This document shows, one piece after another, positions 1-64,000 of a DNA stretch of 64,000 nt. The DNA comes from an uncultured Anaerolineae bacterium. GTDB taxonomy: Bacteria; Chloroflexota; Anaerolineae; JAADDB01. The position numbers were made by a program, and so were the translations under genes. Where the stretch lies: positions 47,747 through 111,746 of the forward strand of contig CAZAQA010000009.1 of NCBI GenBank assembly GCA_964487375.1, written 5' to 3'. The notes under the pieces are model-generated. The model worked only from the letters and a program-made list of their open reading frames with translations. It made no database searches and was not told where the DNA came from. Numbering within the stretch: position 1 is the first letter of the stretch; each line of letters starts with the position of its first letter.

Positions 1-264
1 AATTATTGTACCACGAACTTTCAGTTTGTCAAGTATATGGTTGATATTATTAAGGTTCAGGTTGTATTTTTGTGGTCAGGGAGATCTTGGCACAAGAGTA
101 GAAGGGTAGAGGCTCCTGCAGGCTGATGGCCATCTGAGGAGCAGGAAAGAGCATGCGGTGCCGCAGAATTCAGGCCTGAAGAGAAGGTCGAGAGGGGATG
201 GGCAGCGCTGTATGGGGTCGACGTCCGCCGGAAACGTTCTACCCGTTCCTCAGTTCACCGTCCT

Positions 265-3200
265 TCATTTCACCACCTGATAAATCACTACACCCCTGTT
301 TCGGTACACCACTTTCAGCAGCCCTCGCTCCACCATGCGGTCGAAGCGGGTAATCGCAGCGGGTGGGTACTGCTGACGCTCCAATTGGCCCACGTAGACA
401 TAGTGGATGTCCACCTGACGGATGATGGCCATGGTACGATTGATGTCCGACGTGTTCCAGAACTCCAGGGCCAACTGCTGGCGCGGCCCCGTCTGCCAGC
501 CATAGCGCTGCTCCCCCATCTGGTGCAGCCCCATGAACGTGGGCAATCCCGTGAAGGAAGCCACCCGGGTGCCCCCTTCACGGTAGTAGTCCAGCCGGGC
601 TTCGGCAATGGGCACCACCCGGGGCTCGTGGTCGAGCAGCCAGCGGATGGCCTCGTAATCCCACTTGAGCACGATGCGGTGCTGGGGGTCGGGCCAGGTA
701 TAGACACCGTACTTCATGTAGGCCATGCCGTCCAGGGTGCCGAAAGGTGGGCGTTCGCTCAGCCCTTCGGGGAAGCGGTCCTCCACCCGGGCCACCGTGC
801 CCACGACCAGGAACGTGAGGGAGGCGACCAGAAGCACTGCGAACACCGTCTGCCAGACCGTCCGTACTGTGGGCTTCCAACGAGGTATCGCCTCCCAGAT
901 GCGGGAGAGCCCAACCGCGGCCGCGAGGGCCAGCATGACCCAGGCCTGGATGTAGAACTTGAAGAGGGTGTTCATGCGCTTGAAATCCCCTCCCTGGAGG
1001 TGGTCCTTCAAATAGACGAATTCCACGCCAAAGAGGACCAGGAGGGCGGTGAAGGCCAGGAAAGTGGCAAAAACCACGCCGGCAGGGGCGTTCATTCTCA
1101 GGCTCAGTACCGCGGCAATGAAGAGGGGGAGGAGAAGCACCGCGGGCACCCGGTAGCCAGCAAGCCACAGAAGAGGGGTGAGAATAGCGAAAACGATGCC
1201 AAGTTGATAGCCAAAACTTGACACCTGATACGAACGCTCTGCGCCAGGATGTCGGGCCCTGGAAAGGAGACGTTGGAGGCGCAGAAAACGGGGCAGCCGC
1301 TCGTAGTGAACGACAAGCGCCCGCAATCCGCGGGCCAGCGGCAACCGATCCCGCCGGGTCAACTCCACAGCCAGGAAGCTGAACGCCAGGAAGAGCCAGA
1401 ATCCCCAGATGTTCAGCCATTTGCCCAGGGAAGTCTTCTGCGGGGCCCAACCGACGCCCGAGGCCGCGATGGGTTTGTAGTGGCTGAAGAAAGGCCTATA
1501 GAGCAGATAAGCGCCCACCAGGATGAAGCCTACCTGGACGGCCCACAGCCCCCAACTTATTCGCTTTCGAGTCCGCCACTGGCGCAGGAAAAGAGCCACA
1601 GCCAGTACTCCCAGGTACGTGGGCAGGTCCCAAGTGTTGATGACGGCCAGTGCACCCAGCCCCAAGGGCAAGAGGGCAAACTGCACCAGTCCTGCCCAAA
1701 ATCCTTCGGTAAACCAGAAACGCCGTGCGCCTATGATGAGATTATAAGCCATCCCCAAAACGACGATCGTGAAGGGAATGCCCATCATGTGAGGGTGCAG
1801 GTCCGCGAAGAGGAAGGACCAGTACGGAAACTCGTTGATGGTGTAGGGAATGACGCGACTGGGAAGCCAGTAGTTGTACTTGGGCATCACGGCCTCATGG
1901 GCCAACACTTTGCTGAGTCCGACCAAAGCACGCACCCACGTCTGCAACCAGGGAAAGATGCTGCGGAAATCGGAACCGCTCACCTGGGCCAGATTGCGCA
2001 AAATGAGTCCCAGGCCGTCCAGGTTGCCGAAGAGGGCCACGAACGCGGCGCCGATGAGGCCCGCCCACCGTGCAGACCGGGGAGCCCAGTCGGAGACCAT
2101 ATCGTACACCAGAGCACACGCGGCCAACACGGTCAGCGCGAAGAGGGTGGGCACGGCCAGGTTGAACGCCACGGTGGGGGTGATGCCCGTCAATTTGATG
2201 AGCACGTTGACAATCTGGTAGCCCCAGTAGTAATAATTGATAGTCCCACCGGCAAAGTAAGGGTCATAGGGTGGAAAGTAAGGAGTGCGAACGGTCGCGT
2301 TCAGGAAGGCGATCTCCATGAACTTCTCGCCCCCGTTCCAGGGCTGCCACAGGTCCGGGTTCAACAAGCGAATGAAGACGAAGGCGAGATACGCGGCGGC
2401 AAACAGCCCTTCATAAAAGAGAAGGAGCCGCCTGTTCTGTTGGACGAAGGAGCGAAGTTTTTCCCAATGGCGTCGGGCCAGCCAAGCGTTCAGGAGCGTC
2501 ACGATGACCAGAACGGTCAAAACCAGGGGCAGGTCGTTCGTCCACAACCGCAAGGAGGGCACGATCCAGGCCAGGTAAGCGACAACCAGCAACCCGACGC
2601 CGCGCGCGAACGCGTAGCCCCGGTCCCGCAGGTTGGAGAATCCAAGGAAAGTCATGGGCCAGGCAACGAGTCCGATGAGCGTGACGACGAACCACCAGAG
2701 CACAATGGCGGGCCACGTGTGTTCGCTCGCCCAGCGATTCCAGCGCCACCAGCGGACCACCGGCATTTCATCAAAATTCACGTTGAGCAGCAGGGAAGGT
2801 CCCTTTTTCTCTTCTGGCGGCGGTGGGGGGGCGGACGTTTTTTGGCCCTTCCCGAGGGAAGGGAGCAACTTGAAGATGCGCTGCAACAAGGTGGCCCCCC
2901 CGACATCCCAGTGCTTGGCGCCCTTCCAGGTGCCACCCAGCAGTCGGTTCCATTCCTCGTCACTCAGGTCCCGCACTTTTTTGTAGATGAGCACCCGTGG
3001 GTGGTCGTAGACCCAGAAGCTCTCATCCGCTCTGTCATCGGGGAAGACGAAGGGCCCCAGTTGCGGGTAATTGTGCACGTCCAGTACGCGCACAAACCCC
3101 AGTTGTCCGGCAAAGAAGAGCCGGTAGAAGCGGGTGGTCATGGGGTAGCGTTGGGGCAAGCGCGGGATGGACTTGTACAGCCGGGCCGTGGCGAAGATGT

Positions 3201-4983
3201 AATAGTCGGCCTGACGCAAGTTGTGTTTGATCACCTCGAATTTCTTGGCCCTGTCCTCATCGTACATGGGCATCGTGACGTAACGATAGCGTCCCGGGTT
3301 GGCGTTGGGCTCGGGCAGGGGCAGGGGAAGTTGTCGATCCCAGTGCTCCACAGCCAAGCCGGCACCGTCGGGGATATGGGCGTAAATCCAACGGGAGGCG
3401 ACAATCCACGGATGTGTGTGGTCATATACCCCATGCACGAACGCCAGGGACCAGAAGATGGCGTGGGCGAGCACGACACCTGTCAGCAAACAGCCTGCCC
3501 AATACCTCATGCCTGAGATCCGATGCCTGAGATCCGATATCCTGTTATAGGCACCGGGTACAGGATATCGGGTGCCGGATATCGAAGACAGCAAGCCTAC
3601 GCCGAAGATAATGAGCGCGGGCACGATGGGCAAGGTGTAGCGCATGAACTTGGCCAGAAAGAGCCCGGTTGGGCCGAAGTAGAACACCACCCAGGCCAGA
3701 AGCATCCACTCGCCCGGCCACAGGCGACGGCGCGCAGCCTGCACGAAGGCCCAGGCCAATCCCAGCCATCCCAAGAGCCCCAACGCCCAACCCATGCCCC
3801 AGCGGATGGACTGGTTGATGTGATAGAGATATGGAATCGTGCCCCGGTACTGACGCGTGAAGGGGAAATCCGCGTCGCCCCGCACCATGGCTCCCTGTTC
3901 GACGAGAACCGCTTGCCTAAAGTTAGGCCAATCGAGGATGACATAGGGGGAGGTGAGGGCGAAGACGACGGCCGCGGTGCCAAAGGCCAGGATAAGGAGT
4001 TTGATGATGGAAAGAGGACGATAGGCGATAGACGATGGACCGGGGTGGCCCTGTCGTCCACCGTCCACCGTCCATCGTCTGTGCAGCAAATATGTCGCAA
4101 TGAGCGGCGCTACGATAATAGGCAAGGCGCTAAACTTGCTGGCGATGGCCAGGGCCATGCCCACGCCTGTGAGCACTGCGTCACGCGGGCGTCCCTCTTC
4201 GGCCATGCGCATGCCGCCGTACACGGCCAGCATGGTGAATGTGGTGGACATGGGATCCACGGCAAAAAAGTGGGCCAACTGTATTTGCGTCACGGTGAAG
4301 GTGGAAAGGGCCGCGGCCAGTAATCCCCACCATTTTTCGTACAGACGACGGGCAATCAGGTAGACCAGAAAGACGGTCAGGGTGTCACTCAGGGCCATGA
4401 GCAAGCGTCCCACGAACGCGAACCCGGGCGGGCTGGTGGCGGTGCGCAGCATCTGAACCGTCTCCGAGGAAGCGCCCAGGGCCTTGGCCGCGGGGGCCAG
4501 ATGTTTCGCTCCGTTGGCCGTTAGGACTAACAAATACAGGGGGAAGTGGCCGTAAGTATAGGAACGGCGACGGTTCGTGTTCACGTCCCAGAGCGGGTTC
4601 AAGGTGGACTTGTGGGGCTTGAGGATGTCGCTCAGATGCTCAGGCCAGTGGATGGTCGGCGCGTAAAAGGCCACCGTGGAAAGTTCGTCTGGATGGGCAA
4701 GCTGGCCTTCGTCCCACATGACATGGTACGTCCGCAGGTAGAGAGCAACGAGCAGCACCAAGAGGACGAGCACGGGGTGAAGTCGGTCGCGCCAGGCACG
4801 GCCGGAGAGCGGGATAGCCGGTTCCGGCGGGGTCGGGGGCGAATTCTGTCCCCGGGACGGAGCGAATCCAGACGCGTGTTCCTCGCCTTCGGCGATCTGC
4901 TGGGACTTCTCTGTGACCTGGGTCTCCATGATAAGCGTTGGCATCCTCAGATTAGTGAGAGTGAACCGGGCTTGACAAGCCAC
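265..4983 (-). CDS. Very large (about 1560-1572 aa) polytopic membrane protein, GT-C fold / glycosyltransferase family 39 (PMT/ArnT-like) or DUF2298-like
   Basis: Single uninterrupted 1572-aa ORF. Dozens of hydrophobic segments rich in W/Y/F/L. N-terminal region resembles PMT_2/ArnT-type GT-C modules (runs of TM helices with short D/E-containing loops). Internal proline/lysine-rich hydrophilic loop (PPPPPEEKKGP). Alternative starts are GTG 4983, ATG 4944 and ATG 4929. Antisense long ORFs on the + strand were judged high-GC artefacts. Confidence 0.7.
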   Translation of the reverse strand: MACQARFTLTNLRMPTLIMETQVTEKSQQIAEGEEHASGFAPSRGQNSPPTPPEPAIPLSGRAWRDRLHPVLVLLVLLVALYLRTYHVMWDEGQLAHPDELSTVAFYAPTIHWPEHLSDILKPHKSTLNPLWDVNTNRRRSYTYGHFPLYLLVLTANGAKHLAPAAKALGASSETVQMLRTATSPPGFAFVGRLLMALSDTLTVFLVYLIARRLYEKWWGLLAAALSTFTVTQIQLAHFFAVDPMSTTFTMLAVYGGMRMAEEGRPRDAVLTGVGMALAIASKFSALPIIVAPLIATYLLHRRWTVDGGRQGHPGPSSIAYRPLSIIKLLILAFGTAAVVFALTSPYVILDWPNFRQAVLVEQGAMVRGDADFPFTRQYRGTIPYLYHINQSIRWGMGWALGLLGWLGLAWAFVQAARRRLWPGEWMLLAWVVFYFGPTGLFLAKFMRYTLPIVPALIIFGVGLLSSISGTRYPVPGAYNRISDLRHRISGMRYWAGCLLTGVVLAHAIFWSLAFVHGVYDHTHPWIVASRWIYAHIPDGAGLAVEHWDRQLPLPLPEPNANPGRYRYVTMPMYDEDRAKKFEVIKHNLRQADYYIFATARLYKSIPRLPQRYPMTTRFYRLFFAGQLGFVRVLDVHNYPQLGPFVFPDDRADESFWVYDHPRVLIYKKVRDLSDEEWNRLLGGTWKGAKHWDVGGATLLQRIFKLLPSLGKGQKTSAPPPPPEEKKGPSLLLNVNFDEMPVVRWWRWNRWASEHTWPAIVLWWFVVTLIGLVAWPMTFLGFSNLRDRGYAFARGVGLLVVAYLAWIVPSLRLWTNDLPLVLTVLVIVTLLNAWLARRHWEKLRSFVQQNRRLLLFYEGLFAAAYLAFVFIRLLNPDLWQPWNGGEKFMEIAFLNATVRTPYFPPYDPYFAGGTINYYYWGYQIVNVLIKLTGITPTVAFNLAVPTLFALTVLAACALVYDMVSDWAPRSARWAGLIGAAFVALFGNLDGLGLILRNLAQVSGSDFRSIFPWLQTWVRALVGLSKVLAHEAVMPKYNYWLPSRVIPYTINEFPYWSFLFADLHPHMMGIPFTIVVLGMAYNLIIGARRFWFTEGFWAGLVQFALLPLGLGALAVINTWDLPTYLGVLAVALFLRQWRTRKRISWGLWAVQVGFILVGAYLLYRPFFSHYKPIAASGVGWAPQKTSLGKWLNIWGFWLFLAFSFLAVELTRRDRLPLARGLRALVVHYERLPRFLRLQRLLSRARHPGAERSYQVSSFGYQLGIVFAILTPLLWLAGYRVPAVLLLPLFIAAVLSLRMNAPAGVVFATFLAFTALLVLFGVEFVYLKDHLQGGDFKRMNTLFKFYIQAWVMLALAAAVGLSRIWEAIPRWKPTVRTVWQTVFAVLLVASLTFLVVGTVARVEDRFPEGLSERPPFGTLDGMAYMKYGVYTWPDPQHRIVLKWDYEAIRWLLDHEPRVVPIAEARLDYYREGGTRVASFTGLPTFMGLHQMGEQRYGWQTGPRQQLALEFWNTSDINRTMAIIRQVDIHYVYVGQLERQQYPPAAITRFDRMVERGLLKVVYRNRGVVIYQVVK

Positions 4984-5171
4984 TCAATCTGTCCCGGATT
5001 ATACTCGCAGGCGTCTATCCCGAAAAGGACGCGTGCGAAAGGGAGATCGAAAAAGCTCCTCAGATGACGCCGTACAGGCAACACTCGGGTCGACAACGGT
5101 AGCGCCGTCGCCGACCTGCCACCACTTTCAAATAAGGGAACGCTGAAAAGCCCCAGTAAGTTTCAGCGGGC

Positions 5172-5200
5172 TTGGCAACTCGTGGAAAGTAGACTAAAAT
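5172..5200 (+). promoter_or_regulatory. Putative sigma70-type promoter upstream of rseP (TTGGCA-N17-TAAAAT)
   Basis: TTGGCA at 5172-5177, 17-nt spacer, TAAAAT at 5195-5200, about 45 nt upstream of the rseP start codon. It lies in the divergent intergenic region between the giant membrane protein and rseP. Assigned by pattern only. Confidence 0.3.
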
Positions 5201-5248
5201 GGGGGGCAACCGGTAGTGTAGAGAGGATGTCAGTTCACGGAGGGACCT

Positions 5249-6283
5249 GTGTCGGTTCTGATCTATGTTGTTATCCTGGCTGTTTTGATTTTGCTGCATG
5301 AGTTCGGACACTTCTACGTCGCGCGGCGCAACGGCATCGCGGTCGAAGAGTTCGGACTGGGATTGCCCCCGAAGCTCCTCTCGCTGGGACGCTGGCGGGA
5401 GACGGAGTTCACGTTGAATCTGTTGCCCATCGGCGGGTTTGCCCGGATGCGAGGGGAAGAAGAGGACGCAGGTCCCGGCAGCTTTTGGAGTGCTCCGGCC
5501 GGGGCACGGGCAAAAGTGCTCCTGGCCGGCCCGTTGATGAATATCCTCGTGGCCATCCTGGCTCTGACCCTGGCTTACTTGCTCTTCGTGCCCCATGACG
5601 GCCTCTGGATTGTCAACGTCGCGCCCGGGTATCCCGCGACCAGCGCAGGACTGCGCTCTGGAGATGTGGTCCTGAGTATCGATGGCAAGGCTGTCACCTC
5701 CCGAACGGACTTCATCGCCATCGTGCGGGCCCACGCACATGAGCCCGTCGAGCTGATCGTCCGGCGCGGGGAAAAGCAATTGACCGTAAAGGTCCGGCCC
5801 AAGATTGACCCGCGAGACCAGGTTCCTCGTATCGGCGTGCTGTTGGCCGAACCCATCCCCCTGTGGGAAGCGCCTCTAGGAGCGATCACCGAACTGTGGC
5901 TTTTCACTTCTGCAATGATTCATCTCCCGGGTCAGCTCTTGCAAGGGAAATTGACGGCCGCGGAAGCCCGCCCCCTGGGACCGGTGGGAATTGGCCGACT
6001 CTTCGTGGGGGTCGTCAGCGAACAGCCGAACGCGTTCATGCGTTGGTTCACCGTCTTGCGCCTGAGTGCGATCATCAGTTTTGCTCTGGGCCTGACCAAC
6101 CTGTTGCCCATCCCCGCGCTGGACGGCGGCCGACTGGTCTTCGTACTCCTGGAGATTGTGCGACGCGGCAAACGGGTGAGTCCGCAGAAAGAAGGGCTGG
6201 TCCACCTGGTGGGCATGACCATCCTTCTGGTTCTGATGGTTGTGATCACCTACTACGACATCCGGTATCCGCTGGGAGTGTAA
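5249..6283 (+). CDS. rseP: RseP-like site-2 protease (peptidase M50, zinc metalloprotease with PDZ domain)
   Basis: HEXXH motif LHEFGHF in the first TM helix. Central PDZ-like segment (GYPATSAGLRSGDVVLSIDGKAV). C-terminal LDGG motif (PIPALDGGRLV). Four hydrophobic segments. GTG start at 5249. Confidence 0.85.
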   Translation: MSVLIYVVILAVLILLHEFGHFYVARRNGIAVEEFGLGLPPKLLSLGRWRETEFTLNLLPIGGFARMRGEEEDAGPGSFWSAPAGARAKVLLAGPLMNILVAILALTLAYLLFVPHDGLWIVNVAPGYPATSAGLRSGDVVLSIDGKAVTSRTDFIAIVRAHAHEPVELIVRRGEKQLTVKVRPKIDPRDQVPRIGVLLAEPIPLWEAPLGAITELWLFTSAMIHLPGQLLQGKLTAAEARPLGPVGIGRLFVGVVSEQPNAFMRWFTVLRLSAIISFALGLTNLLPIPALDGGRLVFVLLEIVRRGKRVSPQKEGLVHLVGMTILLVLMVVITYYDIRYPLGV

Positions 6284-6284
6284 C

Positions 6285-7106
6285 TTGATCGGCAGCCGCG
6301 ACCACACGCGTGGAATCCTCTCCCGCTTGCGGGGGCAAGCACCCTTTGCACGCTCCTCCTCCACGAGGAGATCCGCTCGTCCGGTGAGGAAAATTTGCCC
6401 TCGCTGTGGCGCTCCCGTCCCTCCGGGCGTGCCCGTGTGCCCGACGTGTGGCGCGGCGTTGCCGCTCCCCAGGCGATACGTGCGTTGCCGCTATTGCGGC
6501 TACAAGGCCGATGCCCGGTTGCGAGTCTGTCCCTCTTGCGGTCGCACCCTGCGCCCCCGCCCCTGGTATCGGAACCGACTGCTTTACCTGACCTTAGGAC
6601 TTCTCTTGCTCGTCAGCGGGATCGGCATCTCCTCGGACTGGCGCCCTCATTTGAATCCGCAGGCCTGGCTGACTCAGGCGCGCACCCGGGTGAACGCCTT
6701 GCTGCCCGAGATGACGCCCATCGCCCTGGTGATCATCCCTTCCCCTACGCCCACGTCCACCTTCACCCCAACGTATACGCCATCCCCCACCTTCACACAA
6801 ACCCCGACGCCAACCATCACCCCGACGCCGACGGTCACGCCCACGCCCACACCCTTGCCCCCGGCAACGAAGTACAAGGTTCAGCCGGGGGACACGCCCG
6901 CCACGATTGCCCGCCAGTTTGGCATCCCGCTGGAGGTCCTCCTGGCGGCCAACGACTTGACGACTAAGGATGTCATCCGCGTAGGACAGGAGTTGACCAT
7001 CCCCTTGCCCACCCCAACACCAAGCCCCAGTCCGACTCCGACCAGGCCGGCGCCGAACCTTCGAACGGCAACGCCGACGGCAACGGTGATGCCAACATCG
7101 GGATGA
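6285..7106 (+). CDS. Type II single-pass membrane protein: N-terminal double zinc-ribbon, one TM helix, Pro/Thr-rich linkers, C-terminal LysM domain
   Basis: N-terminus has CPRCG...CPTCG and CRYCG...CPSCG, four CxxC pairs forming two zinc ribbons. TM segment LLYLTLGLLLLVSGIGI. Two PT-rich low-complexity linkers. LysM signature YKVQPGDTPATIARQFGIPLEVLLAANDL...RVGQELTIP. The start is TTG at 6285, 1 nt after the rseP stop (coupled), or GTG at 6384. Confidence 0.65.
   Translation: MIGSRDHTRGILSRLRGQAPFARSSSTRRSARPVRKICPRCGAPVPPGVPVCPTCGAALPLPRRYVRCRYCGYKADARLRVCPSCGRTLRPRPWYRNRLLYLTLGLLLLVSGIGISSDWRPHLNPQAWLTQARTRVNALLPEMTPIALVIIPSPTPTSTFTPTYTPSPTFTQTPTPTITPTPTVTPTPTPLPPATKYKVQPGDTPATIARQFGIPLEVLLAANDLTTKDVIRVGQELTIPLPTPTPSPSPTPTRPAPNLRTATPTATVMPTSG
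6740..6865 (+). repeat. Pro/Thr-rich low-complexity coding repeat (PTPT/TPTP units), with a second block at about 7010-7085
   Basis: DNA shows reiterated ACGCCnACn/CCCACG units encoding PSPTPTSTFTPTYTPSPTFTQTPTPTITPTPTVTPTPTP. A second block encodes PLPTPTPSPSPTPTRP. Confidence 0.5.
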
Positions 7107-7265
7107 GTGCGGGATCCTCCCGGATAGCCCTGCATCGCCCTTGTTCCTCCCAACGAGCGTTATGAGGTATACTTGGAAGGCTATTGTTGTACGTCTGTGG
7201 GGTCACCGGGAACTCAAAAGCCCGGGATCGGGCCCCGGTGAAAGGCCCTTTTCCGCAGCAGGGAC

Positions 7266-8246
7266 ATGAGTGGAGGCAGTATGGTTGATGAGCAATTAGT
7301 CCATATTCTGTTGGAGATCGTCCGTGAAGGCCGGCTATGGCACCTGGCGCCGGCGGTCTCCTCTCCTGACAAACGGATGATGGAGGCGTTCCGGGAGGCG
7401 TGGGCACGCATCCATCCTGTGGAACGGCAAGAGGTGGTCAAATCCCTCGTTGAAGAGGCGGAAGAGCACATCGAGTACGATTTCTTCCCCATTCTCCGTT
7501 GGCTGCTGGGAGACGAGGACCCCGAGGTGCGCCAGACAGCCATCGAGGGATTGTGGGAAGACGAATCCCCTGCCCTCATCGGGCCTTTGCTCTACATCTT
7601 GGAACACGATCCAGAGCCACAAGTACGGGCCGCCGCGGCCACTGGCTTGGGACGCTTCGTCCTCTTGTACGAGTTGGAGGAAATTTCTACCCGTGAGATG
7701 ACCCCCGTCATCGAACGGCTGATCCAGAAAGTCAATGACAAGAATGAGGATATCGAGGTACAGCGCCGTTCGCTAGAGGCCATCTCGCCCCTGGGCGAAC
7801 CCCATATCCGGGACCTGATCGAGGCCGCGTACTATCATCCGGACCTGCGGATGCAGGCGAGTGCCTTATTCGCCATGGGGCGCAATCTGGCCGAACAGTG
7901 GGAACCCATGGTCCTGGCCGAGCTGGAAAGTCCCGAACCGGAGCTACGCTATGAGGCGGCGATTGCGGCCGGTGAGATGGAGCTGATCGACGCCCTTCCC
8001 AAACTGTCCCAAATCATCGCGTCGGACGAAAGCCTGCAGGTGCGCCTGGCGGCCATCGAAGCTCTGGGGAATATCGGCGGCCCGGAGTCTGAGCGCATCC
8101 TCCTGAGGCAACTGGACGCCCCTGAGGAGATCGTCGCCAAGACGGCCCAAGAGGCACTGGACGAACTTTACTTCATGGCCGGACAGGACGACTTCCCCCT
8201 CCTGTACCTCCCCGACGAAGAGGGCCCTGACATCCCCTGGGAGTGA
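7266..8246 (+). CDS. HEAT-repeat (PBS-lyase type) protein
   Basis: At least 6 repeats of the pattern D/E-x-VR-x-x-A-x-x-x-LG (EVRQTAIEGLWE, QVRAAAATGLGRF, LRYEAAIAAGEM, VRLAAIEALGNIG). Acidic C-terminus. Confidence 0.7.
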   Translation: MSGGSMVDEQLVHILLEIVREGRLWHLAPAVSSPDKRMMEAFREAWARIHPVERQEVVKSLVEEAEEHIEYDFFPILRWLLGDEDPEVRQTAIEGLWEDESPALIGPLLYILEHDPEPQVRAAAATGLGRFVLLYELEEISTREMTPVIERLIQKVNDKNEDIEVQRRSLEAISPLGEPHIRDLIEAAYYHPDLRMQASALFAMGRNLAEQWEPMVLAELESPEPELRYEAAIAAGEMELIDALPKLSQIIASDESLQVRLAAIEALGNIGGPESERILLRQLDAPEEIVAKTAQEALDELYFMAGQDDFPLLYLPDEEGPDIPWE

Positions 8247-8281
8247 ACTGCTGTGTGGCTGAGAACAGAGGAGGACACCCT

Positions 8282-8632
8282 ATGAACCTGCGACTTCGAC
8301 GTCTGGTACGCACACCTTTCTCGGAGCAGTTCGCACTTTACCGCCTGCGCGACGAAGACAGCGACGAAAACGGCAAGGGAAATACAAAGGGGGAACCCAT
8401 AACGGTGGGAAAAGTGGATATGCATTTCACCGATGAGGGGGTGTTCGGAACCTTGCTGCTCTGGGAGGACGGGATCAAAGACTGGGACGAGGAGACTTTG
8501 AACCAATTCATCCGAGACCTTATTGAGGACATGTGCGAACCCACCGGCATGCCCGACAGCTACATCATCGAGTTCTTTGCCCCGTCGGTGGACACATATC
8601 GCTTCTTCACCAACCTGGAGGAGGCGGACTAG
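8282..8632 (+). CDS. Small acidic hypothetical protein (116 aa)
   Basis: ORF downstream of and co-directional with the HEAT protein. Start trimmed to the ATG at 8282 after the HEAT stop. No recognisable motif. Confidence 0.45.
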   Translation: MNLRLRRLVRTPFSEQFALYRLRDEDSDENGKGNTKGEPITVGKVDMHFTDEGVFGTLLLWEDGIKDWDEETLNQFIRDLIEDMCEPTGMPDSYIIEFFAPSVDTYRFFTNLEEAD

Positions 8633-8637
8633 CCGGC

Positions 8638-9555
8638 GTGCTCTTCCTGACCGTCCTCTGGAACGTCGTCCTGCCCATCTTCCTGGTGGCAAGCCTGGGG
8701 ATCCTCCTTCAACGCAAGCTGGGATTGGAACCCCAGCCGCTCTCCCGGGCTGTGTTTTATGTGTTCTCGCCCTGTCTGGCGTTCAGCGGGCTTTACTCCC
8801 TGCACTTGAACGGGGATGGTATCGGCGACGCCCTCCTCCTGGCCTTCTCCATCAGCGCCTTCGCCCTCCTGGCGGGATTCATGGTCAGCCGTCTGGGGCA
8901 TTTTTCTCGTCTACACACCAGCGCCACCCTCCTGGTGCTTTTGAACAGCAACACGGGAAACTACGGCCTGCCTCTCAACCAGTTTGCGTTTGGCGCTGCC
9001 GGGTTCAACATCGCCATCCTTTATTTCGTCGTCAATTCCACGTTGGCCAACAGCGTGGGCGTGTACATTGCCTCAGCCGGCCGGGCCAGCCCCATGCAGG
9101 CGTTGCGCAATGTCAGCCGAACTCCCCTGGTGTACGCGACGGTCCTGGCGCTCATCTTCAACCGGCAAGGTTGGTCCGTTCCTGCTCCCATCTACAAAGC
9201 CATTTCTCTCAGCGCTCAGGCAGCCGTACCCGTGATGTTGATTATCCTGGGCATTCACCTGGGGCGGCTGGGCACCCACGTGCGCTGGCTACACACTCTC
9301 CCCGTCGTGATTCTGAAACTCACTTTAGCGCCTCTCCTGGCCTGGACGATCAGCGGCCTCCTGGGGATGAGTGGCGTCAGCCGGGCGGTGGGCATCGTCC
9401 AACTCTCCATGCCGACCGCGGTTATGAGTACCGTCCTCTCCACGGAATTCGACTGTGAGCCGGAGTACGTGGCTGAGGTGGTATTCGTCACCACCGTGGT
9501 TAGCATCCTGACCCTGACTGTGCTCGTCTCCTTGCTCAAATTGTACGTCGTATGA
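8638..9555 (+). CDS. AEC family transporter (auxin efflux carrier / malate permease-like)
   Basis: About 305 aa with roughly 10 TM segments and a two-half architecture. GTG start at 8638 preceded by GGAGGAGG (8618-8625), immediately after the upstream stop. The 5' part of the track ORF overlaps the previous gene in another frame and was discarded. Confidence 0.75.
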   Translation: MLFLTVLWNVVLPIFLVASLGILLQRKLGLEPQPLSRAVFYVFSPCLAFSGLYSLHLNGDGIGDALLLAFSISAFALLAGFMVSRLGHFSRLHTSATLLVLLNSNTGNYGLPLNQFAFGAAGFNIAILYFVVNSTLANSVGVYIASAGRASPMQALRNVSRTPLVYATVLALIFNRQGWSVPAPIYKAISLSAQAAVPVMLIILGIHLGRLGTHVRWLHTLPVVILKLTLAPLLAWTISGLLGMSGVSRAVGIVQLSMPTAVMSTVLSTEFDCEPEYVAEVVFVTTVVSILTLTVLVSLLKLYVV

Positions 9556-9642
9556 CCGTAGACACACAGACACCCGTCTAATTCCTAACTCGCCCTCTGG
9601 TCTGGGGACGACAGTTTGGTCGCTCAGCACGATGGGAGCATA

Positions 9643-10308
9643 ATGCAGTCAACAATATCTACGGCAGACGAGAGGATGCATATGACGGGAACCATAAAGT
9701 CGAACGGTCCAAAAAACGAACGGGGAGCACCCAAACAGAAGAAAAATGGGGAGAAGAAAGAGCTCCACCGTCTCATCAACGAAGGCGCCCGGCTCCTGGC
9801 CCAGCGAAAGGGCAAAGAAGCCGCAGAGGTCCTGGAGAAGGCATACTACCTGGCCCCGGATGATGCAGATGTGTTGATCAACCTGGGGGGCGCTTATATC
9901 CTTCAGCACAAGTTCGCCGACGCCATTGCCATCCTGGAGGAAGCGACCAGGGTCGCGCCGGATAATCCCATGGTGTGGACGAACCTGGCCGCGGCCTACC
10001 TGGGGCACCTGGAACATGCGGGTGAGGAGGAGCAACGGGCAGCCATCGCCGCGTTCAAGAAAGCCCTGGAGCTGGACCCGAAAGCACCACACGTGAACTA
10101 CAATTTGGGGCTGATTTACCTGCAGCGAGGGGATTTGACCGAGGCGCTGGCCCATTTCCGCCGCGCCCTGGATGTCAACCCCGCCGACAAGGACGCTCTG
10201 CACTATGTCCAGAAACTCCGGCTCCGGTTGGCGAAGGAACAGGCACAGGAGAAGGGACAAAGTTCCGAATCGTCGGGCGAGGACGGCGGCCCGGCCGGGG
10301 CCGCGTGA
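9643..10308 (+). CDS. Tetratricopeptide-repeat protein
   Basis: Several 34-aa TPR units (AYYLAPDDADVLINLGGAYILQHKFADAIAILEEA..., ALELDPKAPHVNYNLGLIYLQRGDLTEALAHFRRALDVNP). Basic N-terminus and acidic C-tail. ATG 9643 has a GGGAG RBS; alternative TTG at 9616. Confidence 0.7.
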   Translation: MQSTISTADERMHMTGTIKSNGPKNERGAPKQKKNGEKKELHRLINEGARLLAQRKGKEAAEVLEKAYYLAPDDADVLINLGGAYILQHKFADAIAILEEATRVAPDNPMVWTNLAAAYLGHLEHAGEEEQRAAIAAFKKALELDPKAPHVNYNLGLIYLQRGDLTEALAHFRRALDVNPADKDALHYVQKLRLRLAKEQAQEKGQSSESSGEDGGPAGAA

Positions 10309-11564
10309 GGATGAAGGGGCGAGCGATGCAAGGCCTGTGGCAGCGGAGTCCGGAGCGTGTGGCCTGGGTGGTCATGCTCCTCTCGTTTTTTCTCTGCCTG
10401 GTCCTGGCCGTCGGTACCCCGTTAGGGGTGCGGACCTTCCTCAGGCACGCGTCTCAGCCGGTTCCTCTGAAAGCCCGCTCCTTGCACGGCATTGCCCTCC
10501 TGGCCGTCCCCGGGCAGGAAGAACTGGCCGCCATCACCCGCCCGCGTGCTTTCACTCCCGGACGTACCCTGCGCACAGACGCGAGCTCTTCCGCGCTCCT
10601 GTCCGCCAGCGGAGAAGGAGGAGGGGAATTTGCGGCCGAGGTCATTACCATCCTCATGTACAATAACACCGAGCTGACCCTGCTCACCGCAGAACGTCCT
10701 CGGTTCCCCCAGTGGAGCCCCGACCCGGTACGGGTAAAAGTGCGGGTCGATCAGGGCCGTATCCGTGTGGTCAGCGGCCGTTACGACCACCGGCCACTGA
10801 TCACCACGGTGGAAACCCCCCACGGACTCGTGACGGCTCAGGACGCGTCTTTCTCGGTCTTCGTGAACAATCAAGGCATGGAAGTCACGGTCCGGCAGGG
10901 GAGAGTGCGGGTTTTTGCTCGGGGGCTGGAAGTGCCGGTGGCTGAAGGCCAGCGGACCAAGGTCCCTCTGGCCCAGCCTCCCCAACCGCCCACCTCCGCG
11001 GAGCGCAACCTGATTCGGAACGGCAATTTCACCCAGCCCTTGGAGACAACCTGGACGGTAGGATTTCTGCAGCCGGACGTGGTAACCGCGGGCACGGTTT
11101 CGGTCGTGGACGCGGGGGGACGCCGTGCGGTTCAGTTCACGCGCCGCGCCGAAGAGGGGGTACACACCGAAGTCTGGATCGAGCAGAAACTCAACCGGGA
11201 CGTGCGCGATGTGGATTCCCTGGTCCTGCGCATGGACGTACGTTTGCTCTACCAAAGCCTGCCTGGGGGAGGATTCCTGGGCTCGGAGTACCCATTGATG
11301 GTGCGCATCGACTACACCGATGTCTACGGCAAGGACCGTTTCTGGGTTCACGGGTTCTACTTCCGCGATCCGCAAAAGGGATGGCCCACAGTGAACGGAG
11401 AGAAGATTCCTCCCTTTGTCTGGTGGCCTTATGAATCCACCAACCTGGTGGCCCTTTGGGAGCAAACCAACACCCGGCCGGCCGTGCTGCACAAAATCCG
11501 CATTTACGCATCGGGACATAATTATCAGTCCATGGTGGCCGAGGTGGGGCTCTTTGCCCGCTGA
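10305..11564 (+). CDS. Hypothetical membrane-anchored protein (N-terminal TM helix, large extracytoplasmic domain; possibly FecR-like)
   Basis: ORF start overlaps the TPR stop. Hydrophobic anchor VAWVVMLLSFFLCLVLAVG. Remaining 380 aa hydrophilic with W/Y-rich C-terminus. No catalytic motif recognised. Confidence 0.55.
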   Translation: MRMKGRAMQGLWQRSPERVAWVVMLLSFFLCLVLAVGTPLGVRTFLRHASQPVPLKARSLHGIALLAVPGQEELAAITRPRAFTPGRTLRTDASSSALLSASGEGGGEFAAEVITILMYNNTELTLLTAERPRFPQWSPDPVRVKVRVDQGRIRVVSGRYDHRPLITTVETPHGLVTAQDASFSVFVNNQGMEVTVRQGRVRVFARGLEVPVAEGQRTKVPLAQPPQPPTSAERNLIRNGNFTQPLETTWTVGFLQPDVVTAGTVSVVDAGGRRAVQFTRRAEEGVHTEVWIEQKLNRDVRDVDSLVLRMDVRLLYQSLPGGGFLGSEYPLMVRIDYTDVYGKDRFWVHGFYFRDPQKGWPTVNGEKIPPFVWWPYESTNLVALWEQTNTRPAVLHKIRIYASGHNYQSMVAEVGLFAR

Positions 11565-11611
11565 GCAGGCCGGATCGTCTCGGAGTGTCGGAAGCGCGAG
11601 GAGGGAGAACG

Positions 11612-12154
11612 ATGTATCACCCGATCATGGTCACGGGAATTGACCCTATTGGCTGGGAGTCGATGGAAGCAGCCTGTCAGATCATCGAGCCGCGTTTCAA
11701 CGCCGTCTGCCTGCTGGAGGAACCCTTGAGCGCGCCGGACAGCGCTTACGACGCCGAGCGCCACCAGTATCGCAGTGACGTTCTGCTCGGATACCTGCGC
11801 TTGCTGACGCCGGACCATGTGGAAAAACTGGTGGCGTTGACCGAGCTGGACCTGTACGTGCCCGGGCTGAACTTTGTCTTTGGCCAGGCCGAGCGAGGAG
11901 GGCGCAACGCTGTCGTGAGCGTAGCCCGCCTGCATCCCGAATTTTACGGTCATCCCGCCGACATGGCCTTGTTCCTGAGCCGAGTGCGCAAAGAAGTGGT
12001 ACACGAACTCGGCCACACGTATGGGCTTGACCACTGTTCAGACTCCCGGTGCGTCATGTCGTTCTCCAACAGCATCGCCGAGGTAGACCGCAAGCGCTCG
12101 GAGTTCTGCACCCACTGCCAACGACATCTGAAAACGCGGCTCGGTAAGTGGTGA
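11612..12154 (+). CDS. amzA: Archaemetzincin (peptidase M54, AmzA-like zinc metallopeptidase)
   Basis: Signature HELGHTYGLDHCSDSRCVMSFSNS, i.e. the HExxHxxGxxH zinc site followed by the Cys4-type motif CxxxxC...CxxC (CTHCQRH). Size about 180 aa from ATG 11612. Confidence 0.75.
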   Translation: MYHPIMVTGIDPIGWESMEAACQIIEPRFNAVCLLEEPLSAPDSAYDAERHQYRSDVLLGYLRLLTPDHVEKLVALTELDLYVPGLNFVFGQAERGGRNAVVSVARLHPEFYGHPADMALFLSRVRKEVVHELGHTYGLDHCSDSRCVMSFSNSIAEVDRKRSEFCTHCQRHLKTRLGKW

Positions 12155-12198
12155 AGAGGAAGAGAGGTCCCCGCAAGGCGGGAGCCCTCCATGTTGCT

Positions 12199-13437
12199 TT
12201 ATCCTCCTGCCGATTCCGCCATCCGCTTGTGAAGTTGCAGGTAGCCTATTGTGGCAACCAGGCCGACGAGGCCGGCAATATACCAGACCCAACGCGGGTC
12301 ATAGTGGTCCATGACCCACCCGGCCGCGAGGGGACCGACCATTGCTGCCGCGACCCAACTCAAGCCAAACGCGGCCATGTAGCGTCCTCGCATGTCCTCC
12401 GGAGCTAAGTTAGCAGCGACCGCCCTGGCTGTGGGCACAATAAGCATTTCTCCCACGGTCAAAATCACAACGGCCGTCAGGAAGAGAACAAAAGTGGCCA
12501 CGATTCCGTACATGGCAAATCCGACTGCGTAGAGCAATGTGCCCAGCGCCAGAACGCGCATGGGGGGAGAGGCGTTGACGCGTCGCGTGATGGAGAACTG
12601 AAAGAGCACGACCAGGGCAGCATTCGTGCTCATAATGATGCCAAAGCCGGCCGCGGGCACGCCATGGACATCGCGCAGGTACACGGCCAACGTGGAGTAC
12701 ATCTGCGTGGCGACCATGGTCGTGAGGGTAAAGAGGAGGAGGAAAAGGACAAAGAGGCGGTTGCGGAAGACTACGGTGTATCCGGCGAGGGAACTCCACA
12801 AGGTGGCCGGTCGTTCGTCCTTTTTCGCAGCGATTGCAACCGGTCGCGTTTCTTGGATGTAGGCGTAGACGATGAGGGCCGTGATGAAACTGGAAACGGC
12901 ATCGAGGATGAAGAGCAACAGGTAGGAACGACTGGCCAAGAACCCTCCGATGGCCGGGCCGACGGCTACTGTGGCATTCATGGCCACCCGAAAGACGGCA
13001 AATCCGTCCGCCCGCTGTTCCTCCGGGAGCAAGTCGGCGATCATGGCCATCTGGGCCGGCTGAGCGGCCTGGGCAAAAAGCCCGGCCAGGAAGGCAAAAA
13101 CATAGAAGAGCGATAGCCGGTTGACCAGTCCCATCCCCAAACCGGTCGCGGCGCTGGTGAGCAGGCCGAAAATGAGCATGCTCTTGCGGCCTATCAGGTC
13201 GGTGAGTGCGCCTCCTACGACCTGCCCAAACAGTGTGGCAAGAGCGTAGAAGGAAAAGAGGAAGCCCACTTCGGTCATGCCGACCCGGAATCGGGCCGTG
13301 AGGTAGAGGGAGAAGAAGGGGAAGAGGAGTGCTCCTCCCAGGTTGTCGATGAAGGAAGCCGCGACAATCAGCCAGAACTGAACCGGATATGCCCGGTATG
13401 TGGAACGAATCCGCTCCTGGAGTCCCAAAATGCTCAA
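12199..13437 (-). CDS. MFS transporter
   Basis: 412 aa, 12 predicted TM helices. MFS motif A-like G-x-L-x-D-x-x-G-R-K (GGALTDLIGRKSM) between TM2 and TM3, repeated in the second half. Confidence 0.8.
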   Translation of the reverse strand: MSILGLQERIRSTYRAYPVQFWLIVAASFIDNLGGALLFPFFSLYLTARFRVGMTEVGFLFSFYALATLFGQVVGGALTDLIGRKSMLIFGLLTSAATGLGMGLVNRLSLFYVFAFLAGLFAQAAQPAQMAMIADLLPEEQRADGFAVFRVAMNATVAVGPAIGGFLASRSYLLLFILDAVSSFITALIVYAYIQETRPVAIAAKKDERPATLWSSLAGYTVVFRNRLFVLFLLLFTLTTMVATQMYSTLAVYLRDVHGVPAAGFGIIMSTNAALVVLFQFSITRRVNASPPMRVLALGTLLYAVGFAMYGIVATFVLFLTAVVILTVGEMLIVPTARAVAANLAPEDMRGRYMAAFGLSWVAAAMVGPLAAGWVMDHYDPRWVWYIAGLVGLVATIGYLQLHKRMAESAGG

Positions 13438-13754
13438 AGCTTATCTCCTTGGAATCGCAGGATGCCGCTGAGCCCTACCTCTGCGTCGATGCTTCCCGAG
13501 CACGGCCCTGGTCCCGAGGTGTTCGAACCGCTCCGATGGCGGCATAAGTGTAAGAGGGAGGCGCAGACCGGACAAATTGGGCCGGGACGCAAGTCAACGG
13601 CGTGGGAGATGGGGCCTTACTGCGCTGGCTCATATACAAGGCAGCCTGATATGGTATACTCTTATGAGTGCATTCGAATACGCGTGTGCCCGGCGAGTAC
13701 GCTTCCATCATATTTTCATACAATAGCACGTGGCGTCACACGAGGAGGTGTGAG

Positions 13755-14972
13755 ATGTCTCCGGAGTTGGTCGCTAAACCTGGTGAGGTCCAGTTTGCCA
13801 AGGGCATGGAAGGAGTCATCGCCCGTGAAACCACCAAGAGTTACGTCGACGGAAAGAACGGTAAGCTGTACTATCACGGTATTCCCATCGAGGAGCTGGC
13901 CGAGAACTCCTCCTTTGAGGAAGTGGCGTTCCTACTTCTATACGATCGCCTGCCGACGGAGTCGGAATTTGAGTATTTCAAATCCCGGATGGTCCAATAT
14001 CGTGAGATCGCTCCCGAAGTGTATGATTACATCATTAAGGCCAGCGGCAGGTACAACGATACGCCTATGTCCGTTCTACGCACGGCGGTTTCTATGTTGG
14101 CTTCCTTCGATGACTCCGCGGAAGAGGATAGCCTGCCCGCGCATGAGCGCGAGGCCATCAAACTGATTTCCCGCCTGGCCACCATTGCAGCAGCCATTGG
14201 GCGGGCCCGCCATGGCCTGGAGCCCATCCACCCACGTCCCGATCTCTCCCACGCCGGAAATTTCCTCTACATGCTCTTCGGCGAGGCTCCCGATCCCTTT
14301 TACGAACGCGTGATGGACGTGATTCTGGTTCTGCACGCGGACCACGGTTGTAATGCCTCCACATTTGCCACCCTGGTCGTCAAATCAACCTTGTCGGACA
14401 TGTATTCTTCGATTGTGGGCGGTATTTCCGCCCTCAAGGGGCCTTTGCACGGAGGGGCCAATCAGCGAGTGATGAAGATGCTGCGGGAGATCGGCGAGCC
14501 GGATCGGGCGGAAGAATGGGTCCTGAAAGCGCTGGCCAAGAAACGGCGCATCATGGGATTCGGCCACCGAGTTTACAAGGCGTACGACCCGCGAGCCCGC
14601 ATACTCCACGGCTATGCCGAAGAAGTGGTCCGACGCGCCGGAACGGAGAAGTACCTGCACATGGCGGAGATCATCGAGCGCGTCATGATCGAGCATCTGG
14701 GCAAGAAGGGCATCTTCCCCAATGTCGACTTCTACTCGGGGGTGGTCATGTCCTCGATGGGCATCGACAAGGATCTCTTCACCCCTATTTTCGCCATGGC
14801 TCGCGTGGCCGGTTGGACGGCTCATGCCCTCGAACAGCGCATGGACAACCGCATTTTCCGCCCGCGCTTTGTGTACGTGGGGCCGGTCATCGACCACTGG
14901 GTGCCGATGGAAGAACGCCAGAAGCCAGAAGAGGAGCCAACACCACTCAATCCCTTGGAGAAGGTGTTGTAG
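13755..14972 (+). CDS. gltA: Citrate synthase
   Basis: Full-length similarity pattern to bacterial citrate synthases (ARETTKSYVDGKNGKLYYHGIPIEELAE; catalytic His/Asp region GFGHRVYK..DPRA). ATG at 13755; the upstream 29 codons of the track ORF were discarded. Confidence 0.9.
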   Translation: MSPELVAKPGEVQFAKGMEGVIARETTKSYVDGKNGKLYYHGIPIEELAENSSFEEVAFLLLYDRLPTESEFEYFKSRMVQYREIAPEVYDYIIKASGRYNDTPMSVLRTAVSMLASFDDSAEEDSLPAHEREAIKLISRLATIAAAIGRARHGLEPIHPRPDLSHAGNFLYMLFGEAPDPFYERVMDVILVLHADHGCNASTFATLVVKSTLSDMYSSIVGGISALKGPLHGGANQRVMKMLREIGEPDRAEEWVLKALAKKRRIMGFGHRVYKAYDPRARILHGYAEEVVRRAGTEKYLHMAEIIERVMIEHLGKKGIFPNVDFYSGVVMSSMGIDKDLFTPIFAMARVAGWTAHALEQRMDNRIFRPRFVYVGPVIDHWVPMEERQKPEEEPTPLNPLEKVL

Positions 14973-14996
14973 CTGCTCGTATGTGCTTCCCCTGTG

Positions 14997-15029
14997 CCCT
15001 GCAAGCGTCGGCTTGCAGGGCGTTTTTTT
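14997..15029 (+). terminator. Rho-independent terminator after citrate synthase
   Basis: Perfect 10-bp stem CCCTGCAAGC / GCTTGCAGGG with a GTCG loop, followed by TTTTTTT (15023-15029), 25 nt after the gltA stop. Confidence 0.7.
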
Positions 15030-15286
15030 GTCTTCGATGATAAGGAGAGTGCCCAGACAAAATCCATTCATCCCGACTCTCGGAGGACTATCGTTCTACA
15101 AAGGGAATCATTCATCCCCTGGCAGGGGCAAACGGCCTTTTCTTATACAATGCATACATCGCGCAAACCCTCATCTAACATTCTGCAGGGATACTGGAAG
15201 CAGCAACGAGAAACGTCGCAAATGGGGCGGATAGCGGATAAATGAAGCTAACCGCTCAAAGCACAAGAAGAACAAGGAGGATAACG

Positions 15287-15712
15287 ATGCGTGAGTATAC
15301 ACCTTTCGAGGCCATGATGCGAGAGATGTTGGGCCAGATGTTGGACCCGACGCTTCGGGGCAGGGAGTCCACGGCTCAGCCTCGCGCAGCTCGTCTACCT
15401 GTGGATGCGTGGCTGGACGGCGATAAGCTTATCCTGCAGGCCAATCTACCTGGCGCCCGTCCTGAAGATGTAGACATTACCTTTGAAGGGGATACGTTAA
15501 TCATCAATGCGGTGCTTCCCGAGCCCAAAATGAGTGGCCAGGCCGTGTTGCGGGGGCGCTACCATGGTCCCGTCCATCGAGCCCTGACGCTGGACATTCC
15601 GGTGGATGAAGAGAGGGCAGAAGCGGTGTTCAAGGATGGCGTGCTGACGCTGACCATGCCGCGAGCCGACAAGGGGCGCACCCGCAAGATTCACGTCAAG
15701 GCCGTCCCTTGA
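15287..15712 (+). CDS. Hsp20/alpha-crystallin family small heat-shock protein
   Basis: Alpha-crystallin domain with conserved P-x14-GVL-x-L (AVFKDGVLTLTMP). Sequence pattern VDAWLDGDKLILQANLPGARPEDVDITFEGDTLII. Confidence 0.85.
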   Translation: MREYTPFEAMMREMLGQMLDPTLRGRESTAQPRAARLPVDAWLDGDKLILQANLPGARPEDVDITFEGDTLIINAVLPEPKMSGQAVLRGRYHGPVHRALTLDIPVDEERAEAVFKDGVLTLTMPRADKGRTRKIHVKAVP

Positions 15713-15879
15713 GCGGGGTCGCTGCCCGATCTCTAACACTTCGCTAATTTTCGTCTTGCGTAGTTCTAACGCGACCTTGCTATAAAAAGGAATGGATTCC
15801 CAAAGGCGATGAGAGAGACGTGGGAATGCCCATCTTTCATCCTTGGGGAAGGACGTACACGTCCTGAGGAAGAAAGGAG

Positions 15880-16344
15880 GTGGCAATCATGGCTGAACTG
15901 ACGCTCTGGGAACCGGTACGCGAGGTGATGAACTTGCAGAGGGTGATGGACCGCATGTTGGAGGAAACGCTGGGCCCCTGGTACCAGCCGGTCGCGGACA
16001 GCGGTCGATGGGGACGCCGCTATGTGCCGGTGGACATTTACACGACGGATGAGAATGTGGTGATCCTGGCGGCGTTACCGGGGCTGCGCCCCGAGGACGT
16101 GGACATCACCTTCGAGGGGAACACGGTCACCCTGCGAGGTGAGTTCGCTCAGCCGACCGAGGAGAACATCAACTGGCACTTGCAGGAGCGCTATTACGGC
16201 CCCTTCGAGCGGACCATCACGCTCAACATCCCGGTGGACATGGATCACGCGGAGGCCTTTTTCGAGAACGGCCTGCTGAAGCTCATCATTCCCAAGGCCG
16301 AGGAGATTCGCCCCAAGAAGATCAAGGTTCATGTCAAAAAGTAA
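15880..16344 (+). CDS. Hsp20/alpha-crystallin family small heat-shock protein (second paralog)
   Basis: Paralogous to the previous gene (VDIYTTDENVVILAALPGLRPEDVDITFEGNTVTLRGE...FENGLLKLIIPK). GGAGG RBS. Confidence 0.85.
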   Translation: MAIMAELTLWEPVREVMNLQRVMDRMLEETLGPWYQPVADSGRWGRRYVPVDIYTTDENVVILAALPGLRPEDVDITFEGNTVTLRGEFAQPTEENINWHLQERYYGPFERTITLNIPVDMDHAEAFFENGLLKLIIPKAEEIRPKKIKVHVKK

Positions 16345-16362
16345 GGGACGGAAGCGCAGGGT

Positions 16363-16405
16363 AGGTCCTGAACAGGACCTGGGAGCGAGCCGCGGGCTCG
16401 CTCCC
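16363..16405 (+). terminator. Tandem GC-rich hairpins downstream of hsp20 (terminator-like, no U-tract)
   Basis: AGGTCCTG-aa-CAGGACCT (16363-16380). Immediately followed by GGGAGCGAGCC-gcg-GGCTCGCTCCC (16381-16405), an 11-bp perfect stem. Confidence 0.4.
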
Positions 16406-16468
16406 CCTGTGTCTAGAACCGATTACCATTCACTGTGAAGTATCCGTGTGTGAGCAGGAGGTGTGTCT

Positions 16469-16768
16469 ATGGGTTACAAGTTGCGACCTCTAGGAGATCG
16501 GGTGGTGGTCAAGCCGGTTGAACATGAGAATCAGTTGCCGAGTGGCATCATCCTGCCAGAGACCGCAAATGAAAAGCCTCAGATTGGTGAAGTGATTGCC
16601 GTCGGACCGGGCCAAAAGACCGAAGACGGCAAACGAGTCCCTCTCGATGTGGTGGTAGGTCAACAGGTTGCTTTCCCCAAGTATGCAGGAACGGAGCTGC
16701 GCCTCAACGGGGATACGTATTTGCTAATGCATGAGAATGATTTGCTCGCAGTCGTCGAACAGGAGTAA
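16469..16768 (+). CDS. groES: Co-chaperonin GroES
   Basis: About 100 aa. YKLRPLGDRVVVKPVE...GIILPETA motif. AGGAGG RBS 9 nt upstream of the ATG. Confidence 0.9.
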   Translation: MGYKLRPLGDRVVVKPVEHENQLPSGIILPETANEKPQIGEVIAVGPGQKTEDGKRVPLDVVVGQQVAFPKYAGTELRLNGDTYLLMHENDLLAVVEQE

Positions 16769-16856
16769 CCTACGGAAGGTATCAAGCATCCCATGGTGGG
16801 ATGAAGTTCATGGGCATACAGATCTCGAAGAGATTTCAACAAAAAGGAGGGTGTGA

Positions 16857-18506
<1,650 letters not shown>

Positions 18507-18528
18507 TCACCGCTCCCTTTAGAAATAC

Positions 18529-18562
18529 AGACGGGGGATGCCGTTATCGGCGTCCCCCGTCT
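18529..18562. terminator. Hairpin between convergent groEL and the FAH gene (putative bidirectional terminator)
   Basis: AGACGGGGGA / TCCCCCGTCT 10-bp stem with a 14-nt loop that itself contains GCCG..CGGC. Lies between the groEL stop (18506) and the FAH stop (18566). Confidence 0.45.
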
Positions 18563-18565
18563 TGC

Positions 18566-19456
18566 TTAACGCAGGACTCGAAGTCGGTCTTCTTCCGGTT
18601 CACCGATTTTATTTCTCAGCACGCCAATGCCTTCGATTTCCAATTCAACCTCGTCCCCCGGTCGGAGCCAACGCCCCACTTCGACGCCGCTACAGCCGGG
18701 GAATGTGCCTGTACCTAGGAGTTCACCAGGGTAAAGGATTTCACCCCAGGAGGCATACGCGACCATGTCACCCAGCCCGTGGGTTGGGTGGGCTGCTGAT
18801 CCCTCACCCCACACCTCTCCGTTGACGCGCACCGTGCCACGGAGGGCTTCGAATCGCGGAAGCACCTCGTCGGCTGTAATCACATCAGGGCCCAGCGCGT
18901 TGGCGAAATTTTTGGCTTTGAGGACGGGACCGAACACGCCTTCGGTGAACTCACGTGCTTGTAAGTCGCGAGCGCTGAAATCGTTGAGGACCACAAATCC
19001 ACCGATAGCGGCTTCCCCCTCCTCGGGCGTGAGGTTGCGTCCGGACCGAGCGATAATGACACCTAACTCCAATTCGTAGTCCAAAGCGCGCGAGTAGGGA
19101 GGCCAGGGAATTGTTTCACCATCACCGCAGAAGTTGAGGTGATTGCCCATGTAGTACACTGGAACCTAGTAAAACATCTTTTTGGGTTTCAGTTTGGGGA
19201 ACGTGTGGCCTGTGATGGACTCATACAAAGTGAGGAGTCTTCGAGTTCGGGGCATGAAACGGCGCACAACGCCGCGAGCAGCGTCAATCATGTGCCTTTC
19301 CCACAGGGAATAATCGCGAAAGGATCGGGGCTCAAAGGGCAACATCGGGGCAGGATTGAAGGTATGATCCCAATCAACCTCCACCCTGTGCGCCCACGCA
19401 AGTACCTCCTGAGCGTACTTCCGTACCTCCTCTCCTGCGGCCAGGAAGGCAGTCAT
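18566..19456 (-). pseudogene. Fumarylacetoacetate hydrolase (FAH) family gene interrupted by one in-frame TAG (N-terminal 96 codons plus C-terminal 197 codons in the same frame)
   Basis: Minus-strand reading gives ...TFPKLKPKKMFY-TAG-VPVYYMGNHLNFCGDGETIPWPPYSRALDYELELGVII.... The stop (19166-19168) sits inside the conserved P-x-yy-k/m-g...DYE-x-EL FAH core. Both ORFs are in the same frame with no shift. Confidence 0.5.
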
Positions 19457-19485
19457 ATCATCGACTGCGAAGATCGGTTCCTGGG

Positions 19486-19491
19486 ATTATA
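19486..19491 (-). promoter_or_regulatory. Consensus -10 box (TATAAT) about 30 nt upstream of the FAH start codon
   Basis: Minus-strand ATATTATAATCCC in an unusually AT-rich patch of a high-GC genome. No clean -35 element found. Confidence 0.25.
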
Positions 19492-20048
19492 ATATGTCCT
19501 GCCTCCCTGTAACCCTCCAACGCAGGGGCCAGAGGAATCCACCGATGGTCCACCCGGACAATTAAGGTAAATCCGGATGTGTCGCGGCGTCTGACGCGTC
19601 GTAGATGCATGCTCCTTCCTCCCAGAGCGGTCTTCCAGGAGACCGGCGGCCCGTATAAGGCCTCTCGTGGTCTCCTTTCGCCTTAAGTAACAAACACGTG
19701 TCCGTGAATCCACAGGGCGAAAAGTGCCCGAGATTAATCCGACGTTACGCTTCAGAAGATCCCGGACCGGTAGTTTGCTAGCGTTTCCTCGGTCTTCACC
19801 ATAAATCGCCCATATGATTGCACCCTTGCTCGTGTGCAGGCGATTCTACTACGTGGGTCGAATGGGTGTCAAAGAACATCCCCAGCCTTCCCGCCGGAGG
19901 TTCCTCAGGGGTCCGGCCATCAAAACTGCGTCCCACACGCTGTAACCCTGTGTCTTGCAGTTCCCTCCTTATGAGCCCTCCCTCACACGGGGCATTGCAA
20001 GTGGGGGGAAGCTCACCGCTCAAGCGTTGAAGAGCTTTACTCCCCGAT

Positions 20049-20087
20049 TTGACATCCTAGAGCGTTCATGCTATCCTTTGAAAGGAT
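20049..20087 (+). promoter_or_regulatory. Putative lacI-family gene promoter (TTGACA-N17-TATCCT) overlapped by inverted repeat ATCCTTT-g-AAAGGAT
   Basis: Consensus -35 TTGACA at 20049-20054, 17-nt spacer, TATCCT at 20072-20077. Inverted repeat at 20073-20087 shares the GATTCAA half-site with the downstream 21390-21403 palindrome. Confidence 0.3.
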
Positions 20088-20121
20088 TCAATTTCTGCTC
20101 ATGAACCTCCGAGGCAAAACG

Positions 20122-21183
20122 ATGAGTCCAACCATTCGTGATGTCGCTCGTCGAGCTGGTGTCAGCGTTGGCACGGTATCCCACGTGCTTAATGGGTCCG
20201 CGACGGTCAGCGAGGCCACTCGCGCTCGCGTGCTCGAAGCCATTCGCGATCTGGATTACCACCCCGACGAAGCTGCTCGCACTCTGCGCCGTCGTACCAC
20301 GGGGACGATCGGCCTTGTGCGTTCAGTCGAGGGGGGCGCACACATGTTGACTGAGGCCAACGATTACGTCTTCCTGGAATTCCTGGCCGGAGCCCAGGAA
20401 GTGACCATGCGGGAGGGCATCGGCATTCTCCTATGGGCAGCAAGCCCTGGCCCCTCGGAGGAAGAGGTGTACCGCCGGCTGGTCCGCGGCCGCCGTGTGG
20501 ACGGTTTCTTGCTCTTGGGGACACGCACCGATGACTGGCGGGTTCACTATCTGGAAGAGCAGGGAGTTCCCTTTGTAGCTTTCGGGCGGGCCCCAGACGG
20601 CGGTGATTTTCCTTACGTGGATGTAGACGGCGAGAAAGCCCTGGTGTTAATCACCGAACACCTGGTGTACCTGGGGCATCGCCGTATCGGTTACATCGAG
20701 CCCCCCAAAGGACTGATGTGTGCAGTCCACCGTCGCAACGGATACTTGAGCACCCTGGAACGTCACCACACCCCGGTGGACGAGCGTCTGATCATAGCCG
20801 GCGGGTTTACCTGGGAGGACGGGGAGCGGGCGATGCGGGACCTGATGTACCTGCCCGATCCGCCCACGGCGGTCATTGCGCCCAATGACGTTGCAGCCAT
20901 GGGAGCGGTGGCTGCGGCCAGGGTCATGGGATTAGAGGTAGGTCGAGACATCTCCGTCGTGGGATTCGACGATATTCCGCTGGCCGCGTACTGGGAGCCG
21001 CCCTTAACCACGGTGCATCAGCCCGCGCGCTGGATAGGCGCAGAAGTCACGCGTATGCTTTTGGCCTTGCTTTCGCATGGTTCGGTGCCTTCATTGCACG
21101 TTCTCGTCTCCCCGGAGTTGCGGGTGCGCCAGTCCACCGGACCGGCGCCGCAGCCTGAAAGAGAACAATGCATCGACATATAG
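20122..21183 (+). CDS. LacI family transcriptional regulator
   Basis: N-terminal HTH TIRDVARRAGVSVGTVSHVLNG...RARVLEAIRDLDYHPDEAARTLR. Periplasmic-binding-protein-like sugar-binding core. ATG at 20122. Confidence 0.85.
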   Translation: MSPTIRDVARRAGVSVGTVSHVLNGSATVSEATRARVLEAIRDLDYHPDEAARTLRRRTTGTIGLVRSVEGGAHMLTEANDYVFLEFLAGAQEVTMREGIGILLWAASPGPSEEEVYRRLVRGRRVDGFLLLGTRTDDWRVHYLEEQGVPFVAFGRAPDGGDFPYVDVDGEKALVLITEHLVYLGHRRIGYIEPPKGLMCAVHRRNGYLSTLERHHTPVDERLIIAGGFTWEDGERAMRDLMYLPDPPTAVIAPNDVAAMGAVAAARVMGLEVGRDISVVGFDDIPLAAYWEPPLTTVHQPARWIGAEVTRMLLALLSHGSVPSLHVLVSPELRVRQSTGPAPQPEREQCIDI

Positions 21184-21389
21184 CTGTCACGTCAAGCACT
21201 CAGAGGAGGCATAAGCAGGAATTCTTGACCATTCTGGTAAGACGGGACGATCGGTGCCACCGCGATTGCGTTGATTCTGAGAAATCGCCGACCGCCCTCC
21301 TGCTATGTGGGGCATTGAATCCCGTGTTACCTCCGCAGCAAGCGACGCGTTAGGGTCTGAGCAACAAGTCATTATTTTTTCCTTGCGTC

Positions 21390-21403
21390 TTGAATCGATT
21401 CAA
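21390..21403. promoter_or_regulatory. Perfect 14-bp palindrome TTGAATCGATTCAA: candidate LacI-family operator upstream of the sugar ABC operon
   Basis: Located about 120 bp upstream of the SBP start. Symmetric about a central CG as in LacI/GalR-type operators. Preceded by a T6 run. Confidence 0.5.
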
Positions 21404-21524
21404 TCAAATACCTCAAATCACTGTTGTCTGGTATCACCTTGAGGAAGGGGGGTGAAAAAATCGGCCCATAGTGTTTGCATTGTCCCATTTCATGTTCTTG
21501 AGTTCATGTCAAGGAGGAAGAATC

Positions 21525-22871
21525 ATGACCCGTGTACGTTATGTGATCCCATCACTCTTGCTGGTCCTCGTCTTAGTGTTCCTCTTGGGAGCCTGCGCTC
21601 GACCTACGCCGAAGGTTGTGAAGGAGACGGTCGTCGTCACCAAAGTCGTCGAAAAAATGGTCACACCGGAAAAACCCGCCGAGAAAATTACACTCATCAT
21701 CACCAGCGGTTCCGGCTCGGCCGGGAGCACGAAGGTGATGAAGAAGCAGATCGAGCGCTACATGCAGAAGCACCCTAACATCGACGTCAAAATCCAGGAG
21801 ATGCCCTGGTCCTCCACTCAGCAGCATGACATGTACGTCACCTGGGCCGCGGGCGGTCTTCCCGTGCCCGACATTTACCGCATCGACATTGTCTGGCCAC
21901 CCGAGTTCGCGGCTGCCGGCTGGATCCTGCCCCTGGACAAGTACATCCACAAGTACAACGTCAATATGAGCGACTACTTGCCCGGCCCTATCAACGGGGT
22001 GACCGTTAATGGTAAAATCTATGCCATGCCCTTCTTCACCGACGCTGGCCTGCTCTACTACCGCAAGGACCTGTTGGAAAAATACGGCTTTCAACCGCCG
22101 GAAACCTTTACTGATCTGAAAAAACAGGCCCTTACCATCATGAAGAAGGAGGGTATCCCCAACGGTTTCGTGTGGCAAGGTGATGCCTATGAGGGCTTGA
22201 CCGTAGATTTTCTGGAGTATGTGTGGGGCAATTGTGCCGACGTCTTGGACAAGAATGGTAACGTGGTTATCGATAACCCCAGAGCGGTAGAAGCGCTGAA
22301 AGTAATGGTAGATTACATTCAGTCAGGGGTTTCACCCGAGGGGGTGACTACCTACAAGGAAGAGGACGCACGCAATGTCTTTCAACGCGGTGACGCTGTC
22401 TTCATGCGCAATTGGCCCTATGCATGGCGTCTGCTCAACAAGGATGACTCTCCGGTCAAGGGCAAGGTGGGTGCCAAGCCCATGGTGCATGGCGAAGGGT
22501 GCAAGAGCGCCGCGGGTTTGGGCGGCTGGAATCTGGCCGTCAATAGCCAAAGCAAGCATCCTGAGGAAGCCTTCAAACTTATTGCCTACTTGACAAATCC
22601 TGAGAACCAAAAGGAGTTGGCTTTAGAGGCGGGGTTGAGCCCGGTGCGCAAATCTCTCTACCAGGACCCGGATCTGCTGGCAGCCAACCCGTTCTACAAG
22701 ACCTTGTACAACGTGTTCCTGAACGCGCGGCCACGGCCTGTGCACCCGCGCTATCCGGAGATATCTGCTACCATCTTCACCGAAGTGCACAAGGCTTTGG
22801 TGGGCGAAGAAACCCCTGAACAGGCTATTAAGCGTATGGCCGAACAAATTCGCGGAATTGTCGGCAAGTAA
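21525..22871 (+). CDS. Sugar ABC transporter substrate-binding lipoprotein (extracellular solute-binding family 1)
   Basis: AAGGAGGAAG RBS. Signal peptide with lipobox LLGAC. Pro/Lys/Val-rich tether then SBP fold (MalE/MsmE-like). Confidence 0.85.
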   Translation: MTRVRYVIPSLLLVLVLVFLLGACARPTPKVVKETVVVTKVVEKMVTPEKPAEKITLIITSGSGSAGSTKVMKKQIERYMQKHPNIDVKIQEMPWSSTQQHDMYVTWAAGGLPVPDIYRIDIVWPPEFAAAGWILPLDKYIHKYNVNMSDYLPGPINGVTVNGKIYAMPFFTDAGLLYYRKDLLEKYGFQPPETFTDLKKQALTIMKKEGIPNGFVWQGDAYEGLTVDFLEYVWGNCADVLDKNGNVVIDNPRAVEALKVMVDYIQSGVSPEGVTTYKEEDARNVFQRGDAVFMRNWPYAWRLLNKDDSPVKGKVGAKPMVHGEGCKSAAGLGGWNLAVNSQSKHPEEAFKLIAYLTNPENQKELALEAGLSPVRKSLYQDPDLLAANPFYKTLYNVFLNARPRPVHPRYPEISATIFTEVHKALVGEETPEQAIKRMAEQIRGIVGK

Positions 22872-22976
22872 GAACTGTATCCCTGTGCCTCCCCCCTCCT
22901 TTCCCTCGGTGCTTGGAGAGGAGGGGTGGGGGAGGCAACAGAGAGGACAGGAGAAAGGGAGCGGGAAGGAGGGCGC

Positions 22977-23900
22977 ATGTCGGGAAGCGAGAGAGTAATG
23001 CACAGGCTGCAACGCGTTCGCAAACACGGACTTTCTCAGCGTCAACTGGCCGTGGTTCTCATGGTACCAGCCCTTTTCACCATTCTTGTCATCGCCATCT
23101 ACCCGCTGATGCAGACCTTTTGGCTGAGCCTACAGGATTACAATCTCAAGTTCGCGGCTCAACGTCATTTTGTAGGAATGGGCAACTACGTGAAGCTGGC
23201 CCAAGATGAGCATTTCCATCAGGCGTTGAAACACACGCTTTTCTTCACGGCGGTCTCCGTAAGCCTGGAATTCGTCCTCGGACTAGCCGTCGCCTTGACC
23301 ATTCATCGGCCTTTCTGGGGCCGCGGTCTGGTGCGCGCAGCTGTATTGGTGCCGTGGGCCATCCCCACTGTCATCTCCGCTCGCATGTGGGAGTGGATGT
23401 GGAACGACCAGTTCGGCGTCATCAACGATATCCTTCTACGCCTACATCTTATCACCCACTCGTACGCCTGGTTGGGCAAACCTGCTACCGCCATGTGGGC
23501 CATCATCGTCACCGATGTGTGGAAAACCACTCCCTTCATGGCTTTACTGCTGTTAGCAGGCCTACAGGTGATTCCGGAAGACCTGTACGAATCGGCGATG
23601 ATCGATGGCGCGGGCGTGTGGCAGCGCTTCTTGTATGTAACTCTGCCCCTGCTCCGACCGGCCGTTCTGGTTGCCGTCATCTTCCGCACTCTGGATGCCT
23701 TCCGCGTCTTCGACGTGGTCTACGTACTCACTGGGGGAGCCAGCAACACAGAAACCCTGGTCGTACTCAACCAGCGAGTTCTCTTCTCCTTTCTGGAATT
23801 CGGCTTTGGATCGACCATCTCCACAGCCATTTTCATCATCATCTTCTTTTTCAGCGCGATGTACATGCGTATCCTGGGACTTAAACTGGAGGTGAAATGA
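22977..23900 (+). CDS. Carbohydrate ABC transporter permease (MalF/UgpA-like)
   Basis: Six TM helices. EAA-loop region DLYESAMIDGAGVWQRFLYVTLPLLRPA. Start ATG 22977 (AGGAGG 4 nt upstream); alternatives 22926 and 22998. Confidence 0.8.
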   Translation: MSGSERVMHRLQRVRKHGLSQRQLAVVLMVPALFTILVIAIYPLMQTFWLSLQDYNLKFAAQRHFVGMGNYVKLAQDEHFHQALKHTLFFTAVSVSLEFVLGLAVALTIHRPFWGRGLVRAAVLVPWAIPTVISARMWEWMWNDQFGVINDILLRLHLITHSYAWLGKPATAMWAIIVTDVWKTTPFMALLLLAGLQVIPEDLYESAMIDGAGVWQRFLYVTLPLLRPAVLVAVIFRTLDAFRVFDVVYVLTGGASNTETLVVLNQRVLFSFLEFGFGSTISTAIFIIIFFFSAMYMRILGLKLEVK

Positions 23901-23901
23901 C

Positions 23902-24741
23902 ATGACCCGGCAACGGCGCGTGCACGCGTCTACTTTGCTGTTCTACTTGTGGGTTATCGCCTACGTGGCGATATCCATATTTCCCCTTTACTGGGCCATC
24001 AATACGTCTTTGAAGACGCACACCGAGATCATCGTCTGGCCGCCCACCTGGTTCCCCCACGCCCTTACCTGGGCCAATTATCGGGCGACCTTTGCTGAAC
24101 ACCAGTTCGGCCGCAACATTCTGAACAGCATCCTCGTGGCCGGGGGGACGACCATCCTGGCCCTGGCCCTGGGTTCCTTGTGTGCCTACGCGTTAGCCCG
24201 TCTCCGGTTCCCGGGCAAACTGGCCATTTTAGGCTTCATTCTCATGACCTCCATGTTTCCTAGTATCGCTATTGTTAGCCCGCTCTTCATCTTCTTACGC
24301 AGATTGCACTGGTTGAACACATTTCAGGGTCTTATTGTGCCCTACACCAGTTTTGCCCTGCCGCTCACCATCTGGATTCTCACCAGCTTCTTCCACGAGA
24401 TTCCTTACGAACTGGAAGAAGCCGCGTTGGTGGATGGGGCAACGCCATTTCAAGCTTTGCGCCTTATCATCCTGCCCCTGGCCGCGCCCGGCCTGGTTAC
24501 CGCGGGCCTGCTCGTCTTCATCGCCGCCTGGAATGAATTTCTCTTCGCTCTCAACTTCACTCTGGACAACACCACGCGTACGGTCCCGGTAGCGATTGCC
24601 CTCTTCTCTCGCCAGTTCGAAGTGCCCTGGGGCGAACTGAACGCAGCCTCAGTCGTAGTCACGTTACCCCTTGTATTACTCGTCCTTATCTTCCAGCGCC
24701 GTATCATTGCCGGACTGACTGCGGGGGCTGTCAAAGGATGA
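23902..24741 (+). CDS. Carbohydrate ABC transporter permease (MalG/UgpE-like)
   Basis: Six TM helices. EAA motif ELEEAALVDGATPFQALRLIILPLAAP. Start 2 nt after the upstream stop. Confidence 0.85.
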   Translation: MTRQRRVHASTLLFYLWVIAYVAISIFPLYWAINTSLKTHTEIIVWPPTWFPHALTWANYRATFAEHQFGRNILNSILVAGGTTILALALGSLCAYALARLRFPGKLAILGFILMTSMFPSIAIVSPLFIFLRRLHWLNTFQGLIVPYTSFALPLTIWILTSFFHEIPYELEEAALVDGATPFQALRLIILPLAAPGLVTAGLLVFIAAWNEFLFALNFTLDNTTRTVPVAIALFSRQFEVPWGELNAASVVVTLPLVLLVLIFQRRIIAGLTAGAVKG

Positions 24742-25892
24742 TGGCATTCTCTCACGAAAGCCATGGGGCATGCACCTCCTCCCTGTACAGGCGAGACATA
24801 GAGATCATTCGCACCGCCCAGCATCCTCAGGGAGCCTACCCGGCTGCACCCAACTTCTCCCCTTATCAGTACGCGTGGTTCCGCGATGGGGCCTTCATTG
24901 CCTATGCCATGGATACGGCAGGAGTCCATGACAGCGCCCACCACTTTCACGCCTGGGTCGTAAGCGTCATTTTGCGCTATAAGGGAAAGGCTGAACGAAC
25001 TACAAAGAACGAGCAGCAGGAACCTCTTCCCGATCGCAATTACCTGCACGCCCGTTATGCCCTCACTGGGGAGGAAACCGACGACAAATGGCCTAATTTC
25101 CAACTGGACGGGTTGGGCACGTGGCTCTGGGCCGTGGGCGAACATCTCCATCACACCGGCATTTCTCTTCCACCCTCGTGGGCAGACGCAATCGAGCTAG
25201 TAGCAAACTACCTGGCCACATGGTGGCCTCTTCCCTGTTACGACCTGTGGGAAGAATCAGACGCCCAATTGTACGTCTACACGCTGGCCAGCATCTTCGC
25301 TGGTCTTCACGTGGCTGCTCGTCTGATGAATGGCCCCTGGGCCAGGGAATCCCAACGAATTCGCGACTTCATTCTTCGTCATGGCGTAAACGAGGGCCAC
25401 TTTGTCAAGGGTATTGCCCGTTCGGACGGACACATACCTGTAGGAGGAATAGACTCAAGTCTTGTGGGTGTGAGCGTACCCTACGGGGTAGTGGCACCCA
25501 CCGACCCCAGAGCACAGGCAACGGTGGAACGCATAGAAAAGACCCTGCACCGCCCTGGAGGGGGCGTGTACCGTTATCGAGGGGACACTTACTATGGCGG
25601 CGGAGAATGGCTGCTGACCTCGGCTTGGCTGGGATGGTATTACGCCACCGTGGGGGAGTTCCAGCGTGCCCGTGAACTGTTGGCGTGGATAGAAGCACAA
25701 GCCGACGAGCGAGGTTTTCTGCCTGAGCAAGTCACCGAACACGCTCAGTTTCCCCAGTTCATCACGATGTGGCAACAACGGTGGGGGAATGTAGCGCGTC
25801 CTCTGTTGTGGTCACACGCAATGCACCTCATCCTCTGCCACGCACTTCAAAAACAAGAAGCCGACCGGGGGACATCCGGCCGGCTTGAATAA
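24738..25892 (+). CDS. Glycoside hydrolase family 15-like protein (glucoamylase/glucodextranase/trehalase-type (alpha/alpha)6 catalytic domain only)
   Basis: Motifs YAWFRDGAF (W-x-RD), NFQLDGLGTWLWA, DLWEE (general acid region), LLTSAWLGWYYA. Start overlaps the permease stop (ATGATG/TGA). No signal peptide, so it is cytoplasmic. Confidence 0.7.
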   Translation: MMAFSHESHGACTSSLYRRDIEIIRTAQHPQGAYPAAPNFSPYQYAWFRDGAFIAYAMDTAGVHDSAHHFHAWVVSVILRYKGKAERTTKNEQQEPLPDRNYLHARYALTGEETDDKWPNFQLDGLGTWLWAVGEHLHHTGISLPPSWADAIELVANYLATWWPLPCYDLWEESDAQLYVYTLASIFAGLHVAARLMNGPWARESQRIRDFILRHGVNEGHFVKGIARSDGHIPVGGIDSSLVGVSVPYGVVAPTDPRAQATVERIEKTLHRPGGGVYRYRGDTYYGGGEWLLTSAWLGWYYATVGEFQRARELLAWIEAQADERGFLPEQVTEHAQFPQFITMWQQRWGNVARPLLWSHAMHLILCHALQKQEADRGTSGRLE

Positions 25893-25967
<75 letters not shown>

Positions 25968-26140
25968 CTGCTACACGTCCATTTTATGAGACCACGTCCC
26001 TTCTGTCAACTTCCTCTTCCCCTTACGGCACGAAATGAGCCTCCAACGCCTTGCCCCTCTCGGTCCATCAGGGGATACGGACTGCCAATTCCACCGGTTG
26101 TCGGTGTCCCCGCAAGGACCTCGCGAGGACACCGTTGATC

Positions 26141-27565
26141 TCATGCTTTCACTTTATCCTTGGTGAATCCCGGTTCCGTCATCAGGCGTGGGTCGAGGAC
26201 GCGCTCCGCGTCCTCAGGGGAGAGAAGCCCCATCTCTACCACCACTTCCTTAACCGTCCTCCCTTCCTTCAGGGCCTTCTTGACCACCACCGCCGCCTGG
26301 TCGTATCCAATGATGGGGTTGAGTGCCGTGCCCAGAATGGGGTTCCGCCCGACCAGGGTGGTGATACGCTCTTCATTGACCTCAAATCCGGCTATCGCCT
26401 TATCGGCCAGAACGCGGGCGACCCGGCCCAGGATGGAGATGGACTGAAGCAAATTGTGGGCAATGCCTGGCAACATCACGTTCAACTCGAATTCACCCAG
26501 GGCCCCGCAGAAGTTAATGGCCACATCGTTGCCGAACACCTGGGCCGCCACCAGGCGGACCGCCTCACCGATAACGGGATTCACTTTCCCCGGCATGATG
26601 GACGAGCCCGGTTGCAATGCCGGCAACCTGATCTCGGCTAACCCCGCAATCGGCCCCGAGTTCATCCAGCGCAAGTCATTGGCGATTTTCATCAAGGATG
26701 CGGCCACCGTCTTCAACTGGCCACTCAGCTCCACGGCCGCGTCCTGGGCCTGCTGCGCTTCGAAGTGATTCTCCGCCTCGCGGAAAGGAAGCCCCGTCAT
26801 CTCCGAGAGAATTGCCGCCACCCGGCGGCCAAACTCCGGATGTGTGTTGATGCCCGTCCCTACCGCGGTCCCGCCCATGGCCAACTCCGCCAGACGCGGC
26901 AACGTGGACTCGACGCGATCTACGCCCAGCGCCACCTGCCGAGCCCAGCCCGACATTTCCTGACCCAAACGAATGGGCATCGCGTCCATAAGATGAGTCC
27001 GTCCCGTCTTCACCAGGTGATCCCATGCCTGGGATTTTTGCTCCAGCGTCTCCTGCAGGTGGCGCAAGCCGGGAAGCAGGATGTCGTCCACTTCCAAATA
27101 AGCGGCCACGTGGATGGCAGAGGGGATGACGTCATTGGAGGACTGCCCTTTGTTCACGTGGTCATTGGGATGAACCGGCGACTTGGTTCCCGCCTGTCCG
27201 CCCAAAAGGATGTTCGCCCGATTGGAGATCACCTCATTGGCATTCATGTTCGTAGAGGTACCGGATCCCGTCTGGAAAATGTCGATAGGGAAATGGTCGT
27301 CCAATTTCCCCTCGGCCACTTCCATAGACGCTTCCATGATCGCATTGGCCAGCTTCTCGTCCAACAGCCCTAACTCCAGGTTGGCCCGAGCCGCTGCGTA
27401 CTTGATCAACCCCAAGGCGCGAATAAACGTGCGCGAGAAGCGAATGCCACTAATGGGGAAGTTCTCGACCGCGCGCTGGGTTTGAGCTCCCCAAAGGGCC
27501 TCTGCCGGCACCTTCACCTCACCCAGGGAATCCTTCTCGATGCGGTATTTCTGATCAGCCATCAT
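26141..27565 (-). CDS. fumC: Class II fumarate hydratase
   Basis: Aspartase/fumarase signature GSSIMPGKVNP. N-terminal MADQKYRIEKDSLGEVKVPAEALWGAQTQRA. ATG at 27565 (MMADQ); the track ORF extends 12 codons further. Confidence 0.9.
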   Translation of the reverse strand: MMADQKYRIEKDSLGEVKVPAEALWGAQTQRAVENFPISGIRFSRTFIRALGLIKYAAARANLELGLLDEKLANAIMEASMEVAEGKLDDHFPIDIFQTGSGTSTNMNANEVISNRANILLGGQAGTKSPVHPNDHVNKGQSSNDVIPSAIHVAAYLEVDDILLPGLRHLQETLEQKSQAWDHLVKTGRTHLMDAMPIRLGQEMSGWARQVALGVDRVESTLPRLAELAMGGTAVGTGINTHPEFGRRVAAILSEMTGLPFREAENHFEAQQAQDAAVELSGQLKTVAASLMKIANDLRWMNSGPIAGLAEIRLPALQPGSSIMPGKVNPVIGEAVRLVAAQVFGNDVAINFCGALGEFELNVMLPGIAHNLLQSISILGRVARVLADKAIAGFEVNEERITTLVGRNPILGTALNPIIGYDQAAVVVKKALKEGRTVKEVVVEMGLLSPEDAERVLDPRLMTEPGFTKDKVKA

Positions 27566-27685
27566 CGGCCTCCTTCGCGTGGTGCGTAAGATGCAAGACA
27601 TCGCGCATGATCACGTTTTACCCTTTCCCGACACCGACACCGCACGTCCACGACTTCTTTCGCGAGCACCAGCCCTCCGGGCCCC

Positions 27686-29236
27686 TCAGAGAGGGATGTT
27701 CCCATGTTTTTTCGGCGGATTCGTGTCTCGCTTGTTGCGCAGCATCTCCAGGGCATTGATGAGCCGCGGGCGTGTCTGCTGAGGTTCGATGACATCGTCC
27801 AGGAAACCTCGCGAGGCGGCAATGTAGGGCGTGGCAAACTTGGACCTATAATCGGCCACCAGCCGGCTCCGCTCCGCGTCAGGGTCCGCCGCTCGAGCCA
27901 ATTGGCGACGAAAGACGATGTTGACCGCCCCTTCCGGCCCCATGACCGCGATTTCTGCCGAGGGCCAGGCCATGTTGATATCCCCCCGCAGGTGTTTGGA
28001 CGACATCACGTCGTAAGCTCCACCGTATGCCTTGCGAGTGATGAGCGTCACTTTCGGGACCGTGGCTTCCGCGTAGGCGTAGAGCAACTTGGCCCCATGG
28101 CGAATAATGCCGCCGTGTTCCTGGTGGGTGCCGGGCATGAACCCGGGCACATCCACAAACGTCACGATAGGAATGTTGAAGGCGTCGCAGAAACGCACGA
28201 AGCGTGCCGCCTTCACGCTGGCGTCGATGTCCAGCACGCCGGCCAACACCGCAGGCTGGTTGGCCACGATACCCACCGAATGCCCCCCCAGATGAGCAAA
28301 GCCCACCAGAATGTTCTGGGCAAAATGCTCATGGACCTCGAAGAAAATGCCGTCATCTACCACCCGCCGAATCACTTCCTTCATATCATACGGCTTATTA
28401 GGGTGGTCTGGTATGATTTGGTTCAGTTCTGAGTCGGTTCGCAAGGGATCATCACTGGTCGGACGAAGAGGTGGGTCTTCCAGATTGTTCTGGGGAAGGT
28501 AAGAAAGCAACTGTTGAACCACAAAAATAGCGTCCTCTTCGTCCTCGGCCGCAAAGTGGGCCACCCCGGACTTGGTCGCGTGTGTCCAGGCCCCTCCCAA
28601 TTCCTCGAAGCTCACCTCCTCATGGGTCACCGTCTTGACCACCTCCGGGCCGGTGATAAACATGTACGAGGTATTCTTGACCATGATGATGAAATCAGTG
28701 ATGGCCGGAGAGTACACCGCCCCCCCCGCGGACGGCCCCATGATAAGGGAAATCTGTGGGACCACGCCCGACGCCAATGTGTTGCGCAGGAAGATATCCG
28801 CGTATCCCCCCAGGGAAATCACGCCCTCCTGGATACGCGCGCCACCTGAATCGTTAATCCCGATCACGGGCGCCCCGTTCTTCATGGCCATATCCAGGAT
28901 CTTGCAAATCTTCTGCGCGTGCGCTTCCCCCAAGGAGCCACCAAAGACGGTGAAATCCTGAGAATAGACGTACACCAGCCGCCCCTCGATGGTTCCATAC
29001 CCCGTGACCACGCCGTCACCCAGGTATTTTTGTCGATCCAGACCGAAGTCCGTCGTGCGGTGGGTAACGAACATATCAAGTTCACGAAAGCTCCCCTTGT
29101 CCAACAAGAGATCGATGCGCTCGCGAGCCGTGAGCTTTCCCTTCGCGTGCTGACGCTTGATGCGTTCCTCTCCGCCTCCGAGACGGGCTTCTTCTCTCAA
29201 CTTCTTCAGTGCCGCGATCTTCGCTTCCAGACTCAC
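27686..29236 (-). CDS. pccB: Acyl-CoA carboxylase carboxyltransferase subunit (propionyl-CoA carboxylase beta / methylmalonyl-CoA carboxyltransferase-like)
   Basis: 516 aa. N-terminal coiled region [41 protein letters not shown]. Two crotonase-like carboxyltransferase halves (GGARIQEG...). Confidence 0.85.
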
Positions 29237-29270
29237 CGAATTGCCTCCAAAAGCAGAATCTTTGTGAACA

Positions 29271-29906
29271 TCACACCTTCCCCGGTTCCCACATGGCAGT
29301 AGACGCGCGCTTGCGCCGGATTCGGACGGCCCAGGCCATGAAGCCGCCCGTCAACAGGAAAGTCATGCCGATGGTATGCCACTTCAACAGGGGCAACACG
29401 CGCAGGTCAGGGATGGCCGGGAAGTAGCCCAACCCGTAATCCACGTAATCGCTGCTGATGAACCACGCACCGGCCACCAACGCCCAGGTGATACGCGGAC
29501 GCAAAGCGTAGAGCAAGTAGAGGCCCTCCAGGATCATGCCAATGTGTGTCAGGCACATGGCCACGCCCATGCCGCTGAGGGGGTACCCCAAGGCCCAGTA
29601 ACCATACCAGGCCAGGTTCGTCCAAACGCCATACTTGATCAGGCCGAAGGCCACCAGCAGATTGTACGCATTGTTCCCTCGGCCTCGCAACGTCAAAATG
29701 AACGCCGGGACAAACAGAAGAGCGAAGAGAGGACAATCGGGGATGAAGGGCCAAAGATACAAAGGAGATTGGAGCAACTGTCCTCCATACCAGTAAATCG
29801 TGCCCCAGACGAACCCTATCAAGTTGGCCAGAATGATGACCCCGACCGCCCAGGGTTGTTCTGCCAGGTGGACCAGCCGCCCATATGTCCTCATGAGTGT
29901 GTGCAT
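29271..29906 (-). CDS. Hydrophobic W/Y-rich membrane protein, DUF1405-like
   Basis: 211 aa, about 6 TM helices, many Trp/Tyr at helix ends. Family name assigned from memory of the composition and is uncertain. Confidence 0.5.
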
Positions 29907-29908
29907 GA

Positions 29909-30427
29909 TTACTCCTCGTCTTCCGTCTCACGTGTCGAACGGGCCAGAGGCCGGGCCGGCACGCCACCCACCACCGCGCCAGCCGGGACATCCTTGTTCA
30001 CCAGACTCATGGCGCTGACCGTGGCCCCATCTCCGATGACCACGCCCGGCAAAATGGTGCAATTGGCGCCAATGGTGACGTTCTTGCCGATGACCACCGG
30101 TCCTCGCCGCCATTCTCGTCTCAAATATTCGTGGCCCAGAATTACCGTGTTGTAGCCGATGATGCTATTGTCCCCAATGTGAATCTCCTCCGGAAAGAAA
30201 ATGTCCATCATCGCCATCAACCCTACGGACACATGCCGGCCCACCCGCATGCCCACCCGTCGGTAGAGCCAGTTTTTGAGGGCCAGAGAAGGGATGAACC
30301 GGCAGAGATAGATGATGAGAAAATTGCGCACAACCTTGAGCGGATGAACAGTCTCAGTCCAGTGTTGGAGAGAGTTGCGTTCATCCGGACTTCTCGTCGT
30401 GATTAATCGCTCATGTCGGGTCATCAA
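29909..30427 (-). CDS. Hexapeptide-repeat (left-handed beta-helix) acetyltransferase
   Basis: Repeating [LIV]-G-x-x-x-x hexads (IGDNSIIGYNTVILGHE...VVIGKNVTIGANCTILPGVVIGDGATV). C-terminal GGVPARP typical of WbbJ/CysE-type sugar O-acetyltransferases. Confidence 0.7.
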   Translation of the reverse strand: MMTRHERLITTRSPDERNSLQHWTETVHPLKVVRNFLIIYLCRFIPSLALKNWLYRRVGMRVGRHVSVGLMAMMDIFFPEEIHIGDNSIIGYNTVILGHEYLRREWRRGPVVIGKNVTIGANCTILPGVVIGDGATVSAMSLVNKDVPAGAVVGGVPARPLARSTRETEDEE

Positions 30428-31461
30428 TCAAGCACTCGCAGCACGATTTTCCCCTTCTGCTCTCCCTGCAGCATCCGTTCCAGGGCCTGACGGTAACGGG
30501 TCCAGGGCCAGATGCTGTCGATAGGTGGGTCTACACGACCTTCGAAGACCGCCCTCATGGCCGCGCGAAACTCGCTTTGCGATCCCATGGTCGAGCCGAT
30601 AATACTGATCTGCTTCCAGAACAGCAGCCGGATGTCGGCGTGGCTTTGGGGGCCGGTGGTCGCGCCCACGGTCACCAGACGGCCTCGCTTCCCCAAAGCC
30701 CGCAGGCTGTACGGGAACGTGGCCTCTCCCACATTGTCCACGACCACATCCACCCCCCGCTTGCCGGTCTCTCTGTAGACCTCTTTCCACCACGCTTGCG
30801 TTTTGTAATCATACACCACATCGGCCCCCAGGTCGCGCGCGAACCGCACTTTCTCCGAGCCGCCCGCAGCCACGTACACAAAGGCCCCGGCCATCTTCGC
30901 CAACTGAATCGCGGCACTGTTCACGCCGCCCCCCGCCCCCACGACCAGGACTCGCTCCCCCGCGTGCAGTCCGGCGCGGGTAAACAGCATCCGCCACGCG
31001 GTCAGGTAAACCAGCGGCGCTGCCGCCGCCTTCTCCATAGGATAGCCCGCAGGCACGCGCACCAAATTGCGCGTGGGCACAGCCACCATTTGAGCATACA
31101 CCCCAGGCAGATGTTCTCCCACGATGCCGTAATGCACACAGAGGCTGTGCTCTCCCCGTTCACACCACTCGCAACGGGCACACCAGCGTCCTGGGTTGGC
31201 CACCACCCGCTCGCCCACCGCCCAGTTGCTGACGCCAGGACCCAGGGCAACGATCTCCCCCGACATGTCCGAGCCGAGAACGTGGGGCAATGTCAGGTTC
31301 AGTCCTTTCCAGCCGCGGCGAACCCAGTCATCCAGGCGGTTCAAGGCCGCATAGTGAACCCGGACCAGCACCTCGTCCGGTCCGGGAGTCGGCTCGGGAA
31401 CATCCAGGAATTGCAGCACATCCAAACTATCCCCATGTTCGCGGAAGCCAATAGCGCGCAT
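30424..31461 (-). CDS. Zinc-binding alcohol dehydrogenase / quinone oxidoreductase (MDR superfamily)
   Basis: GroES-like N-domain with a structural-zinc Cys cluster CARCEWCERGEHSLC. Rossmann motif VLVVGAGGGVNSAAIQLAK. Confidence 0.8.
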   Translation of the reverse strand: MRAIGFREHGDSLDVLQFLDVPEPTPGPDEVLVRVHYAALNRLDDWVRRGWKGLNLTLPHVLGSDMSGEIVALGPGVSNWAVGERVVANPGRWCARCEWCERGEHSLCVHYGIVGEHLPGVYAQMVAVPTRNLVRVPAGYPMEKAAAAPLVYLTAWRMLFTRAGLHAGERVLVVGAGGGVNSAAIQLAKMAGAFVYVAAGGSEKVRFARDLGADVVYDYKTQAWWKEVYRETGKRGVDVVVDNVGEATFPYSLRALGKRGRLVTVGATTGPQSHADIRLLFWKQISIIGSTMGSQSEFRAAMRAVFEGRVDPPIDSIWPWTRYRQALERMLQGEQKGKIVLRVLD

Positions 31462-31547
31462 AAGCATTCCTCACCAATCGAGAAATAGTCGCGTGGAGCG
31501 AACCCCATCGATCTTGCCGCGCGACACGTCTTTTTCGTCTCTCCACA

Positions 31548-32732
31548 CTAACAGCTTCCCCGCAGGCCGAGAACCTGGCGGGCAATGACCAGGCGCTGAA
31601 TCTCGCTCGTGCCTTCATAGATCTCAGTGATCTTGGCATCGCGGAAATAGCGCTCGACGGGCAACTCCTTGCTGTAGCCCATGCCGCCGTGAATCTGCAC
31701 AGCCTGATGGGTACAGAACATGGCCGTTTCGCTGGCATAGAGCTTGGCCATAGAAGCTTCCAACGTGTAGCGCTCGCCCGTCTCCTTGGCCCGTTCCTTG
31801 GCCATGGCCGCGTTGTAAATGAGACCCCGGGCCGCCTCTACCCGCGTCTTCATGTCCGCGATCTTCCACTGGATCCCCTGGAACTCACCGATCTTGTGGC
31901 CGAATGCCTCGCGCTGCCGGGCCCATTCAACGGCTGCCTCCAACGCGGCTTCGGCCACGCCCAGGGCTTGAGAAGCAATGCCAATGCGGCCTGCATCCAG
32001 AACCGACATGGCGATTTTGAATCCCATACCCGGCTCTCCCAGGACGTTTTCCACCGGCACCTTCATGTCCTCGAAGGAAAGTTCGCAGGTAGCACTGGCC
32101 CGAATGCCGAGCTTGGGTTCGATTTTGCCCCGGATCAGGCCTGGAGTGTCCCCTTCGACAATGAAAGCGGTCACACCATGGTGCCGCTTCTCCGGTTCGG
32201 TCATGGCGAAGAGGACAAAGTAATCTGCCACGGGGCCGCTGGTGATCCAGGATTTGCGTCCGTTGATCACGTAGTAGCGACCGTCATCACTGAGGACGGC
32301 CCGCGTCTTCATGTGGCCTGCGTCCGAACCAGACTGGGGTTCGGTCAAAGCATAGGCACCAACAGCCTTCCCGCTGGCCACAGGAACCAGGTAGGTCCGC
32401 TTCTGTTCCTCGGTCCCGTAGCGTAACAGGCCATAACAATACAGCGAGTTGTTCACCGACATGATGGTACTGGTCGCCACATCCGCCCTGGCAATCTCGA
32501 TCATGGCCAGCACGTAAGAGAGCGTATCGAGGCCCGCGCCGCCGTACTCCTCGGGCACCTCGATGCCCATCAACCCCAGTTCGCCCATCTTTTTGATGAT
32601 GGGCATGGGGAATTCCCCTTTTTCGTCGTATCGGGCCGCGACCGGTACGATTTCCTTCTGAGCAAACTCTCGCACAGCATCGCGAATCATCCGATGCTCT
32701 TCATTGAGCAAGAAGCCGAATTCAACGCTCAT
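31548..32732 (-). CDS. Acyl-CoA dehydrogenase
   Basis: ACAD N, middle (YALTEPQSGSDAG) and C-terminal domains. Catalytic-base region YEGTSEIQRLVIAR. Confidence 0.9.
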   Translation of the reverse strand: MSVEFGFLLNEEHRMIRDAVREFAQKEIVPVAARYDEKGEFPMPIIKKMGELGLMGIEVPEEYGGAGLDTLSYVLAMIEIARADVATSTIMSVNNSLYCYGLLRYGTEEQKRTYLVPVASGKAVGAYALTEPQSGSDAGHMKTRAVLSDDGRYYVINGRKSWITSGPVADYFVLFAMTEPEKRHHGVTAFIVEGDTPGLIRGKIEPKLGIRASATCELSFEDMKVPVENVLGEPGMGFKIAMSVLDAGRIGIASQALGVAEAALEAAVEWARQREAFGHKIGEFQGIQWKIADMKTRVEAARGLIYNAAMAKERAKETGERYTLEASMAKLYASETAMFCTHQAVQIHGGMGYSKELPVERYFRDAKITEIYEGTSEIQRLVIARQVLGLRGSC

Positions 32733-32792
32733 GGGTGAATCCTCCTCAAAAATGCGATAAATCCTTGAAACCCGGGATGAACCTCACGCGTT

Positions 32793-35591
32793 TCACTTCA
32801 CACACAGATCTGCCAAATCACGCGGCCCCAGCCCCTTGAGTGGATAATCCTCCAGAGCAGCCAAAAGGTCCGCCCTGGAAGCAATCGCGCCCAGAGCGGC
32901 CCGGCAGGCTGTGCTCGTATCTCGGTTTTTCTGGAAGGAAGTCCACCAGGCCCGAACGAGAGGCGCCAGCGGTGTGTGCGGCCAGGTGTGCAAAAGCGTT
33001 TGCACGGTCGTCTGCACCCGGTCGAACCGGCCGTTGTGGGCGTAGGCCTGAGCCAGGTAGAAATCAGCCAGGCTGCGGATCAGGGCCAGCTCCGCGTCCG
33101 GGTTTCCGCCCTGACGACAGGCAGTCAGGGTAGAATCATTGAGAACGCGCTGTAGGCGAGAGAAAGCCCGATCCCACCCATACCGGCTCGCGGTCCGAAA
33201 AGCCACCTCGGCCTCATCCAGGGCGTACCGGGCGCAAGTCGTGCCCTCATAGCGCACGTCGTACAAGGTGTACGGCGTTCCCTTGTCCGACGCCCAGATT
33301 TGGGTGCGTTGAGGGAGGGTTGCCGGATGCTCCGTGTAAGCGTTCTCCGTCAACACGATTTCCTGTCCCGCTCCCGGCCCTTCGTCCGCGAATTCCACTC
33401 GCGCATTGTGCCCCTGGATCGTTCCCTTCACCCAGGAAGCGTAGGCCTGACCCGTCCAGGAGGCCACATGGATGCCCACTTCACAATCACGCGGCTTCAG
33501 GGAAGAGCAATTCGTCGTCTTCCAAACCACATCGCCCTGACCGTCCTGATTGAGGTCCTCCAGGGCCAGCAGCGATACGGTAGCGCTGAAGGGCTGTTGC
33601 ATGGTGACGGTGTAGACCTCTCCCTGGCGATGTAGTGCGGCCAGAATCCCGGAGGTCGGTTGGGCTTTTCCTGCGGAAGGCAAATCCAGGGCCAGGAAAA
33701 CATCCTCGTCGCCATCTCGATCAATATCCTGGCCTCCAATGCCGCCGTACGTATCACTGATGTAGCCACACTTCCGCAACGCGTTGTAAGCGCCCAAAAT
33801 ATCTCCCGGTGCCGCGTCGAGCACGTGCAGAGCCTTGGCAACCGCTCCCTTCAACGTGTCGGGACAGCCCCCTTGCCCTTCCGAAGTCTTCTTCACGTGA
33901 ACCACCGGGCAGACGTCCCCCGGTCCAAACGTCGGATTGGCCATCCCGTAATCGGCCAACATTTCCCAAAGAAGGGAGTTGCGTTCGACCGTGGGGCCCA
34001 GTGCTTTGCAGGCCTGAACAGGGTCATGGCTCGTGCTGTAGTGCTGATACCAAAGCGTCAAGGCCTGAATGTAAGGGGCATCGGCGTACATTTGCTGGGC
34101 CTGGTGGACGACCGTCTTGACCATCTGTGGTCGCCCCGCATAGGCATAACTCAGCGCCAGACGGAACCAACCAAAGCTCCGCAGTTCGGTTTCCTCGTTG
34201 GCGCGCAGCCAGCATGCCTGCAAGCTCGTATCGCTGACCACTTTTTGGAAGATGGCAATGGCATCGTCGAAACGGCCCGCCTTCAGCGCCGCGTTTCCAT
34301 CCAACACCCAGTGGTAGAGACAAGGTGACGGGTCGTAGCGGCGGCGGACCAGTTGGTATGGGCCGCTATCCTTAGAAGCCCAGATGTCCGTCCAGCTTCG
34401 TTGGGGACCGGCGCCGATAGCTTCGATCACACCGCCGTGTAAGACGATCTCCTTCCCCGGGTCCGAGGTCACATCTGCCAGGCGGACGTCGGCGTTAGGC
34501 ATGCTAATGGCCCCTTCGCTGAAGGATGTGAAAGTCGCTTCCTGCGGATGCCAGCTCAGCACGTTGACCGTTGTGCTGCAAGCCAGGATGTCGCAGCTCT
34601 TCTCTTTCCAGACCACATCGGTGTGACCATCCCCATTGATATCGTCAAACGCCAGCAGCGTGCCGACACCACCCAGGTCTTGCCGGTAAAGGGGCGTCCA
34701 CACGTTCCCTCGAAGGTGGAAGATGAACAGGGCCTCGGTCAGTGGGCCCTTGCCCTGATGGGGCTCTTTGAGGATTAAGGCCACTTCGCTCTGCCCATCG
34801 CCATTGACATCTGCAGTCAGAACCGTGTTCACCTCCGGCGCCAAACCGCACGAGCGCATCCAGTCCTGCAACCGGCCCGCCTTTCCTCCGGCTGCGGACC
34901 AGGCACGGCCCACGGCCTGCACCGCCTCCTTCGCCGTCACGGGGCAGCGGACATCAAGCGCCGGGCGTGTGGCCACGGATGTTCCTCTGCGTGGCTGCTC
35001 CGACGTAGGGGAAGCAGACCGGGTCGGCTTGGCTGCCAGGGTCGGCGTGGGGGTGGCGGCTGGGACGGCCGCTTTCGTCGGGATGGCTGTCGCCGCCGGA
35101 GCGACAGGAGGCGTCGGGACCGGGAAGGGCGTCTTTGTTGGGGGCGCCGGGATGCTTGGCGCCGGGCCGCTGGGGATAAAAATGCGGTCCCCGGCCCACA
35201 TCCAGTCGTGGGGATGGACGGCCTGGGGGTTCAAGCGCTTGAGTACCGTGACGGACACGCCGGTCCGAATGGCCAAATCCAGCCAGCTATCTCCCTCCTG
35301 GACCAGATACCAGTAACCACGTTGCCGGCTCTGGGAGCGACCACTGGGAATCCACAGTCGCTCCCCACGCCAGAGCCACAAGTTCGGATGGATGGCCTGG
35401 GGATTGACAGCCTGCAGCGCTCCAACGGGGATGCCGGTCTGGGCGGAAATAGACCACCAGGAGTCGCCAGTGCGCACGGTGTACCAGTATCCCTTCCCTG
35501 ATCCCTGCTGTGCAAGGGCGGGGCGGACGAGCGCAGATCCCAGGGCAAGGGTGACAAGTACGATGATCATCCACAGACGGGGCTTGGGCAT
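32793..35591 (-). CDS. Secreted multidomain protein: signal peptide, 2 LysM domains, Pro/Thr/Ala-rich linker, 4 FG-GAP/VCBS-like Ca-binding repeats, and TPR-like helical regions
   Basis: ATG 35591 preceded by AGGAGG. Signal peptide MPKPRLWMIIVLVTLALGSALVRPALA. LysM units YWYTVRTGDSWWSISAQTGIPVGALQAVNP and YWYLVQEGDSWLDLAIRTGVSVTVLKRLNP. Linker PAPSIPAPPTKTPFPVPTPPVAPAATAIPTKAAVPAATPTPT. Repeats DVNGDGQSEVALI, DDINGDGHTDVVWK, DRDGDEDVFLALD, EDLNQDGQGDVVWK. Confidence 0.75.
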   Translation of the reverse strand: MPKPRLWMIIVLVTLALGSALVRPALAQQGSGKGYWYTVRTGDSWWSISAQTGIPVGALQAVNPQAIHPNLWLWRGERLWIPSGRSQSRQRGYWYLVQEGDSWLDLAIRTGVSVTVLKRLNPQAVHPHDWMWAGDRIFIPSGPAPSIPAPPTKTPFPVPTPPVAPAATAIPTKAAVPAATPTPTLAAKPTRSASPTSEQPRRGTSVATRPALDVRCPVTAKEAVQAVGRAWSAAGGKAGRLQDWMRSCGLAPEVNTVLTADVNGDGQSEVALILKEPHQGKGPLTEALFIFHLRGNVWTPLYRQDLGGVGTLLAFDDINGDGHTDVVWKEKSCDILACSTTVNVLSWHPQEATFTSFSEGAISMPNADVRLADVTSDPGKEIVLHGGVIEAIGAGPQRSWTDIWASKDSGPYQLVRRRYDPSPCLYHWVLDGNAALKAGRFDDAIAIFQKVVSDTSLQACWLRANEETELRSFGWFRLALSYAYAGRPQMVKTVVHQAQQMYADAPYIQALTLWYQHYSTSHDPVQACKALGPTVERNSLLWEMLADYGMANPTFGPGDVCPVVHVKKTSEGQGGCPDTLKGAVAKALHVLDAAPGDILGAYNALRKCGYISDTYGGIGGQDIDRDGDEDVFLALDLPSAGKAQPTSGILAALHRQGEVYTVTMQQPFSATVSLLALEDLNQDGQGDVVWKTTNCSSLKPRDCEVGIHVASWTGQAYASWVKGTIQGHNARVEFADEGPGAGQEIVLTENAYTEHPATLPQRTQIWASDKGTPYTLYDVRYEGTTCARYALDEAEVAFRTASRYGWDRAFSRLQRVLNDSTLTACRQGGNPDAELALIRSLADFYLAQAYAHNGRFDRVQTTVQTLLHTWPHTPLAPLVRAWWTSFQKNRDTSTACRAALGAIASRADLLAALEDYPLKGLGPRDLADLCVK

Positions 35592-35795
35592 AATGCTCCT
35601 CCTGGACAAGACACAGGCTAACGGGACCACGAGACAAACCTCATTATACTCGAGCCCCAAAGATGCTTCAAACCACACGGTTTGCCAGGCCCCCCGCGAA
35701 GATTGGGATGAAGCGGCGCTTCACCCAACGCGAACCGCCATAAGGCCGTTTTTGCAAAACAAACCCACGGCTTTGATACCGCCGACCAGCCGCGC

Positions 35796-36860
35796 TTACG
35801 CGGGTGCGGGGGGAGAGGGACCTGCCGATGACAGGCGAGCGCGGCGCGCTTCCCGAATTGCCTGAATAATCACCACCAGAGTTACGGTGATGGGAACGGC
35901 GAAGAGAACGCCCAGCAGTCCCTTGGTTTTGGCCCCGATGAAAAGGGCAAAGAGGACCAGCGCCGGGTGCAGACCCATGACACGACCGTAGAACATGGGG
36001 GCAATGATGTGCGACTCGACCTCCATGATGAGCACGTGCGCGACCACAGCCCACAACGCCAGCCAGGGACTGACCGTCAGGGCGCTGAGCACGGCCAGAA
36101 TGATACCCACGGCTCCCCCCAGGTACGGGATCAGTTCCAAAATACCGCTAATGATGCCGATAGAGAGGGCGAAGGGGATGCCGAGGAGGGAGAATACAAT
36201 GCTGAACGCCACGGCCAGGTAGACCCCTATCGCCACCTGGGCCCATACCAGGCGCGTCAATCGCTGTACAAGCTGCTCCAGGATGGTGCTGACGTCGTCC
36301 CGGTACGGGGTCGGGACCCACTCGGCGAGGACACGATGTCCCAAAGAAACATCGGTAGCGAAAAAGAAAGCCAGGACGAAGACAACAAAAACGTCCACGG
36401 CCAGGCGGCCCAGGTTCGTCACCGCGCTGGCCAGGGGGAGAATCCAGGTGTCGATGTGCTGCCCCTGACTCCGGATGAGGGCGTCCAGGGAAGGGCCCAG
36501 TCCGGCAGGCCAGGGGATCTCCCCCACGTGCTGAAGTAAAGTGTTGAACAAGGAAGGTCCCTGGGTCTGGAGCTGAACGAACTCCATCCGTAGCATTGGT
36601 TCCAGGAGCTGACTGAGGCCGGCGAGGATGCCCAGACCAAAAGCGTATACCAGCAGCACTGCCACCGCCCGCGGGATGCGACGGCGGTGAAACAGATCGG
36701 CCAGCGGACGGATGAGAAGCGCGAGCAGGAAGGAGCTATAGAGCACCCAAAAGGCCTCGTCTACCAGTTTAATGTGGGCGATAATCAACCAGAAGGTCAG
36801 GCCCAGGGCCAACAACCGCCCCCAGGTTCTCCAGGAGAGTTCCAGATGTCCGTAGCTCAT
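35796..36860 (-). CDS. AI-2E family transporter (PerM/YhhT-like permease)
   Basis: 8 TM helices. Conserved C-terminal block LELIPYLGGAVGIILAVL...GVLFAVPI. ATG 36860 with GGAGG RBS; the upstream part of the track ORF was discarded. Confidence 0.8.
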   Translation of the reverse strand: MSYGHLELSWRTWGRLLALGLTFWLIIAHIKLVDEAFWVLYSSFLLALLIRPLADLFHRRRIPRAVAVLLVYAFGLGILAGLSQLLEPMLRMEFVQLQTQGPSLFNTLLQHVGEIPWPAGLGPSLDALIRSQGQHIDTWILPLASAVTNLGRLAVDVFVVFVLAFFFATDVSLGHRVLAEWVPTPYRDDVSTILEQLVQRLTRLVWAQVAIGVYLAVAFSIVFSLLGIPFALSIGIISGILELIPYLGGAVGIILAVLSALTVSPWLALWAVVAHVLIMEVESHIIAPMFYGRVMGLHPALVLFALFIGAKTKGLLGVLFAVPITVTLVVIIQAIREARRARLSSAGPSPPAPA

Positions 36861-37069
36861 GAACGAGGCGCCTCCCGTACACCGTTGACCCATTCTATAT
36901 GCAAATGAAGGCTTTGCCAAACAATCTCCGTCCATCAAAACGACGCCTTAAGTCTACGTCTGGTTTCCCTAAGCCTTCCGAAGGATTGCCCGATTTCCGG
37001 CCCCGGTCTATCATTGGAACCGTCGAACCGTTCACAATGACTCAAGGTCGGGAAAGGACGGGGTTGCCC

Positions 37070-38056
37070 ATGGCTACAACTGCATCTTTTTGGAAACACC
37101 GGCGTGTGTTCGTGACCGGGTGCACCGGCATTTTGGGATCCTGGTTGACCATCCACCTGGTCGAAGCCGGGGCCGAGGTAGTCGGCCTGATTCGCGACCA
37201 GGTGCCCCGTTCCAACTTAAATTGGTCGGGGTTTCGGACGAAAATCGACATCGTCCACGGCGATGTCACCGACTATGACCTGCTGGAACGCACACTGGCC
37301 GAATATGAAATCGAGGTGGTCTTCCATCTTGCCGCCCAAACTATCGTCCCCATTGCCAACCGGGTGCCGCGTCCCACCTTCGAGACCAACATCCGCGGCA
37401 CGTGGAACCTGTTGGAAGCAGCCCGGCACAACCCGACCGTGGAACGCATCGTCATTGCCTCCAGCGACAAGGCTTACGGCGAACAGCCCGTCCTGCCCTA
37501 CACGGAGGAACAACCCTTGCTGGCCCGCTATCCTTATGACGTGTCCAAAGCAGCCGCGGATATGATCGCCCGTTCCTACTATTTTACCTTCAACCTGCCT
37601 GTGGCCATCACCCGGCTGGGCAACATCTACGGTGGAGGCGACTTGAACTGGAATCGCATCGTCCCGGGGACCATTCGCAGCGTCTACTACGGCGAGGCCC
37701 CCGTTATTCGCTCAGATGGCACACCAATGCGCGACTACATCTACGTCAGGGACGCCGTGCACGCGTACATGACCCTGGCCGAGCACCTTCATCGAAGAAA
37801 TGTCCAGGGTGAGGTGTTCAACTTCGCCCCCGAACGGCCCATAAGCGCCCTGGACCTGGCCCACCTCATCATCCGCCGCATGGGACGGGTAGACCTGGAG
37901 CCTGTGGTTCTGGGGACGGCCAGGGCGGAGATTCAGAATCAATACCTGTCGGCGGAGAAGGCCCGCCGGCTGCTCGGTTGGCATCCCCGTTACACCCTCG
38001 AGGAGGGGCTCGACGAAACGATCGCCTGGTATCGGACTTTCTTCGAAGGTGAATGA
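37070..38056 (+). CDS. rfbG: CDP-glucose 4,6-dehydratase (short-chain dehydrogenase/reductase extended family)
   Basis: N-terminal [24 protein letters not shown] closely matches the RfbG signature FW-x-x-KRV-x-VTGHTGFKGSWL. Catalytic YDVSK (YxxxK). Start ATG 37070 (alternative 37037). Confidence 0.8.
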
Positions 38057-38080
38057 ACGTTTGGTAAGCGAGGGACCTGA

Positions 38081-39097
38081 ATGACGGAAGAGAGCACCTC
38101 TCCCACTGCCGATGCTGCTCTGCCTTCCCGGCCGCTGGTGCCCTTACGGGCTCTGGTAACCGGGGCAACGGGCTTCATCGGCTCCCACCTCACGCGCCAT
38201 CTCGTGGCCAAGGGGGTCGAAGTGCATGTCCTCATACGGCCGGGATCGGACACGTGGCGCCTGCAAGACGTCTGGTACCGGCTACACATTCACCGGGGCG
38301 ATCTGCGCGCGTACGAGGACGTGCAGCGCGTGGTACGGGCTGTGCGTCCCCAGGCCCTCTTCCACCTGGGAAGCTACGTCAACGTCAAGCGCCGCCTGGA
38401 TGATGTGGACGAGATCAACCGCGTGATCATCACCGGCACCCTCAACTTGATACGGGCGACATTGGCCGAAGCTCCCGAGTGTCTTTTCATCAACACAGGC
38501 ACCTGCGAGGAGTATGGGGATGGTCCTGTCCCCTTTCGCGAGGATCAGCTTCCCCAACCGGTGAGCCCTTATTCGGCAGCCAAGACCGCGACGACATTCT
38601 TCGTGCAAATGGCACACAAAAGTCTGGGCCTGCGCGGGGTCACCGTTCGCCCTTTCCTAACTTACGGACCTGCTCAACAGCCGCTGCGCCTGATTCCCCA
38701 GGCCATCCTGGCTGGCCTGCTCAAGCGAGAATTCAAGATGACGCCGGGAGAGCAAACTCGCGAGTTCAACTACGTCGAGGATATCGTGGCAGGCTACCTG
38801 CAGGTTGCCCGCCATCCAGATGTGGTTGGCCACATCCTCAACCTGGGGAACGGCCAGGAAGTCCAGATCCGGGAGATCGTGCGCCTCATCTTCGACCTGA
38901 TGGGCAACCCCATCCAACCTCAGATCGGAGCCCTTCCGTACCGTCCCGGGGAAACCTGGCACTTCTACAGTGACCCCCGTAAAACACAACGGCTCATCGA
39001 GTGGTACCCGATGACACCACTGAAAGACGGGTTGCGCCGGACTATCGCCTGGTATGAGCGCCACCTGGACCGCGTTCGGGAAAAATTCGGCCTCTGA
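38081..39097 (+). CDS. NAD-dependent epimerase/dehydratase family protein (nucleotide-sugar epimerase/reductase)
   Basis: GATGFIGSHL Rossmann motif. Catalytic YSAAK (YxxxK). Follows rfbG by 24 nt. Confidence 0.8.
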   Translation: MTEESTSPTADAALPSRPLVPLRALVTGATGFIGSHLTRHLVAKGVEVHVLIRPGSDTWRLQDVWYRLHIHRGDLRAYEDVQRVVRAVRPQALFHLGSYVNVKRRLDDVDEINRVIITGTLNLIRATLAEAPECLFINTGTCEEYGDGPVPFREDQLPQPVSPYSAAKTATTFFVQMAHKSLGLRGVTVRPFLTYGPAQQPLRLIPQAILAGLLKREFKMTPGEQTREFNYVEDIVAGYLQVARHPDVVGHILNLGNGQEVQIREIVRLIFDLMGNPIQPQIGALPYRPGETWHFYSDPRKTQRLIEWYPMTPLKDGLRRTIAWYERHLDRVREKFGL

Positions 39098-39107
39098 GGA
39101 AAGGGCC

Positions 39108-40733
39108 TCAGTCCTCTCCGAAGATGTCCGTCAGCGCACTGTCAAAGTCCATCGGCGGGGGCGCCTCTCCCCCCAGGGGCGTTTGCATGGCCCGATAGAA
39201 GGTTTCGTCGTACTCACGAGTGCGCAGGAGAATGGGCATAGGCACCGCATGCCCCATGATGAGCACCTGCTTCTTCGTCTCCAGACTTTCGAGGGCTCCG
39301 CGCACGGCCTGCCGCCCCGCCACCCCGGTGAGCACGGCGTCAATGTCCGCGTCCTCGGTCAACTTCCCGGTCACGCGCGTGCCCAACTGGGAGAGAACCT
39401 CCCGGTCGATGCCACTTGGCCGCTGGTCAATGACCAACAGGGTGACATTGTACTTACGCATTTCCCGGGCAATGGTGCCGAAAATCGTCTGCTGCGCCAC
39501 TTGGGGGCTGAGGAATTTGTGCGCCTCTTCAATGGTAATCATCAGGGGGACAGGCTTATCTGCCGCCTGCCTGCTCTCCTGATAACGCTCCATTTTTTTC
39601 TGGTACGCCTGACGTACCCGCCGGGTGATGATGTTGGCCACGAGCATGTGATCGAGCATGCCTGTGTTGGGGGGAAAATGAAGGATGACATGGGTTCTAC
39701 GGTCGATAAGGGCAAGCATCTCATCCACCGCCCGCTGGTCTGCATGCTCCACCACGTAAGGGCGGCGGCGAATGCGCATCAAGGCCCGGCGCAGTGCAGC
39801 CACGGACGCGGGATGGGCGCCACTCCGGCTGCAGAAATCGTCGATGGCCGCGTTATCCATGTTTAGGAGTGTGCCCAGCCATTCCTCACGGAAGTGGTCC
39901 ACCAGTAAATCCACCGTGGTCGTGGCTTTCTCCGTCAGGCTGAGCTCCTCGGAGAGGAGCAAGATGTCCTCAGGCTCTATCTGGTCCAGCCCGATTTGAA
40001 CGTGACGGTCGGCGTTGCGATTGTTTGCGTCCAGGGACCAGACCTGTACACGGGTTGGGAAAAGCTCTTTCAACCCCTTGACCCATATTCCCTCTTCGGA
40101 CTCCTTGCCGAACGCGTACTCGTCGTGCATGTCGAAGACGAGATTAACGCCCACCTTGCGGTGAATGACGCCGCAAAGGAGGAGCCGGGCCAGGAAGGAC
40201 TTCCCCGTCCCAGATTGTCCGAAAATGCCGTTGGAGCGCTCCATGAGCCGCCGCAAATCAATGGCCACAGGGATATCCGATGTCAGAGGGGTACCGATGC
40301 TAAAGCGATGATCGGAATTGGTGTCCTCGCCGAAGACTTGACGGTAATCATCCTCGCCAGCCTCTCGCAAGAGGGAGAAGTGGCCGGGAATGGTGCGCAC
40401 GGGGCGGACCCGCTCGGTGGGATCGATGAAGGGGACGTCCTCTTGCCGGGGAAGCATGAGCATGGGTTTGACCTGGGCCACAGCATACGTGCCGGTCCCT
40501 GCCAGCGCTCGAGCCGTCAACGACTTCCGATCTTGAGGCGGCTCGGCCATCAAGTTGGCATCGGTCACTTGCAACTGTAGATCGGCTATCATGCTAAAGT
40601 AAAGGTACGTTTGTCCCTCGATGACGACGAAATCACCGATGCGCACCTGCTCCGTGTTCACCTCCGCATCCAGCCGGACGGAGAGACTCGCGTTGAAGGC
40701 ACCGCCGGTCACCACTCCCAAACGTTGTGTCAT
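39108..40733 (-). CDS. herA: HerA-like ATPase (DUF87 / HAS-barrel plus FtsK-HerA-type P-loop NTPase)
   Basis: N-terminal HAS-barrel-like segment GVVTGGAFNASLSVRLDAEVNTEQVRIGDFVVIEGQTYLYFSMI. Walker A GQSGTGKS. Walker B/DEAH-like PLMITIEEAHKFL. Downstream TLLVIDQRPS typical of HerA/FtsK. Acidic C-tail. Confidence 0.65.
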   Translation of the reverse strand: MTQRLGVVTGGAFNASLSVRLDAEVNTEQVRIGDFVVIEGQTYLYFSMIADLQLQVTDANLMAEPPQDRKSLTARALAGTGTYAVAQVKPMLMLPRQEDVPFIDPTERVRPVRTIPGHFSLLREAGEDDYRQVFGEDTNSDHRFSIGTPLTSDIPVAIDLRRLMERSNGIFGQSGTGKSFLARLLLCGVIHRKVGVNLVFDMHDEYAFGKESEEGIWVKGLKELFPTRVQVWSLDANNRNADRHVQIGLDQIEPEDILLLSEELSLTEKATTTVDLLVDHFREEWLGTLLNMDNAAIDDFCSRSGAHPASVAALRRALMRIRRRPYVVEHADQRAVDEMLALIDRRTHVILHFPPNTGMLDHMLVANIITRRVRQAYQKKMERYQESRQAADKPVPLMITIEEAHKFLSPQVAQQTIFGTIAREMRKYNVTLLVIDQRPSGIDREVLSQLGTRVTGKLTEDADIDAVLTGVAGRQAVRGALESLETKKQVLIMGHAVPMPILLRTREYDETFYRAMQTPLGGEAPPPMDFDSALTDIFGED

Positions 40734-40797
40734 AGCCGATGACCCCCTTCATGCCATTCTGTTCTCGTGAAGCCGTCCCTCGGAAAGGCCATCTCTC

Positions 40798-41427
40798 TTA
40801 TCCTTCCTCTAACGCCTCCAAGGCCGCGCGCAAACGATCGTAATCCCGCTTGAGGAGACTGGCAATGTGTCGGGCCACCTCCTCGAGCCACGCTGCATCT
40901 TCCCCCCGGGCCCGATAGGCCTCACGAACATGGGCCGCGAGGAGTTGTTCCGGGGGCACAGGGGTTTGTGACGCCAGCAGGAGGCGCAGATAGCGCAGAT
41001 CCTCGCTGAAGCGGATCACATCGGTGTTAGATGCGCGATATACCGCGTAGTGCAAAGGAGGCGGCTGGGGAGGAAGATGGCGACGGAGCACCCCGGACGC
41101 GCTCTCATATCCCACCAGCAAGGCGGTAAATTCCGTGCGCAAGATATCCGCCAGTTGTGGGTTCTCGTGGTACACGCGCTCATCGACGACATTGCCCCGG
41201 GTGCGCACAATGGCCTGACGCCCCGCATCCAGGCCGGCAGTGGTCCCAAACGAGACTACCGCAAACACACGGCCGCCGTCGGGCACATGGGCCCAGACCA
41301 GGCTGCCCAGGTTAGGAGGCTGAACGGGCCGGGGCATTTCCCCGTCATTCCGCTCCACCAGACGCTGGGCCGTCAAGTACAGGCTGGTCGTGACGATGAT
41401 TTCACCCACCGGCAAAGTCACTTGCAC
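40798..41427 (-). CDS. Hypothetical protein (209 aa) sandwiched between nurA-like and herA-like genes
   Basis: Co-directional, with 64-nt and 131-nt gaps. No motif recognised. C-terminal helical acidic tail. Confidence 0.5.
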   Translation of the reverse strand: MQVTLPVGEIIVTTSLYLTAQRLVERNDGEMPRPVQPPNLGSLVWAHVPDGGRVFAVVSFGTTAGLDAGRQAIVRTRGNVVDERVYHENPQLADILRTEFTALLVGYESASGVLRRHLPPQPPPLHYAVYRASNTDVIRFSEDLRYLRLLLASQTPVPPEQLLAAHVREAYRARGEDAAWLEEVARHIASLLKRDYDRLRAALEALEEG

Positions 41428-41558
41428 CTCCCTCCCTGATGCTCCAGATGAGACGACAGGCGGAACAACTCCCTCTATTGCCGCTATTCCCCTAACCGTT
41501 CAGTACGAACGGGATGACCGTTCCCATGCGCCCCTACTCCGTGCCCGCTGGATGTAGG

Positions 41559-42752
41559 TCAGATGCCGCGAACTCGCTTGCTCCAGTCCTTCATCGAACG
41601 CGTGTAAGCAACCCCCGACCGGGCCAGTGTCTGTTCGATCAGCACCTCGACCATGCGCCGATCGGCCGTGCTGATGACCGCCTGCTCGTGAGCTTCCTGG
41701 AGGGCGGGGGGATACCCGCCGCCACGACGACACTGGTCAACGATGAGCGCGTGGACGAGGTTTCGGGCATACTCATCTTGCATAACCCAGGCAGGCCCCT
41801 CAACGCGAGCAATCTCTTTCCCCGTGTGCAGGTAGAAAAATTGAATCCGCTGATCGATATCTTCTTCCAGCGAATAGCGATCCAACAGTGCCGAACTGCT
41901 GTCGAAGAGAGCGCTCCGTTCCCCAGGCTGCAAAAGTCCAGAAAAAAGCTCCCGGTCCCGCATCAGGGCCAGCCACTCACAGAACTCGACCACCTCTGGA
42001 GCGCATTCTTCGCAGGAACGCAGGTCCGTCAACTGCGGACACTGGCCACACAACCAAATGCGCAAGCTGTTGATGACATCCCGGGCGCCGGGATAGGAGA
42101 TGTAGCTGGCCAGGGGCACGCCGACGTCATGGAAAGCTCGCAAAACACGCTGCAACCGGGGGAGCAGCACACCCTGCAGAGCCGGGTCCTCACTTTGCAG
42201 GGGCCAGAAAATCAGGGATCCATCACGCAAGGCAATCGCGGGGAGCTCTGCCTCACGAGCCAACCCGGCCAATGTCTCCAGCTCTTCCAGGGCCATAATA
42301 ATGCCCAAGATCGCCCCCTGGATGGGGTACAGGAGACCATTGATCCCACGAACGTGAAGCTCCTCTTCCCGATAGCGAAGGGTCCCACGACTATCCAAAT
42401 GCGCTGACGGATGTCTACCGTAACGGAGACGTACCCGTCCCATGTTCAACACCAGGAAGCGCACCGGGCTGTGCCGATCAGGGGCCATGTGGGAGCCATC
42501 TGTGGCCAGAACGGCGTGATCACGCGGTGCGTCCGGGGCAGGATAATGAGCGCCGGGCGGTTCGTCCGTGGGACGGGCAACCAGCCAGGGCACTCGATCC
42601 CGCACCTGTTCGATCTTTGAGCGTAGAGCCTCCCCGTCGAGGGACCGCAGCAAGGCCCGAGCCTCCTGTGTCCGCCCAGATCGGACGCGCTCGGCGGTCA
42701 TCCGAACCAGCTCCCGAACCGCGTCGTTCAGGTTCTCGATGCGCAGGACCAT
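41559..42752 (-). CDS. nurA: NurA-like nuclease domain protein
   Basis: Two DGS-type motifs characteristic of NurA 5'-3' nucleases (AVLATDGSHM near residue 90 and ALRDGSLIFWP near residue 170). Adjacent herA-like ATPase as in archaeal and Deinococcus/Thermus nurA-herA pairs. Identity is inferred from motifs and context only. Confidence 0.55.
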   Translation of the reverse strand: MVLRIENLNDAVRELVRMTAERVRSGRTQEARALLRSLDGEALRSKIEQVRDRVPWLVARPTDEPPGAHYPAPDAPRDHAVLATDGSHMAPDRHSPVRFLVLNMGRVRLRYGRHPSAHLDSRGTLRYREEELHVRGINGLLYPIQGAILGIIMALEELETLAGLAREAELPAIALRDGSLIFWPLQSEDPALQGVLLPRLQRVLRAFHDVGVPLASYISYPGARDVINSLRIWLCGQCPQLTDLRSCEECAPEVVEFCEWLALMRDRELFSGLLQPGERSALFDSSSALLDRYSLEEDIDQRIQFFYLHTGKEIARVEGPAWVMQDEYARNLVHALIVDQCRRGGGYPPALQEAHEQAVISTADRRMVEVLIEQTLARSGVAYTRSMKDWSKRVRGI

Positions 42753-42956
42753 GACGGTGCTCCTCCACGGGAAGAAAGGCCACTCCCATCCTTCCCATCG
42801 AACAGATGTACACGTCCATTATATGCCGTTGCGAGCGAAAAGCAAGGCGTCGCGTCCCGACTACATCGCAGGCATCGGCAGCGGGGGCCTGCGTGGCGAA
42901 ACGGTTCACGGGGTGATTGAAGGGGAAAAGTAACGTGCCAGGCTCGTCTTGCCAAT

Positions 42957-43655
42957 TCATCCTTTGATTTCTGCTTCCCACACCCGGCGTATCTCCTTCT
43001 CGCCAACCGGGCCCGACCGCAGGATGACCGGCTCGGAACCGGTGCAATCAACGACGGTGGAGGGCTGTCCCCCAGGGGCAGGGCCGGCATCCAAAACCAG
43101 GGGGACGCGTTCGCCCATGCTGGTCACGACCTCCTGGGCGCTCAAGGCGGGGGGATGTCCACTCAGGTTGGCGCTGGTGGCAGCCAGGGGACGACGCAAA
43201 CGGCGAATGAGAGTACGTAACCAGTCATGGTTGGGAATGCGCACACCGACGGTATCTTTCCCCTCTCGTAGAATCGAAGGAAGCTCCGGGCGCGCGGGCA
43301 ACACCAGAGTCAGAGGACCGGGCCAAAACGCCCGTGCCAGCCGATGCGCCGGCGCCGGGAAGGAACGGATGACAAACCACACGTCCTCGATGTCGGCCAG
43401 GAGAACCGGAATGGGCTGCGAGCGCGGGCGCTCCTTGATGATGTAAAGTCGTTCCACGGCTTCGGGGTTCAGGGCGTCCGCTGCCAACCCGTATACCGTA
43501 TCCGTGGGCACGACGGCCACATGACCGGAACGCAAGAAAGAGAGGGCCAGTGCCATGGCATCGGGTTCTTCGATATGCTTGATGATGGTCTTGTGGCGTA
43601 CCGGATACTCCACCGTATGACCTCGCGCGCTGCCCGATGTACCGACTGCCGTCAT
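42957..43655 (-). CDS. tsaC: L-threonylcarbamoyladenylate synthase (TsaC/YrdC/Sua5 family)
   Basis: VVPTDTVYGLAAD, ERLYIIKERPRSQPIPVLL and LAATSANLSGHPP motifs. The true start is probably internal (near 43556 or an upstream GTG). Confidence 0.8.
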   Translation of the reverse strand: MTAVGTSGSARGHTVEYPVRHKTIIKHIEEPDAMALALSFLRSGHVAVVPTDTVYGLAADALNPEAVERLYIIKERPRSQPIPVLLADIEDVWFVIRSFPAPAHRLARAFWPGPLTLVLPARPELPSILREGKDTVGVRIPNHDWLRTLIRRLRRPLAATSANLSGHPPALSAQEVVTSMGERVPLVLDAGPAPGGQPSTVVDCTGSEPVILRSGPVGEKEIRRVWEAEIKG

Positions 43656-43818
43656 TCTGTCACCCGCAAGCCAGATATTCCTCCTGGCAGATCATGAATG
43701 ACACTCGAGGAAAGCCAGAGTCGCCTCCGGGAAGGTCTTCATCCTGTAGACAGGTTCCTGCCAAAGTGTAGCATGGCTGTCGGAAGGGAGCAAACACGCG
43801 CGCCCAGAAAGCAGCAGT

Positions 43819-44607
43819 TCAAGGGGGGATAGTTTTCCTCTCTCGCCACCGTTGTTTGAGAACCAACCAGGCAAATTGGGGCAGGGCCATCTGTCGCCGC
43901 CAGCGCCGAGGCTCCAGTGCCAGGCGCCACAACCACTCCAGGCCCACCTGTCTGACGACTTTCGGAGCCCGCCTTTGGACCCCGGTGATGAAGTCGAAGG
44001 CCCCGCCGACCCCGATAGCGACGTGAGTTCGCACGTGGGGCAAATTGCGCGCGATCCAACGTTCTTGTTTCGGGGCCCCATAAGCCACCAGCACGATATC
44101 GGGCTTCACGCTGTTGATGTGGGCGCGTACACACTCGTCGTATGCCGGCCCGGGATCGCCGGCCTCGGCGCCAACGACCTGCAAGCCGGGGTAACGGGAC
44201 TGGAGACGAATGGCCGCCCGAGCGGCCACTCCAGGGGCCGCGCCGAGAAAGTAAAGCCGCCACCCTTCACGCGCCGCGCGCTCGGCAATGCGAGGTACGC
44301 CATCAGAACCCGTCACACGTTCTGGGATGGCATGTCCCAGAAGCCGCGCCGCCCAGAGCACGCCAATACCATCCGGCCAGACCATGGCAGCCCCTCGTAA
44401 GATACGAAGATAGTCCGGATCCCGCCGGGCGCGCATGATGATCTCCGGGTTGGCCGTGACCACGTAGCCTTGGGCCTCGAGGGCGATCATCGTCGCCAAC
44501 CTCTCCAACGCCTGAGCAAAGGTCAGACGGTGAACGGGCACGCCCAGGATGTCCACAGGAGCCGGGTCGACAGTCAGGTTTGGGTGAGAGTGAAAGGAGG
44601 ATCTCAT
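43819..44607 (-). CDS. WecB/TagA/CpsF family glycosyltransferase (GT26)
   Basis: LGVPVHRLTFAQALE...WPDGIGVLWAARLLG...YGAPKQERWI signature of UDP-ManNAc(A)/ManNAc transferases. Confidence 0.8.
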   Translation of the reverse strand: MRSSFHSHPNLTVDPAPVDILGVPVHRLTFAQALERLATMIALEAQGYVVTANPEIIMRARRDPDYLRILRGAAMVWPDGIGVLWAARLLGHAIPERVTGSDGVPRIAERAAREGWRLYFLGAAPGVAARAAIRLQSRYPGLQVVGAEAGDPGPAYDECVRAHINSVKPDIVLVAYGAPKQERWIARNLPHVRTHVAIGVGGAFDFITGVQRRAPKVVRQVGLEWLWRLALEPRRWRRQMALPQFAWLVLKQRWRERKTIPP

Positions 44608-45764
44608 GGTGTCCCTGCTCTGGCCGCACGCTCCAACACGCGCCCCACTTGCAGTGCCGTCTTCTTCCAGGAGAATCGGGGGACATTCTCCCGGCCTCGA
44701 CAGCTAAGCAGGACGCGCAAGCCAGGATCCTGCAGGAGCCGTCGAATGGCTTGCGTCATCCCTTCGACGTCTTCCGGGTCGACCAGCAAGGCCCCGTCGC
44801 CCGCCACCTCGGGCAGGCTGGATACGCGAGATGTCAGGACAGGCACGTCGAGGGCCTGAGCTTCCAGCACAGGGAAGCCAAATCCCTCGTAAAGGGAGGG
44901 GAAGAGCAAGGCCACAGCACCGGCCAGCAGAGGACCCAGGTTCTCGTCGGGCACGTAGCCCAGCAGGTGCACCCGAGCGCTCACGTCGGCCTCGCGCACG
45001 CGTTGCAGGATGGGCCCGGAAAGCCACCCACGCTTGCCGGCCAACACCAGGTGGGCAGGGTCCCGGGTATATCCCCCCTCGTCGATGAACGGGACCTCTT
45101 GCACCCGGACAAACGCGTCAAGGAGGCGCAGGAGATTCTTGCGCGGGTGCAGGGTGCCGATGAAGAGGAAATAGGGGGCGGAGAGGCGATAGACTTTTCG
45201 GACACGCCGTATCTCCGCGGCGGTCGGCCGGGGAGGCCGCGAGAGACCGGGATAGACGACCCTAATCTTGGCCATGGGGATGTGGTAGAGAGTGGTCAGA
45301 TCGTGAGCTGTCGCCCGGGAATCGACAATGACCTGCTGAGCGCGTCGGGCACTGTGGCGGGTACTCCACCGTAAGTACCAACGTTGCCCACGAGGGTGCG
45401 CGTCGGGGAAGTGTTCATACCCCAGATCGTGGACGGTCACAACAATGGGCACGAGAGGTGGGGGGAAGATCGGCACCACGTGGGCAGGGATAAACAACAC
45501 ATCGGGGGGATGTCGCCAAAGTTCGCGGGCCAGAGCCAGGTGCGTCCACAGTCGGGGAGAAAGCAGACGGCGCACACGCACATGAGCGGGCCAGTCCGTC
45601 AGGCCAAACTCGGAAGGGGCCAGGGGAAGACGTGTGTAGAGGCGCACCTGGTGCCCTGTGGTTCGGTAGAGGGAGATCAGGTGACCGATGAGCTCACGGC
45701 TGTAGGTTTCCGTGCCCGTACGTGCCCCTGACCGGACACGGCTGGCATCTATCCCTATGATCAT
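44604..45764 (-). CDS. Glycosyltransferase family 4 (GT-B, RfaB-like)
   Basis: IGIDASR N-terminus. C-terminal EGFGFPVLEAQALDVPVLTS motif (E-x7-E). Start ATG 45764 (alternative 45821). Overlaps the TagA-like start by 4 nt. Confidence 0.8.
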   Translation of the reverse strand: MIIGIDASRVRSGARTGTETYSRELIGHLISLYRTTGHQVRLYTRLPLAPSEFGLTDWPAHVRVRRLLSPRLWTHLALARELWRHPPDVLFIPAHVVPIFPPPLVPIVVTVHDLGYEHFPDAHPRGQRWYLRWSTRHSARRAQQVIVDSRATAHDLTTLYHIPMAKIRVVYPGLSRPPRPTAAEIRRVRKVYRLSAPYFLFIGTLHPRKNLLRLLDAFVRVQEVPFIDEGGYTRDPAHLVLAGKRGWLSGPILQRVREADVSARVHLLGYVPDENLGPLLAGAVALLFPSLYEGFGFPVLEAQALDVPVLTSRVSSLPEVAGDGALLVDPEDVEGMTQAIRRLLQDPGLRVLLSCRGRENVPRFSWKKTALQVGRVLERAARAGTP

Positions 45765-46089
45765 GTTCGAAGCGTACTCAGAAATCCGTTCGAGGGCAAA
45801 TGGACGCCCGATTTGCCTCATTCCGGTCGGGGGTGGCCGGACGAGGGTTCCCGGGGCCAGGCAGAACCAGCGCCTGAAAGCCGGTCATCCCCCAACAACC
45901 GGCTATTCAGGCGCTGGACCCAACCCCATTATAGAGGCAACTCGCAAAAACGCGCAAAATTGACTCCCTCGCGCTGAGACTTCCGGGTATCTGCTGTCAA
46001 AGCACTCCGTGGCGCTCGTCCCCTGCCCATCCTCCTTGGAGCCGATCTCGGTGGAGCTGATCTCGGGCATATCCGTCGTGGACGGCGTA

Positions 46090-46147
46090 TGATACAATGA
46101 AGATGTGGTAAAAACAAGGATGGGAATGGGATCATTCCCATTTTGTG
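46090..46147 (+). promoter_or_regulatory. gdh leader: extended -10 (TGaTACAAT) followed by an 8-bp hairpin TGGGAATG-ggat-CATTCCCA plus TTTGTG, then RBS GGGAGG
   Basis: Seen directly: TG-n-TACAAT at about 46090-46098; stem-loop at 46121-46140 followed by a short U-run. It sits 25-30 nt upstream of the gdh ATG and is the only + strand element in a 350-bp intergenic region. Confidence 0.35.
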
Positions 46148-46174
46148 CGTCTCAGGTTCATTGGGAGGTGCACC

Positions 46175-47434
46175 ATGAGCAGCAACGGCGCTGAGTTGAA
46201 TCCCTACCAAATTGCTTTGCAGCAGTTCGAGCGAGCAGCCAGATACGTCCCCATGAAGAAGGGCATCTATGAGATGCTACGCCGCCCCAAACGGGAGCTC
46301 ACCGTCAGCTTCCCCGTGCGCATGGACGACGGTTCGGTCGAGATTTTCACCGGCTATCGGGTGCAACACCACGATGTGCGGGGACCATTCAAGGGGGGCA
46401 TCCGTTATCATCCCAACGTCACCCTGGACGAGGTCCGAGCCCTGGCCATGTGGATGACCTGGAAGACCGCCGTCGTGAACATTCCCTACGGCGGTGCCAA
46501 GGGCGGGATTGTGTGCAATCCTAAGGAAATGTCGGAGAAAGAACTGGAACGGTTGACCCGCCGCTACGCCAGCGAGATTTCCCTCATCATCGGTCCCGAC
46601 GCCGATATTCCGGCCCCAGATGTCAACACCAATCCCCAGGTCATGGCCTGGATCATGGACACCTACTCCATGCTCAAGGGCCACTCGGTCCCAGCGGTGG
46701 TCACCGGCAAGCCCATTGATGTGGGCGGCTCCCTGGGGCGCGGCGAGGCCACCGGCCGGGGGGTTGTCTACACAGTGGCGGAAGCCATGAAGCACCTGGA
46801 TATCCCTGTAGAGGGAGCGACCGTCGTCGTTCAGGGCTATGGCAATGCAGGTTCGGTGGCAGCGCGGCTGATGCAGGACTTGGGTGCAAAGGTCATCGCC
46901 GTTAGCGACAGCAAGGGAGGTGTCTACAATCCTAACGGCCTGGACACGCGAGATGTGCTCCGTCACAAGCGAGAGACCGGATCGGTCATCAACTATCCCG
47001 GCGCGGACACCATCTCCAACGCGGAATTGCTCACGCTGGAATGCACTGTGCTGATCCCCGCGGCGCTGGAAAATCAGATTACGGGGGAAAACGCGGCCGA
47101 GGTGAAGGCCCGCATCGTGGCGGAAGCCGCCAACGGTCCCACGACTCCGGACGCGGACGACATTCTTCACAAGAAAGGTGTCTTCGTCATTCCTGATGTT
47201 CTCTGCAACGCGGGCGGTGTTACCGTCTCCTATTTCGAATGGGTTCAGGATCTGCAGTCCTTCTTCTGGGACGAAGACGAGGTCAACCAGAAGTTGCAGC
47301 GAATAATGACGCGAGCATTTCACAATGTACTGGACATTGCCCACGAGAAAAACGTGGACATGCGCACCGCCGCTTACATCCTCGCCATCTCTCGCGTGGC
47401 ACGGGCCGTGGAAGTGCGCGGGCTATTCCCGTAA
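46175..47434 (+). CDS. gdhA: Glutamate dehydrogenase (Glu/Leu/Phe/Val dehydrogenase family)
   Basis: FKGGIRYHP, catalytic-lysine box GGAKGG, and NAD(P) Rossmann motif VVVQGYGNAGS. About 419 aa from ATG 46175. Confidence 0.9.
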   Translation: MSSNGAELNPYQIALQQFERAARYVPMKKGIYEMLRRPKRELTVSFPVRMDDGSVEIFTGYRVQHHDVRGPFKGGIRYHPNVTLDEVRALAMWMTWKTAVVNIPYGGAKGGIVCNPKEMSEKELERLTRRYASEISLIIGPDADIPAPDVNTNPQVMAWIMDTYSMLKGHSVPAVVTGKPIDVGGSLGRGEATGRGVVYTVAEAMKHLDIPVEGATVVVQGYGNAGSVAARLMQDLGAKVIAVSDSKGGVYNPNGLDTRDVLRHKRETGSVINYPGADTISNAELLTLECTVLIPAALENQITGENAAEVKARIVAEAANGPTTPDADDILHKKGVFVIPDVLCNAGGVTVSYFEWVQDLQSFFWDEDEVNQKLQRIMTRAFHNVLDIAHEKNVDMRTAAYILAISRVARAVEVRGLFP

Positions 47435-47460
47435 ATCCTTGTAGACCCCCAGGAGGCGCC

Positions 47461-47898
47461 ATGTACAAGAGAATTCTCTGCACGTTGGACGGTTCGGAGT
47501 TGGCCGAGCAGGCACTCCCTCACGCTCTGACTATGGCCAAGGCCTTCGACGCTGAGCTTACCCTGCTCCGAGTGGTGGAGCCGCCCCCGTTGCCTTTGCT
47601 ACCCGAGTTTGCCGCCGCGGAGATCGATCTGGTTCCTCAACTGGAAGAGGATGCGAAAACATATATTCGAGATAAAGTGTCCGCTCTCAAGCAACAAGGG
47701 TATCGGGTGATCGGAGTGACTGAGGAAGGCCGCGCCGCCGACAGCATCGCCGATTTTGCCCACGAGCATGACATCGACCTGATCGTCATGGCCACCCACG
47801 GTCGGAGTGGCCTCTCCCGATGGGCCTTCGGGTCCGTGGCGGATCGGGTGCTGCGGCTGGCGTGTTGCCCCATCTTGCTCGTCCGAGTGCGGGGATAA
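47461..47898 (+). CDS. uspA: Universal stress protein (UspA family)
   Basis: MYKRILCTLDGSELAEQAL...DLIVMATHGRSGLSRWAFGSVADRVLR (ATP-binding G-x2-G-x9-G-S motif). AGGAGG RBS. The upstream part of the track ORF overlaps gdh and was discarded. Confidence 0.8.
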   Translation: MYKRILCTLDGSELAEQALPHALTMAKAFDAELTLLRVVEPPPLPLLPEFAAAEIDLVPQLEEDAKTYIRDKVSALKQQGYRVIGVTEEGRAADSIADFAHEHDIDLIVMATHGRSGLSRWAFGSVADRVLRLACCPILLVRVRG

Positions 47899-47998
47899 GC
47901 GCATATTTTCCCGGCGAGGGCGTAGCCAGCGGCCCATCACCCGCCTCCTTGCGCGCGGGGGGAGGGTGCGCCTGGGGCCTTCTTCCCCGGATCCGGGG

Positions 47999-48355
47999 TC
48001 AGGGGAGAAGGTGTGGGAGAAATATCAGCAGGCCGACGATGGCAGCGGCCAGTGCCGCAATGAGAACGGCGCCGGCCGCTGCGTCTTTCGTGCGCATGAT
48101 GTGATGGTCGAACTCGGGTTCCACCCGGTCGGCCAGATGTTCCAGGGCGGAATTGAGCAGTTCCAGGGAGAGGACGAGGCCGCTCACGATGGTAATGATC
48201 GCCCATTCCTGCAGAGAGAGACGCAGCCATAGCCCGACAATGATGACCAGCGTGAGAATGCTCAAGTGAATGCGGGCATTCCGCTGGCTGCGCACTGTAT
48301 GCACAATGCCCCGGAACGCGTACATCAGGCTATGCCAGAAGGTGGGTGCGTGCAT
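47999..48355 (-). CDS. dgkA: Diacylglycerol kinase (prokaryotic DgkA family)
   Basis: 118 aa, three TM helices, conserved ELLNSALEHLADRV. ATG 48355 overlaps the ybeY stop. The N-terminal part of the track ORF is an out-of-frame overlap with ybeY. Confidence 0.7.
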   Translation of the reverse strand: MHAPTFWHSLMYAFRGIVHTVRSQRNARIHLSILTLVIIVGLWLRLSLQEWAIITIVSGLVLSLELLNSALEHLADRVEPEFDHHIMRTKDAAAGAVLIAALAAAIVGLLIFLPHLLP

Positions 48356-48356
48356 T

Positions 48357-48857
48357 TCACTCTCTCCGCGGGTGTGGCTTGCCTTCCGGTCCCAGGTAAG
48401 CCACACCCAATATCTGTTCCTGCTTCCGCCACATGATGGCTTCTTCCTCCGGGGTCGAATGGTCATATCCCAACAGGTGCAAGACCCCGTGAACCACGAG
48501 CAAGCGCAGCTCCTCTTGCAGAGGGCGGCCATACGTGCGCGCCTGACGTTCGGCCACAGGCAAGGCAACGATCACATCACCCAGATAGGGGAGAGGGAAG
48601 GCCTCTGACGGCAATTCCGGGGCTTCCTCTCGCAGGGGGAACGAAAGGACGTCGGTCGGGGCATCCACCCCTCGATAGGTACGGTTCAATCTCCGGACCG
48701 ACTCCGCGTCGGTCACGACGACAGTGAGTTCTGCTGCAGCCACCCCTTCCTGGGTCAGGGCGCGCAGGACCACCTCTCTCAGGTCGTGGACATCCACTTG
48801 TGATCGATACGTCCTATCGACCTGAATGTGGACGTCGAACGCGTGATCGTCTGTCAT
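48357..48857 (-). CDS. ybeY: rRNA maturation endoribonuclease YbeY
   Basis: Zinc motif HGVLHLLGYDH. ATG 48857 overlaps the amidase stop (ATGA). Confidence 0.85.
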   Translation of the reverse strand: MTDDHAFDVHIQVDRTYRSQVDVHDLREVVLRALTQEGVAAAELTVVVTDAESVRRLNRTYRGVDAPTDVLSFPLREEAPELPSEAFPLPYLGDVIVALPVAERQARTYGRPLQEELRLLVVHGVLHLLGYDHSTPEEEAIMWRKQEQILGVAYLGPEGKPHPRRE

Positions 48858-50185
48858 GCTCTGTCCTCTTGCCACAGGGGCAACAAGGCCGCCGCGATCC
48901 CCTCCAGCCAGGCGAGCAGGGCTTCGTCCTCATTCCAAGGAGCCACACACTGGAGGCCCAGTGGAAGGCCGTTCGACGCCCGGCCGGCCGGGACGGTGGC
49001 TGACGGCATTCCCATGTAGGTCCAGGGCAGATTCATGATGGGATTCCCTGTGGTCTCGATGCCCTCAGGTGCCGGGCCGGGAGCAGCCGGGCAAATCCAG
49101 ACATCGATGCCTTTTTCCTCCATCAGTGACTCCACTTTCTCCCGTTCTACCCGTTGGCCCCTCCTCCCCTGGGCCACCACCTCTGCAGGAACCTGTTGCC
49201 CCTCCCGGACCAGCGCCGCGGTTCGTGGCCGATAGAGGTCCCCGTAACGGGCAAACCATTCGGCATGCTCCTGGGCGAACTCAGCCGCGATCAGATGGCG
49301 GTGCATCTGGTTGATAGTCTCGATATTGTCCAGTGCTTCCACGCGTCGGACATCGTATCCCGCCCCTTCCAGGGCTCGTACCTGCTCCTCGAACGCGGCC
49401 AGACCCTCCGCGGATGCCTGATTCAAATAGGGACCCACGGGCACGCCCAGCACGGGACGACGTTGGCCGGCCCGAGCTTCTTTTTCCTCTGACCAGTCGT
49501 TGCAGGCCACAGAGGCCGCCAGACGCATCCCGGGCACATCCTGCGTAAAGAGCCCCACATGGTCAGCCGAACGGGAGAAATAGAGAAGCCCCGCTGTAGG
49601 AATGCGATTGTAGGTTGGTTTGTAGCCCACGATGCCACAAAACGCGGCCGGACGCAGGACAGAGCCGATGGTTTGGGTGCCGATGGCAAGCTGGGCCATC
49701 CCCGAGGCCACGGCCGCGGCGGAACCGCTGCTGGATCCGCCCGGGGTGTGGGCCAAATTGTGAGGGTTGCGGGTGGGGCCGGGCGCGAAATAGGCGAACT
49801 CTGTCGTCACGGTCTTGCCCAGAACCAGGCTACCGGCCCGACGGAGTCGGGTGACGACCTCGGCCTCTGCGCCTTCGAAGAGCTCCGGGGGCAGGTTGGA
49901 CCCGGCCCGGGTGGGGAAGCCCTCGGCCCGGAAGATGTCCTTCACCCCCAAAAGGATGCCAAAGAGGGGAGGGCGTCCTTCTACCTGGGCGTGGCGTTCG
50001 GCGAGGGCATGAGCCTCTGACCGGACGCGCTCACACCGTCCTTGTTCGGGGATGAATGCCTGCACATGTGGCTCGACATCTTCCAAGCGACGACACATCT
50101 GATCCAGGTAATCGTCCAGGGGCCATTGTCCGGAACGAAGACGGGTTGCCGTTTCGGCCAGCGGTGCGGGGTGAATGTAGGTGTC
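48854..50185 (-). CDS. Amidase signature-family amidase (GatA-like)
   Basis: AS motif GGSSSGSAAAVASG with catalytic Ser. Lys-cisSer-Ser triad context. ATG 50185 with GGAGGG RBS. Confidence 0.8.
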   Translation of the reverse strand, partial: DTYIHPAPLAETATRLRSGQWPLDDYLDQMCRRLEDVEPHVQAFIPEQGRCERVRSEAHALAERHAQVEGRPPLFGILLGVKDIFRAEGFPTRAGSNLPPELFEGAEAEVVTRLRRAGSLVLGKTVTTEFAYFAPGPTRNPHNLAHTPGGSSSGSAAAVASGMAQLAIGTQTIGSVLRPAAFCGIVGYKPTYNRIPTAGLLYFSRSADHVGLFTQDVPGMRLAASVACNDWSEEKEARAGQRRPVLGVPVGPYLNQASAEGLAAFEEQVRALEGAGYDVRRVEALDNIETINQMHRHLIAAEFAQEHAEWFARYGDLYRPRTAALVREGQQVPAEVVAQGRRGQRVEREKVESLMEEKGIDVWICPAAPGPAPEGIETTGNPIMNLPWTYMGMPSATVPAGRASNGLPLGLQCVAPWNEDEALLAWLEGIAAALLPLWQEDRA

Positions 50186-50330
50186 CATGAGTTCCCTCCT
50201 TCCATATCGTAGTGAACGCACATATTATACCGGAAAACGCGAGGGAAGAGGGAGTGCAAGTGGGCTCGATTCCCCGATCCCATCCGGCCACCTTTTTCCC
50301 CAAATTCCGACAGCCCGCCAGGGGACGAAA

Positions 50331-51485
50331 TCAGGGCCCCAAAAGCTGCCGGTAGAGTGCAGCGATGCGTTCTGCCATCACCCCGGCATCGAACTCCTTC
50401 CGCGCTCGCTCACGAGCCGACCGCCCCATGCGGGCTCGCTCCGCCGGGTGAGAAAACAGGAAGTTCAGGGCCTCGGCCAACGCCCCAGGTGCCCCGGGAG
50501 GAACGACCCAACCGGTTTCCCCGTGCACGTTCACGAAGGAGGTGCCCGTCCCCAATTCCGTGCTGATGACGGGCAGGCCGCTGGCCATCGCCTCTACCAG
50601 GACCAGGCCAAAGGCCTCGGCGCGAGAGGTAGAAGGGAGAACAAAGAGGTCCGCCGCGGCATAATAGAGGGGAAGGTCGGCCTCAGGGACATTTCCCAGG
50701 AAGACCACCCGGCGGTCGAGTCCCAGACGCCGGGCCAACTGACGCCACGGTTTCCCCATCGGCCCGGTGCCGATGACCCAGAGGTGTAGCTCGGGGACCT
50801 GGACCAAAGCGTGTAGAAGAACGTCCAGTCCTTTGTAATAGCGCAGCCGGCCGACGAACAAAGCCAGGGGAACATCGGCTTCCCGGCCCCACACGCGCTC
50901 GCGTATCGTGGCCGCCCGGGCCCGGTCCACATGCAAGAAAGGGGCCAGCTCGATCCCCAGAGGGATGGGATGAACGTCTCGGGCCACGGCTTGCAGCTCG
51001 GAGGATGAACGGGCATAAGCAGGGCTGCTGACGATGATGGCATCGGCCCTGGCAAGTACGCGGCGCAGCAAAGGGCGGTATAGACGTAGAATGCGCTGCT
51101 GCCGCACAACATCCGAGTGGTAGGTAATGACCGTCACGCGCGCCCGTCCCCAGAGGAGGTTGGCGATCTCCCCTGGGGGGTAGGGGAAGTGCAGGTGCGC
51201 CACGTCAGCGGTGAGCGTCGCTTGATAGAGGAGCTGACGAGGGCTGAGGGGGGTGGAAGCCACCGTAGCCAATCTGCCGGCACGCAGCACGCGCACGGGA
51301 CCGTCCTGTTCCACGCCAGTGCGAAGACTGTAAGGAAAAGGGGCAGGATTGGTCGCCAAGACGGTAACCTCAAACCCCTGCTGCACCTGACGGTGAGCCA
51401 GGGTGTGGATGTGTTTCTCCATGCCGCCCGCAACAGGGGGGAAATAGTCCTTATAAACGTGGAGAACCCGCAAAGGGCTGGACAT
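50331..51485 (-). CDS. Glycosyltransferase family 4
   Basis: LRVLHVYKDYFPPVAGGMEKH N-terminus. C-terminal EAFGLVLVEAMASGLPVISTE. Confidence 0.8.
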   Translation of the reverse strand: MSSPLRVLHVYKDYFPPVAGGMEKHIHTLAHRQVQQGFEVTVLATNPAPFPYSLRTGVEQDGPVRVLRAGRLATVASTPLSPRQLLYQATLTADVAHLHFPYPPGEIANLLWGRARVTVITYHSDVVRQQRILRLYRPLLRRVLARADAIIVSSPAYARSSSELQAVARDVHPIPLGIELAPFLHVDRARAATIRERVWGREADVPLALFVGRLRYYKGLDVLLHALVQVPELHLWVIGTGPMGKPWRQLARRLGLDRRVVFLGNVPEADLPLYYAAADLFVLPSTSRAEAFGLVLVEAMASGLPVISTELGTGTSFVNVHGETGWVVPPGAPGALAEALNFLFSHPAERARMGRSARERARKEFDAGVMAERIAALYRQLLGP

Positions 51486-51491
51486 GAGAGA

Positions 51492-51743
51492 CTACCGTTC
51501 CGTAATGAAGTCGTCCAGATTCAACACCCGGAAAAGGCGTACCTCCACTTCATGAGGCATTTCTGGGGGTTCGAGACGGTGATACAGGGCCAGCGTCTTG
51601 CTCATGGAATCAAACACGACGTAGCAATTGCGGCATGTGGCCAGATGTTCTTCGATGGCCTGGCAAAGGCTGGGAGAGAGTTCTCCGTCCACATACGCGC
51701 TGATCAAATTGAGCACATCCGTACAGTTCAATTGAGCAGCCAT
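51492..51743 (-). CDS. ZAS-type (zinc-binding) anti-sigma factor
   Basis: H-x3-C-x2-C motif HLATCRNC with an additional upstream Cys (SLCQ), as in RsrA-family redox-sensing anti-sigma factors. Sits 64 nt downstream of the ECF sigma gene. About 83 aa. Confidence 0.6.
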   Translation of the reverse strand: MAAQLNCTDVLNLISAYVDGELSPSLCQAIEEHLATCRNCYVVFDSMSKTLALYHRLEPPEMPHEVEVRLFRVLNLDDFITER

Positions 51744-51806
51744 ACACACTCCGTTCTTCATCCTCCGAGGCCAAGCCCCGAGGATTCAAAGGAGGCTCCT
51801 ATGCGG

Positions 51807-52436
51807 TCAGGTGTCAAGTTCTTTTGAAACGGGACCGGTCACATCCCACCCTTCCACATAAGGGGTGAGAAATTCCCGCAACAGTAGCCGCGCTCGATGC
51901 AACCGCACCTTCGTCGCCGACTCGCTAATTCCCAACGCCTGGGCCGTTTCCAATGTAGAAAGCCCCTCCAGTTCCCGCAGGATGAAGACGACCCGCAGCG
52001 TTTGCGGAAGTTTGCGAATAGCTGCCTCCAACACCTCTCGTAATTCTCCAGTCAGGACGATGTGATGGGGATCAAATCTCCAGTCCGCCAGATTGCGAGG
52101 CAGAACCCCTCCCTCATCGGTCTCCACCGGTGCATCCAGGGAAATTGGGTCTTCCCGGCGCTTGCGTAACCGCATCAGGGCGGCATTCGTCGCCACGCGG
52201 TAAAGCCAGGTTCCAAGTTGTGAGTCCCCGCGAAAAGAGCGTATCTTGCTGCAGGCATTGATGAACGCCTCCTGCAGGGCTTCCTCAGCCTCCTCTTCGA
52301 CCCCAAGAATCCGCAATGTGACTCGATACAGTTTGGGAGAATAGCGACGCACCAACTCCGCACAGGCACGCCGATCGCCCGCCTGTAATGCGGCCAGCAA
52401 ATCGGATTCGGTTGCGTATTCTTGCCCTTCAGTCAT
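51807..52436 (-). CDS. ECF (sigma-70 family group 4) RNA polymerase sigma factor
   Basis: Region 2 (LVRRYSPKLYRVTLRILGVEEEAEEALQEAFINA). Region 4 HTH (LSTLETAQALGISESATKVRLHRAR). Confidence 0.85.
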   Translation of the reverse strand: MTEGQEYATESDLLAALQAGDRRACAELVRRYSPKLYRVTLRILGVEEEAEEALQEAFINACSKIRSFRGDSQLGTWLYRVATNAALMRLRKRREDPISLDAPVETDEGGVLPRNLADWRFDPHHIVLTGELREVLEAAIRKLPQTLRVVFILRELEGLSTLETAQALGISESATKVRLHRARLLLREFLTPYVEGWDVTGPVSKELDT

Positions 52437-52491
52437 TGGATGCACTTGCCCTTACATGCGTTACGCCGCCCGTTTATGGGTGCCCCTTCCA

Positions 52492-52845
52492 TCACGGGAG
52501 ATCCCCGACCTCCTCTTGTTCGGGCAATCGGGCACGCAACGCGCGCCCGATTGCGTATGGCTCGGCTGAACCGTGTAGGAGGAGGTCGTACTCTCCCTTG
52601 TCATCGACGAGAAAGACCAGCGGGAAGCGAAGGCCTTGCTTGCGCGCGGCGCGAATGAGATCGAAATAGCGCTCCATCACGTCCATCTCGTTCGCGTCCA
52701 CGTAGACCACTTCCAGGGGCAGGCTCATGCTGCGTTGGATGTAAACCCTGGAGGCCTGCGCCAGTTGTTCGGCCGTGTACACCGGACCACAGGTCTTGCA
52801 GAATCGATTCTCTTCCTCTGAGTGTCCGATAATCAGAATATGCAT
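52492..52845 (-). CDS. Thioredoxin-fold CxxC protein, YuzD/DUF1462-like putative disulfide oxidoreductase
   Basis: 117 aa. Short beta-strand then CKTCG (CxxC) then helix, followed by a strand with FPLVFLVDDKGEYDLL. Pattern recalled from Bacillus YuzD; the family call is from memory. Confidence 0.5.
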   Translation of the reverse strand: MHILIIGHSEEENRFCKTCGPVYTAEQLAQASRVYIQRSMSLPLEVVYVDANEMDVMERYFDLIRAARKQGLRFPLVFLVDDKGEYDLLLHGSAEPYAIGRALRARLPEQEEVGDLP

Positions 52846-52932
52846 GATGTGCCCTCTCCTCTGAAAGTCCTTTTCGGCCCACGGCAGACAGTTGGGGATC
52901 CTCGTCTATCGATCTTCTCCCTCATGACCTTT

Positions 52933-53706
52933 TCATATCCCCGCCGCTTGACGAATGCGCTGCCGCAGGACCGGTCCGGGGAGAGCGCCCACGATACGGT
53001 CCACCACCTGACCGTTGCGAATGACCAGCAATGTGGGGATGCTGCGCACGCCGTACATCGCGGCTGTACGTGGATTCTCGTCCACGTTCAGTTTGGCCAC
53101 CAGGAGCTTACCCGCGTACTCGCGCGCGATTTGCTCCAGGACCGGCGCAATCATGCGACAAGGAGCACACCAGGGCGCCCACAAGTCCACCACCACCGGA
53201 ATACGCGAGCCGAGTACGAGCTGCTGGAAGGTGGCATCCGTCACCACTACCGGCGCGTCGGGATGAGAGGAAGGACCGCGCTGTGGTCCGGACCCGGGAC
53301 GCGGTTGGGCTCCGGCCAGGGGGACAGACGCGCCTCCGCGTATCGTCCCCGAGCGGGGCCGCTTCCCCAAAAGCACCTCCAGCTCCTGTTGGAGGGCCTG
53401 CTCCCCTACTTCGCCCACGATGCGTTCTACCTCGCGGCCCTCCTTGAGGAGGACAACGGTGGGGACGGCCTCGATGTGATATCGATGGGCCGCCTCGGGC
53501 GTGTCGGTCACATTTGCCCGCACCACCAGTACGTCTCCGGCAAACTCGCGGGCCAGATGCTTGAGCGCGTCCTCCATGCGGTCGCACGGAGGACAATTCC
53601 CCTTCCAGAAAACGATCAGCACCGGAATCGGCGAACGTTCCACTTTCTTGAAGGCCGGATCGGTCACGTGAATCGGTTCGAAAAAAACAGGCATTGGGTC
53701 CTCCAA
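52933..53706 (-). CDS. trxA: Tandem-domain thioredoxin (two Trx folds joined by a Gly/Pro/Arg-rich linker)
   Basis: Domain 1 active site WKGNCPPCDRM (CPPC). Domain 2 WAPWCAPCRMIAPVLEQIAREYAGKLLVAKLNVDENP...GVRSIPTLLV, a canonical Trx with CAPC. Confidence 0.8.
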   Translation of the reverse strand: MEDPMPVFFEPIHVTDPAFKKVERSPIPVLIVFWKGNCPPCDRMEDALKHLAREFAGDVLVVRANVTDTPEAAHRYHIEAVPTVVLLKEGREVERIVGEVGEQALQQELEVLLGKRPRSGTIRGGASVPLAGAQPRPGSGPQRGPSSHPDAPVVVTDATFQQLVLGSRIPVVVDLWAPWCAPCRMIAPVLEQIAREYAGKLLVAKLNVDENPRTAAMYGVRSIPTLLVIRNGQVVDRIVGALPGPVLRQRIRQAAGI

Positions 53707-53731
53707 GTGTGTTCGAATGATTCATCCATTT

Positions 53732-55363
53732 TTAGAGCGCCCTCACCATGTACAGGTCCCTTACCTCAAAGCCCAGCTTTCGATAATAGTGGCGTGTGCC
53801 CACGGCGGCAATGACCGCCAGCTCCCTGTACCCTTCCTGGCGTGCTATTTCGACGGCTCGTTCCACGAGGCGACGTCCCAATCCCCGGTGCTGAGGCTCC
53901 TGCCCCCCTTCTTCCCCAAACTTCAGCGCAGGACCGTACACGTGCACTTCTCGGATCATGGCCGCGTTTTGGATCTCGGGAACGGGCACGACCTCAGGGC
54001 CGTGGGGTAGGGAGAGCCGCAGAAAGCCCGCAATACGATCGTCCTCCGTGGCCACGTGAAGGAAGAGTTCCCGGTTGATATCGGTCTCATAAGGGAGCAC
54101 GTTCAAATGGAGGTCCTCCTCGCTCACGTGAGTGTGCCGCACTTCTCGACAGCGAATGCACCGGCAGCGCATTCCCCGTTCTGCCATGTACGCCTGGACC
54201 TGTTGACGCAGGTTGGTTTTTGTGTTCCCGGCCACGATGTTCGGCGTAGGAATGTCTCGGAAAATGCGGTTAATGCGGCAATAAGGAGGTACATGCGTCT
54301 TGCATCGGGCTACCAGATCGATGAGCACCTCCTCCGGATAAGGATGATACTGCCCTTCTTTCCACAACTCATAAAGGGCTGTATTCTTCAGCAAAGAAGT
54401 AGGGTAGATCTTCAGCTCATCGGGTCGGATGGCCGGGTCCTCCCACAAACGCTGGAAGTCTTCATAATCCGACTCGGGTGTGGCCCCGTAGAGGTTGGCC
54501 ATCCAGTGGACGACGATCTTGAACCCCGCTCCTCTCAACAAGCGAATGGCGCGACGCACATCGGCCACCGTGTGTCCCCGCTTGTTCAGGGCCAGAATGC
54601 GGTCATCCATGCTCTGCAGGCCCAATTGTACCTTAGTGACACCCAGGCGACGCATGTGCAGGATCTCCCGTAGAGTCACCCGATCGGGTCGGGTCTCCAC
54701 GACCAGTCCCACGTTACGATGGTTCGCGCTTTCGTTGATGCGCTGAGCTTCTTCCAGGGTCTTCGCCTCCACGCCATTCATGGCGTCGAAGCAACGTCGG
54801 ACGAACCACTCCCGGTAGCCGCGCGGGTATGCAGACCAGGTGCCTCCCAGGATGAGCAGCTCCACCTTGGCCGCGCTGTGGCCGATGGCCTCGAAGGCGC
54901 GAATGCGGCTTTCTGTCTGACGGAAGGGGTCGAATTCATTTTGAAGTGCGCGCTGCGCGCCCGGTTCGTCGGGCACATAGCTCTTGGGCATGTTACTGAA
55001 CGTGGGGCAAAAGATGCACTCACCTGGGCAAAAGTAGGGCTTGGTCAACACGGTCACCGGGGCCACCCCGGAGCTGGTGCGAACGGGCTTGAGTTGCAGA
55101 CGGCGCAACAGTTCCCGGTCGAAGGGGAGACTCCCGCTCTCGACCAGATGTCGATAGCCGGCGACCATCTGGCTCTTGGAGAGGACCCGTCCGGTCCGCC
55201 GCGCGTAGGCACGCATCAAGGACGCGTACAGGTCCTTGAGCGAAGCCCCGGCCCGGGTCACCTGCTCCAGGCTTTCCAGGAAGGCTTCCTCGTCGATGTC
55301 TACCCCCTCAAATCGAGGTTCCGTCGAAACGCGCATATCTGCTATCTGCCCTTCATCCAACAA
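53732..55363 (-). CDS. elp3: Elp3-family protein: radical SAM domain plus C-terminal GNAT acetyltransferase domain (tRNA U34 carboxymethyluridine synthase-like)
   Basis: FeS motif CPGECIFCP followed by SY...EP...RA as in Elp3. C-terminal GNAT Q/R-x-x-G-x-G motif HRGLGRRLVERAVEIARQEGY. 543 aa, typical of bacterial Elp3 homologs. Confidence 0.75.
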   Translation of the reverse strand: MLDEGQIADMRVSTEPRFEGVDIDEEAFLESLEQVTRAGASLKDLYASLMRAYARRTGRVLSKSQMVAGYRHLVESGSLPFDRELLRRLQLKPVRTSSGVAPVTVLTKPYFCPGECIFCPTFSNMPKSYVPDEPGAQRALQNEFDPFRQTESRIRAFEAIGHSAAKVELLILGGTWSAYPRGYREWFVRRCFDAMNGVEAKTLEEAQRINESANHRNVGLVVETRPDRVTLREILHMRRLGVTKVQLGLQSMDDRILALNKRGHTVADVRRAIRLLRGAGFKIVVHWMANLYGATPESDYEDFQRLWEDPAIRPDELKIYPTSLLKNTALYELWKEGQYHPYPEEVLIDLVARCKTHVPPYCRINRIFRDIPTPNIVAGNTKTNLRQQVQAYMAERGMRCRCIRCREVRHTHVSEEDLHLNVLPYETDINRELFLHVATEDDRIAGFLRLSLPHGPEVVPVPEIQNAAMIREVHVYGPALKFGEEGGQEPQHRGLGRRLVERAVEIARQEGYRELAVIAAVGTRHYYRKLGFEVRDLYMVRAL

Positions 55364-55747
55364 CGCCGGCCCTATCCGATTCTATTCGCGCCCGGTGGAA
55401 GCCGTGAAAACGGCCTTCGACCCTCGGCCATTTCCCCCGACCGCCCTCGCATTATACGGTATTTCTCCCCATCTGTCATCTACTCGTCCGAGATGGAGAG
55501 TTCCAAACTCCGCTCAGAGCCCTCATCCTCGGCCCTCTCCTCCCGAATTCGGACGAGGGAGAGGCGTTAATGGCCTCCGATTGCGCAACCGTTGCGTTAA
55601 AACGTTCAAAAGCCCCATCGCCCAGCGAACGAAGTTGATTCCCACCTTCAAAATACGTTATCATGCGAGGGTGTGAACGGACGGCGTTGTGCTGTACAAT
55701 CGGCATGCGGATCTAGACATAGCTAGGCCTGGATGAAAGGTGCTCCT

Positions 55748-57004
55748 ATGCCCACACGCGCGGACGTATTGGTCATCGGCGGCGGCATCATCGGGGTAAG
55801 CTCCGCCTACTACCTTGCTCGTGCAGGTTTGGATGTCCATCTGGTGGAGCAAGGAGAGATAGCCGCGGGAAGCTCCTACGGCAACGCCGGATTGGTCACG
55901 CCCAGTGACTCGGCACCTCTTCCCTCCCCTTCGGCCCTCAGCAAAGGACTACAGTGGATGCTGGACGCCCGTAGTCCGCTCTACATCAAACCCCGCCCCG
56001 ATCCGGAACTGCTCTCCTGGTTATGGCGCTTTCGAGGAGCCTGCAACCGCTCGGCCTTTCGACGAGCCGCCTCCCTGTTGACGACACTTTCTCGTCTTAG
56101 CCTGGAGCTGTACGAACAGTTGCGGAAGGAGGAAGAGATCCCAGCCTTGTTCCAACGCCGTGGCCTCCTCCTCCTCTACCGGACGGAAGTGGGGTTTGAG
56201 GAAGGGCAGCACTACGCCGAGATGATGAAGGCGTTCGGCCTGGATTCAGATACGCTGAACCGCGAGGATGTCCGCGCGCGGGTATCCCTGGTTCGGCCGG
56301 ATGTAGTGGGCGGCATCTACTTTCGGACGGACGCGCACGTGGATCCGGCAAGTTTCGTTCGCTCCCTGGCCGAACGCGCTTCCGTGCGCGGGGTCACCAT
56401 CCACACGCGCACGGAAGCCCTGCGCTTGCAAGTGAAGCAGGGACGCGTCCAGGCGGTGTTTACCACCCGCGGCGATTTCGTGGCCCGGCACGTCATCGTG
56501 GCATCAGGCGCGTGGAGCCCGCTCCTGGTGCGAGACCTGGGAGTGCGGCTGCCCGTGCAAGCTGCGAAGGGCTACAGCATCACGGTAGGACGCCCTCCCC
56601 AGTTTCCCGAATTGCCCCTCATCTTAGACGAGGCCAAAGTGGCCGTGACGCCCTTGGGAGAACGACTACGCTTTGCCGGCACGTTGGAACTGGGCGGGTT
56701 GGACATGAGCGTGAATCTCACCCGTGTACGGGCCATCGAGGAGGGGGTGAGGCGCTATCTCAACCTGGATCCACAAGGCCAGCCGCTGGTCGAGTTGTGG
56801 CGGGGGTGGCGTCCCTGCACGCCCGACGGCTATCCCGTCATCGGACGCCTGTCCACTGTGGAGAACCTGTGGGTTGCGACAGGGCACTGCATGCTGGGCA
56901 TCACCCAGGGGCCGGGCACGGGGAAACTGGTGGCCGACATGGTTACGGGGCGAGAACCGATGCTGGATGCGACGCCCTTCCATCCAGCCCGCTTTGGCCT
57001 GTAG
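55748..57004 (+). CDS. FAD-dependent oxidoreductase (DadA/ThiO-like D-amino acid or glycine oxidase)
   Basis: Dinucleotide motif DVLVIGGGIIGVSSAYYLA-x-AG-x-x-V-x-LVE. C-terminal G-x-G-x-x-G context. Confidence 0.8.
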   Translation: MPTRADVLVIGGGIIGVSSAYYLARAGLDVHLVEQGEIAAGSSYGNAGLVTPSDSAPLPSPSALSKGLQWMLDARSPLYIKPRPDPELLSWLWRFRGACNRSAFRRAASLLTTLSRLSLELYEQLRKEEEIPALFQRRGLLLLYRTEVGFEEGQHYAEMMKAFGLDSDTLNREDVRARVSLVRPDVVGGIYFRTDAHVDPASFVRSLAERASVRGVTIHTRTEALRLQVKQGRVQAVFTTRGDFVARHVIVASGAWSPLLVRDLGVRLPVQAAKGYSITVGRPPQFPELPLILDEAKVAVTPLGERLRFAGTLELGGLDMSVNLTRVRAIEEGVRRYLNLDPQGQPLVELWRGWRPCTPDGYPVIGRLSTVENLWVATGHCMLGITQGPGTGKLVADMVTGREPMLDATPFHPARFGL

Positions 57005-57017
57005 GGGTGGTGGACCC

Positions 57018-57827
57018 GTGGACGAACACGTGCGCCAACGTCTGCTCCAGCTCAATCGCTCCTTCTACGAGACCTTCGCGGCGAGTTTCTCCGCAACCCG
57101 GTTTGGCTTTCAGCCCGGCTACGCGCGCCTTGCCCGGTACTTTCCGCCTGTCTGCCGGGTGCTGGATTTGGGATGTGGCAACGGGCGTTTTGCCCACTTT
57201 CTCGACGCCCACGTGCAAGAGGCTTATTACGTAGGTATCGATGGGAGCGCGAAGCTCGTGCAACAGGCGCGAGACGCGGCCGCAACGTTGACCCGCGTTC
57301 ACGCGGTCTTTCACGTGGCCGACCTGACCGGGGAGGAATGGCTCCGCCTCGTTCCGGCCGAGACCTTCGATGTCGTGTTGGCCCTCGCTGTGCTGCACCA
57401 TATCCCCGGCTTTGCAGCCCGGGCACAACTTCTGCGCCGGGCTGCCTCACGTGTCCGGACGGGCGGCTATGTGATTCTCTCCAACTGGCGTTTCACCCAC
57501 AATGAGCGGATGCGGCGCAAGATCGTGCCCTGGGAAGTCATCGGCCTGTCGGCAGCAGAGGTAGAATCGGGAGACTATCTTCTGGACTGGAAGCGAGATG
57601 GCGTCGGGTATCGCTATGTCCACCAACTGGACAAGAAAGAGGTCGAAGCTCTGGCCCGGAACGCGAACCTCGTCGTCGTCGAGCATTTCCATTGCGATGG
57701 CCGTGAGGGAGACTTAAGCCTCTACAGCGTGCTGACCAAAGCAGCCCCTCCCCGTTCCTCTAACGCAATGTCTACGTCGATCAAACGAAATTCTAATGAA
57801 ACGAGCCTAGAATGGAGACAGGTATAG
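57018..57827 (+). CDS. Class I SAM-dependent methyltransferase
   Basis: Motif I VLDLGCGNGRF. Post-I acidic residue. Rossmann-like. GTG start 14 nt after the dadA-like stop. Confidence 0.65.
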   Translation: MDEHVRQRLLQLNRSFYETFAASFSATRFGFQPGYARLARYFPPVCRVLDLGCGNGRFAHFLDAHVQEAYYVGIDGSAKLVQQARDAAATLTRVHAVFHVADLTGEEWLRLVPAETFDVVLALAVLHHIPGFAARAQLLRRAASRVRTGGYVILSNWRFTHNERMRRKIVPWEVIGLSAAEVESGDYLLDWKRDGVGYRYVHQLDKKEVEALARNANLVVVEHFHCDGREGDLSLYSVLTKAAPPRSSNAMSTSIKRNSNETSLEWRQV

Positions 57828-57993
57828 TGTGGGAAGATCGGTGATTCTTCAGGCCTGTCAGGGGGAGGTCCGTCATGGGGAAACCATTCCCGCCCACCTG
57901 AGATAATGAGGCCGGGGAATAAGGCATGAGACCGTATGACCGGGAGAGCCGCAGCGTGGGAGTCTGCGGTCTGATGCAAGCAGGAGGACAATC

Positions 57994-58818
57994 ATGAGAT
58001 TCGCGGGCACACAAGAGACGGTGATCCGACCGCCGGCCGTCGCAGGAACGTTCTATCCGGCCGATCCGCTCGAGTTGCAACAAACGGTCCGGGCATTTTT
58101 GGCCCAGGCCCAGGTGCCTGATCTGAAAAATGTGCGCGCGGTCATTGCGCCCCACGCGGGATATCTCTACAGCGGCCCGGTAGCCGGCCACGCCTTCAAA
58201 GCGTTGGCGAACGTACCGGAAAGACCGCGCGTTCTTTATCTCATGGGACCCGCCCACTATGTGTACGTGCCGGGCGTCGCGGTTGCCACCTTCGCCGGAT
58301 TCTCCACCCCCCTGGGGACGGTGCCGGTCGCCACAGAAATTGTGGACGTGTTGCTGGCGCAAGGGAAGCCCTTCCTGCCCGGCAACGATGCTCACCTTCC
58401 GGAGCATTGTCTGGAGGTAGAATTACCCTTCCTGCAGTCGATCTTCAACAACTCTGTACGAATCGTGCCCTTGCTCTTTGGTCAGGTTGATCCTTTCCGG
58501 GTCGTCCCTGTCCTCACGGAGTGGCTGCAGGCGGATCCCAATGCTCTGATCGTCGTGAGTTCGGATCTCAGTCATTATCATGATTATGCAACAGCACGAC
58601 GGTTAGACCAGGGTTTCCTGGAAGCGGTCGTGCACGGGGATTTACAACAGGCTCAGGAGGGAGAGGCCTGTGGCCTGCTGCCCATTCTCACGTTGATGGG
58701 TCTGGCCCGTCGCCTGGGCTGGCACGCTCACCTGCTGGACTATCGCAATTCAGGTGACACGGCCGGCGACAAGTCCCGTGTGGTCGGGTACAGTGCTGTG
58801 GCGTACACGGCCGCTTAA
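57994..58818 (+). CDS. MEMO1-family protein (AmmeMemoRadiSam system protein B)
   Basis: Hallmarks AGTFYP and IAPHAGYLYSG (metal-binding His). LSHYHDY. Confidence 0.8.
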   Translation: MRFAGTQETVIRPPAVAGTFYPADPLELQQTVRAFLAQAQVPDLKNVRAVIAPHAGYLYSGPVAGHAFKALANVPERPRVLYLMGPAHYVYVPGVAVATFAGFSTPLGTVPVATEIVDVLLAQGKPFLPGNDAHLPEHCLEVELPFLQSIFNNSVRIVPLLFGQVDPFRVVPVLTEWLQADPNALIVVSSDLSHYHDYATARRLDQGFLEAVVHGDLQQAQEGEACGLLPILTLMGLARRLGWHAHLLDYRNSGDTAGDKSRVVGYSAVAYTAA

Positions 58819-58827
58819 GGAGATGGG

Positions 58828-59463
58828 ATGGTGAACCAAACGGCGAAGCAAATGGAAAAGGGACAGAGAGAGGAAGAAAACCTTCCGGTCCTTTCAGCAG
58901 AAGAAGGCGATCTTCTGTTGACCATTGCCCGGAAAACTCTGGAAGAGCGATTACTTCGCGGCCGCACATACGATCCTGACTTGCGTGTTCTGCCGCAAGT
59001 CCTACGTATGCCCGGCGCCTCTTTTGTTACCCTGACGCAGGCGGGGCAGTTGCGCGGCTGCATCGGCTCGGTGGTGGCTCATCAGGCATTGGCCCTCGAC
59101 GTGCGCGACAATGCCGTCAAGGCCGCCCTGGCGGACCCGCGCTTCCCGCCCCTGCGGCCGGAAAAGTTACCGTACACCACCATTGAAGTTTCGGTATTGA
59201 GCCCCCTGCGCCCGCTGACGTACGATCGCCCGGAAGAGCTGTTGCGGCAGATCACCCCGGGCAAGCACGGACTTTTGCTGGTCAACGGGACCCGGCGGGG
59301 GCTGTTGCTCCCTCAGGTGTGGGAAAAACTGCCTAACAAGGTCACTTTCTTGCAGCAACTGAGCCTGAAGGCCGGACTTCCAACCGATGCCTGGACATAC
59401 CCATCGACGCGAATTCTTGTCTTCGAAGTCCAGGAATTTCAGGAAAAAGGAACCGAGAAGTGA
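58828..59463 (+). CDS. AMMECR1-domain protein (AmmeMemoRadiSam system protein A)
   Basis: GASFVTLTQAGQLRGCIG and LLLPQVW motifs of AMMECR1. 9 nt after the gene B stop. Confidence 0.8.
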   Translation: MVNQTAKQMEKGQREEENLPVLSAEEGDLLLTIARKTLEERLLRGRTYDPDLRVLPQVLRMPGASFVTLTQAGQLRGCIGSVVAHQALALDVRDNAVKAALADPRFPPLRPEKLPYTTIEVSVLSPLRPLTYDRPEELLRQITPGKHGLLLVNGTRRGLLLPQVWEKLPNKVTFLQQLSLKAGLPTDAWTYPSTRILVFEVQEFQEKGTEK

Positions 59464-59588
59464 GAACAAGCGTACTCACTTGTGAGTCAAATCTCTGCTC
59501 GTCGCGAGGGGAAGAGAGGATGACCCGGACGAGTCAAGGACGCAATCCGGCAGAGCAGAGGCTCTGACCGTGAGGAGGTGAAGGGAAG

Positions 59589-62072
59589 ATGTTCAACTGG
59601 CAAAGAGAGACGAACGAGCAGACACGTATCCCGGATGAGCTCCCCATCCTGCCCCTGCGGAACACGGTGGCGCTGCCGTTTACCGTGCTGCCGCTGACGG
59701 TGGGGATCCCCCGGTCGGTCAAACTGATCGAAGAAGCCATGGAGGGAGACCGGATCATCGGGCTAGTGGCGATGAAAGACCCAAGCATCGAACTCCCCGG
59801 TCCGGATGAAGTGTACACCACGGGCACCGCGGCCCAGATTCTCAAGGTCGTCAAGGCGCCGGACGACACCCTCCAGGTGGTCATTCAGGGCCTGGAACGC
59901 ATCAAGATCGACTACTGGACGGCGACGGAGCCTTACTTGAAAGCCCATATCATCGTCGCCCCTGACGAGCGGGGGACCGAGGACGTAGAGGTGGAGGCCT
60001 TCCGACGCACCCTAGTCGACCTGTCACAGAAGCTGGTCCAGTACCTGCCGAACATCCCGGAGGAAGTTGTCGAATTCCTGGAGCGAGTAGAGGATCCGCG
60101 CTATCTGACGTACCTGCTGGCCTCCAATGCTCGCATCGAAATGGAAGACACGCAGAAATTGCTGGAAGAGGACAGCCTGAAGGAGAAAATGCGCCTCCTG
60201 GTCAAGCTCCTCAACCGCGAACTGGAGGTTCTGGAACTCGGGCAGAAGATCCAATCTGAAGCGCGCGAGGAACTGGAGAAGGCCCAACGCGAATACTTCC
60301 TTCGCCAGCAGATGAAGGCCATCCAGCGCGAGTTGGGTGAGGAAGACGAACAGCAACGGGAGATCGAGGAGTACCGACAGAAAATCGAAGCGGCTGGCAT
60401 GACCGAAGAGGCACAAAAAGAAGCCATGCGAGAACTGGCGCGCATGGAAAAAATGCCCCCCCAAGCCGCGGAATATTGGGTCATCAAAACGTACCTCGAT
60501 TGGTTGGTCGAGCTGCCCTGGGACAAGCTCACCGACGATAATCTGGACATCGAACATGCCCGGCAGGTGCTGGACGAGGACCACTACGACCTGGAGAAGG
60601 TCAAGGAGCGCATCCTGGAATACCTGGCCGTGCGTAAGCTGGTCAAAGAGCGAGGCATCGAGGCCAATCCAGAGGAGCGGGGCGCAGCCGGAGCTATCCT
60701 ATGCTTCGTGGGGCCCCCCGGCGTGGGCAAAACCAGTTTAGGCAAATCCATTGCCCGCGCCCTGGGCCGTAAGTTCACCCGCATGAGTCTGGGCGGCGTC
60801 CGCGACGAGGCAGAAATCCGCGGTCACCGACGCACCTACATCGGCGCCATGCCCGGCCGCATCATTCAGGCTATCAAGCGGGTCGGCACGCGCAACCCCG
60901 TCTTCATGCTGGACGAGGTCGACAAAGTCGGCGCAGACTGGCGGGGCGACCCCAGCAGCGCCCTGCTAGAGGTCCTGGACCCGATGCAAAATCACGCCTT
61001 CCGGGACCATTACCTGGATGTGGACTTCGACCTGAGTGAGGTCTTCTGGATCGCGACGGCCAACATCCTGGACACCATCCCGCCGGCCTTATTGGACCGG
61101 ATGGAAGTCATTCACCTGGACGGCTATACAGAGTACGAGAAGATCAAGATCGCCCAGGGCTACCTGATCCCGCGCCAGCTCAAGGCCAACGGCCTTCGGG
61201 AAGAGGAGATCGAGTTCACAGAAGACGCGCTGCGGGCGGTCATCCGGGAGTACACACGCGAGGCCGGTGTGCGCAACCTGGAGCGCGAGATCGGCAGCAT
61301 CTGCCGTAAGGTGGCCGTAAAGATCGCTGCCGGAGAGCTAGGCGAAAAGGAGGTCATCACGCCCAAAAAGGTGCGGGACTACCTGGGACGCCCCCGGTTC
61401 TTCTTCGACGCCGCGGAACGCGTCGAGCGTCCGGGCGTGGCCACGGGCCTGGCCTGGACGCCGACAGGAGGAGAGATCCTCTTCATCGAGGCCACCCGCA
61501 TGCGGGGCAAGGGCAACCTGATCTTGACCGGCCAGCTAGGAGATGTGATGAAGGAATCGGCGCAGATCGCCCTTTCTTATGTACGCTCCAAAGCGGCGGA
61601 TTTCGGCATTGACGAGGCCATCTTCGAGAACAGTGACATCCACGTCCACGTGCCTGCCGGCGCCATTCCCAAGGACGGACCCAGCGCCGGGGTGACCATG
61701 GTCACGGCTATCGTCAGCCTGTTGACGAACCGGCCAGTCCGCTCGGACGTGGCCATGACCGGAGAAATCACTCTGCGCGGCAAAGTCCTGCCCATCGGTG
61801 GGGTGAAACAGAAAGTGCTGGCCGCACACCGGGCCGGACTCAAATGTGTCATCCTGCCGCGGCGCAACGAGGCCGACCTGGAAGATGTCCCAGAAGAGGT
61901 GCGGAATGAGACGCGCTTCGTGCTTGCGGACGAGATCGAGGATGTGGTGCGCAATGCCCTGCGACCTGCTCTCCCTGCCAAAGAGACGGCAGCAACGGTG
62001 GTACCAGCCGCGGAGGCCGGCCGCGACGGCAAAGGACAGGAGCCGGAGGTCGAACCCGACGTTCTGGGTTGA
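59589..62072 (+). CDS. lon: ATP-dependent Lon protease (La)
   Basis: N-terminal LON domain. AAA+ Walker [10 protein letters not shown]. Proteolytic Ser motif [17 protein letters not shown]. Confidence 0.95.
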
Positions 62073-62084
62073 AACCTATCGGAC

Positions 62085-62127
62085 GGGGAAAGCATCACCG
62101 GGGACGGTCCCTGGCGATGCTTTCCCC
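62085..62127 (+). terminator. Long perfect hairpin after lon (terminator-like)
   Basis: GGGGAAAGCATC-N19-GATGCTTTCCCC, a 12-bp perfect stem. The loop contains a nested GGGGAC-g-GTCCC. No U-tract. Confidence 0.45.
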
Positions 62128-62346
62128 ATGAGAACGGAGGCCACGCGTCCGTCCTCTCTTTTGTCCTCGTGTCCTTCCCCGTTGTCCCCAGCGTGATACA
62201 CGGCCCTTTACGCCCTTCATCTTTCTACCGGTTTTAGTATATTCACTATGATTGTGTTTGTTCTCCCGATCTTGCCTTTTGGATGGGGAAGAGTGTAAGA
62301 TTGGAGAATCGACGGACGGGAGGATTGTGAGAGGAGGAAGACACTC

Positions 62347-63216
62347 ATGGATACCGTTCAACAAGTTCGGCAACGTGAATCCACTTTTCACTTCATCGTC
62401 GATTTGCTCATCCGACCGGGGCGAGCTTTCAGCGCCCTGGCCCAAGGAAATAGCCGGGGATGGCTCCTCGTAGGCCTCCTGGTCCTGGTGTTCACAATAG
62501 CGCCCATCATCGTCGCTGCCCCCATCACGCGTCAGCAGATTATCAAGACGATGCAGAGGGTTCAGACGCAGATGGTCGTGACGCCGCCCCCCGGCCAGGG
62601 GAGAGCCCCCACCTCGTCCCAGGGACGAGGGCAGCCACCGTCCCCCCAACTCACCCCGGATGTAACGAATGTGGTCGCCAATCCGCTCTTCACGGTGTTC
62701 ATCCCCGGTATCAGTGTTCTCGTGGGCGTGCTCATTGGCTGGCTCATCTGGGCAGGGGTGCTTCATCTCCTGGCAGTCTTCATGGGAGGGCGCAGCGCCT
62801 TCAAGACCATGTTTGCGGCAGTGGTCGCCGCGTCCCTTCCAAACGGCCTGCGCGGCCTCATCCAAACCATTTACATCGCCGCCTCCCACAGTCTGATTCT
62901 GAACCCCGGACTCTCCGGACTGGTGCCCATCGGCTCCCCGGACTCGTTGTACAAAGTCAGCGCGCCGGGAACGCCCCCGACGCTCACGGTTCCCGTAGGG
63001 AAGATGCTGCTGCATCAAGTACTCATGGGCGTGGATATCTTCCTGCTCTGGCGCCTTTTCCTGCTCGGCCTGGCCGTGTGGGCCGTCAGCCGCCTGAGCA
63101 GGAAGCGCGCTTACGCCCTCGTCGTGGGACTTTGGGTCGCGTTCACCCTGCTTGCTCTGGTGCCGACGTTGATCTCTTACACCATGATGAGGGGTTTGAC
63201 AGGGATGGGGGGATGA
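62347..63216 (+). CDS. Yip1-domain membrane protein
   Basis: Five TM helices with the Yip1-like arrangement and a PT/G-rich loop. The stop overlaps the ABC ATPase start (ATGA). Confidence 0.55.
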   Translation: MDTVQQVRQRESTFHFIVDLLIRPGRAFSALAQGNSRGWLLVGLLVLVFTIAPIIVAAPITRQQIIKTMQRVQTQMVVTPPPGQGRAPTSSQGRGQPPSPQLTPDVTNVVANPLFTVFIPGISVLVGVLIGWLIWAGVLHLLAVFMGGRSAFKTMFAAVVAASLPNGLRGLIQTIYIAASHSLILNPGLSGLVPIGSPDSLYKVSAPGTPPTLTVPVGKMLLHQVLMGVDIFLLWRLFLLGLAVWAVSRLSRKRAYALVVGLWVAFTLLALVPTLISYTMMRGLTGMGG

Positions 63217-63905
63217 GTGAGCGAGGACCCATCATCCAGGTAGAGCGTTTGCATCGACACTTTTCCATGGGGACGGAAGTCGTAAAGGCGCTGAACGGCG
63301 TTAGTCTCACCGTCTTCCCAGGGGAATTTTTCGGCGTCATGGGCGCGTCGGGCTCGGGCAAATCCACGCTGCTCTACGTCCTCGGCGGCCTGGATCGTCC
63401 CACTTCCGGGCGGATCATCGTGGCCGGACAGGAGGTGAGCACCCTGGACGAGAACGATCTGGCCGCGTACCGCCGCCACACGGTTGGCTTTGTCTACCAG
63501 ATGTTCCACTTGGTACCGACCATGACCGCCCTTCAGAATGTGGAATTCCCCATGATTATCGCCCGCGTGCCGTCCGGAGAACGTCGCCGTCGCGCTCAGG
63601 AGTTGTTGGGTTTGATGGGGCTTGGGGATCGGCTCCGACACCGACCCACGGAACTCTCGGGAGGGCAACGTCAACGGGTGGCCATTGCCCGCGCTCTGGC
63701 CAATAACCCGGCCATCATCCTGGCAGACGAACCGACCGGGAACCTGGATTCCCGGGCCGGTGCCGACGTGGTGGCGCTGCTCAAAGGTCTGACCCGGGAA
63801 GGCCGCACAGTGGTCATCGTCTCGCACGATCCCGATGTCATCGCCCAAACCGACCGCTACATCCGTCTGCATGATGGTGAAATCGTCGAGGAAGAACGAC
63901 CATGA
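63213..63905 (+). CDS. ABC transporter ATP-binding protein (MacB/LolD/FtsE-like)
   Basis: Walker A GASGSGKST, Q-loop, signature LSGGQRQRVAIARAL, Walker B ILADEPTGNLD, H-loop VIVSHD. 230 aa from ATG 63213; the track's upstream extension was rejected. Confidence 0.9.
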   Translation: MSERGPIIQVERLHRHFSMGTEVVKALNGVSLTVFPGEFFGVMGASGSGKSTLLYVLGGLDRPTSGRIIVAGQEVSTLDENDLAAYRRHTVGFVYQMFHLVPTMTALQNVEFPMIIARVPSGERRRRAQELLGLMGLGDRLRHRPTELSGGQRQRVAIARALANNPAIILADEPTGNLDSRAGADVVALLKGLTREGRTVVIVSHDPDVIAQTDRYIRLHDGEIVEEERP

Positions 63906-64000
63906 GGAAAAACGCGTGTAAATCCTGGAAGTCGTTCGCCATCTTGGCGTTCGTCATAGCCCTGCTCCTGCACGGGAGAGGGGAAATCGTCCTGGCTGCG
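63902..64000 (+). CDS. Start of downstream ORF (probable ABC permease, FtsX/MacB-like), truncated by the window end
   Basis: ATG overlaps the ATPase stop (ATGA). The N-terminus MRKNACKSWKSFAILAFVIALLL has a hydrophobic helix. Partial. Confidence 0.35.
   Translation, partial: MRKNACKSWKSFAILAFVIALLLHGRGEIVLAA

Follow-up and report, generated by a model that had tools for sequence, protein, structure and literature searches.

Conserved pairing of an RseP-type site-2 protease gene with a translationally coupled zinc-ribbon/LysM membrane protein gene in the Anaerolineae

The locus described here is a two-gene unit, in which the gene of an RseP-type site-2 protease is followed after a single nucleotide by the coupled gene of an N-in bitopic membrane protein that combines a double zinc ribbon with a LysM domain (hereafter ZnR-LysM). 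It lies within a 64,000-nt stretch of DNA from an uncultured Anaerolineae bacterium (hereafter the window, whose first letter is position 1), where it forms the conserved core of a gene block that is old in the Anaerolineae. Because the pair has been kept across the whole class, ZnR-LysM is a credible candidate for a new client or regulator of RseP. Among the three functions weighed below, those of a protease substrate, a regulator resembling SpoIVFA, and a wall protein resembling ChiZ or YneA, our tentative preference is for the RseP client. The features of the locus are as follows.

5172-5200, plus strand: sigma-70-like promoter candidate upstream of rseP, TTGGCA-17-TAAAAT, with 10/12 consensus matches
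5249-6283, plus strand: rseP, encoding a 344-aa group I site-2 protease (M50) with a single PDZ domain; GTG start
5297-5311, plus strand: HEFGH zinc-binding catalytic motif (HExxH, in TM1), RseP residues 17-21
5594-5803, plus strand: single PDZ domain, RseP residues 116-185 (PDZ_6 1.3e-14, PDZ_2 3.5e-12)
6098-6130, plus strand: NLLPIPALDGG, second catalytic motif (LDG; NxxPxxxLDG) in the third core TM, RseP residues 284-294
6274-6278, plus strand: GGGAG Shine-Dalgarno sequence for ZnR-LysM, within the last rseP codons
6285-7106, plus strand: zinc-ribbon/TM/LysM gene, 273 aa, TTG start 1 nt past the rseP stop
6285-6383, plus strand: Arg-rich N-terminal extension (pI 12), under weak constraint and predicted to be disordered
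6387-6554, plus strand: double zinc ribbon with four invariant CxxC motifs
6576-6632, plus strand: single TM helix, residues 98-116, from the AlphaFold2 model and flanking-charge analysis
6657-6740, plus strand: extracytoplasmic juxtamembrane helix (residues 125-142) and TPIALVIIP (residues 144-152)
6741-6863, plus strand: Pro/Thr-rich stalk, of low pLDDT and devoid of secondary structure
6864-7004, plus strand: LysM domain (Pfam match 4.8e-13)
7222-7238, no strand assigned: GC-rich hairpin between the LysM and HEAT genes (gap of 160 nt), terminator-like on the minus strand only
7281-8246, plus strand: acidic HEAT-repeat protein, pI 4.4, a conserved downstream neighbour
8282-8632, plus strand: conserved 116-aa acidic protein, pI 4.3, belonging to no known family
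8638-12154, plus strand: rest of the conserved block, encoding a Mem_trans (AEC) transporter, a TPR protein, a FecR-domain protein and an archaemetzincin (M54)

Judged by its sequence, the product of the first gene is an intact RseP-type site-2 protease (S2P), and its proteolytic activity is predicted. It matches Pfam Peptidase_M50 at 1.7e-49, passes the equivalog cutoff of the NCBIfam family TIGR00054 “RIP metalloprotease RseP” (197.1 bits vs 147.55), and has the RseP structures 7w6y, 9j82 and 7w6x as its closest relatives in the PDB. Both catalytic motifs align with those of the solved structures 7w6y and 7w6x, their counterparts in the former being HEWGH and NLLPIPMLDGG. The PDZ domain is extracytoplasmic and inserted between the core TMs; it is the only one, whereas the RseP proteins of E. 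coli, Kangiella and Aquifex have two. Natural fusions of RseP with LysM were absent from the best 120 RseP homologues. The promoter candidate upstream of rseP is weak, being the sole match in 4 kb where about 0.9 would be expected by chance, and the same scan detected no separate promoter for the ZnR-LysM gene.

The sequence of the window leaves two starts possible for ZnR-LysM: a TTG at 6285, the earliest that can be used, and an in-frame GTG at 6384. The original prediction had placed the start 1 nt past the rseP stop, a TAA, and this upstream start is now supported by three observations. A GGGAG or AGGAG Shine-Dalgarno sequence, 6-8 nt 5' of the start, is kept in the window and in the related loci L088, L083 and L090; the upstream start is the sole in-frame start of the L083 orthologue; and the N-terminal extension of 33-37 codons is weakly constrained, with 20, 14 and 24 substitutions at the three codon positions. 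The GTG at 6384 as sole start was rejected, since L083 offers the upstream one only. Translational coupling of the two genes is supported by the position of this conserved Shine-Dalgarno sequence, which lies within the final codons of rseP. They are separated by 1-2 nt or overlap in the window, L088, L083, L090 and L097, and are 70-260 nt apart in several lineages; the gaps of 1-2 nt and the Shine-Dalgarno sequence within rseP together point to selection for co-expression.

From its N-terminus onwards, the ZnR-LysM protein has a basic tail, then the double zinc ribbon, a TM helix, a juxtamembrane helix, a Pro/Thr stalk and one LysM domain. The ribbon, TM helix, stalk and LysM domain had been read from the sequence in the original prediction, and profile searches and the structural model bear them out. 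The ribbon matches Pfam DZR over residues 38-86 (1.3e-9; 38.5 bits vs a cutoff of 27.3), with CxxC motifs at residues 38, 52, 68 and 82, and all eight of its cysteines are invariant across 24 homologues; two distant orthologues retain the membrane-proximal ribbon only. The domain is strongly basic (pI 11.5), and in every orthologue 10-14 residues separate its last cysteine from the TM. The LysM match covers residues 197-240 (49.3 bits vs a cutoff of 20.9). In the AlphaFold2 model, the zinc-ribbon module is confident, there is one TM helix, the stalk is disordered, and the LysM domain shows the E-H-H-E secondary structure of the beta-alpha-alpha-beta fold at a pLDDT of about 95. A Foldseek search with this model returned LysM structures only, at an rmsd of 1-2 A, and family membership predicts that the domain binds peptidoglycan or other GlcNAc polymers. 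For the zinc-ribbon/TM part, a PDB sequence search gave no match below E=0.08, and an exhaustive search with the region from ribbon to juxtamembrane helix gave 848 representatives at E<=1e-3 and 18 at E<=1e-10, the majority of which covered the generic ribbon only and provided no functional lead.

ZnR-LysM is a type II (N-in, C-out) single-span protein, with the zinc ribbons N-terminal and LysM C-terminal to the membrane span. The N-terminus is placed inside because of the charges flanking the TM (five K+R on the N-terminal side vs one on the C-terminal side), an excess that recurs in most orthologues. A signal-peptide topology is ruled out, as the TM begins only at residue 98, and thus the membrane anchor of the original prediction stands against a cleavable signal peptide. 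The zinc-ribbon module is accordingly predicted to be at the cytoplasmic face of the membrane, and LysM to be in the wall, at the end of the Pro/Thr stalk. TPIALVIIP forms a conserved hydrophobic strip about 30 residues past the TM, and in this juxtamembrane region the close clade shows little or no variation at P141, V149, I151 and P152. An LPxTG-type sorting signal in LPEMTP-IALVII was considered and dismissed: it is not C-terminal, its hydrophobic part falls short of the length required, and L017 does not conserve it.

In 12 of the 14 Chloroflexota lineages sampled, rseP lies directly 5' of a zinc-ribbon/TM/LysM gene on the same strand, at RseP identities of 38-80%, and this synteny holds across Anaerolineae and Caldilineae-type Chloroflexota. 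Among 79 rseP loci of other phyla, none shows this arrangement. Such a distribution, in related lineages as against outgroup loci, shows that the arrangement is not due to chance, and it answers the test that had been set beforehand for the original prediction. The outgroup loci came from a contig search with RseP, keyed on the universal HEFGHFYV motif, which retrieved mainly distant phyla and one Anaerolineae locus only; a metagenome search with the LysM-protein alignment yielded six loci only.

The order of the conserved block is selA, isopentenyl-phosphate kinase, rseP, ZnR-LysM, HEAT, small acidic protein, (AEC) and TPR. At L083 and L094, both flanks have been replaced and the rseP-LysM pair alone has been retained. 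The link between the LysM and HEAT genes is about as persistent as that between rseP and LysM. In two lineages (L085/L091 and L096) the LysM gene accompanies the HEAT/TPR block without rseP, LysM and HEAT being still adjacent at L096, where rseP is gone; in the P0007/P0008 clade, the LysM gene likewise remains with the block and not with rseP. Two lineages possess both rseP and ZnR-LysM, but apart. The hairpin at 7222-7238 may be a weak terminator or attenuator; on the plus strand, no T-run directly follows its stem. The FecR-domain protein of the block is itself N-in and bitopic.

We consider it possible, if still tentative, that ZnR-LysM is a dedicated client of RseP. S2Ps cut type II single-pass proteins once the ectodomain has been removed, and the presence of a PDZ domain in such a protease implies that this prior trimming is needed (review, PMC10202637). 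While LysM is engaged with peptidoglycan, the ectodomain of 155 residues would bar ZnR-LysM from the PDZ-gated protease. Loss of the ectodomain, or its clipping in the exposed stalk or juxtamembrane region, plausibly near the conserved hydrophobic strip, would leave a stub that RseP could then cleave within the membrane, and the basic zinc-ribbon domain would be released or destroyed. Once released, the ribbon may act as an effector, may free bound partners, for instance the products of the neighbouring genes (the acidic HEAT protein and the small acidic one), or may simply be removed.

Several results argue for the client. The protease is intact in both catalytic motifs and its PDZ domain, and its neighbour, N-in and single-pass with a large ectodomain, has the topology that S2Ps cut. 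The adjacency persists down to 38% RseP identity and is absent from the outgroup, the pair alone survives rearrangement in L083 and L094, and the close or overlapping junctions with their Shine-Dalgarno sequence inside rseP point the same way. Moreover, the layout parallels that of RsgI, a proven RseP substrate (PMC10328401), and RseP and RasP also cut bitopic proteins other than anti-sigma factors, namely FecR and FtsL.

Against the client stand the features of its TM and the content of the block. Helix-destabilising residues (G, S or T) make up 7 of the 19 TM positions in the window and from 1 to 7 of 19 in orthologues, with no conserved position. Two or more consecutive alanines in the TM are the usual site of RseP/RasP cleavage and ClpXP tagging in RsgI and RseP substrates (PMC10328401); no rseP-adjacent ZnR-LysM orthologue has them, and AA occurs only in P0017, a non-adjacent orthologue. 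The motif is common among RseP/RasP substrates and not obligatory. Profile searches identified no site-1 protease candidate in the block, there is no DNA-binding domain in ZnR-LysM or the conserved block, and no sigma factor gene is found in the block, whether in the window or at the related loci; the only ECF sigma factor of the window is 45 kb off, with its own soluble zf-HC2 partner. The LysM gene can also accompany the HEAT/TPR block without rseP, and the conserved neighbours of rseP elsewhere (dxr, cdsA, bamA and proS) are not known to encode substrates. Translational coupling, furthermore, is commoner for complex subunits than for enzyme-substrate pairs.

A rival that we regard as only slightly less probable is that ZnR-LysM is a co-transcribed wall or division protein of the ChiZ/YneA kind without any proteolytic link. 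Its TM and LysM domain would serve to influence the synthesis of peptidoglycan or the organisation of the envelope, possibly in cooperation with the TPR, HEAT and small acidic proteins, and rseP would be no more than an ancestral upstream neighbour in a conserved block of envelope- and isoprenoid-related genes. The overall layout is indeed common to ChiZ and YneA (PMC7851954, PMC13396833), and the missing canonical substrate motifs are in keeping with such a role. So is gene order, in that the whole block is conserved, including genes with no plausible link to proteolysis, and in that LysM stays with HEAT at L096 and with the block in the P0007/P0008 clade. However, a mere ancestral neighbour would not readily account for L083 and L094, where precisely the rseP-LysM pair is retained between replaced flanks, nor for the selection for co-expression indicated at the junction, and outside the LysM domain there is no sequence homology with either ChiZ or YneA.

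That ZnR-LysM is a wall-tethered accessory or regulatory subunit of RseP seems unlikely. It would bind RseP in the membrane, with LysM anchoring or gating the protease, so that the status of the wall would control the access of other substrates. Translational coupling fits stoichiometric subunits, and the fixed distance between ribbon and TM is as expected of a module docked at the membrane face. SpoIVFA, the only well-studied bitopic protein with a wall domain in complex with an S2P, sets a precedent that also weighs against the client, for it is an inhibitor (PMC9042235, PMC3533761). On the other hand, the TM sequence is poorly conserved, neither a BofA-like partner nor homology to SpoIVFA was found, the two genes are apart in two lineages, and the gaps of 70-260 nt in several others speak against obligatory co-translation.

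More improbable still is an extension of the client, in which rseP, ZnR-LysM and the genes of the acidic HEAT and small acidic proteins would form an Anaerolineae-specific wall-sensing module for regulated intramembrane proteolysis (RIP), independent of any sigma factor. The acidic proteins (pI 4.3-4.4), both cytoplasmic, would be tethered to the membrane by the basic zinc ribbon; once LysM came off the peptidoglycan, the stalk would be clipped, RseP would cleave, and the acidic proteins would be set free. An anti-sigma factor can be rejected, as ZnR-LysM has neither an ASD/zf-HC2 domain nor a sigma factor gene beside it: searches for zf-HC2 (HxxxCxxC), RskA and RsgI_N gave no Pfam or NCBIfam match at E<=0.01, whereas a true zf-HC2 protein of the window was detected at 3e-14. 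The original prediction of a peptidoglycan-sensing RIP circuit whose released zinc ribbon is active retains its synteny and its N-in anchor, but the circuit itself is unsupported, and several indirect checks of it, such as those for the consecutive-Ala motif and for sigma, anti-sigma and DNA-binding domains, turned out neutral or negative.

The pairing of rseP with ZnR-LysM appears to be undescribed. Knowledge of bacterial S2P signalling comes nearly entirely from Proteobacteria, Firmicutes and Actinobacteria and is centred on anti-sigma factors. Our literature searches on zinc ribbons combined with LysM and S2P, and on double-zinc-ribbon anti-sigma factors, found nothing relevant (the sole mention of DZR concerned a phage sigma-like protein), and no report was found of a wall-binding bitopic protein conserved and co-translated with a housekeeping RseP. 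If the two proteins are directly linked, the pair would open a first way into envelope sensing in the Anaerolineae, which are poorly studied and mostly uncultured, and ZnR-LysM would represent either a RIP substrate of a new class, with a zinc ribbon but lacking a sigma factor, or else the first regulator of an RseP-type protease to resemble SpoIVFA; the wall-sensing module, if true, would amount to a new output logic for bacterial RIP. If they are not linked, what has been found is an uncharacterised LysM protein whose gene lies in a conserved order of neighbours.

The known systems resemble the pair in different parts. The gene spoIVFA lies in the same operon as spoIVFB, and the SpoIVFA-SpoIVFB couple of Bacillus sporulation is, like the rseP pair, an S2P with a bitopic protein whose ectodomain is related to peptidoglycan. 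SpoIVFA, whose degenerate LytM domain is of the M23 type, forms an inhibitory complex with SpoIVFB and needs BofA (PMC9042235, PMC3533761); ZnR-LysM carries LysM instead, has no M23 match or sequence relationship to SpoIVFA and no BofA-like gene nearby, and SpoIVFB has a CBS domain where the RseP of the window has a PDZ domain. ChiZ (Rv2719c) has an Arg-rich cytoplasmic N-terminus that binds acidic membranes, a TM, a linker and LysM (PMC7851954), and thus shares with ZnR-LysM the basic N-terminus, the TM, the short or disordered linker and the extracellular LysM. The likeness to YneA, which acts on FtsW through its TM and LysM domains (PMC13396833) and is removed by DdcP and CtpA (PMC6051672), is confined to the TM-plus-LysM part. 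Both ChiZ and YneA are division inhibitors induced by DNA damage, without zinc ribbons or a genetic link to an S2P; LexA control and a block of septal PG synthesis characterise proteins of their type.

Closer to the client are the substrates of the same protease family. RseA/RseP, RsiW/RasP and RsiV/RasP likewise involve type II substrates (PMC10202637); unlike in these systems, the zinc module of ZnR-LysM is a double zinc ribbon of four CxxC motifs, not zf-HC2/ZAS, and its block is without a sigma factor. FtsL/RasP and FecR/RseP illustrate that RseP-family proteases also cut bitopic proteins other than classical anti-sigma factors (PMC8144685), although the genes of FtsL and FecR do not adjoin that of the protease and their domains differ from those of ZnR-LysM. 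RsgI undergoes intramembrane cleavage by RseP after removal of its ectodomain (PMC10328401, PMC12203970). ZnR-LysM differs from it in having no RsgI_N anti-sigma domain or adjacent sigI-like gene, no autoproteolytic periplasmic domain of about 100 aa with an Asn-Pro site, and no AA motif in the TM; the RsgI gene adjoins that of a sigma factor, and the ZnR-LysM gene that of the protease. Nonetheless, RsgI of Clostridium thermocellum and Bacillus subtilis and ZnR-LysM are alike in their N-in single-pass topology, their cytoplasmic N-terminal domain and their extracellular C-terminal glycan-binding module.

The gene directly 3' of rseP encodes a zinc-ribbon/TM/LysM protein (ZnR-LysM), and the two reading frames are as follows.

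5249-6283 (+), rseP, an ORF encoding 344 aa with a TAA stop
6285-7106 (+), the ZnR-LysM gene, an ORF of 273 codons with a TTG start one base past the rseP TAA

The upstream product looks like an intact housekeeping RseP that carries a single PDZ domain (Pfam, residues 116-185) rather than the tandem pair. This reading is based on the PDZ match and that to Pfam Peptidase_M50 (1.7e-49), on a score of 197 bits against the NCBIfam equivalog TIGR00054, "RIP metalloprotease RseP" (curated cutoff 147.55), and on the alignment of HEFGH (residues 17-21) and NLLPIPALDGG (residues 284-294) with the catalytic motifs of the closest solved structures, the RseP proteins of Kangiella, Aquifex and E. coli.

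The original prediction described the downstream partner as a double zinc ribbon with four CxxC, one TM helix in the N-in orientation, a stalk and a LysM domain, beginning after a 1-nt gap, and every element of this description was correct. Pfam places the double zinc ribbon at residues 38-86, with CxxC at residues 38, 52, 68 and 82, and the LysM domain at residues 197-240. In an AlphaFold2 model built from 24 homologues, the ribbon module (pLDDT about 90) and the LysM fold are confident, a single TM helix (98-116) is followed by an extracytoplasmic helix (125-142), and the Pro/Thr stalk is unstructured; LysM structures were the sole Foldseek matches to this model. With about 100 residues ahead of it, the TM is not a signal peptide, and the protein is predicted to be anchored N-in, with 5 K+R residues on the N-terminal side of the TM versus 1 on the C-terminal side, an excess common to most orthologues. 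From what is known of the two families, zinc ribbons need the cytoplasm, which is reducing, and LysM attaches to glycan of the wall outside the cell, which fits this topology.

Across the family, the best-conserved elements are the eight cysteines and the second ribbon together with the residues around it (…VRCRxCG…L.VCPxCGRxL.P…). The spacing from the last cysteine to the TM is fixed at 10-14 residues, and of the TM itself just the hydrophobicity is kept, its small residues being variable. The juxtamembrane helix and a strip, TP[VI]ALVIIP, about 30 residues past the TM, are common to close relatives. Longer orthologues (P0020, and at the related loci L103:5340-6668, L104:5453-6823, L106:5565-7301 and L107:5432-7405) have two LysM domains and a conserved C-terminal domain of about 110 aa (…W..VQV…P.S..R.F.W), which no family covered in a Pfam search and which has been lost from the window protein. 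Some relatives have this domain and no LysM; the constant core is therefore made up of the ribbon, the TM and the stalk. With the ribbon-TM-juxtamembrane module as query, an exhaustive search returned 848 representatives at E<=1e-3, most of them covering the generic ribbon alone, and just 18 at E<=1e-10; the specific family is a small one.

The ZnR-LysM ORF has no internal ATG ahead of the first cysteine, and the candidate starts are TTG 6285, TTG 6327 and GTG 6384. The first is supported by the four closest loci (the window, L088, L083 and L090), in which a TTG or GTG lies 1-2 nt past the rseP stop, or in a 4-nt overlap with it, preceded at 6-8 nt by a GGGAG/AGGAG that the final codons of rseP provide (…P-L/P-G-V-stop). 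L083 has no other in-frame start. The resulting N-terminal extension of 33-37 residues is Arg-rich (pI 12) and predicted to be disordered. Substitutions by codon position number 20/14/24 in this extension (versus L088; nearly no position bias), 14/10/44 in the zinc-ribbon/TM part and 9/1/32 at the rseP 3' end. More distant orthologues start 2-10 residues ahead of the first cysteine. In our reading of these sequences, coupling of translation is genuine in the window subclade, with the extension as its weakly constrained by-product. There is a promoter-like site at 5172-5200, the two genes have no terminator between them, and the 160-nt gap between ZnR-LysM and the next gene contains a hairpin.

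Relatives were sampled both via the LysM protein and via RseP. By the first route, rseP is found directly before the LysM gene, in the same orientation, in L088, L083/L084, L090, L094/L095, L017, L097/L098 and L092/L093. It is absent upstream in the clade of the homologues P0007 and P0008, which has an aminotransferase gene in that position, in L096, whose LysM gene comes immediately 3' of the one for isopentenyl-phosphate kinase, and in L099, whose LysM gene is probably a paralogue. By the second route, a Zn-ribbon/TM/LysM gene follows rseP in four loci: L103 (RseP identity 47%), L104/L105 (43%; the full downstream ORF has four CxxC and a TM), L106 (Caldilineaceae, 38%; one ribbon) and L107 (Chloroflexota, 41%; one ribbon, 657 aa). 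The public gene call for L104:5453-6823 begins at 5693, dropping the zinc ribbons and TM, and shortened calls of this kind hide the family in annotation. L101 has no such gene 3' of rseP; its RseP can be assigned to the P0007/P0008 clade, as a member of its cluster shares a 47.9-kb contig with P0008, at a different place. Overall, the conserved synteny named as a check in the original prediction was borne out: the genes are adjacent in 12 of 14 lineages (gaps of -4 to 259 nt), and a CxxC-rich, TM-bearing or LysM gene occurs 3' of rseP in 0 of 79 loci of other phyla. Among homologues that carry a name, the nearest are MAGs of Anaerolineae, Caldilineaceae and Chloroflexota, which points to an Anaerolineae-type Chloroflexota genome as the source of the window.

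The pair is part of a larger block, whose ancestral order is selA, (DUF126), isopentenyl-phosphate kinase, rseP, ZnR-LysM, HEAT-repeat protein, an acidic protein of about 113 aa, (AEC transporter), TPR protein, (acylphosphatase) and FecR-domain protein. The window keeps it from rseP onward; upstream lies instead a divergent gene, 265-4983 (-), for a 1572-aa membrane protein with PMT_2 (glycosyltransferase family 39-like) and DUF2298. Its downstream members include the following.

7281-8246, HEAT-repeat protein, pI 4.4
8282-8632, acidic protein of 116 aa, no known family, pI 4.3
10326-11564, second N-in bitopic protein of the block: cytoplasmic tail of about 18 aa, TM, FecR domain
11612-12154, archaemetzincin-family (M54) metalloprotease (NCBIfam NF033823, 180 bits)

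The last closes the conserved block, and L085 has one too. Upstream of rseP, the ancestral isopentenyl phosphate kinase (NCBIfam NF040647, 160 bits versus a cutoff of 120), DUF126/AcnX-swivel protein and selA occur at L097:1981-2799 and also in L103, L105, L106 and L107; an isoprenoid gene beside rseP is reminiscent of how dxr and rseP are linked in other bacteria, where the pathway is a different one. Elsewhere in the window are a second LysM protein, 32793-35678 (-) (961 aa; LysM at residues 66-111, then FG-GAP and TPR repeats), and a HerA-like ATPase (DUF87 and HAS barrel), 39108-40733 (-), near a NurA nuclease, 41559-42752 (-), the two separated by a 209-aa ORF. For the LysM gene, linkage to rseP and linkage to the genes downstream are of about equal strength, because the pair alone was kept after rearrangement in L083 and L094, and in L096 the LysM-HEAT link is kept without rseP, as is membership of the block in L085 (HEAT-repeat gene two genes downstream). 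Conserved order alone, when it also takes in selA and an isoprenoid kinase, does not justify reading the pair as an enzyme and its substrate.

RseP, LysM and DZR, the Pfam double zinc ribbon, are each ordinary; what is new is their class-wide, often translationally coupled pairing in Chloroflexota, for which a literature search found no paper. Should the two proteins be directly linked, they would represent a sigma-factor-free variant of bacterial regulated intramembrane proteolysis (RIP) or of the way it is regulated; otherwise, the finding comes down to conserved synteny around a wall protein that is uncharacterised. We tentatively put first, as possible though doubtful, that ZnR-LysM is a dedicated RseP client. 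The wall-bound LysM and long ectodomain would hold it off the PDZ-gated active site, a clip in the stalk or juxtamembrane region would license the intramembrane cut, and the basic ribbon domain would then be released or removed. ZnR-LysM has the type II topology of site-2 protease (S2P) substrates. Helix-destabilising residues make up 7 of the 19 in its TM but vary from 1 to 7 in orthologues, with no position conserved. The usual RseP/RasP cut follows consecutive alanines, residues that double as the ClpXP tag (PMC10328401); none occur in the TM of any rseP-adjacent orthologue. The DegS cut in RseA leaves a hydrophobic C-terminus needed by RseP (Li et al. 2009, as cited in PMC10202637), and the place of that cut roughly corresponds to that of the hydrophobic strip which ZnR-LysM keeps about 30 residues beyond its TM, a suggestive coincidence and a parallel that we draw ourselves. 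Neither an anti-sigma domain in ZnR-LysM (Pfam/NCBIfam) nor an adjoining sigma factor gene was found. The sole ECF sigma in the window, 51807-52445 (-) (212 aa), lies 45 kb away with its own soluble zf-HC2 anti-sigma factor (89 aa; the pair spans 51492-52445 (-)) and is unrelated. The FecR-domain protein likewise has no anti-sigma domain; in E. coli, FecR is among the known substrates of RseP. The peptidoglycan-sensing RIP circuit originally proposed is plausible, having withstood refutation on synteny and topology, but it is unproven and lacks several canonical substrate hallmarks.

Somewhat unlikely is that ZnR-LysM is a wall or division protein like the bitopic LysM division inhibitors ChiZ and YneA, co-transcribed with rseP and without a proteolytic link to it. 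Its architecture closely matches their published descriptions, and both the conserved block and the lineages without rseP adjacency fit this reading. It is improbable that ZnR-LysM is a wall-tethered regulator or subunit of RseP resembling SpoIVFA, which inhibits the S2P SpoIVFB, is encoded in the same operon as that protease and is the one bitopic wall-related protein known to form a complex with an S2P. The coupling agrees with such a role, as does the fixed distance from ribbon to membrane.

The HEAT-repeat and 116-aa acidic proteins, kept with the basic ZnR-LysM in most lineages, are possible cytoplasmic partners of it. Because its cytoplasmic part has a pI of 11.5 (net charge about +20) and these next two products have pI values of 4.4 and 4.3, the ribbon domain may anchor them; it is equally possible that it just binds acidic lipids, in the manner of the Arg-rich tail of ChiZ.

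Follow-up and report, generated by a model that had tools for sequence, protein, structure and literature searches.

The window, the whole 64-kb stretch of DNA analysed here, belongs to an uncultured Chloroflexota (Anaerolineae/Ardenticatenales-like) bacterium from the iron mats of Lo'ihi Seamount. On its minus strand, three open reading frames of 50, 96 and 197 aa, distributed over two frames, jointly tile a single homologue of the FAH family. They lie between groEL, whose stop codon faces theirs, and a stretch with residual similarity to a cyclase gene. The coordinates of these features and of their surroundings are collected in Table 1.

Table 1. Features at the FAH locus and in its neighbourhood (window coordinates)
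Feature	Coordinates	Strand	Basis
Whole ancestral FAH-family gene, very probably now a pseudogene	18566..19610	-	tblastn, synteny, homologue length
N-terminal fragment ORF, 50 aa, starts MHLRRVRRRDTSGFTLIVRVDHRWIPLAPALEGYREAGH; original start codon	19458..19610	-	77% identity to residues 1-43 of the L022 orthologue
Zone with a net +1-nt insertion (frameshift)	19462..19490	-	alignment with three orthologous genes
Middle fragment ORF, 96 aa (the upstream ORF of the sequence-only reading)	19166..19456	-	homologous to residues ~52-147 of intact relatives
Premature amber codon TAG, codon 148 of the ancestral protein	19166..19168	-	direct reading and alignment
C-terminal fragment, FAH catalytic domain; ORFs from GTG 19159 or ATG 19150	18566..19165	-	PF01557, E = 5.5e-44
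GTTACA-N16-TATAAT, inside the ancestral coding sequence	19486..19513	-	promoter scan, 10/12
Degenerate 3' remnant of a PF04199 cyclase gene	~19611..19795	-	nhmmer profile and alignment A2 (residual similarity)
Promoter-like TTGACA-N18-TAGAAT of the ancestral cyclase-FAH operon	19843..19872	-	promoter scan, 11/12 against the sigma-70 consensus
GC-rich hairpin between the convergent groEL and FAH stop codons	18529..18562	.	direct reading: AGACGGGGGA...TCCCCCGTCT
Sugar cassette genes: LacI-type regulator, ABC solute-binding protein, two permeases, GH15 glycoside hydrolase	20068-21183, 21471-22871, 22926-23900, 23902-24741, 24738-25892	+	

The closest relative contig, L022 (ENA, 8 kb), is collinear with window positions 12457-19611, at ~81% nucleotide identity over most of that length. 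Both carry genes for an MFS transporter, citrate synthase, two HSP20 proteins, groES, groEL and the FAH protein, and the lesions described below are local, in that all of these neighbours are full-length in the window. The heat-shock cluster (HSP20, HSP20, groES, groEL) occupies 15242-18506 on the plus strand and is conserved with L022. The hairpin that separates groEL from the FAH gene was absent from the output of the pattern scan and was read directly from the sequence; it probably serves as a bidirectional terminator.

Beyond the FAH locus, a 6-kb sugar-utilisation cassette (19875-25892) fills the space between the relic of the cyclase promoter and tRNA-Trp (25893-25967), and the stop codon of its GH15 gene abuts the 3' end of the tRNA gene. 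L022 has only 72 nt in its place, which may reflect an insertion here or a loss there; direct repeats flanking the cassette, as expected of an integrated element, were looked for and not found. Between the solute-binding-protein and permease genes, an inverted repeat at 22886-22937 (22-nt arms, 77% complementary, spaced 8 nt apart) may form an intra-operon hairpin. Farther on, two overlapping plus-strand ORFs (29376-30155 and 30131-30406; 259 and 91 aa) match no Pfam family, and their GC3 values, 0.59 and 0.52, are lower than the window norm of ~0.72; the region may be foreign or non-coding, or may hold another gene that has been disrupted. The window also holds a 1572-aa ORF at 265-4983 on the minus strand, with a GC3 of 0.77.

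How long was the FAH gene before it was interrupted? Among ~5.8 billion proteins searched, thousands of FAH-family relatives were found, the best of them 85% identical. Because intact homologues measure 335-350 aa, and the closest ones 344-350 aa, the ancestral gene is placed between an ATG at 19610 and a TAA at 18566, a span of 1045 nt, or 348 codons plus one extra nucleotide, with a product of ~347 aa. The sequence-only reading had drawn the gene from 19456 to 18566. Its 3' end holds, but its start does not: the readthrough product from 19456 would be 296 aa, ~50 aa shorter than the closest relatives, whose N-termini start MRLRRVRRRDTSGLTLIVQTDEQWIPLAPALERYQEAGH. When the intact L022 orthologue was compared with the window by tblastn, residues 1-43 aligned at 19610..19482 in frame -3 and residues 42-341 at 19486..18587 in frame -1. 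Nucleotide synteny with L022 begins at 19611, at the FAH ATG, and a Shine-Dalgarno sequence, GGAGG, lies 7 nt 5' of this codon.

The earlier reading had described two minus-strand ORFs in one frame, split by a TAG at 19166-19168, and on this point the sequence bears it out. The 96-aa ORF (19456..19166) and the 197-aa ORF (19159..18566) share one frame, and TAG is the sole stop between them; the minus strand at the site reads AAA AAG ATG TTT TAC TAG GTT CCA GTG TAC TAC ATG GGC AAT CAC. That reading had also allowed that the upstream ORF might be unrelated to FAH proteins; alignment shows that it is homologous to the N-terminal half of the full-length relatives. The stop had further been placed within a conserved block. 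It does lie between the conserved motifs PK.M.Y and.P.YYMG.H, but the column itself is variable: 57 homologues have Glu (33), Gln (17), Asp (3), Arg (2) or Ala (2) there, and none has a stop. All four of the closest intact proteins have Gln at this position. In a codon-level DNA alignment the TAG stands opposite CAG in L022 and L001 and opposite GAC in L002. Among the codons that had been anticipated in relatives (TGG, CAG or TAC), CAG is thus the one found, alongside GAG and GAC, and the simplest history of the amber codon would be a single C-to-T transition, CAG to TAG.

A second, independent lesion lies ~300 nt 5' of the amber codon. All three aligned orthologous genes show a single 1-nt gap opposite an extra nucleotide in the window, which MAFFT puts in the ATAA at 19490..19487. 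Since the frame that starts at 19610 (frame A) ends at TGA 19460..19458 and the frame of the two downstream ORFs (frame B) carries a TAA at 19489..19487, any position from 19490 to 19462 is compatible with the alignment. When one base is removed within this zone, the 14-residue spacing seen in the homologues is restored. The frameshift had gone unnoticed in the sequence-only reading, as had the true start at 19610 and the deletion in the partner gene.

What kind of protein did the gene encode? The readthrough product, with X at the stop, scores 150.8 bits with PF01557 (FAA_hydrolase), whose cut-off is 23.9 (E = 5.5e-44). The match covers residues 97-284 of that product; its first residue is the stop position itself, which corresponds to position 30 of the 214-position profile. 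The amber codon therefore sits just 5' of the catalytic domain, and solved FAH-fold structures align from residue 149 onward only. Blocks characteristic of the subfamily (DYELELG, LNDFSARD and KAKNF) are retained in the window copy. No NCBIfam equivalog assigns it a function: whether the window protein or the intact orthologue is scored, all seven FAH matches stay well short of their cut-offs, the best being TIGR02303 (HpaG-C) at 72-78 bits against 276. Judged by sequence, the gene is a member of an uncharacterised subfamily whose proteins measure ~345 aa and carry an N-terminal extension of 150 aa.

Members of this subfamily have a constant companion. A PF04199 cyclase gene adjoins the FAH gene in the loci of 12 relatives, upstream of it in L001, L002, L011, L012 and L044-L047 and downstream in L013, L014, L017 and L020; it is also upstream in L022, where the pair occupies positions 323-2145. 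In the nearest relatives the cyclase gene is the immediate upstream neighbour. The pair occurs in metagenome-assembled genomes of Chloroflexota, Desulfobacterota and Spirochaetota. Since the flanks are otherwise unrelated among these loci, the cyclase and the ~345-aa FAH protein form a conserved two-gene module. The function of the cyclase is no better defined by NCBIfam equivalogs, none of which is reached (best, arylformamidase at 27.9 bits, where 223 are required). In an outgroup search for neighbour genes, contigs of P0002 and P0004 had no neighbours in common with the window.

In L022 a tRNA-Trp gene precedes the cyclase gene, which ends 17 nt before the FAH start. Clear homology between the window and L022 halts at the FAH ATG, and upstream of it the window holds a degenerate tail of the cyclase gene behind its old promoter-like site. 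An nhmmer search of the whole 64 kb with a profile of five cyclase genes gave its best match at 19795..19666 on the minus strand (E = 0.0013), covering model positions 563-724 of 785, in the syntenic place and orientation. Still farther upstream, 19874..19842 and L022 positions 250-281, which lie just upstream of the intact cyclase gene, share 85% identity over 34 nt (E = 4e-4). The remnant and the promoter-like site together show that the 5' part of the cyclase gene, ~560-590 nt or about three quarters of it, has been deleted. At the protein level, neither tblastn nor Smith-Waterman comparison with shuffles found a significant cyclase remnant; the DNA profile alone detected it. The peptide 'THSTHVVESPAH' in the ORF at 19796..20023 was considered as a remnant of the cyclase HxGTHxDxPxH motif and was set aside as coincidence, the DNA there aligning with the non-coding promoter region of L022.

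These alignments also bear on expression. The sequence-only reading had taken a TATAAT patch just upstream of its gene as a sign that the locus still looks expressed. This TATAAT (19491..19486) is mutated coding sequence at the frameshift zone, and the L022 counterpart of the whole GTTACA-N16-TATAAT element is ordinary coding sequence in which the motif is absent. The better candidate for a promoter is the conserved TTGACA-N18-TAGAAT at 19872..19843.

Could the gene be intact in the organism, with the TAG and the extra base mere consensus errors? The window is a metagenome assembly (Lo'ihi Seamount deep-sea iron mat, IMG 3300009408, Illumina, IDBA-UD), and what can be compared are consensus sequences. 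The locus was recovered in an IDBA-UD co-assembly (L023), in two metaSPAdes per-sample assemblies (L024 and L050) and in the Logan assembly of SRR5189949 (L049). All of these derive from one Lo'ihi sampling campaign, and the two metaSPAdes re-assemblies, Ga0257019 and Ga0256915, represent two different mat samples and re-assemble the same read sets. At the level of assembly consensus, the TAG and the frameshift region are nevertheless identical in all four, so that the amber codon, whose assembly the earlier reading had questioned, is retained in four other contigs from different assemblers and samples. Three of them are separate consensus calls, because each carries one or two SNPs relative to the window (L024, L049 and L050; the SNPs lie at 11137 in one contig, at 20250 in another, and at 20661 and 17736 in the third). 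The data are Illumina reads, and neither lesion lies in a long homopolymer. Two errors would be needed in one gene while ~50 other ORFs are clean; among the ~52 long ORFs of the window, no other split or broken gene was found that would betray a noisy assembly. The adjacent loss of ~590 nt from the cyclase gene is, moreover, structural and not a base-call error. The sequencing error that the sequence-only reading had offered as one option is for these reasons very unlikely.

If both lesions are real, might the cell read through them, or make do with a fragment? Recoding would take a +1 frameshift at or before TGA 19460-19458 (near 19460-19490) and then readthrough, suppression or pyrrolysine insertion at the amber codon to give the full-length enzyme. 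A +1 slip at the TGA of frame A would indeed enter the correct frame, and no damage is seen in the promoter-like site, the ribosome-binding site or any conserved catalytic block; were the organism still making the enzyme by two such events, these features would reflect continued selection and not recent decay. The programmed readthrough raised earlier would not restore the protein by itself, because of the frameshift. A stop at the amber column is absent from all 57 aligned homologues (relatives have Gln, Glu or Asp there, and not Lys), and the extra nucleotide is absent from all three orthologous genes in the alignment. The junction reads AGT CGA TGA, with CGA as the P-site codon, and lacks a prfB-like CUU-UGA slippery site with its upstream Shine-Dalgarno sequence. 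TAG is also a normal terminator here: it ends 6 of the 52 long ORFs in the window, including the LacI-type gene and the citrate synthase gene, whose TAG matches the end of its orthologue. An Rfam scan of the window returned tRNA only, and the sole tRNA in the 64 kb is Trp-CCA. Two independent low-efficiency events in one mRNA would give a negligible yield, and the operon partner no longer exists as a working gene; continued production of the full-length enzyme in this way is extremely unlikely. A shorter product deserves slightly more thought. The 194-197-aa FAH domain, either alone or together with the 96-aa piece, might be expressed in its own right and be active, perhaps from the GTTACA-N16-TATAAT motif (19513..19486), which derived substitutions have created upstream of the 96-aa ORF; the blocks of the catalytic domain are unmutated, and minimal FAH-fold enzymes such as FAHD1 have only ~220 aa. 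The fragment starts, however, at the equivalent of FAHD1 residue 41-42, so that the first 40 residues of the minimal fold are missing, and a Shine-Dalgarno sequence was sought 5' of ATG 19456, GTG 19159 and ATG 19150 and found at none of them. Of the 120 best homologues, nearly every one is a single chain of ~310-380 aa, and the few shorter entries among them (249-289 aa) come from contigs of 1.3-4.4 kb. With the partner cyclase gone as well, a functional truncated or split protein is decidedly unlikely.

We conclude that the locus is very probably a recently inactivated, unitary pseudogene of a ~347-aa FAH-family enzyme within a decaying cyclase-FAH operon. The two-gene operon has sustained three lesions, namely the amber codon, the frameshift and the cyclase deletion. 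A pseudogene was among the options of the sequence-only reading, and it gains from the sense codon that relatives have at the amber position, from the second lesion and from the large deletion in the partner gene.

When did inactivation occur? The coding signature of the gene is still good, which makes its inactivation recent compared with the divergence from the closest relative known. Where at least 95% of the 57 homologues agree, the window copy deviates at a single residue (V to I, residue 244). The dN/dS of the FAH gene against L022 is 0.083, mildly above the 0.017-0.065 of its neighbours; with dS saturated at ~1-2, pairwise dN/dS was discarded as an uninformative test of relaxed selection. 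Unambiguous amino-acid changes number 15 in the window lineage and 3 in the sister lineage, and the FAH branch lengths are 10.9% and 6.7%, respectively. This excess was likewise rejected as evidence for relaxed selection. Citrate synthase, which is intact and served as a control (window 13755-14972 against L022 and P0122-P0129), shows an asymmetry that is the same or stronger, with 6 changes against 0 and branches of 4.9% against 2.0%, ~2.4-fold longer in the window lineage. The amino-acid excess is therefore a lineage effect, which suggests that the window lineage evolves faster in general; it is compatible with recent inactivation but lends it no separate support. The GC3 of the FAH gene, 0.60 against 0.70 in the orthologue, is suggestive at most. 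In scans of genome and metagenome collections, the L022 orthologue, at 85% identity, was the nearest relative found, and no strain turned up whose copy is intact.

The preferred history of the pseudogene would run as follows. The cell came to do without the pathway, or lost the cyclase partner, and selection on the FAH gene ceased; disabling mutations in the FAH gene could then have become fixed. With its promoter-like site and the ribosome-binding site of the FAH gene preserved, the region is probably still transcribed. Translation from the ATG at 19610 would end after 50 codons at TGA 19460-19458, and no functional FAH enzyme would be made.

For annotation, the three small ORFs, which appear in IMG as separate genes (96 and 194 aa), are best joined into one pseudogene (18566..19610), with the cyclase remnant recorded upstream of it. 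The locus carries two cautions of wider use: an obvious in-frame stop need not be the only lesion of a gene, and what looks like an AT-rich promoter may be coding sequence that has mutated. As an uncharacterised catabolic module that the window lineage has discarded, the conserved cyclase-FAH pair is mildly interesting.

How does the locus compare with known systems? The C-terminal 190 residues strongly match the fold of the FAH superfamily, which includes HpaG/HpcE, FAHD1, L-2,4-diketo-3-deoxyrhamnonate hydrolase and fumarylacetoacetase. Members of this superfamily are uninterrupted, whereas the window copy is split by a frameshift and a TAG into pieces of 50, 96 and 197 aa, and the best solved structures align with the window protein from residue 149 only. 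The likeness to +1 frameshifting in prfB (RF2) is superficial: the window has an ORF junction at which a +1 shift at TGA restores the frame, but it lacks the slippery CUU-UGA, and the shift is not conserved in the orthologues, which show no frame change. Equally superficial is the in-frame stop shared with amber readthrough and pyrrolysine decoding, since this stop is not conserved and TAG is a normal terminator there. The closest parallel is with bacterial unitary pseudogenes. Like them, the window has point lesions in a well-preserved coding sequence, intact orthologues in relatives, a functionally linked neighbour that has been lost, and promoter-like and ribosome-binding signals that remain. 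Gene-specific relaxation of selection is not measurable here, the loss being recent and the nearest relative at synonymous saturation, and nothing at the locus is unusual for this class. The FAH locus is an ordinary early stage of gene decay.

Follow-up and report, generated by a model that had tools for sequence, protein, structure and literature searches.

A conserved free-standing HAS-barrel protein encoded next to nurA in Chloroflexota: candidate third subunit of a NurA-HerA system

A minus-strand cassette encoding NurA, HerA and a small third protein

Here we describe three genes read from the minus strand of a 64,000-nucleotide stretch of DNA (the window) from an uncultured Anaerolineae bacterium. 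They encode a NurA-family RNase H-like nuclease of 397 aa (nurA, 41559..42752), a protein of 209 aa, or 207 aa if translation starts at the GTG at 41421 (X, 40798..41427), and a HerA/FtsK-superfamily hexameric DNA translocase ATPase of 541 aa (herA, 39108..40733). All three open reading frames lie exactly where an earlier note on this DNA had placed them. The spacers between them, on the same strand, measure 131 nt for nurA-X (41428..41558, with a ribosome-binding site for X read from the sequence at its 3' end) and 64 nt for X-herA (40734..40797), and the shared strand and these gaps make co-transcription plausible. The presumed promoter region, assigned by position only, is the 204 nt of minus strand upstream of the nurA start (42753..42956), up to the stop of a Sua5/YrdC gene; a consensus scan of this region gave no sigma-70-like site, and Rfam gave no match. 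Scans of the whole cassette with Rfam and for promoters and terminators likewise returned nothing beyond chance, the four terminator-like matches comparing with 3.3 expected from shuffling. The herA stop (39108) lies 10 bp from the stop of a convergent epimerase gene (39097), as previously remarked, and GC3 of the cassette genes (0.69-0.74) resembles that of adjacent genes.

The NurA-like identity proposed from two DGS motifs, present at residues 85 and 177, is confirmed by a match to the entire Pfam NurA profile (PF09376; 3.6e-28, 99.2 bits, cutoff 21, model positions 1-254 of 254), and the NCBI label on orthologs is “DNA double-strand break repair nuclease NurA”. Residues D85, D177 and H355 are kept in all 62 orthologs taken from the loci, with E157 present in 59 of them; H355 is also nearly invariant in a 48-sequence alignment (A4). 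NurA further carries a conserved four-Cys insertion that may bind metal. By analogy with the D-E-D-H residues of archaeal NurA, and without superposition, these four positions probably form the RNase H-like catalytic set. An AF2 model of the protein (pLDDT 90.7) has bacterial NurA from T. maritima as its best Foldseek match among PDB folds (1ZUP, E 6.2e-6), with RNase H, PIWI and RuvC folds ranking next. The fold matches have low TM-scores (0.32 and 0.41), the top 50 Foldseek matches include neither archaeal NurA nor drNurA, and a search of the PDB sequences gave no match.

The ATPase matches Pfam DUF87 (PF01935) at 1.6e-25 and carries the motifs GQSGTGKS, IEEAH and LLVIDQRP previously read from it (residues 172, 401 and 432, respectively), with Walker A (G172-S179), Walker B (E402-H405) and D436-Q437-R438-P439 kept in at least 97% of 34 orthologs. 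Nine of nine matches among PDB sequences are HerA-type, including HerA of S. solfataricus (4D2I, 8.6e-14) and HerA-NurA of T. kodakarensis (9X1L, 9.4e-13); Deinococcus drHerA was not matched in this search. The earlier assignment to the HerA type rather than to VirB4/TraC also holds, since HerA models reach about 1e-23 against 2.5e-4 for VirB4, 0.02 (0.022) for TraC and 0.05 for the TraG P-loop, and TraB, like VirB4 and TraC, scores far below the HerA models. The curated NCBIfam HerA equivalogs fall short of their cutoffs (NF040937, 82 bits vs 800; NF042943, 81 vs 800; NF040819, 71 vs 970), the archaeal HerA equivalog giving 82 bits against 800 and HerA_antiphage 81 against 800, both at about 1e-23. 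Among the PADLOC models, those for HerA align with the C-terminal half (best 1.3e-28). Judged by these profile scores, the window protein is HerA-like and lies outside every curated HerA subfamily. The HAS-barrel-like N-terminus described for it earlier is supported by precomputed PF09378 matches in several close orthologs, whereas the window protein itself stays just under the threshold (residues 5-54, 24.2 bits, cutoff 25.2, E 3.7e-5).

Predicted fold and family of protein X

The HAS-barrel (PF09378) forms the N-terminal crown in HerA as well as in F1/V1/FliI ATPases. Protein X, correctly described before as uncharacterised, has no match in Pfam, NCBIfam, PADLOC or PHROGs; the Pfam HAS-barrel profile does not match the window sequence even at E<1, and the X profile found nothing among PDB sequences. 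The predicted architecture comprises a beta-barrel (residues ~6-131) followed by a helical C-terminal domain (134-208), and the motif LPPQPPPLH is invariant. Among the structural matches of X the HerA-specific ones rank first, with longer alignments, and HAS domains of anti-phage HerAs match the fold. At the family level, the Pfam HAS-barrel profile matches 49 of 150 X-family representatives at E<=0.01 (best 1.8e-8), and it matches the Rhodothermales homolog at 2.2e-4. The top 150 representatives include no fusion to an ATPase. The modelled fold of X is thus that of a HAS-barrel standing free of any ATPase: in every HerA or other ATPase matched this barrel is the N-terminal domain of the ATPase, whereas X has the barrel alone, with a helical domain of ~75 residues after it. 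The family is conserved and unannotated, and comprises about 876 clusters at 50% identity.

An hhalign comparison of X residues 1-126 with HerA residues 2-133, using a 150-member alignment, was collinear but marginal (P=0.04), and one of X with its cognate HerA, using an ortholog alignment, was negative (probability 0.2%). Because these results are negative or only marginal, X is ruled out as a recent duplicate of the adjoining herA. Net charges of X, the HerA N-terminus and NurA, compared in the hope of predicting the interface from the Deinococcus case, were uninformative.

Gene linkage and genomic context in relatives

The neighbourhood of X is conserved with respect to nurA, which lies directly upstream of it in 75 loci from Chloroflexota classes and one Rhodothermales (overall range: Anaerolineae, Caldilineae, Ardenticatenales, Thermomicrobiales, Chloroflexia, Ktedonobacterales and the single Rhodothermales). 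The median gap is 24 nt, and the pair is translationally coupled through a stop/start overlap of 4 or 1 nt in 23 of the 75. This adjacency persists down to 28-45% identity while all other neighbours change. Linkage of herA is looser: the gene is adjacent to nurA-X (<=50 nt) in 16 loci, displaced by 0.27-5.3 kb of inserted genes in 21, and absent within at least 2.5 kb in 24; herA orthologs stand alone in L085 and L086, and locus L087 has one in a tight operon. Linkage to nurA is therefore closer for X than for herA, and, because nurA directly precedes X while herA is often displaced or absent nearby, NurA and X can be regarded as an obligate pair. All three proteins co-diverge (r = 0.84-0.91), X with HerA at r = 0.91. 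The earlier note had missed both the free-standing HAS-barrel and the closer coupling of X to nurA than to herA. A search for another conserved partner downstream of X in the herA-less loci yielded only unrelated genes (ABC transporter, R-M methylase, dehydrogenase, PGM, PMT), and a 543-aa open reading frame upstream of the Rhodothermales nurA, considered as a HerA candidate, is an M28 peptidase.

The cassette had been described as embedded in a polysaccharide-biosynthesis locus. This holds only loosely: two epimerase/dehydratases occupy one flank and Sua5, WecG-GT and GT4 the opposite one, but the window at large carries general housekeeping genes. In other genomes the module does not have the genes that flank it here, and because the flanks differ in every lineage, an insertion into a sugar locus was rejected; the cassette has no flanking repeats, att sites, adjacent tRNA or integrase, and its GC content is uniform. 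Neither the window nor the neighbour censuses contain ICE, conjugation or mobility genes; integrase, transposase and defence families are missing from the top 25 of those censuses, and X is missing from plasmids, phages and viral contigs (IMG/VR). With uniform GC, no scars, housekeeping neighbours and no X on mobile elements, the idea of a cassette interrupting a sugar cluster, in an accessory or defence-type context, was not upheld.

Across loci the neighbours are mostly housekeeping genes. SbcD/Mre11, a double-strand-break repair nuclease, is the most recurrent upstream neighbour (17 of 53 loci, in nine of them within 450 bp on the opposite strand), also lies downstream of herA in two loci, and is the sole recurrent functional neighbour of the module; its match to TIGR00619 scores 150.9 bits (cutoff 77.65). 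Neither sbcD/mre11 nor rad50/sbcC occurs within the window itself. A 705-aa neighbour of SbcD was considered as Rad50/SbcC and rejected, having no SMC or AAA matches and only weak NHL-repeat similarity. PIN, HepT (TA-like) and R-M methylase genes adjoin the module in some loci. Repair and defence had both been regarded as possible roles; the SbcD/Mre11 and housekeeping context clearly favours repair over defence.

A possible third subunit and competing explanations

In archaea NurA-HerA carries out end resection, and its bacterial forms are still poorly understood. To our knowledge, all characterised NurA-HerA versions have two components, the nuclease docking on the HAS-barrel of HerA.

Like drNurA-HerA of D. 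radiodurans (PDB 7F6D) and NurA-HepA of T. thermophilus, the genes described here are chromosomal, with nurA preceding herA on one strand, and the systems have in common an RNase H-like NurA and a HerA ring ATPase with an N-terminal HAS-barrel (probable in the window protein), which in the Deinococcus complex is the NurA docking face (PMC9960219). The Thermus nurA-herA pair likewise sits among metabolic genes, and in Oceanithermus SbcCD is linked, much as SbcD is in many Chloroflexota loci. In Deinococcus and Thermus, however, there are two genes with overlapping nurA stop and herA start, whereas in Chloroflexota a third conserved gene, X, is in the coupled place, with herA frequently displaced or unlinked; since the Thermus herA start overlaps the nurA stop (PMC5448004), X sits in the usual position of herA. 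The archaeal herA-mre11-rad50-nurA operon contains the same two enzyme families, and an Mre11/SbcD-type nuclease is linked in relatives of the present locus, but Rad50 is not linked, Mre11 is not in the window, and the archaeal operon lacks X. Sir2-HerA, DUF4297-HerA and TdpAB also combine a HerA-type ATPase with a nuclease, their effector docking on the HAS domain; in the case of DUF4297 these domains touch each other around the ring (PMC11291478). Unlike those systems, the cassette has no Sir2, DUF4297 or TdpB, the adjacency of nuclease and HerA is not strict, there is no defence-island or mobile context, and neither NurA nor X has a PADLOC match.

The constant pairing of this free HAS-barrel with NurA throughout the phylum suggests that X is an undescribed third subunit rather than part of an anti-phage cassette. 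We favour, with confidence somewhat above even, a chromosomal, vertically inherited three-component NurA-HerA DNA-end-processing system of Chloroflexota, with X as a HAS-barrel subunit that binds NurA. Going by homology with the complexes of archaea and Deinococcus, HerA would be the ring ATPase translocating dsDNA and NurA the RNase H-like nuclease cutting the strands that HerA feeds to it. The barrel of X shares the fold of the HerA N-terminal collar, the docking site of NurA and of other HerA effectors, and has the helical domain after it in place of the ATPase; X would bind NurA through a HAS-barrel-type interface as its dedicated subunit. It may then act as an adaptor or collar linking a NurA dimer with the HerA ring, perhaps in trans where herA lies elsewhere. 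Physical NurA-X binding, its stoichiometry and a role in double-strand-break resection are what we infer from these homologies and linkages. A conserved, unannotated family of free HAS-barrels tied to nurA would add a third player to these machines, give a name and a hypothesis to a family of “hypothetical proteins” across Chloroflexota, and make it testable how the docking of nucleases on HerA-type motors is organised or regulated, a question that also concerns the Sir2-HerA and DUF4297-HerA defence complexes, whose docking face is the same. It also cautions that not every bacterial HerA cassette is a defence system.

An unlikely competitor holds that X is a HerA mimic, a decoy HAS-barrel that sequesters or chaperones the NurA dimer and keeps it inactive until HerA or DNA damage displaces X, which would make X an antagonist and not a bridge. 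The structural and linkage data are identical for this proposal and for the adaptor model, and nothing separates the two. The frequent absence of linkage between herA and nurA-X would suit a factor that manages NurA without the motor, and HerA probably retains a HAS-barrel of its own, so that X would not be needed as a missing docking domain. Set against this, no toxin-antitoxin-like signature was seen, and the co-divergence of X with HerA (r = 0.91) fits a ternary complex as well. Considerably less probable is anti-phage defence of the HerA-plus-effector type (like Sir2-HerA and DUF4297-HerA), with NurA as effector and X as sensor or assembly factor. HerA does pair with many defence effectors, the PADLOC HerA models match the C-terminal half (1.3e-28), HerA_antiphage equals archaeal HerA at about 1e-23, and the flanking genes vary among genomes, with PIN, HepT or R-M methylase beside the module in some. 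Yet HerA_antiphage, at 81 bits, falls short of its cutoff of 800, PADLOC matches neither NurA nor X, and most loci break the strict effector-HerA adjacency of defence systems; censuses dominated by housekeeping genes and SbcD, the absence of X from plasmids, phages and IMG/VR, a phylum-wide range with co-divergence, uniform GC and the lack of insertion scars all argue in the same direction.

That X is an independent small protein, for instance a beta-barrel nucleic-acid- or ribosome-associated factor merely carried on the nurA transcript, is more improbable still, given 75 loci in which nurA-X adjacency is kept down to 28-45% identity while other neighbours change, the HerA-specific structural matches ranking first, the Pfam HAS-barrel found in 49 of 150 family members, and co-divergence of X with both NurA and HerA. 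Very little weight falls on a module for DNA transfer, as in Thermus transjugation, instead of repair. T. thermophilus does use a HerA-like ATPase, TdtA, in DNA donation, and a mutant in a second NurA homolog has a transjugation defect equal to that of the hepA mutant (PMC5365140; PMC5448004); in the present case, ICE, conjugation and mobility genes are absent from window and censuses, X is absent from plasmids, and VirB4, TraC and TraB models score far under those of HerA.

Returning to X as a NurA-binding subunit, a more speculative version, which we hold only tentatively, treats it as a split-off HAS-barrel, forming a ring or collar on the NurA dimer and so making an autonomous, portable nuclease module. 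Such a module might work HerA-free, its ring encircling DNA passively to confer processivity, or might plug in trans into a HerA encoded elsewhere; if so, this three-part modular architecture would be one as yet undescribed for any HerA/FtsK-family machine.

Identity and genomic setting of the cassette

The cassette probably encodes a three-component NurA-X-HerA system, a variant of the known NurA-HerA, in which X is the product of the middle gene. Its minus-strand ORFs, herA (39108-40733, 541 aa), X (40798-41427, 209 aa) and nurA (41559-42752, 397 aa), lie where the earlier note had placed them and have coding-typical GC3 (0.69-0.74). The NurA-like and HerA-like identities proposed there are borne out by Pfam NurA (E 3.6e-28 across the full model) and HerA/DUF87 (1.6e-25), as are the HerA motifs GQSGTGKS, IEEAH and LLVIDQRP (at 172, 401 and 432) and the NurA DGS motifs (residues 85 and 177). 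Among orthologs, the Walker A, Walker B and DQRP positions of HerA are at least 97% conserved, and NurA D85, D177 and H355 are invariant, with E157 present in 59 of 62. The ATPase is not of the VirB4/TraC type, a possibility raised earlier: HerA models score ~1e-23 against 2.5e-4 to 0.02 for VirB4/TraC, and PDB sequence matches are all HerA. The Pfam HAS-barrel on HerA residues 5-54 scores slightly under threshold. The predicted NurA structure (pLDDT 90.7) is closest to 1ZUP, the bacterial NurA of T. maritima, followed by generic RNase H-like folds.

Residues 235-258 of the window NurA (41979-42050) contain five cysteines (235, 238, 247, 250 and 258) in a segment of lower pLDDT (75-79) than the rest. 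Four cysteine positions are conserved among orthologs (C235, the column aligned to L244, C247 and C258), and the segment could be an insertion that binds Zn or an Fe-S cluster; no mention of it was found in the NurA literature examined.

GC content is uniform across the window, and the cassette has no adjacent tRNA, flanking repeats or Rfam element. It is bordered on one side by an AI-2E transporter and two epimerase/dehydratases, and on the other by Sua5/YrdC, a WecG-type glycosyltransferase, a GT4 and glutamate dehydrogenase; farther genes encode fumarase, carboxyltransferase, acyl-CoA dehydrogenase, DAG kinase, amidase and Lon. Glycosyltransferase-type genes (a 1572-aa PMT_2/DUF2298 membrane protein, WecG and two GT4s) are scattered over 265-4983, 43819-45821 and 50331-51485, so there is no coherent polysaccharide operon for the cassette to split, contrary to the initial view that it interrupts a CDP-sugar/glycosyltransferase cluster. 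The two GT4s also weakly match the Pfam 'GT4-conflict' family. The called ORFs of the AI-2E transporter (-) and first epimerase (+) share 40 nt at their 5' ends (36899-36938); the Pfam domain of the epimerase does not begin until residue 70, so its start codon is probably a later one.

X as a member of a conserved HAS-barrel family

The window X has no match in Pfam, NCBIfam, PADLOC or PHROGs. Its homologs nevertheless place it in a well-conserved family: a word-indexed search returned at least 366, all annotated 'hypothetical' and, where named, from Anaerolineae/Chloroflexota, and an exhaustive profile search gave 876 clusters at 50% identity, nearly all of stand-alone proteins of 190-250 aa, with no ATPase fusion among the top 150 members. 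The Pfam HAS-barrel was matched by 49 of 150 diverse representatives (best 1.8e-8) and by a Rhodothermales homolog (2.2e-4), which supports a HAS-barrel assignment at the family level. HerA appears to retain its own HAS-barrel alongside X. Descent of X as a recent copy of the neighbouring herA was ruled out by hhalign, where one comparison with the cognate HerA was negative and the other collinear (X 1-126, HerA 2-133) and marginal (P=0.04).

The start codon of X is ambiguous (41415-41440), with GTG 41427 giving 209 aa and GTG 41421 giving 207 aa. JGI gene calls use both, and the ribosome-binding site, GGGAGGGAGG, better fits the downstream GTG.

Linkage of nurA, X and herA

A scan with two peptide patterns over one genome per GTDB species, for which phylum prevalence is thus a lower bound, found 76 loci in Anaerolineae, Caldilineae, Ardenticatenales, Thermomicrobiales, Chloroflexia and Ktedonobacterales, plus one in Rhodothermales. 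All 75 loci that could be assessed have nurA immediately before X (median gap 24 nt), and in 23 the nurA stop overlaps the X start. The position of herA varies: 16 loci have it no more than 50 nt from X, in 21 it is set apart by 0.27-5.3 kb of intervening, unrelated genes, and in 24 no herA was found over 2.5 kb or more of downstream sequence, where the genes after X are unrelated. One complete Anaerolineae chromosome has the order nurA-X-(ydjC, small ORF, ridA)-herA. Two further loci (L085, L086) carry solitary herA orthologs with no nurA-X within 10 kb, and another (L087) has herA in a tight overlapping operon. Given this constant adjacency and variable herA position, the system is an obligate [NurA-X] pair with a looser [HerA]; the three proteins diverge in step, with correlations of r = 0.84-0.91 between their pairwise identities. 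Thermus differs in that its nurA stop overlaps with the start of herA (PMC5448004), whereas in Chloroflexota loci it is X that is coupled to nurA. No paper on NurA/HerA in Chloroflexota or on a free-standing HAS-barrel partner was found in a search whose library lacks many subscription-journal papers.

Small inserted genes are frequent at the X-herA junction or herA flank (L003 8963-11238; L084 11949-13579; L001 10276-10976) and include a HepT-like toxin with DUF7986, a YdjC/RidA set and a PIN toxin-antitoxin pair; this junction seems tolerant of insertions, the nurA-X junction not. The lone herA of L086 (9221-11632) directly follows Sua5/YrdC, and the window (39108-43655) reads Sua5-nurA-X-herA, which suggests that nurA-X was gained or lost as a unit between Sua5 and herA. 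Outside Chloroflexota, a Rhodothermales MAG (L081 4667-6600) holds a nurA-X pair (35% and 28% identity) adjoining an M28 peptidase, with no herA nearby, which points to a two-gene module of older origin or to its horizontal transfer. A single ENA metagenomic ORF of the X family (P0267, 372 aa) joins the NurA C-terminal part (HMM positions 248-345) to a full X domain. It is either a frameshift or gene-calling artefact or a natural fusion, which would give Rosetta-stone support for a NurA-X interaction.

Possible roles of X and of the module

In the Deinococcus complex the HAS-barrel face of HerA is the NurA docking site (PMC9960219), and elsewhere DUF4297 docks on the HAS domain of HerA, whose HAS domains touch one another around the ring (PMC11291478). 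As the HAS-barrel is a docking face and X is translationally coupled to nurA, X is most simply read as a NurA-binding subunit. We somewhat favour a model in which X would act as an adaptor or collar joining the NurA dimer to the HerA ring, possibly permitting their coupling in trans. Less probably, X could instead be a decoy restraining NurA.

A defence system, one of the roles suggested earlier, is unlikely, because there is no defence effector and no PADLOC match for NurA or X, most loci separate the effector from the motor, and the context is non-mobile, with phylum-wide, vertical inheritance. No PLSDB plasmid, GenBank phage or IMG/VR contig carries X. The genes that flank the cassette in the window do not accompany the module in other genomes, and in the closest relatives (66-78% identity) it adjoins an ECF sigma factor and RNase III. 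In a Pfam census of the two nearest genes on each side (96 upstream and 121 downstream proteins), neighbour families are housekeeping, with no integrase, transposase or defence family in the top 25.

The most frequent upstream family, Metallophos, represents a true SbcD/Mre11 (TIGR00619, 150.9 bits against a cutoff of 77.65; 6e-22 to T. maritima Mre11 structures). Of the 53 loci whose flank is long enough, 17 have it upstream and on the opposite strand, nine of them at a distance of no more than 450 bp, and in two further loci it lies downstream of herA. A role in double-strand break end resection would rest on homology and this SbcD linkage, since even in Deinococcus and Thermus what NurA-HerA does physiologically is described as controversial. 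In many relatives (L003 3070-6428, L029, L032, L036, L040, L057, L059 and L060), the gene after SbcD is not SbcC/Rad50; it encodes a conserved protein of ~705 aa that lacks any Pfam domain, shows weak NHL-repeat similarity at its C-terminus and could be an unusual SbcD partner.

Follow-up and report, generated by a model that had tools for sequence, protein, structure and literature searches.

The DNA analysed here (the window; 64,000 nucleotides from an uncultured Anaerolineae bacterium) carries a co-directional gene run on its minus strand that includes an ECF sigma factor, its putative ZAS anti-sigma factor, and two thioredoxin-type proteins. The features discussed below, with positions counted from the first letter of the window, are as follows.

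50331..51485, minus strand: glycosyltransferase of the GT4 family (384 aa), whose start lies 6 nt past the anti-sigma stop
51492..51743, minus strand: soluble ZAS anti-sigma, 83 aa, anti-sigma domain only (zf-HC2, PF13490)
51807..52445, minus strand: ECF (group IV) sigma, start at GTG 52445 or ATG 52436 (Sigma70_r2 and r4_2, TIGR02937)
52439..52464, minus strand: candidate promoter GTAAC-N17-CATC, a bipartite motif of ECF type that overlaps the sigma gene at its 5' end
52492..52845, minus strand: CxxC protein P117, 117 aa, remotely YuzD/DUF1462-like by family profile and fold; first gene of the core
52933..53694, minus strand: tandem thioredoxin, 253 aa (PF00085, 160 bits in two stretches; TIGR01068, 179 bits)
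55451..55479, minus strand: sigma-70-like promoter match ATGACA-N17-TATAAT upstream of Elp3, 11/12 consensus positions
16765..16790, plus strand: another exact copy of GTAAC-N17-CATC, 70 nt upstream of the groEL ATG in the spacer that separates groES from groEL

The thioredoxin (trx), CxxC protein, sigma, and anti-sigma genes were all found on the minus strand with intergenic spacing of 37 to 87 nt, bearing out the co-directional run of four genes described in the first-pass annotation. The extent given there (51492-53706) holds all four genes but misses the conserved GT4 gene. The CxxC protein, sigma, and ZAS genes were linked in 9/9 distinct Chloroflexota loci; since the flanks of these loci differ, chance juxtaposition is ruled out, and the tight linkage claimed between a small CxxC thioredoxin-fold protein and the sigma factor stands. 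The GT4 gene lies directly after ZAS in 8/8 loci whose contig continues. In the window's subclade, the conserved core consists of the CxxC protein, sigma, ZAS, and GT4 glycosyltransferase genes. The linkage data come from metagenome-assembled genomes of a single phylum (Chloroflexota), with only 3 short loci contributed by the metagenome scan, and each linkage pattern may have originated in one or a few evolutionary events. An Rfam scan of the window at 47-57 kb and a PADLOC scan gave zero matches. In the representative search, P0135 (1157 aa, 16 repeats) was dropped as an artefact, being a translated tandem repeat.

In the wider sigma family (55-61% identity), OsmC was a recurrent neighbour. 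Three of these loci (L017, L019, and L021) have the order sigma-ZAS-OsmC, with a DUF302 gene divergent upstream, and in a fourth (L010) the sigma gene is surrounded by genes for a CsoR-like protein, Trx, a Grx-like CPHC protein, GroES, and OsmC. The family to which the sigma/ZAS pair belongs is large, uncharacterised, and found in the Chloroflexota; the ECF reclassification paper does not treat the Chloroflexi in its main text.

Next, the anti-sigma factor was characterised. Independent gene calls gave a length of 83 aa rather than that of the 89-aa ORF, and the protein scored 53.1 bits against zf-HC2 PF13490 (cut-off 22.2; E 3e-14). No hydrophobic segment was found in the 83-aa protein. Five residues (C7, C27, H33, C37, and C40) were invariant in 12/12 anti-sigma family sequences, whose cognate sigma factors are 53-100% identical to that of the window. 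The ZAS signature with an extra Cys that had been read from the sequence is therefore present and kept in homologues, as H33-x3-C37-x2-C40 with the upstream C7, and C27 is the further Cys. Conservation of the putative zinc ligands, a lack of which the first-pass annotation had named as evidence against its proposal, holds for C7, H33, C37, and C40 in all 12 sequences.

The overall pattern, C-x19-C-x5-H-x3-C-x2-C, aligns without gaps to C11/C31/H37/C41/C44 of RsrA. The best solved relative of the anti-sigma was RsiW (E 3e-5), and a PDB search with the anti-sigma recovered no RsrA structures at E<=1. The protein also fails the RsrA model TIGR03988 (33.8 bits versus a cut-off of 62.5). In RsrA, the redox-determinant residues flanking the Cys residues are E39, E40, L45, and E46 (PMC3177212). 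The corresponding positions in the window's anti-sigma are A35, T36, Y41, and V42, so that none is kept, and the anti-sigma family retains at most the E40 equivalent among the four.

The sigma factor is an ECF sigma by domain content, with Sigma70 regions 2 and 4.2 only (PF04542, 60.5 bits; PF08281, 56.4 bits; TIGR02937, 104.7 bits versus a cut-off of 42.9). Its closest solved relative was SigW (5wuq; E 2e-28), and SigR was the weakest among the solved matches. SigW models were also the next-best NCBIfam matches, but the sigma did not reach the SigW equivalog cut-offs (PRK09641, 131 versus 209 bits; TIGR02948, 130 versus 243 bits). Sigma region 2 contains a Cys pair, C25 and C62 (numbered from the ATG), in two alignment columns where SigW, an AlgU-like sigma, and RpoE have Phe and Tyr. 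Among 120 homologues, the two columns were Cys/Cys in 99, aromatic/aromatic in 21, and mixed in none. From this covariation alone we infer a putative contact between C25 and C62.

P117 itself had no direct match in Pfam or NCBIfam, and a search of 5.8 billion clusters gave a P117 family of 13 members. Residues invariant in this family include H8, C16, C19, the RFPLVF motif, and H91. The YuzD-like label of the first-pass annotation finds distant support in the family and the fold, though none from Pfam for the window protein: 10/13 family members matched DUF1462/YuzD (best E 2.8e-4), and three remote relatives (P0154, P0153, and P0139) scored 33.8, 28.6, and 25.4 bits against DUF1462 (PF07315), for which the gathering score is 25. 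The AF2 model of P117 (pLDDT 86.5) and its profile both gave S. aureus 1xg8 (SA0798, a YuzD/DUF1462 protein) as the best PDB match (for the fold, E 3.4e-3 and TM 0.56-0.59). P117 and YuzD share a CxxC motif a few residues before helix 1, a beta-alpha-beta...beta-beta-alpha layout, and a cis-Pro-type 'PL(V/I)' strand. Their identity is only about 15%, and the invariant H8 and H91 and an EEENRF motif belong to the P117 family and not to YuzD. No functional paper on YuzD was found in the literature.

The tandem thioredoxin passes the thioredoxin family model TIGR01068 (179 bits versus a cut-off of 96.8) with two domains, the N-terminal one carrying CPPC and the C-terminal one WCAPC. The double-domain thioredoxin with CPPC and CAPC sites was thus correctly described at first pass, except for its start, which is likely the ATG four codons inside the TTG at 53706; the resulting length of 253 aa matches independent gene calls. 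Both CxxC motifs are kept in all 4 trx orthologues, the first being CEPC in L004. The trx gene was present in 4/9 distinct loci, all of the closest subclade: the carriers have a sigma at least 79% identical to that of the window, and trx is absent at 72-75%, a distribution consistent with a single insertion event. The conserved linkage of sigma to trx, the absence of which had been named as part of the counterevidence, is therefore found within the closest subclade but in only these four loci, and the tandem thioredoxin is an optional upstream extra of the cassette. Where it is present, the gap between trx and the CxxC gene can be short enough to suggest coexpression (2 nt in L003, 21-22 nt in L004 and L012).

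The GT4 protein matched Glycos_transf_1 (140 bits) and Glyco_transf_4 (80 bits). MshA and BshA, the glycosyltransferases that open the synthesis of the low-molecular-weight thiols mycothiol and bacillithiol, were its top NCBIfam names, but both assignments were rejected on score (MshA, 109 versus 462 bits; BshA, 95 versus 274 bits). PDB matches were generic and no better to these than to sucrose-phosphate synthase or PimA, and no HPDD motif of an LmbE-type deacetylase was found within the window. The conserved GT4 downstream suggests an envelope function over thiol homeostasis.

The first-pass annotation had proposed a search for a shared GGAAT-N18-GTT-like motif upstream of the trx, CxxC, and sigma genes. 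No such motif was found; the conserved motif is GTAAC-N17-CATC, and the sigma 5' end is the sole place where it is conserved. Each of the 9 module loci has a single exact copy there, at the same position, and the motif was also at the sigma start in 5 wider-family loci, giving 14/14 sigma-ZAS loci. The spacer is 17 nt (16 once), and 0.23 copies per 64 kb would be expected by chance. The -35 element and spacer are identical to those of the ECF16 promoter consensus, (T/C)GTAAC-N17-CGAA (PMC8315932). In 13/14 loci the motif overlaps the sigma start codon, and a start of transcription 7-10 nt after CATC would lie 3' of the annotated sigma start. A predicted transcription start inside the sigma gene leaves the promoter reading incomplete.

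Upstream of the trx or CxxC gene, the motif was never conserved across the cassette loci, even with up to one mismatch. A relaxed scan of the window and the cassette intergenic regions (1 mismatch, spacer of 16-18 nt) likewise found no conserved copy before trx, P117, ZAS, GT4, or Elp3; two one-mismatch matches upstream of trx occurred in L012 only. The sole conserved ECF-type motif thus comes after both trx and the CxxC gene in the direction of transcription, so trx is not demonstrated as regulon. With linkage confined to one shallow subclade (4/9 loci) as well, the first-pass view of the trx genes as the likely regulon of the sigma is unsupported. Two copies were found at other genes. In L010, a copy lies 75 nt upstream of the Grx-like gene with normal promoter geometry. 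The groES-groEL copy in the window, which overlaps a hairpin (CATCCCA-TGG-TGGGATG, 16787-16803), is possibly a target promoter or possibly a coincidence. The site upstream of Elp3 is, as a match to the sigma-70 consensus, a putative housekeeping promoter from which the entire co-directional run could be read, and in L004, L015, and L016 TATACT-type -10 matches precede the cassette's first gene.

Three other explanations of the motif were considered and set aside. With GTAAC as the -10, a leaderless ATG exactly 8 nt downstream would be accommodated in 4 loci; this reading was not adopted, as it comes without a conserved -35 upstream and leaves CATC at its fixed distance unexplained. On the opposite strand, the motif reads GGATG-N17-GTTAC, which is SigR-like; P117, groES, or the sigma gene would then be transcribed antisense. 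This reading was rejected: only GATG is conserved of its -35 half, against 14/14 loci with the forward GTAAC. An RNA hairpin was dismissed because GGATG/CATCC pairing occurs in L021 and the groES-groEL copy but is not conserved.

These results indicate that the cassette is a real, uncharacterised variant of the ECF/ZAS stress module, for which thiol sensing is plausible. Two observations lean toward a redox theme: the OsmC, Grx, and Trx neighbours in the wider sigma family and the covarying Cys pair of the sigma. We give about an even chance to its being a cytoplasmic ECF sigma/zinc-type anti-sigma stress switch that operates as follows: (i) the anti-sigma would hold the sigma via its four-helix anti-sigma domain; (ii) the signal must arrive in the cytoplasm, since the anti-sigma has no membrane or sensor domain, and would most likely be oxidation or modification of the zinc-bound thiols that releases the sigma, as in RsrA; (iii) once released, the sigma would direct RNA polymerase to GTAAC-N17-CATC; (iv) with the cassette's one motif copy located at the 5' end of the sigma gene, the sigma-dependent unit would be the part downstream of it, namely, the anti-sigma and GT4 here and the anti-sigma and OsmC in the wider family; (v) the CxxC protein and thioredoxin, lying upstream, would be read from housekeeping-type promoters; and (vi) rather than forming an output regulon, these two proteins would act on the input or reset side, maintaining or restoring the reduced state of the anti-sigma and possibly that of the sigma Cys pair.

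The principal competitor is an envelope or antimicrobial stress module of the SigW type, in which the zinc site is structural, GT4-mediated envelope remodelling is the output, and the signal reaches the soluble anti-sigma by proteolysis or via a partner such as the CxxC protein. In its favour, SigW and RsiW come nearest among the solved relatives, the RsrA redox determinants are missing, and the CHCC zinc site of RsiW is structural, not a redox sensor, RsiW being insensitive to oxidation (PMC5358783). The invariable GT4 gene fits such an output, as do the envelope and export genes that flank some loci: YknX/MacA-like efflux adaptors with ABC ATPases upstream of the cassette (adaptors adjoin in 4 loci) and LysM-YkuD transpeptidase-like genes, or Wzy_C and MraY-like genes, downstream. 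These flanking genes are not conserved across loci, however; the genes linked to the sigma in the wider family are OsmC, Grx, and Trx instead of envelope genes; and the SigW cut-offs were failed (130-131 versus 209-243 bits). As the anti-sigma has no transmembrane or extracytoplasmic part, regulated intramembrane proteolysis of the RsiW type cannot apply. On balance, we regard a SigW-like module as possible but rather unlikely. A switch responding to thiophilic metals (Zn, Cu, or As type), with P117 as an ArsD-like metallochaperone and a possible H8/C16/C19/H91 site beside the Cys/His residues of the anti-sigma, appears very unlikely. The two invariant His and two invariant Cys residues of P117 would suit it, ArsD structures were among the fold matches (3kgk; TM 0.50-0.57), one remote relative matches Pfam ArsD, and a CsoR-like gene (L010) and the efflux adaptors adjoin some loci. 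YuzD and thioredoxin outrank the weak ArsD matches, though, and the cassette has no conserved metal transporter or metallothionein.

A more sceptical account, which we consider improbable, would make the trx adjacency a lineage-specific accident of gene order and the motif a non-promoter DNA or RNA signal at the sigma translation start. It would explain the restriction of trx to the closest sigma factors, the position of the motif over the start codon, and the overlap of the groES-groEL copy with a hairpin. Against it, the short trx-CxxC gaps in L003, L004, and L012 point away from accident, and the motif matches a known ECF -35 element and spacer and is asymmetric and bipartite, with a spacer of fixed length and variable sequence. 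Depending on the locus, CATC falls in varying frames or in noncoding DNA. Such properties are what a sigma recognition site typically shows, unlike the site of a dimeric repressor or a constraint on the encoded peptide.

If the individual elements are read jointly, the cytoplasmic stress switch favoured here might be extended to a multilayer thiol switch that would be new for any ECF group, combining a CHCC and spare-Cys anti-sigma, a disulfide in sigma region 2, P117 as an oxidoreductase, and a start-codon promoter. The buried region 2 Cys pair would replace the Phe/Tyr core pair and form a regulatory disulfide; a dedicated YuzD-like CxxC oxidoreductase, with the tandem thioredoxin in some lineages, would write or reset the thiols; and the promoter over the sigma start codon would leave the sigma out and amplify just the anti-sigma together with the effector (GT4 or OsmC). 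This joint reading is a long shot.

To our knowledge, thiol-sensing zinc anti-sigmas are well understood only in Actinobacteria, the ZAS motif by itself does not predict redox sensing, and almost no sigma regulation has been characterised in Chloroflexota. The cassette provides a compact, testable case for redox sensing by a non-actinobacterial ZAS. Its obligate YuzD-like CxxC partner, covarying sigma Cys pair, and motif atop the sigma start codon place it outside the SigR and SigW paradigms, and the YuzD-like partner could provide the first functional handle on DUF1462. If none of these three features is functional, the cassette is just another uncharacterised ECF/anti-sigma operon.

Four known systems provide a framework for comparison. 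By its motif, the cassette resembles the ECF16 promoters of Brucella BcrS/AbcS and Bradyrhizobium EcfF/OsrA, systems that respond to HOCl, H2O2, or singlet oxygen (PMC8315932, PMC3420878): the (T/C)GTAAC -35 element and 17-nt spacer are common to both, while the -10 element is CGAA in ECF16 and CATC here, and the ECF16 anti-sigmas are DUF1109 membrane proteins rather than ZAS. SigK-RskA (ECF19), in which a disulfide switch resides in the sigma itself (PMC7826278), likewise has a conserved Cys pair within the sigma besides an anti-sigma. Here the pair is in region 2, at columns that are Phe/Tyr in other ECFs, and the disulfide is only putative. SigW-RsiW of B. subtilis (ECF30 type; 5wuq) is the nearest solved relative of both proteins and shares the CHCC zinc motif in the anti-sigma domain; RsiW is membrane-bound and controlled by regulated proteolysis (PMC5358783), whereas the anti-sigma described here is an 83-aa soluble protein, and the sigma misses the SigW equivalog cut-offs.

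SigR-RsrA of actinomycetes (ECF12) has the same soluble anti-sigma composed of the anti-sigma domain only, identical Cys/His spacing, and thioredoxin-type genes nearby, and the logic proposed is the same: thiol oxidation frees the sigma and thioredoxin resets the switch. The two systems differ in that the anti-sigma fails TIGR03988 and lacks the redox determinants, SigR is the weakest solved match to the sigma, the promoter motif is GTAAC-N17-CATC instead of GGAAT-N18-GTT, trx lies upstream of the motif without a copy of its own, and the cassette has two extra conserved partners, the YuzD-like protein and GT4. Of the analogous redox circuit proposed in the first-pass annotation, the close correspondence to RsrA in model and redox determinants is lost, with SigW/RsiW as the closest solved pair; what stands is a Chloroflexota ECF sigma with a soluble anti-sigma that carries the RsrA Cys/His pattern, and OsmC, Grx, and Trx genes near its relatives.

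The first-pass annotation had described a tandem thioredoxin, a small CxxC protein (P117, 117 residues), an ECF sigma factor and an anti-sigma factor in one co-directional run, and this arrangement is present on the minus strand of the window, with gene calls in agreement. The features of the run are as follows.

53732-55363, minus strand: Elp3-type radical-SAM/GNAT enzyme (TIGR01211, 514 bits versus a cut-off of 350)
52933-53694, minus strand: tandem thioredoxin (TIGR01068, two domains)
52492-52845, minus strand: P117, the 117-aa CxxC protein, a remote DUF1462/YuzD relative
52439-52464, minus strand: GTAAC-N17-CATC motif, overlapping the sigma start
51807-52445, minus strand: ECF sigma factor (TIGR02937)
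51492-51743, minus strand: anti-sigma factor (zf-HC2)
50331-51485, minus strand: GT4 glycosyltransferase, 6 nt past the anti-sigma stop

Amidase, YbeY, and DgkA genes also belong to this long run in the window (GC content, ∼60%). Cassette genes are spaced 6 to 87 nt apart, and a search of the intergenic gaps of the run for terminator-like sites found none. Genes predicted independently on two nearly identical metagenome contigs were the same (thioredoxin, 253 aa; sigma, 209 aa; anti-sigma, 83 aa), and homologues are annotated as coming from Chloroflexi or Anaerolineae MAGs. An Elp3 homologue adjoins the thioredoxin gene on its upstream side in the window and in homologous locus L012, and is in the other orientation in L003.

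The gene context of P117 was read in nine distinct loci. The order P117-sigma-anti-sigma was retained in all nine, and the GT4 gene, which lies outside the coordinates first proposed for the module, came next after the anti-sigma gene in 8/8 loci where the contig continues. The tandem thioredoxin was confined to four loci (the window, L012, L003, and L004), where the sigma is 79 to 100% identical to that of the window, and was absent from five loci with sigma identities of 72 to 75%; this distribution looks like one gain or loss. Because of the 9/9 and 8/8 linkages versus the patchy occurrence of thioredoxin, the core consists of P117, sigma, anti-sigma, and GT4, with thioredoxin facultative. 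Thus, the P117-sigma-anti-sigma part of the proposed four-gene module held, while thioredoxin proved dispensable to it and GT4 had been missed; the YuzD-like CxxC protein and the GT4 enzyme are the conserved partners. GT4 reached neither of the curated MshA and BshA cut-offs. The flanks vary both upstream (Elp3, methyltransferase, efflux adaptor/ABC genes, or FAA hydrolase) and downstream (amidase, LysM-YkuD, Wzy-like, DegV, or unknown genes). YknX/MacA-like efflux adaptors lie upstream of the cassette in L004, L005, L015, and L016, with ABC ATPases as well in L005; downstream in this set, two loci carry LysM-YkuD genes and one carries Wzy_C/TPR and MraY-like genes.

The tandem thioredoxin scored 179 bits against TIGR01068 (cut-off, 96.8), and both of its CxxC motifs are kept in its four orthologues. 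P117 itself gave no direct family match; DUF1462/YuzD was matched by 10 of 13 relatives, and relatives more distant than these exceeded the DUF1462 gathering score. The confident AF2 model of P117 (pLDDT 86.5) selected S. aureus 1xg8 as the top PDB match, with thioredoxins, PDI b' domains, and ArsD ranking next, and a profile search likewise selected 1xg8, so that the earlier label "YuzD-like" is right as a statement of remote homology. The protein is rare: searching 5.8 billion clusters gave 13, and of 1.84 billion representatives, 26 were matched at E≤1e-3. H8, C16, C19, and H91 are invariant across the family and could together bind a metal close to the active site of the thioredoxin fold; aligned 1xg8 has no counterparts of the two His residues.

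Identity among the sigma homologues has an abrupt step: the 16 proteins of the P117-linked clade are at least 70% identical to the window sigma, and the members of a large family found in Anaerolineae and Caldilineales reach 61% at most. Six loci of this wider family were read. L017, L019, and L021 (about 4300-6500 each) have a divergent DUF302 gene followed by sigma, a small zinc-type anti-sigma (ZAS), and OsmC, the ZAS start overlapping the sigma 3' end by 4 nt in L017 and L019 and by 11 nt in L021; two other loci have sigma and ZAS without OsmC. In L010 (4299-9758), a sigma 61% identical to that of the window lies amid a CsoR-like gene, a single thioredoxin, a Grx-like CPHC gene, GroES, and OsmC, with no anti-sigma gene evident in that interval. 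P117-like fragments in three different frames (L010 6001-6320) are possibly a frame-broken pseudogene remnant.

The SigR-type motif GGAAT-N18-GTT, which the first-pass annotation had proposed as the one to look for, was absent. The sole conserved non-coding feature in aligned regions upstream of sigma was instead GTAAC-N17-CATC (usually GCATC), found at the same position in the window, L003-L006, L008, L012, L015-L017, and L019-L022. Each of the nine cassette loci has exactly one copy, which in every case sits at the sigma gene's 5' end, and the motif is at the sigma start in 5/5 wider-family sigma-ZAS loci (one copy with a 16-nt spacer); 0.23 matches are expected by chance in the window. CATC falls in differing frames among loci or outside the ORF, and therefore the constraint is on nucleic acid rather than peptide. 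The -35 element and spacer are common to the published ECF16 consensus, (T/C)GTAAC-N17-CGAA (PMC8315932). Normal promoter spacing is seen for two additional copies. The first precedes the Grx-like gene of L010 by ∼75 nt. The second, an exact copy in the window (16765-16803, plus strand, including a hairpin), is located between groES and groEL, 70 nt before groEL, within an Hsp20-Hsp20-GroES-GroEL cluster (15242-18506); its CATC half belongs to the hairpin CATCCCA-TGG-TGGGATG (7-bp stem, 3-nt loop), and this copy may be a coincidence.

The motif overlaps the annotated sigma start codon in 13/14 loci, the codon lying inside the 17-nt spacer, directly before CAT, or 2 to 4 nt after CATC; in four loci, an ATG follows GTAAC at a distance of exactly 8 nt. 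L021 is the one locus with an ordinary layout, its start codon lying 17 nt beyond CATC with no alternative upstream. In the 13 loci, transcription starting at the usual distance from the motif would begin downstream of the sigma start codon. Since about eight codons after CATC are free of stops in 12 loci, they are probably translated. It is possible that the sigma-dependent transcript comprises only the anti-sigma and downstream effector, that start-site selection is unusual, that a shorter sigma isoform is made, as might be proposed by analogy with the two isoforms described for SigR (PMC7826278), or that GTAAC-N17-CATC is no promoter.

No conserved copy of the motif (≤1 mismatch) was found upstream of the thioredoxin, P117, anti-sigma, GT4, or Elp3 genes, and the proposal that the thioredoxin genes form the regulon finds no footing here. 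Should this motif be the cognate promoter, thioredoxin and P117 lie outside the sigma-dependent unit and would be transcribed from upstream housekeeping-type promoters. In three loci (L004 ∼2640-2660, L015 ∼5975-5990, and L016 ∼2850-2870), a -10-like TATACT hexamer that follows a TG-rich stretch lies ahead of the first cassette gene, which suggests such transcription, with read-through into the sigma gene; in the window, a sigma-70 match upstream of Elp3 agrees at 11/12 positions. Thioredoxin is a shallow, optional addition without evidence for a regulon role, and would more plausibly act on the input side.

The sigma passes the ECF model but is below every equivalog cut-off (PRK11922, 177 bits versus 204; SigW, 130 to 131 versus 209 to 243). 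Its two Cys residues, C25 and C62 (numbered from the start at 52436), show perfect covariation across the 120 closest homologues (99 Cys/Cys, 21 Tyr/Phe plus Phe, 0 mixed), and SigW, an AlgU-like sigma, and RpoE have Phe and Tyr in these columns, so that the two positions very likely touch within sigma domain 2. The 21 aromatic homologues may be one clade. The Cys pair could act as a disulfide switch within the molecule, for which the switch described within SigK (PMC7826278) is a possible parallel, or could simply be a core-packing variant.

The anti-sigma is a zf-HC2 protein without a hydrophobic segment. Because it is soluble and consists of the anti-sigma domain only, its signal must be cytoplasmic, which favors redox sensing, as does its invariant CHCC set with a spare Cys. 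C7, C27, H33, C37, and C40, invariant in 12 family sequences, aligned without gaps in BLASTP to C11, C31, H37, C41, and C44 of RsrA. The K33-K47 segment of the RsrA sequence used agrees with PMC3177212, in which E39, E40, L45, and E46 were shown to make RsrA redox-sensitive. Against redox sensing, the equivalents of these four residues in the window are A/T/Y/V, the RsrA family model was not passed, and the nearest solved pair is SigW/RsiW; in RsiW, disulfide formation at the CHCC site is possible without release of SigW (PMC5358783).

The first-pass interpretation is thus borne out in part. The reading we favor is an ECF/ZAS switch that is cytoplasmic and probably related to thiols or oxidants, and we give it roughly even credence. 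The recurrent peroxide/thiol neighborhood of the wider family, with sigma genes near OsmC, Grx-like, and thioredoxin genes, is the best support for the redox theme of the first-pass annotation. The main rival, a SigW-like envelope response, is fitted by the efflux-adaptor, LysM-YkuD, Wzy_C, and MraY-like neighbors, which are envelope or export genes; we consider it rather unlikely. The sigma/anti-sigma module is not SigR/RsrA: it may function in a similar way to that system, yet it belongs outside that family.
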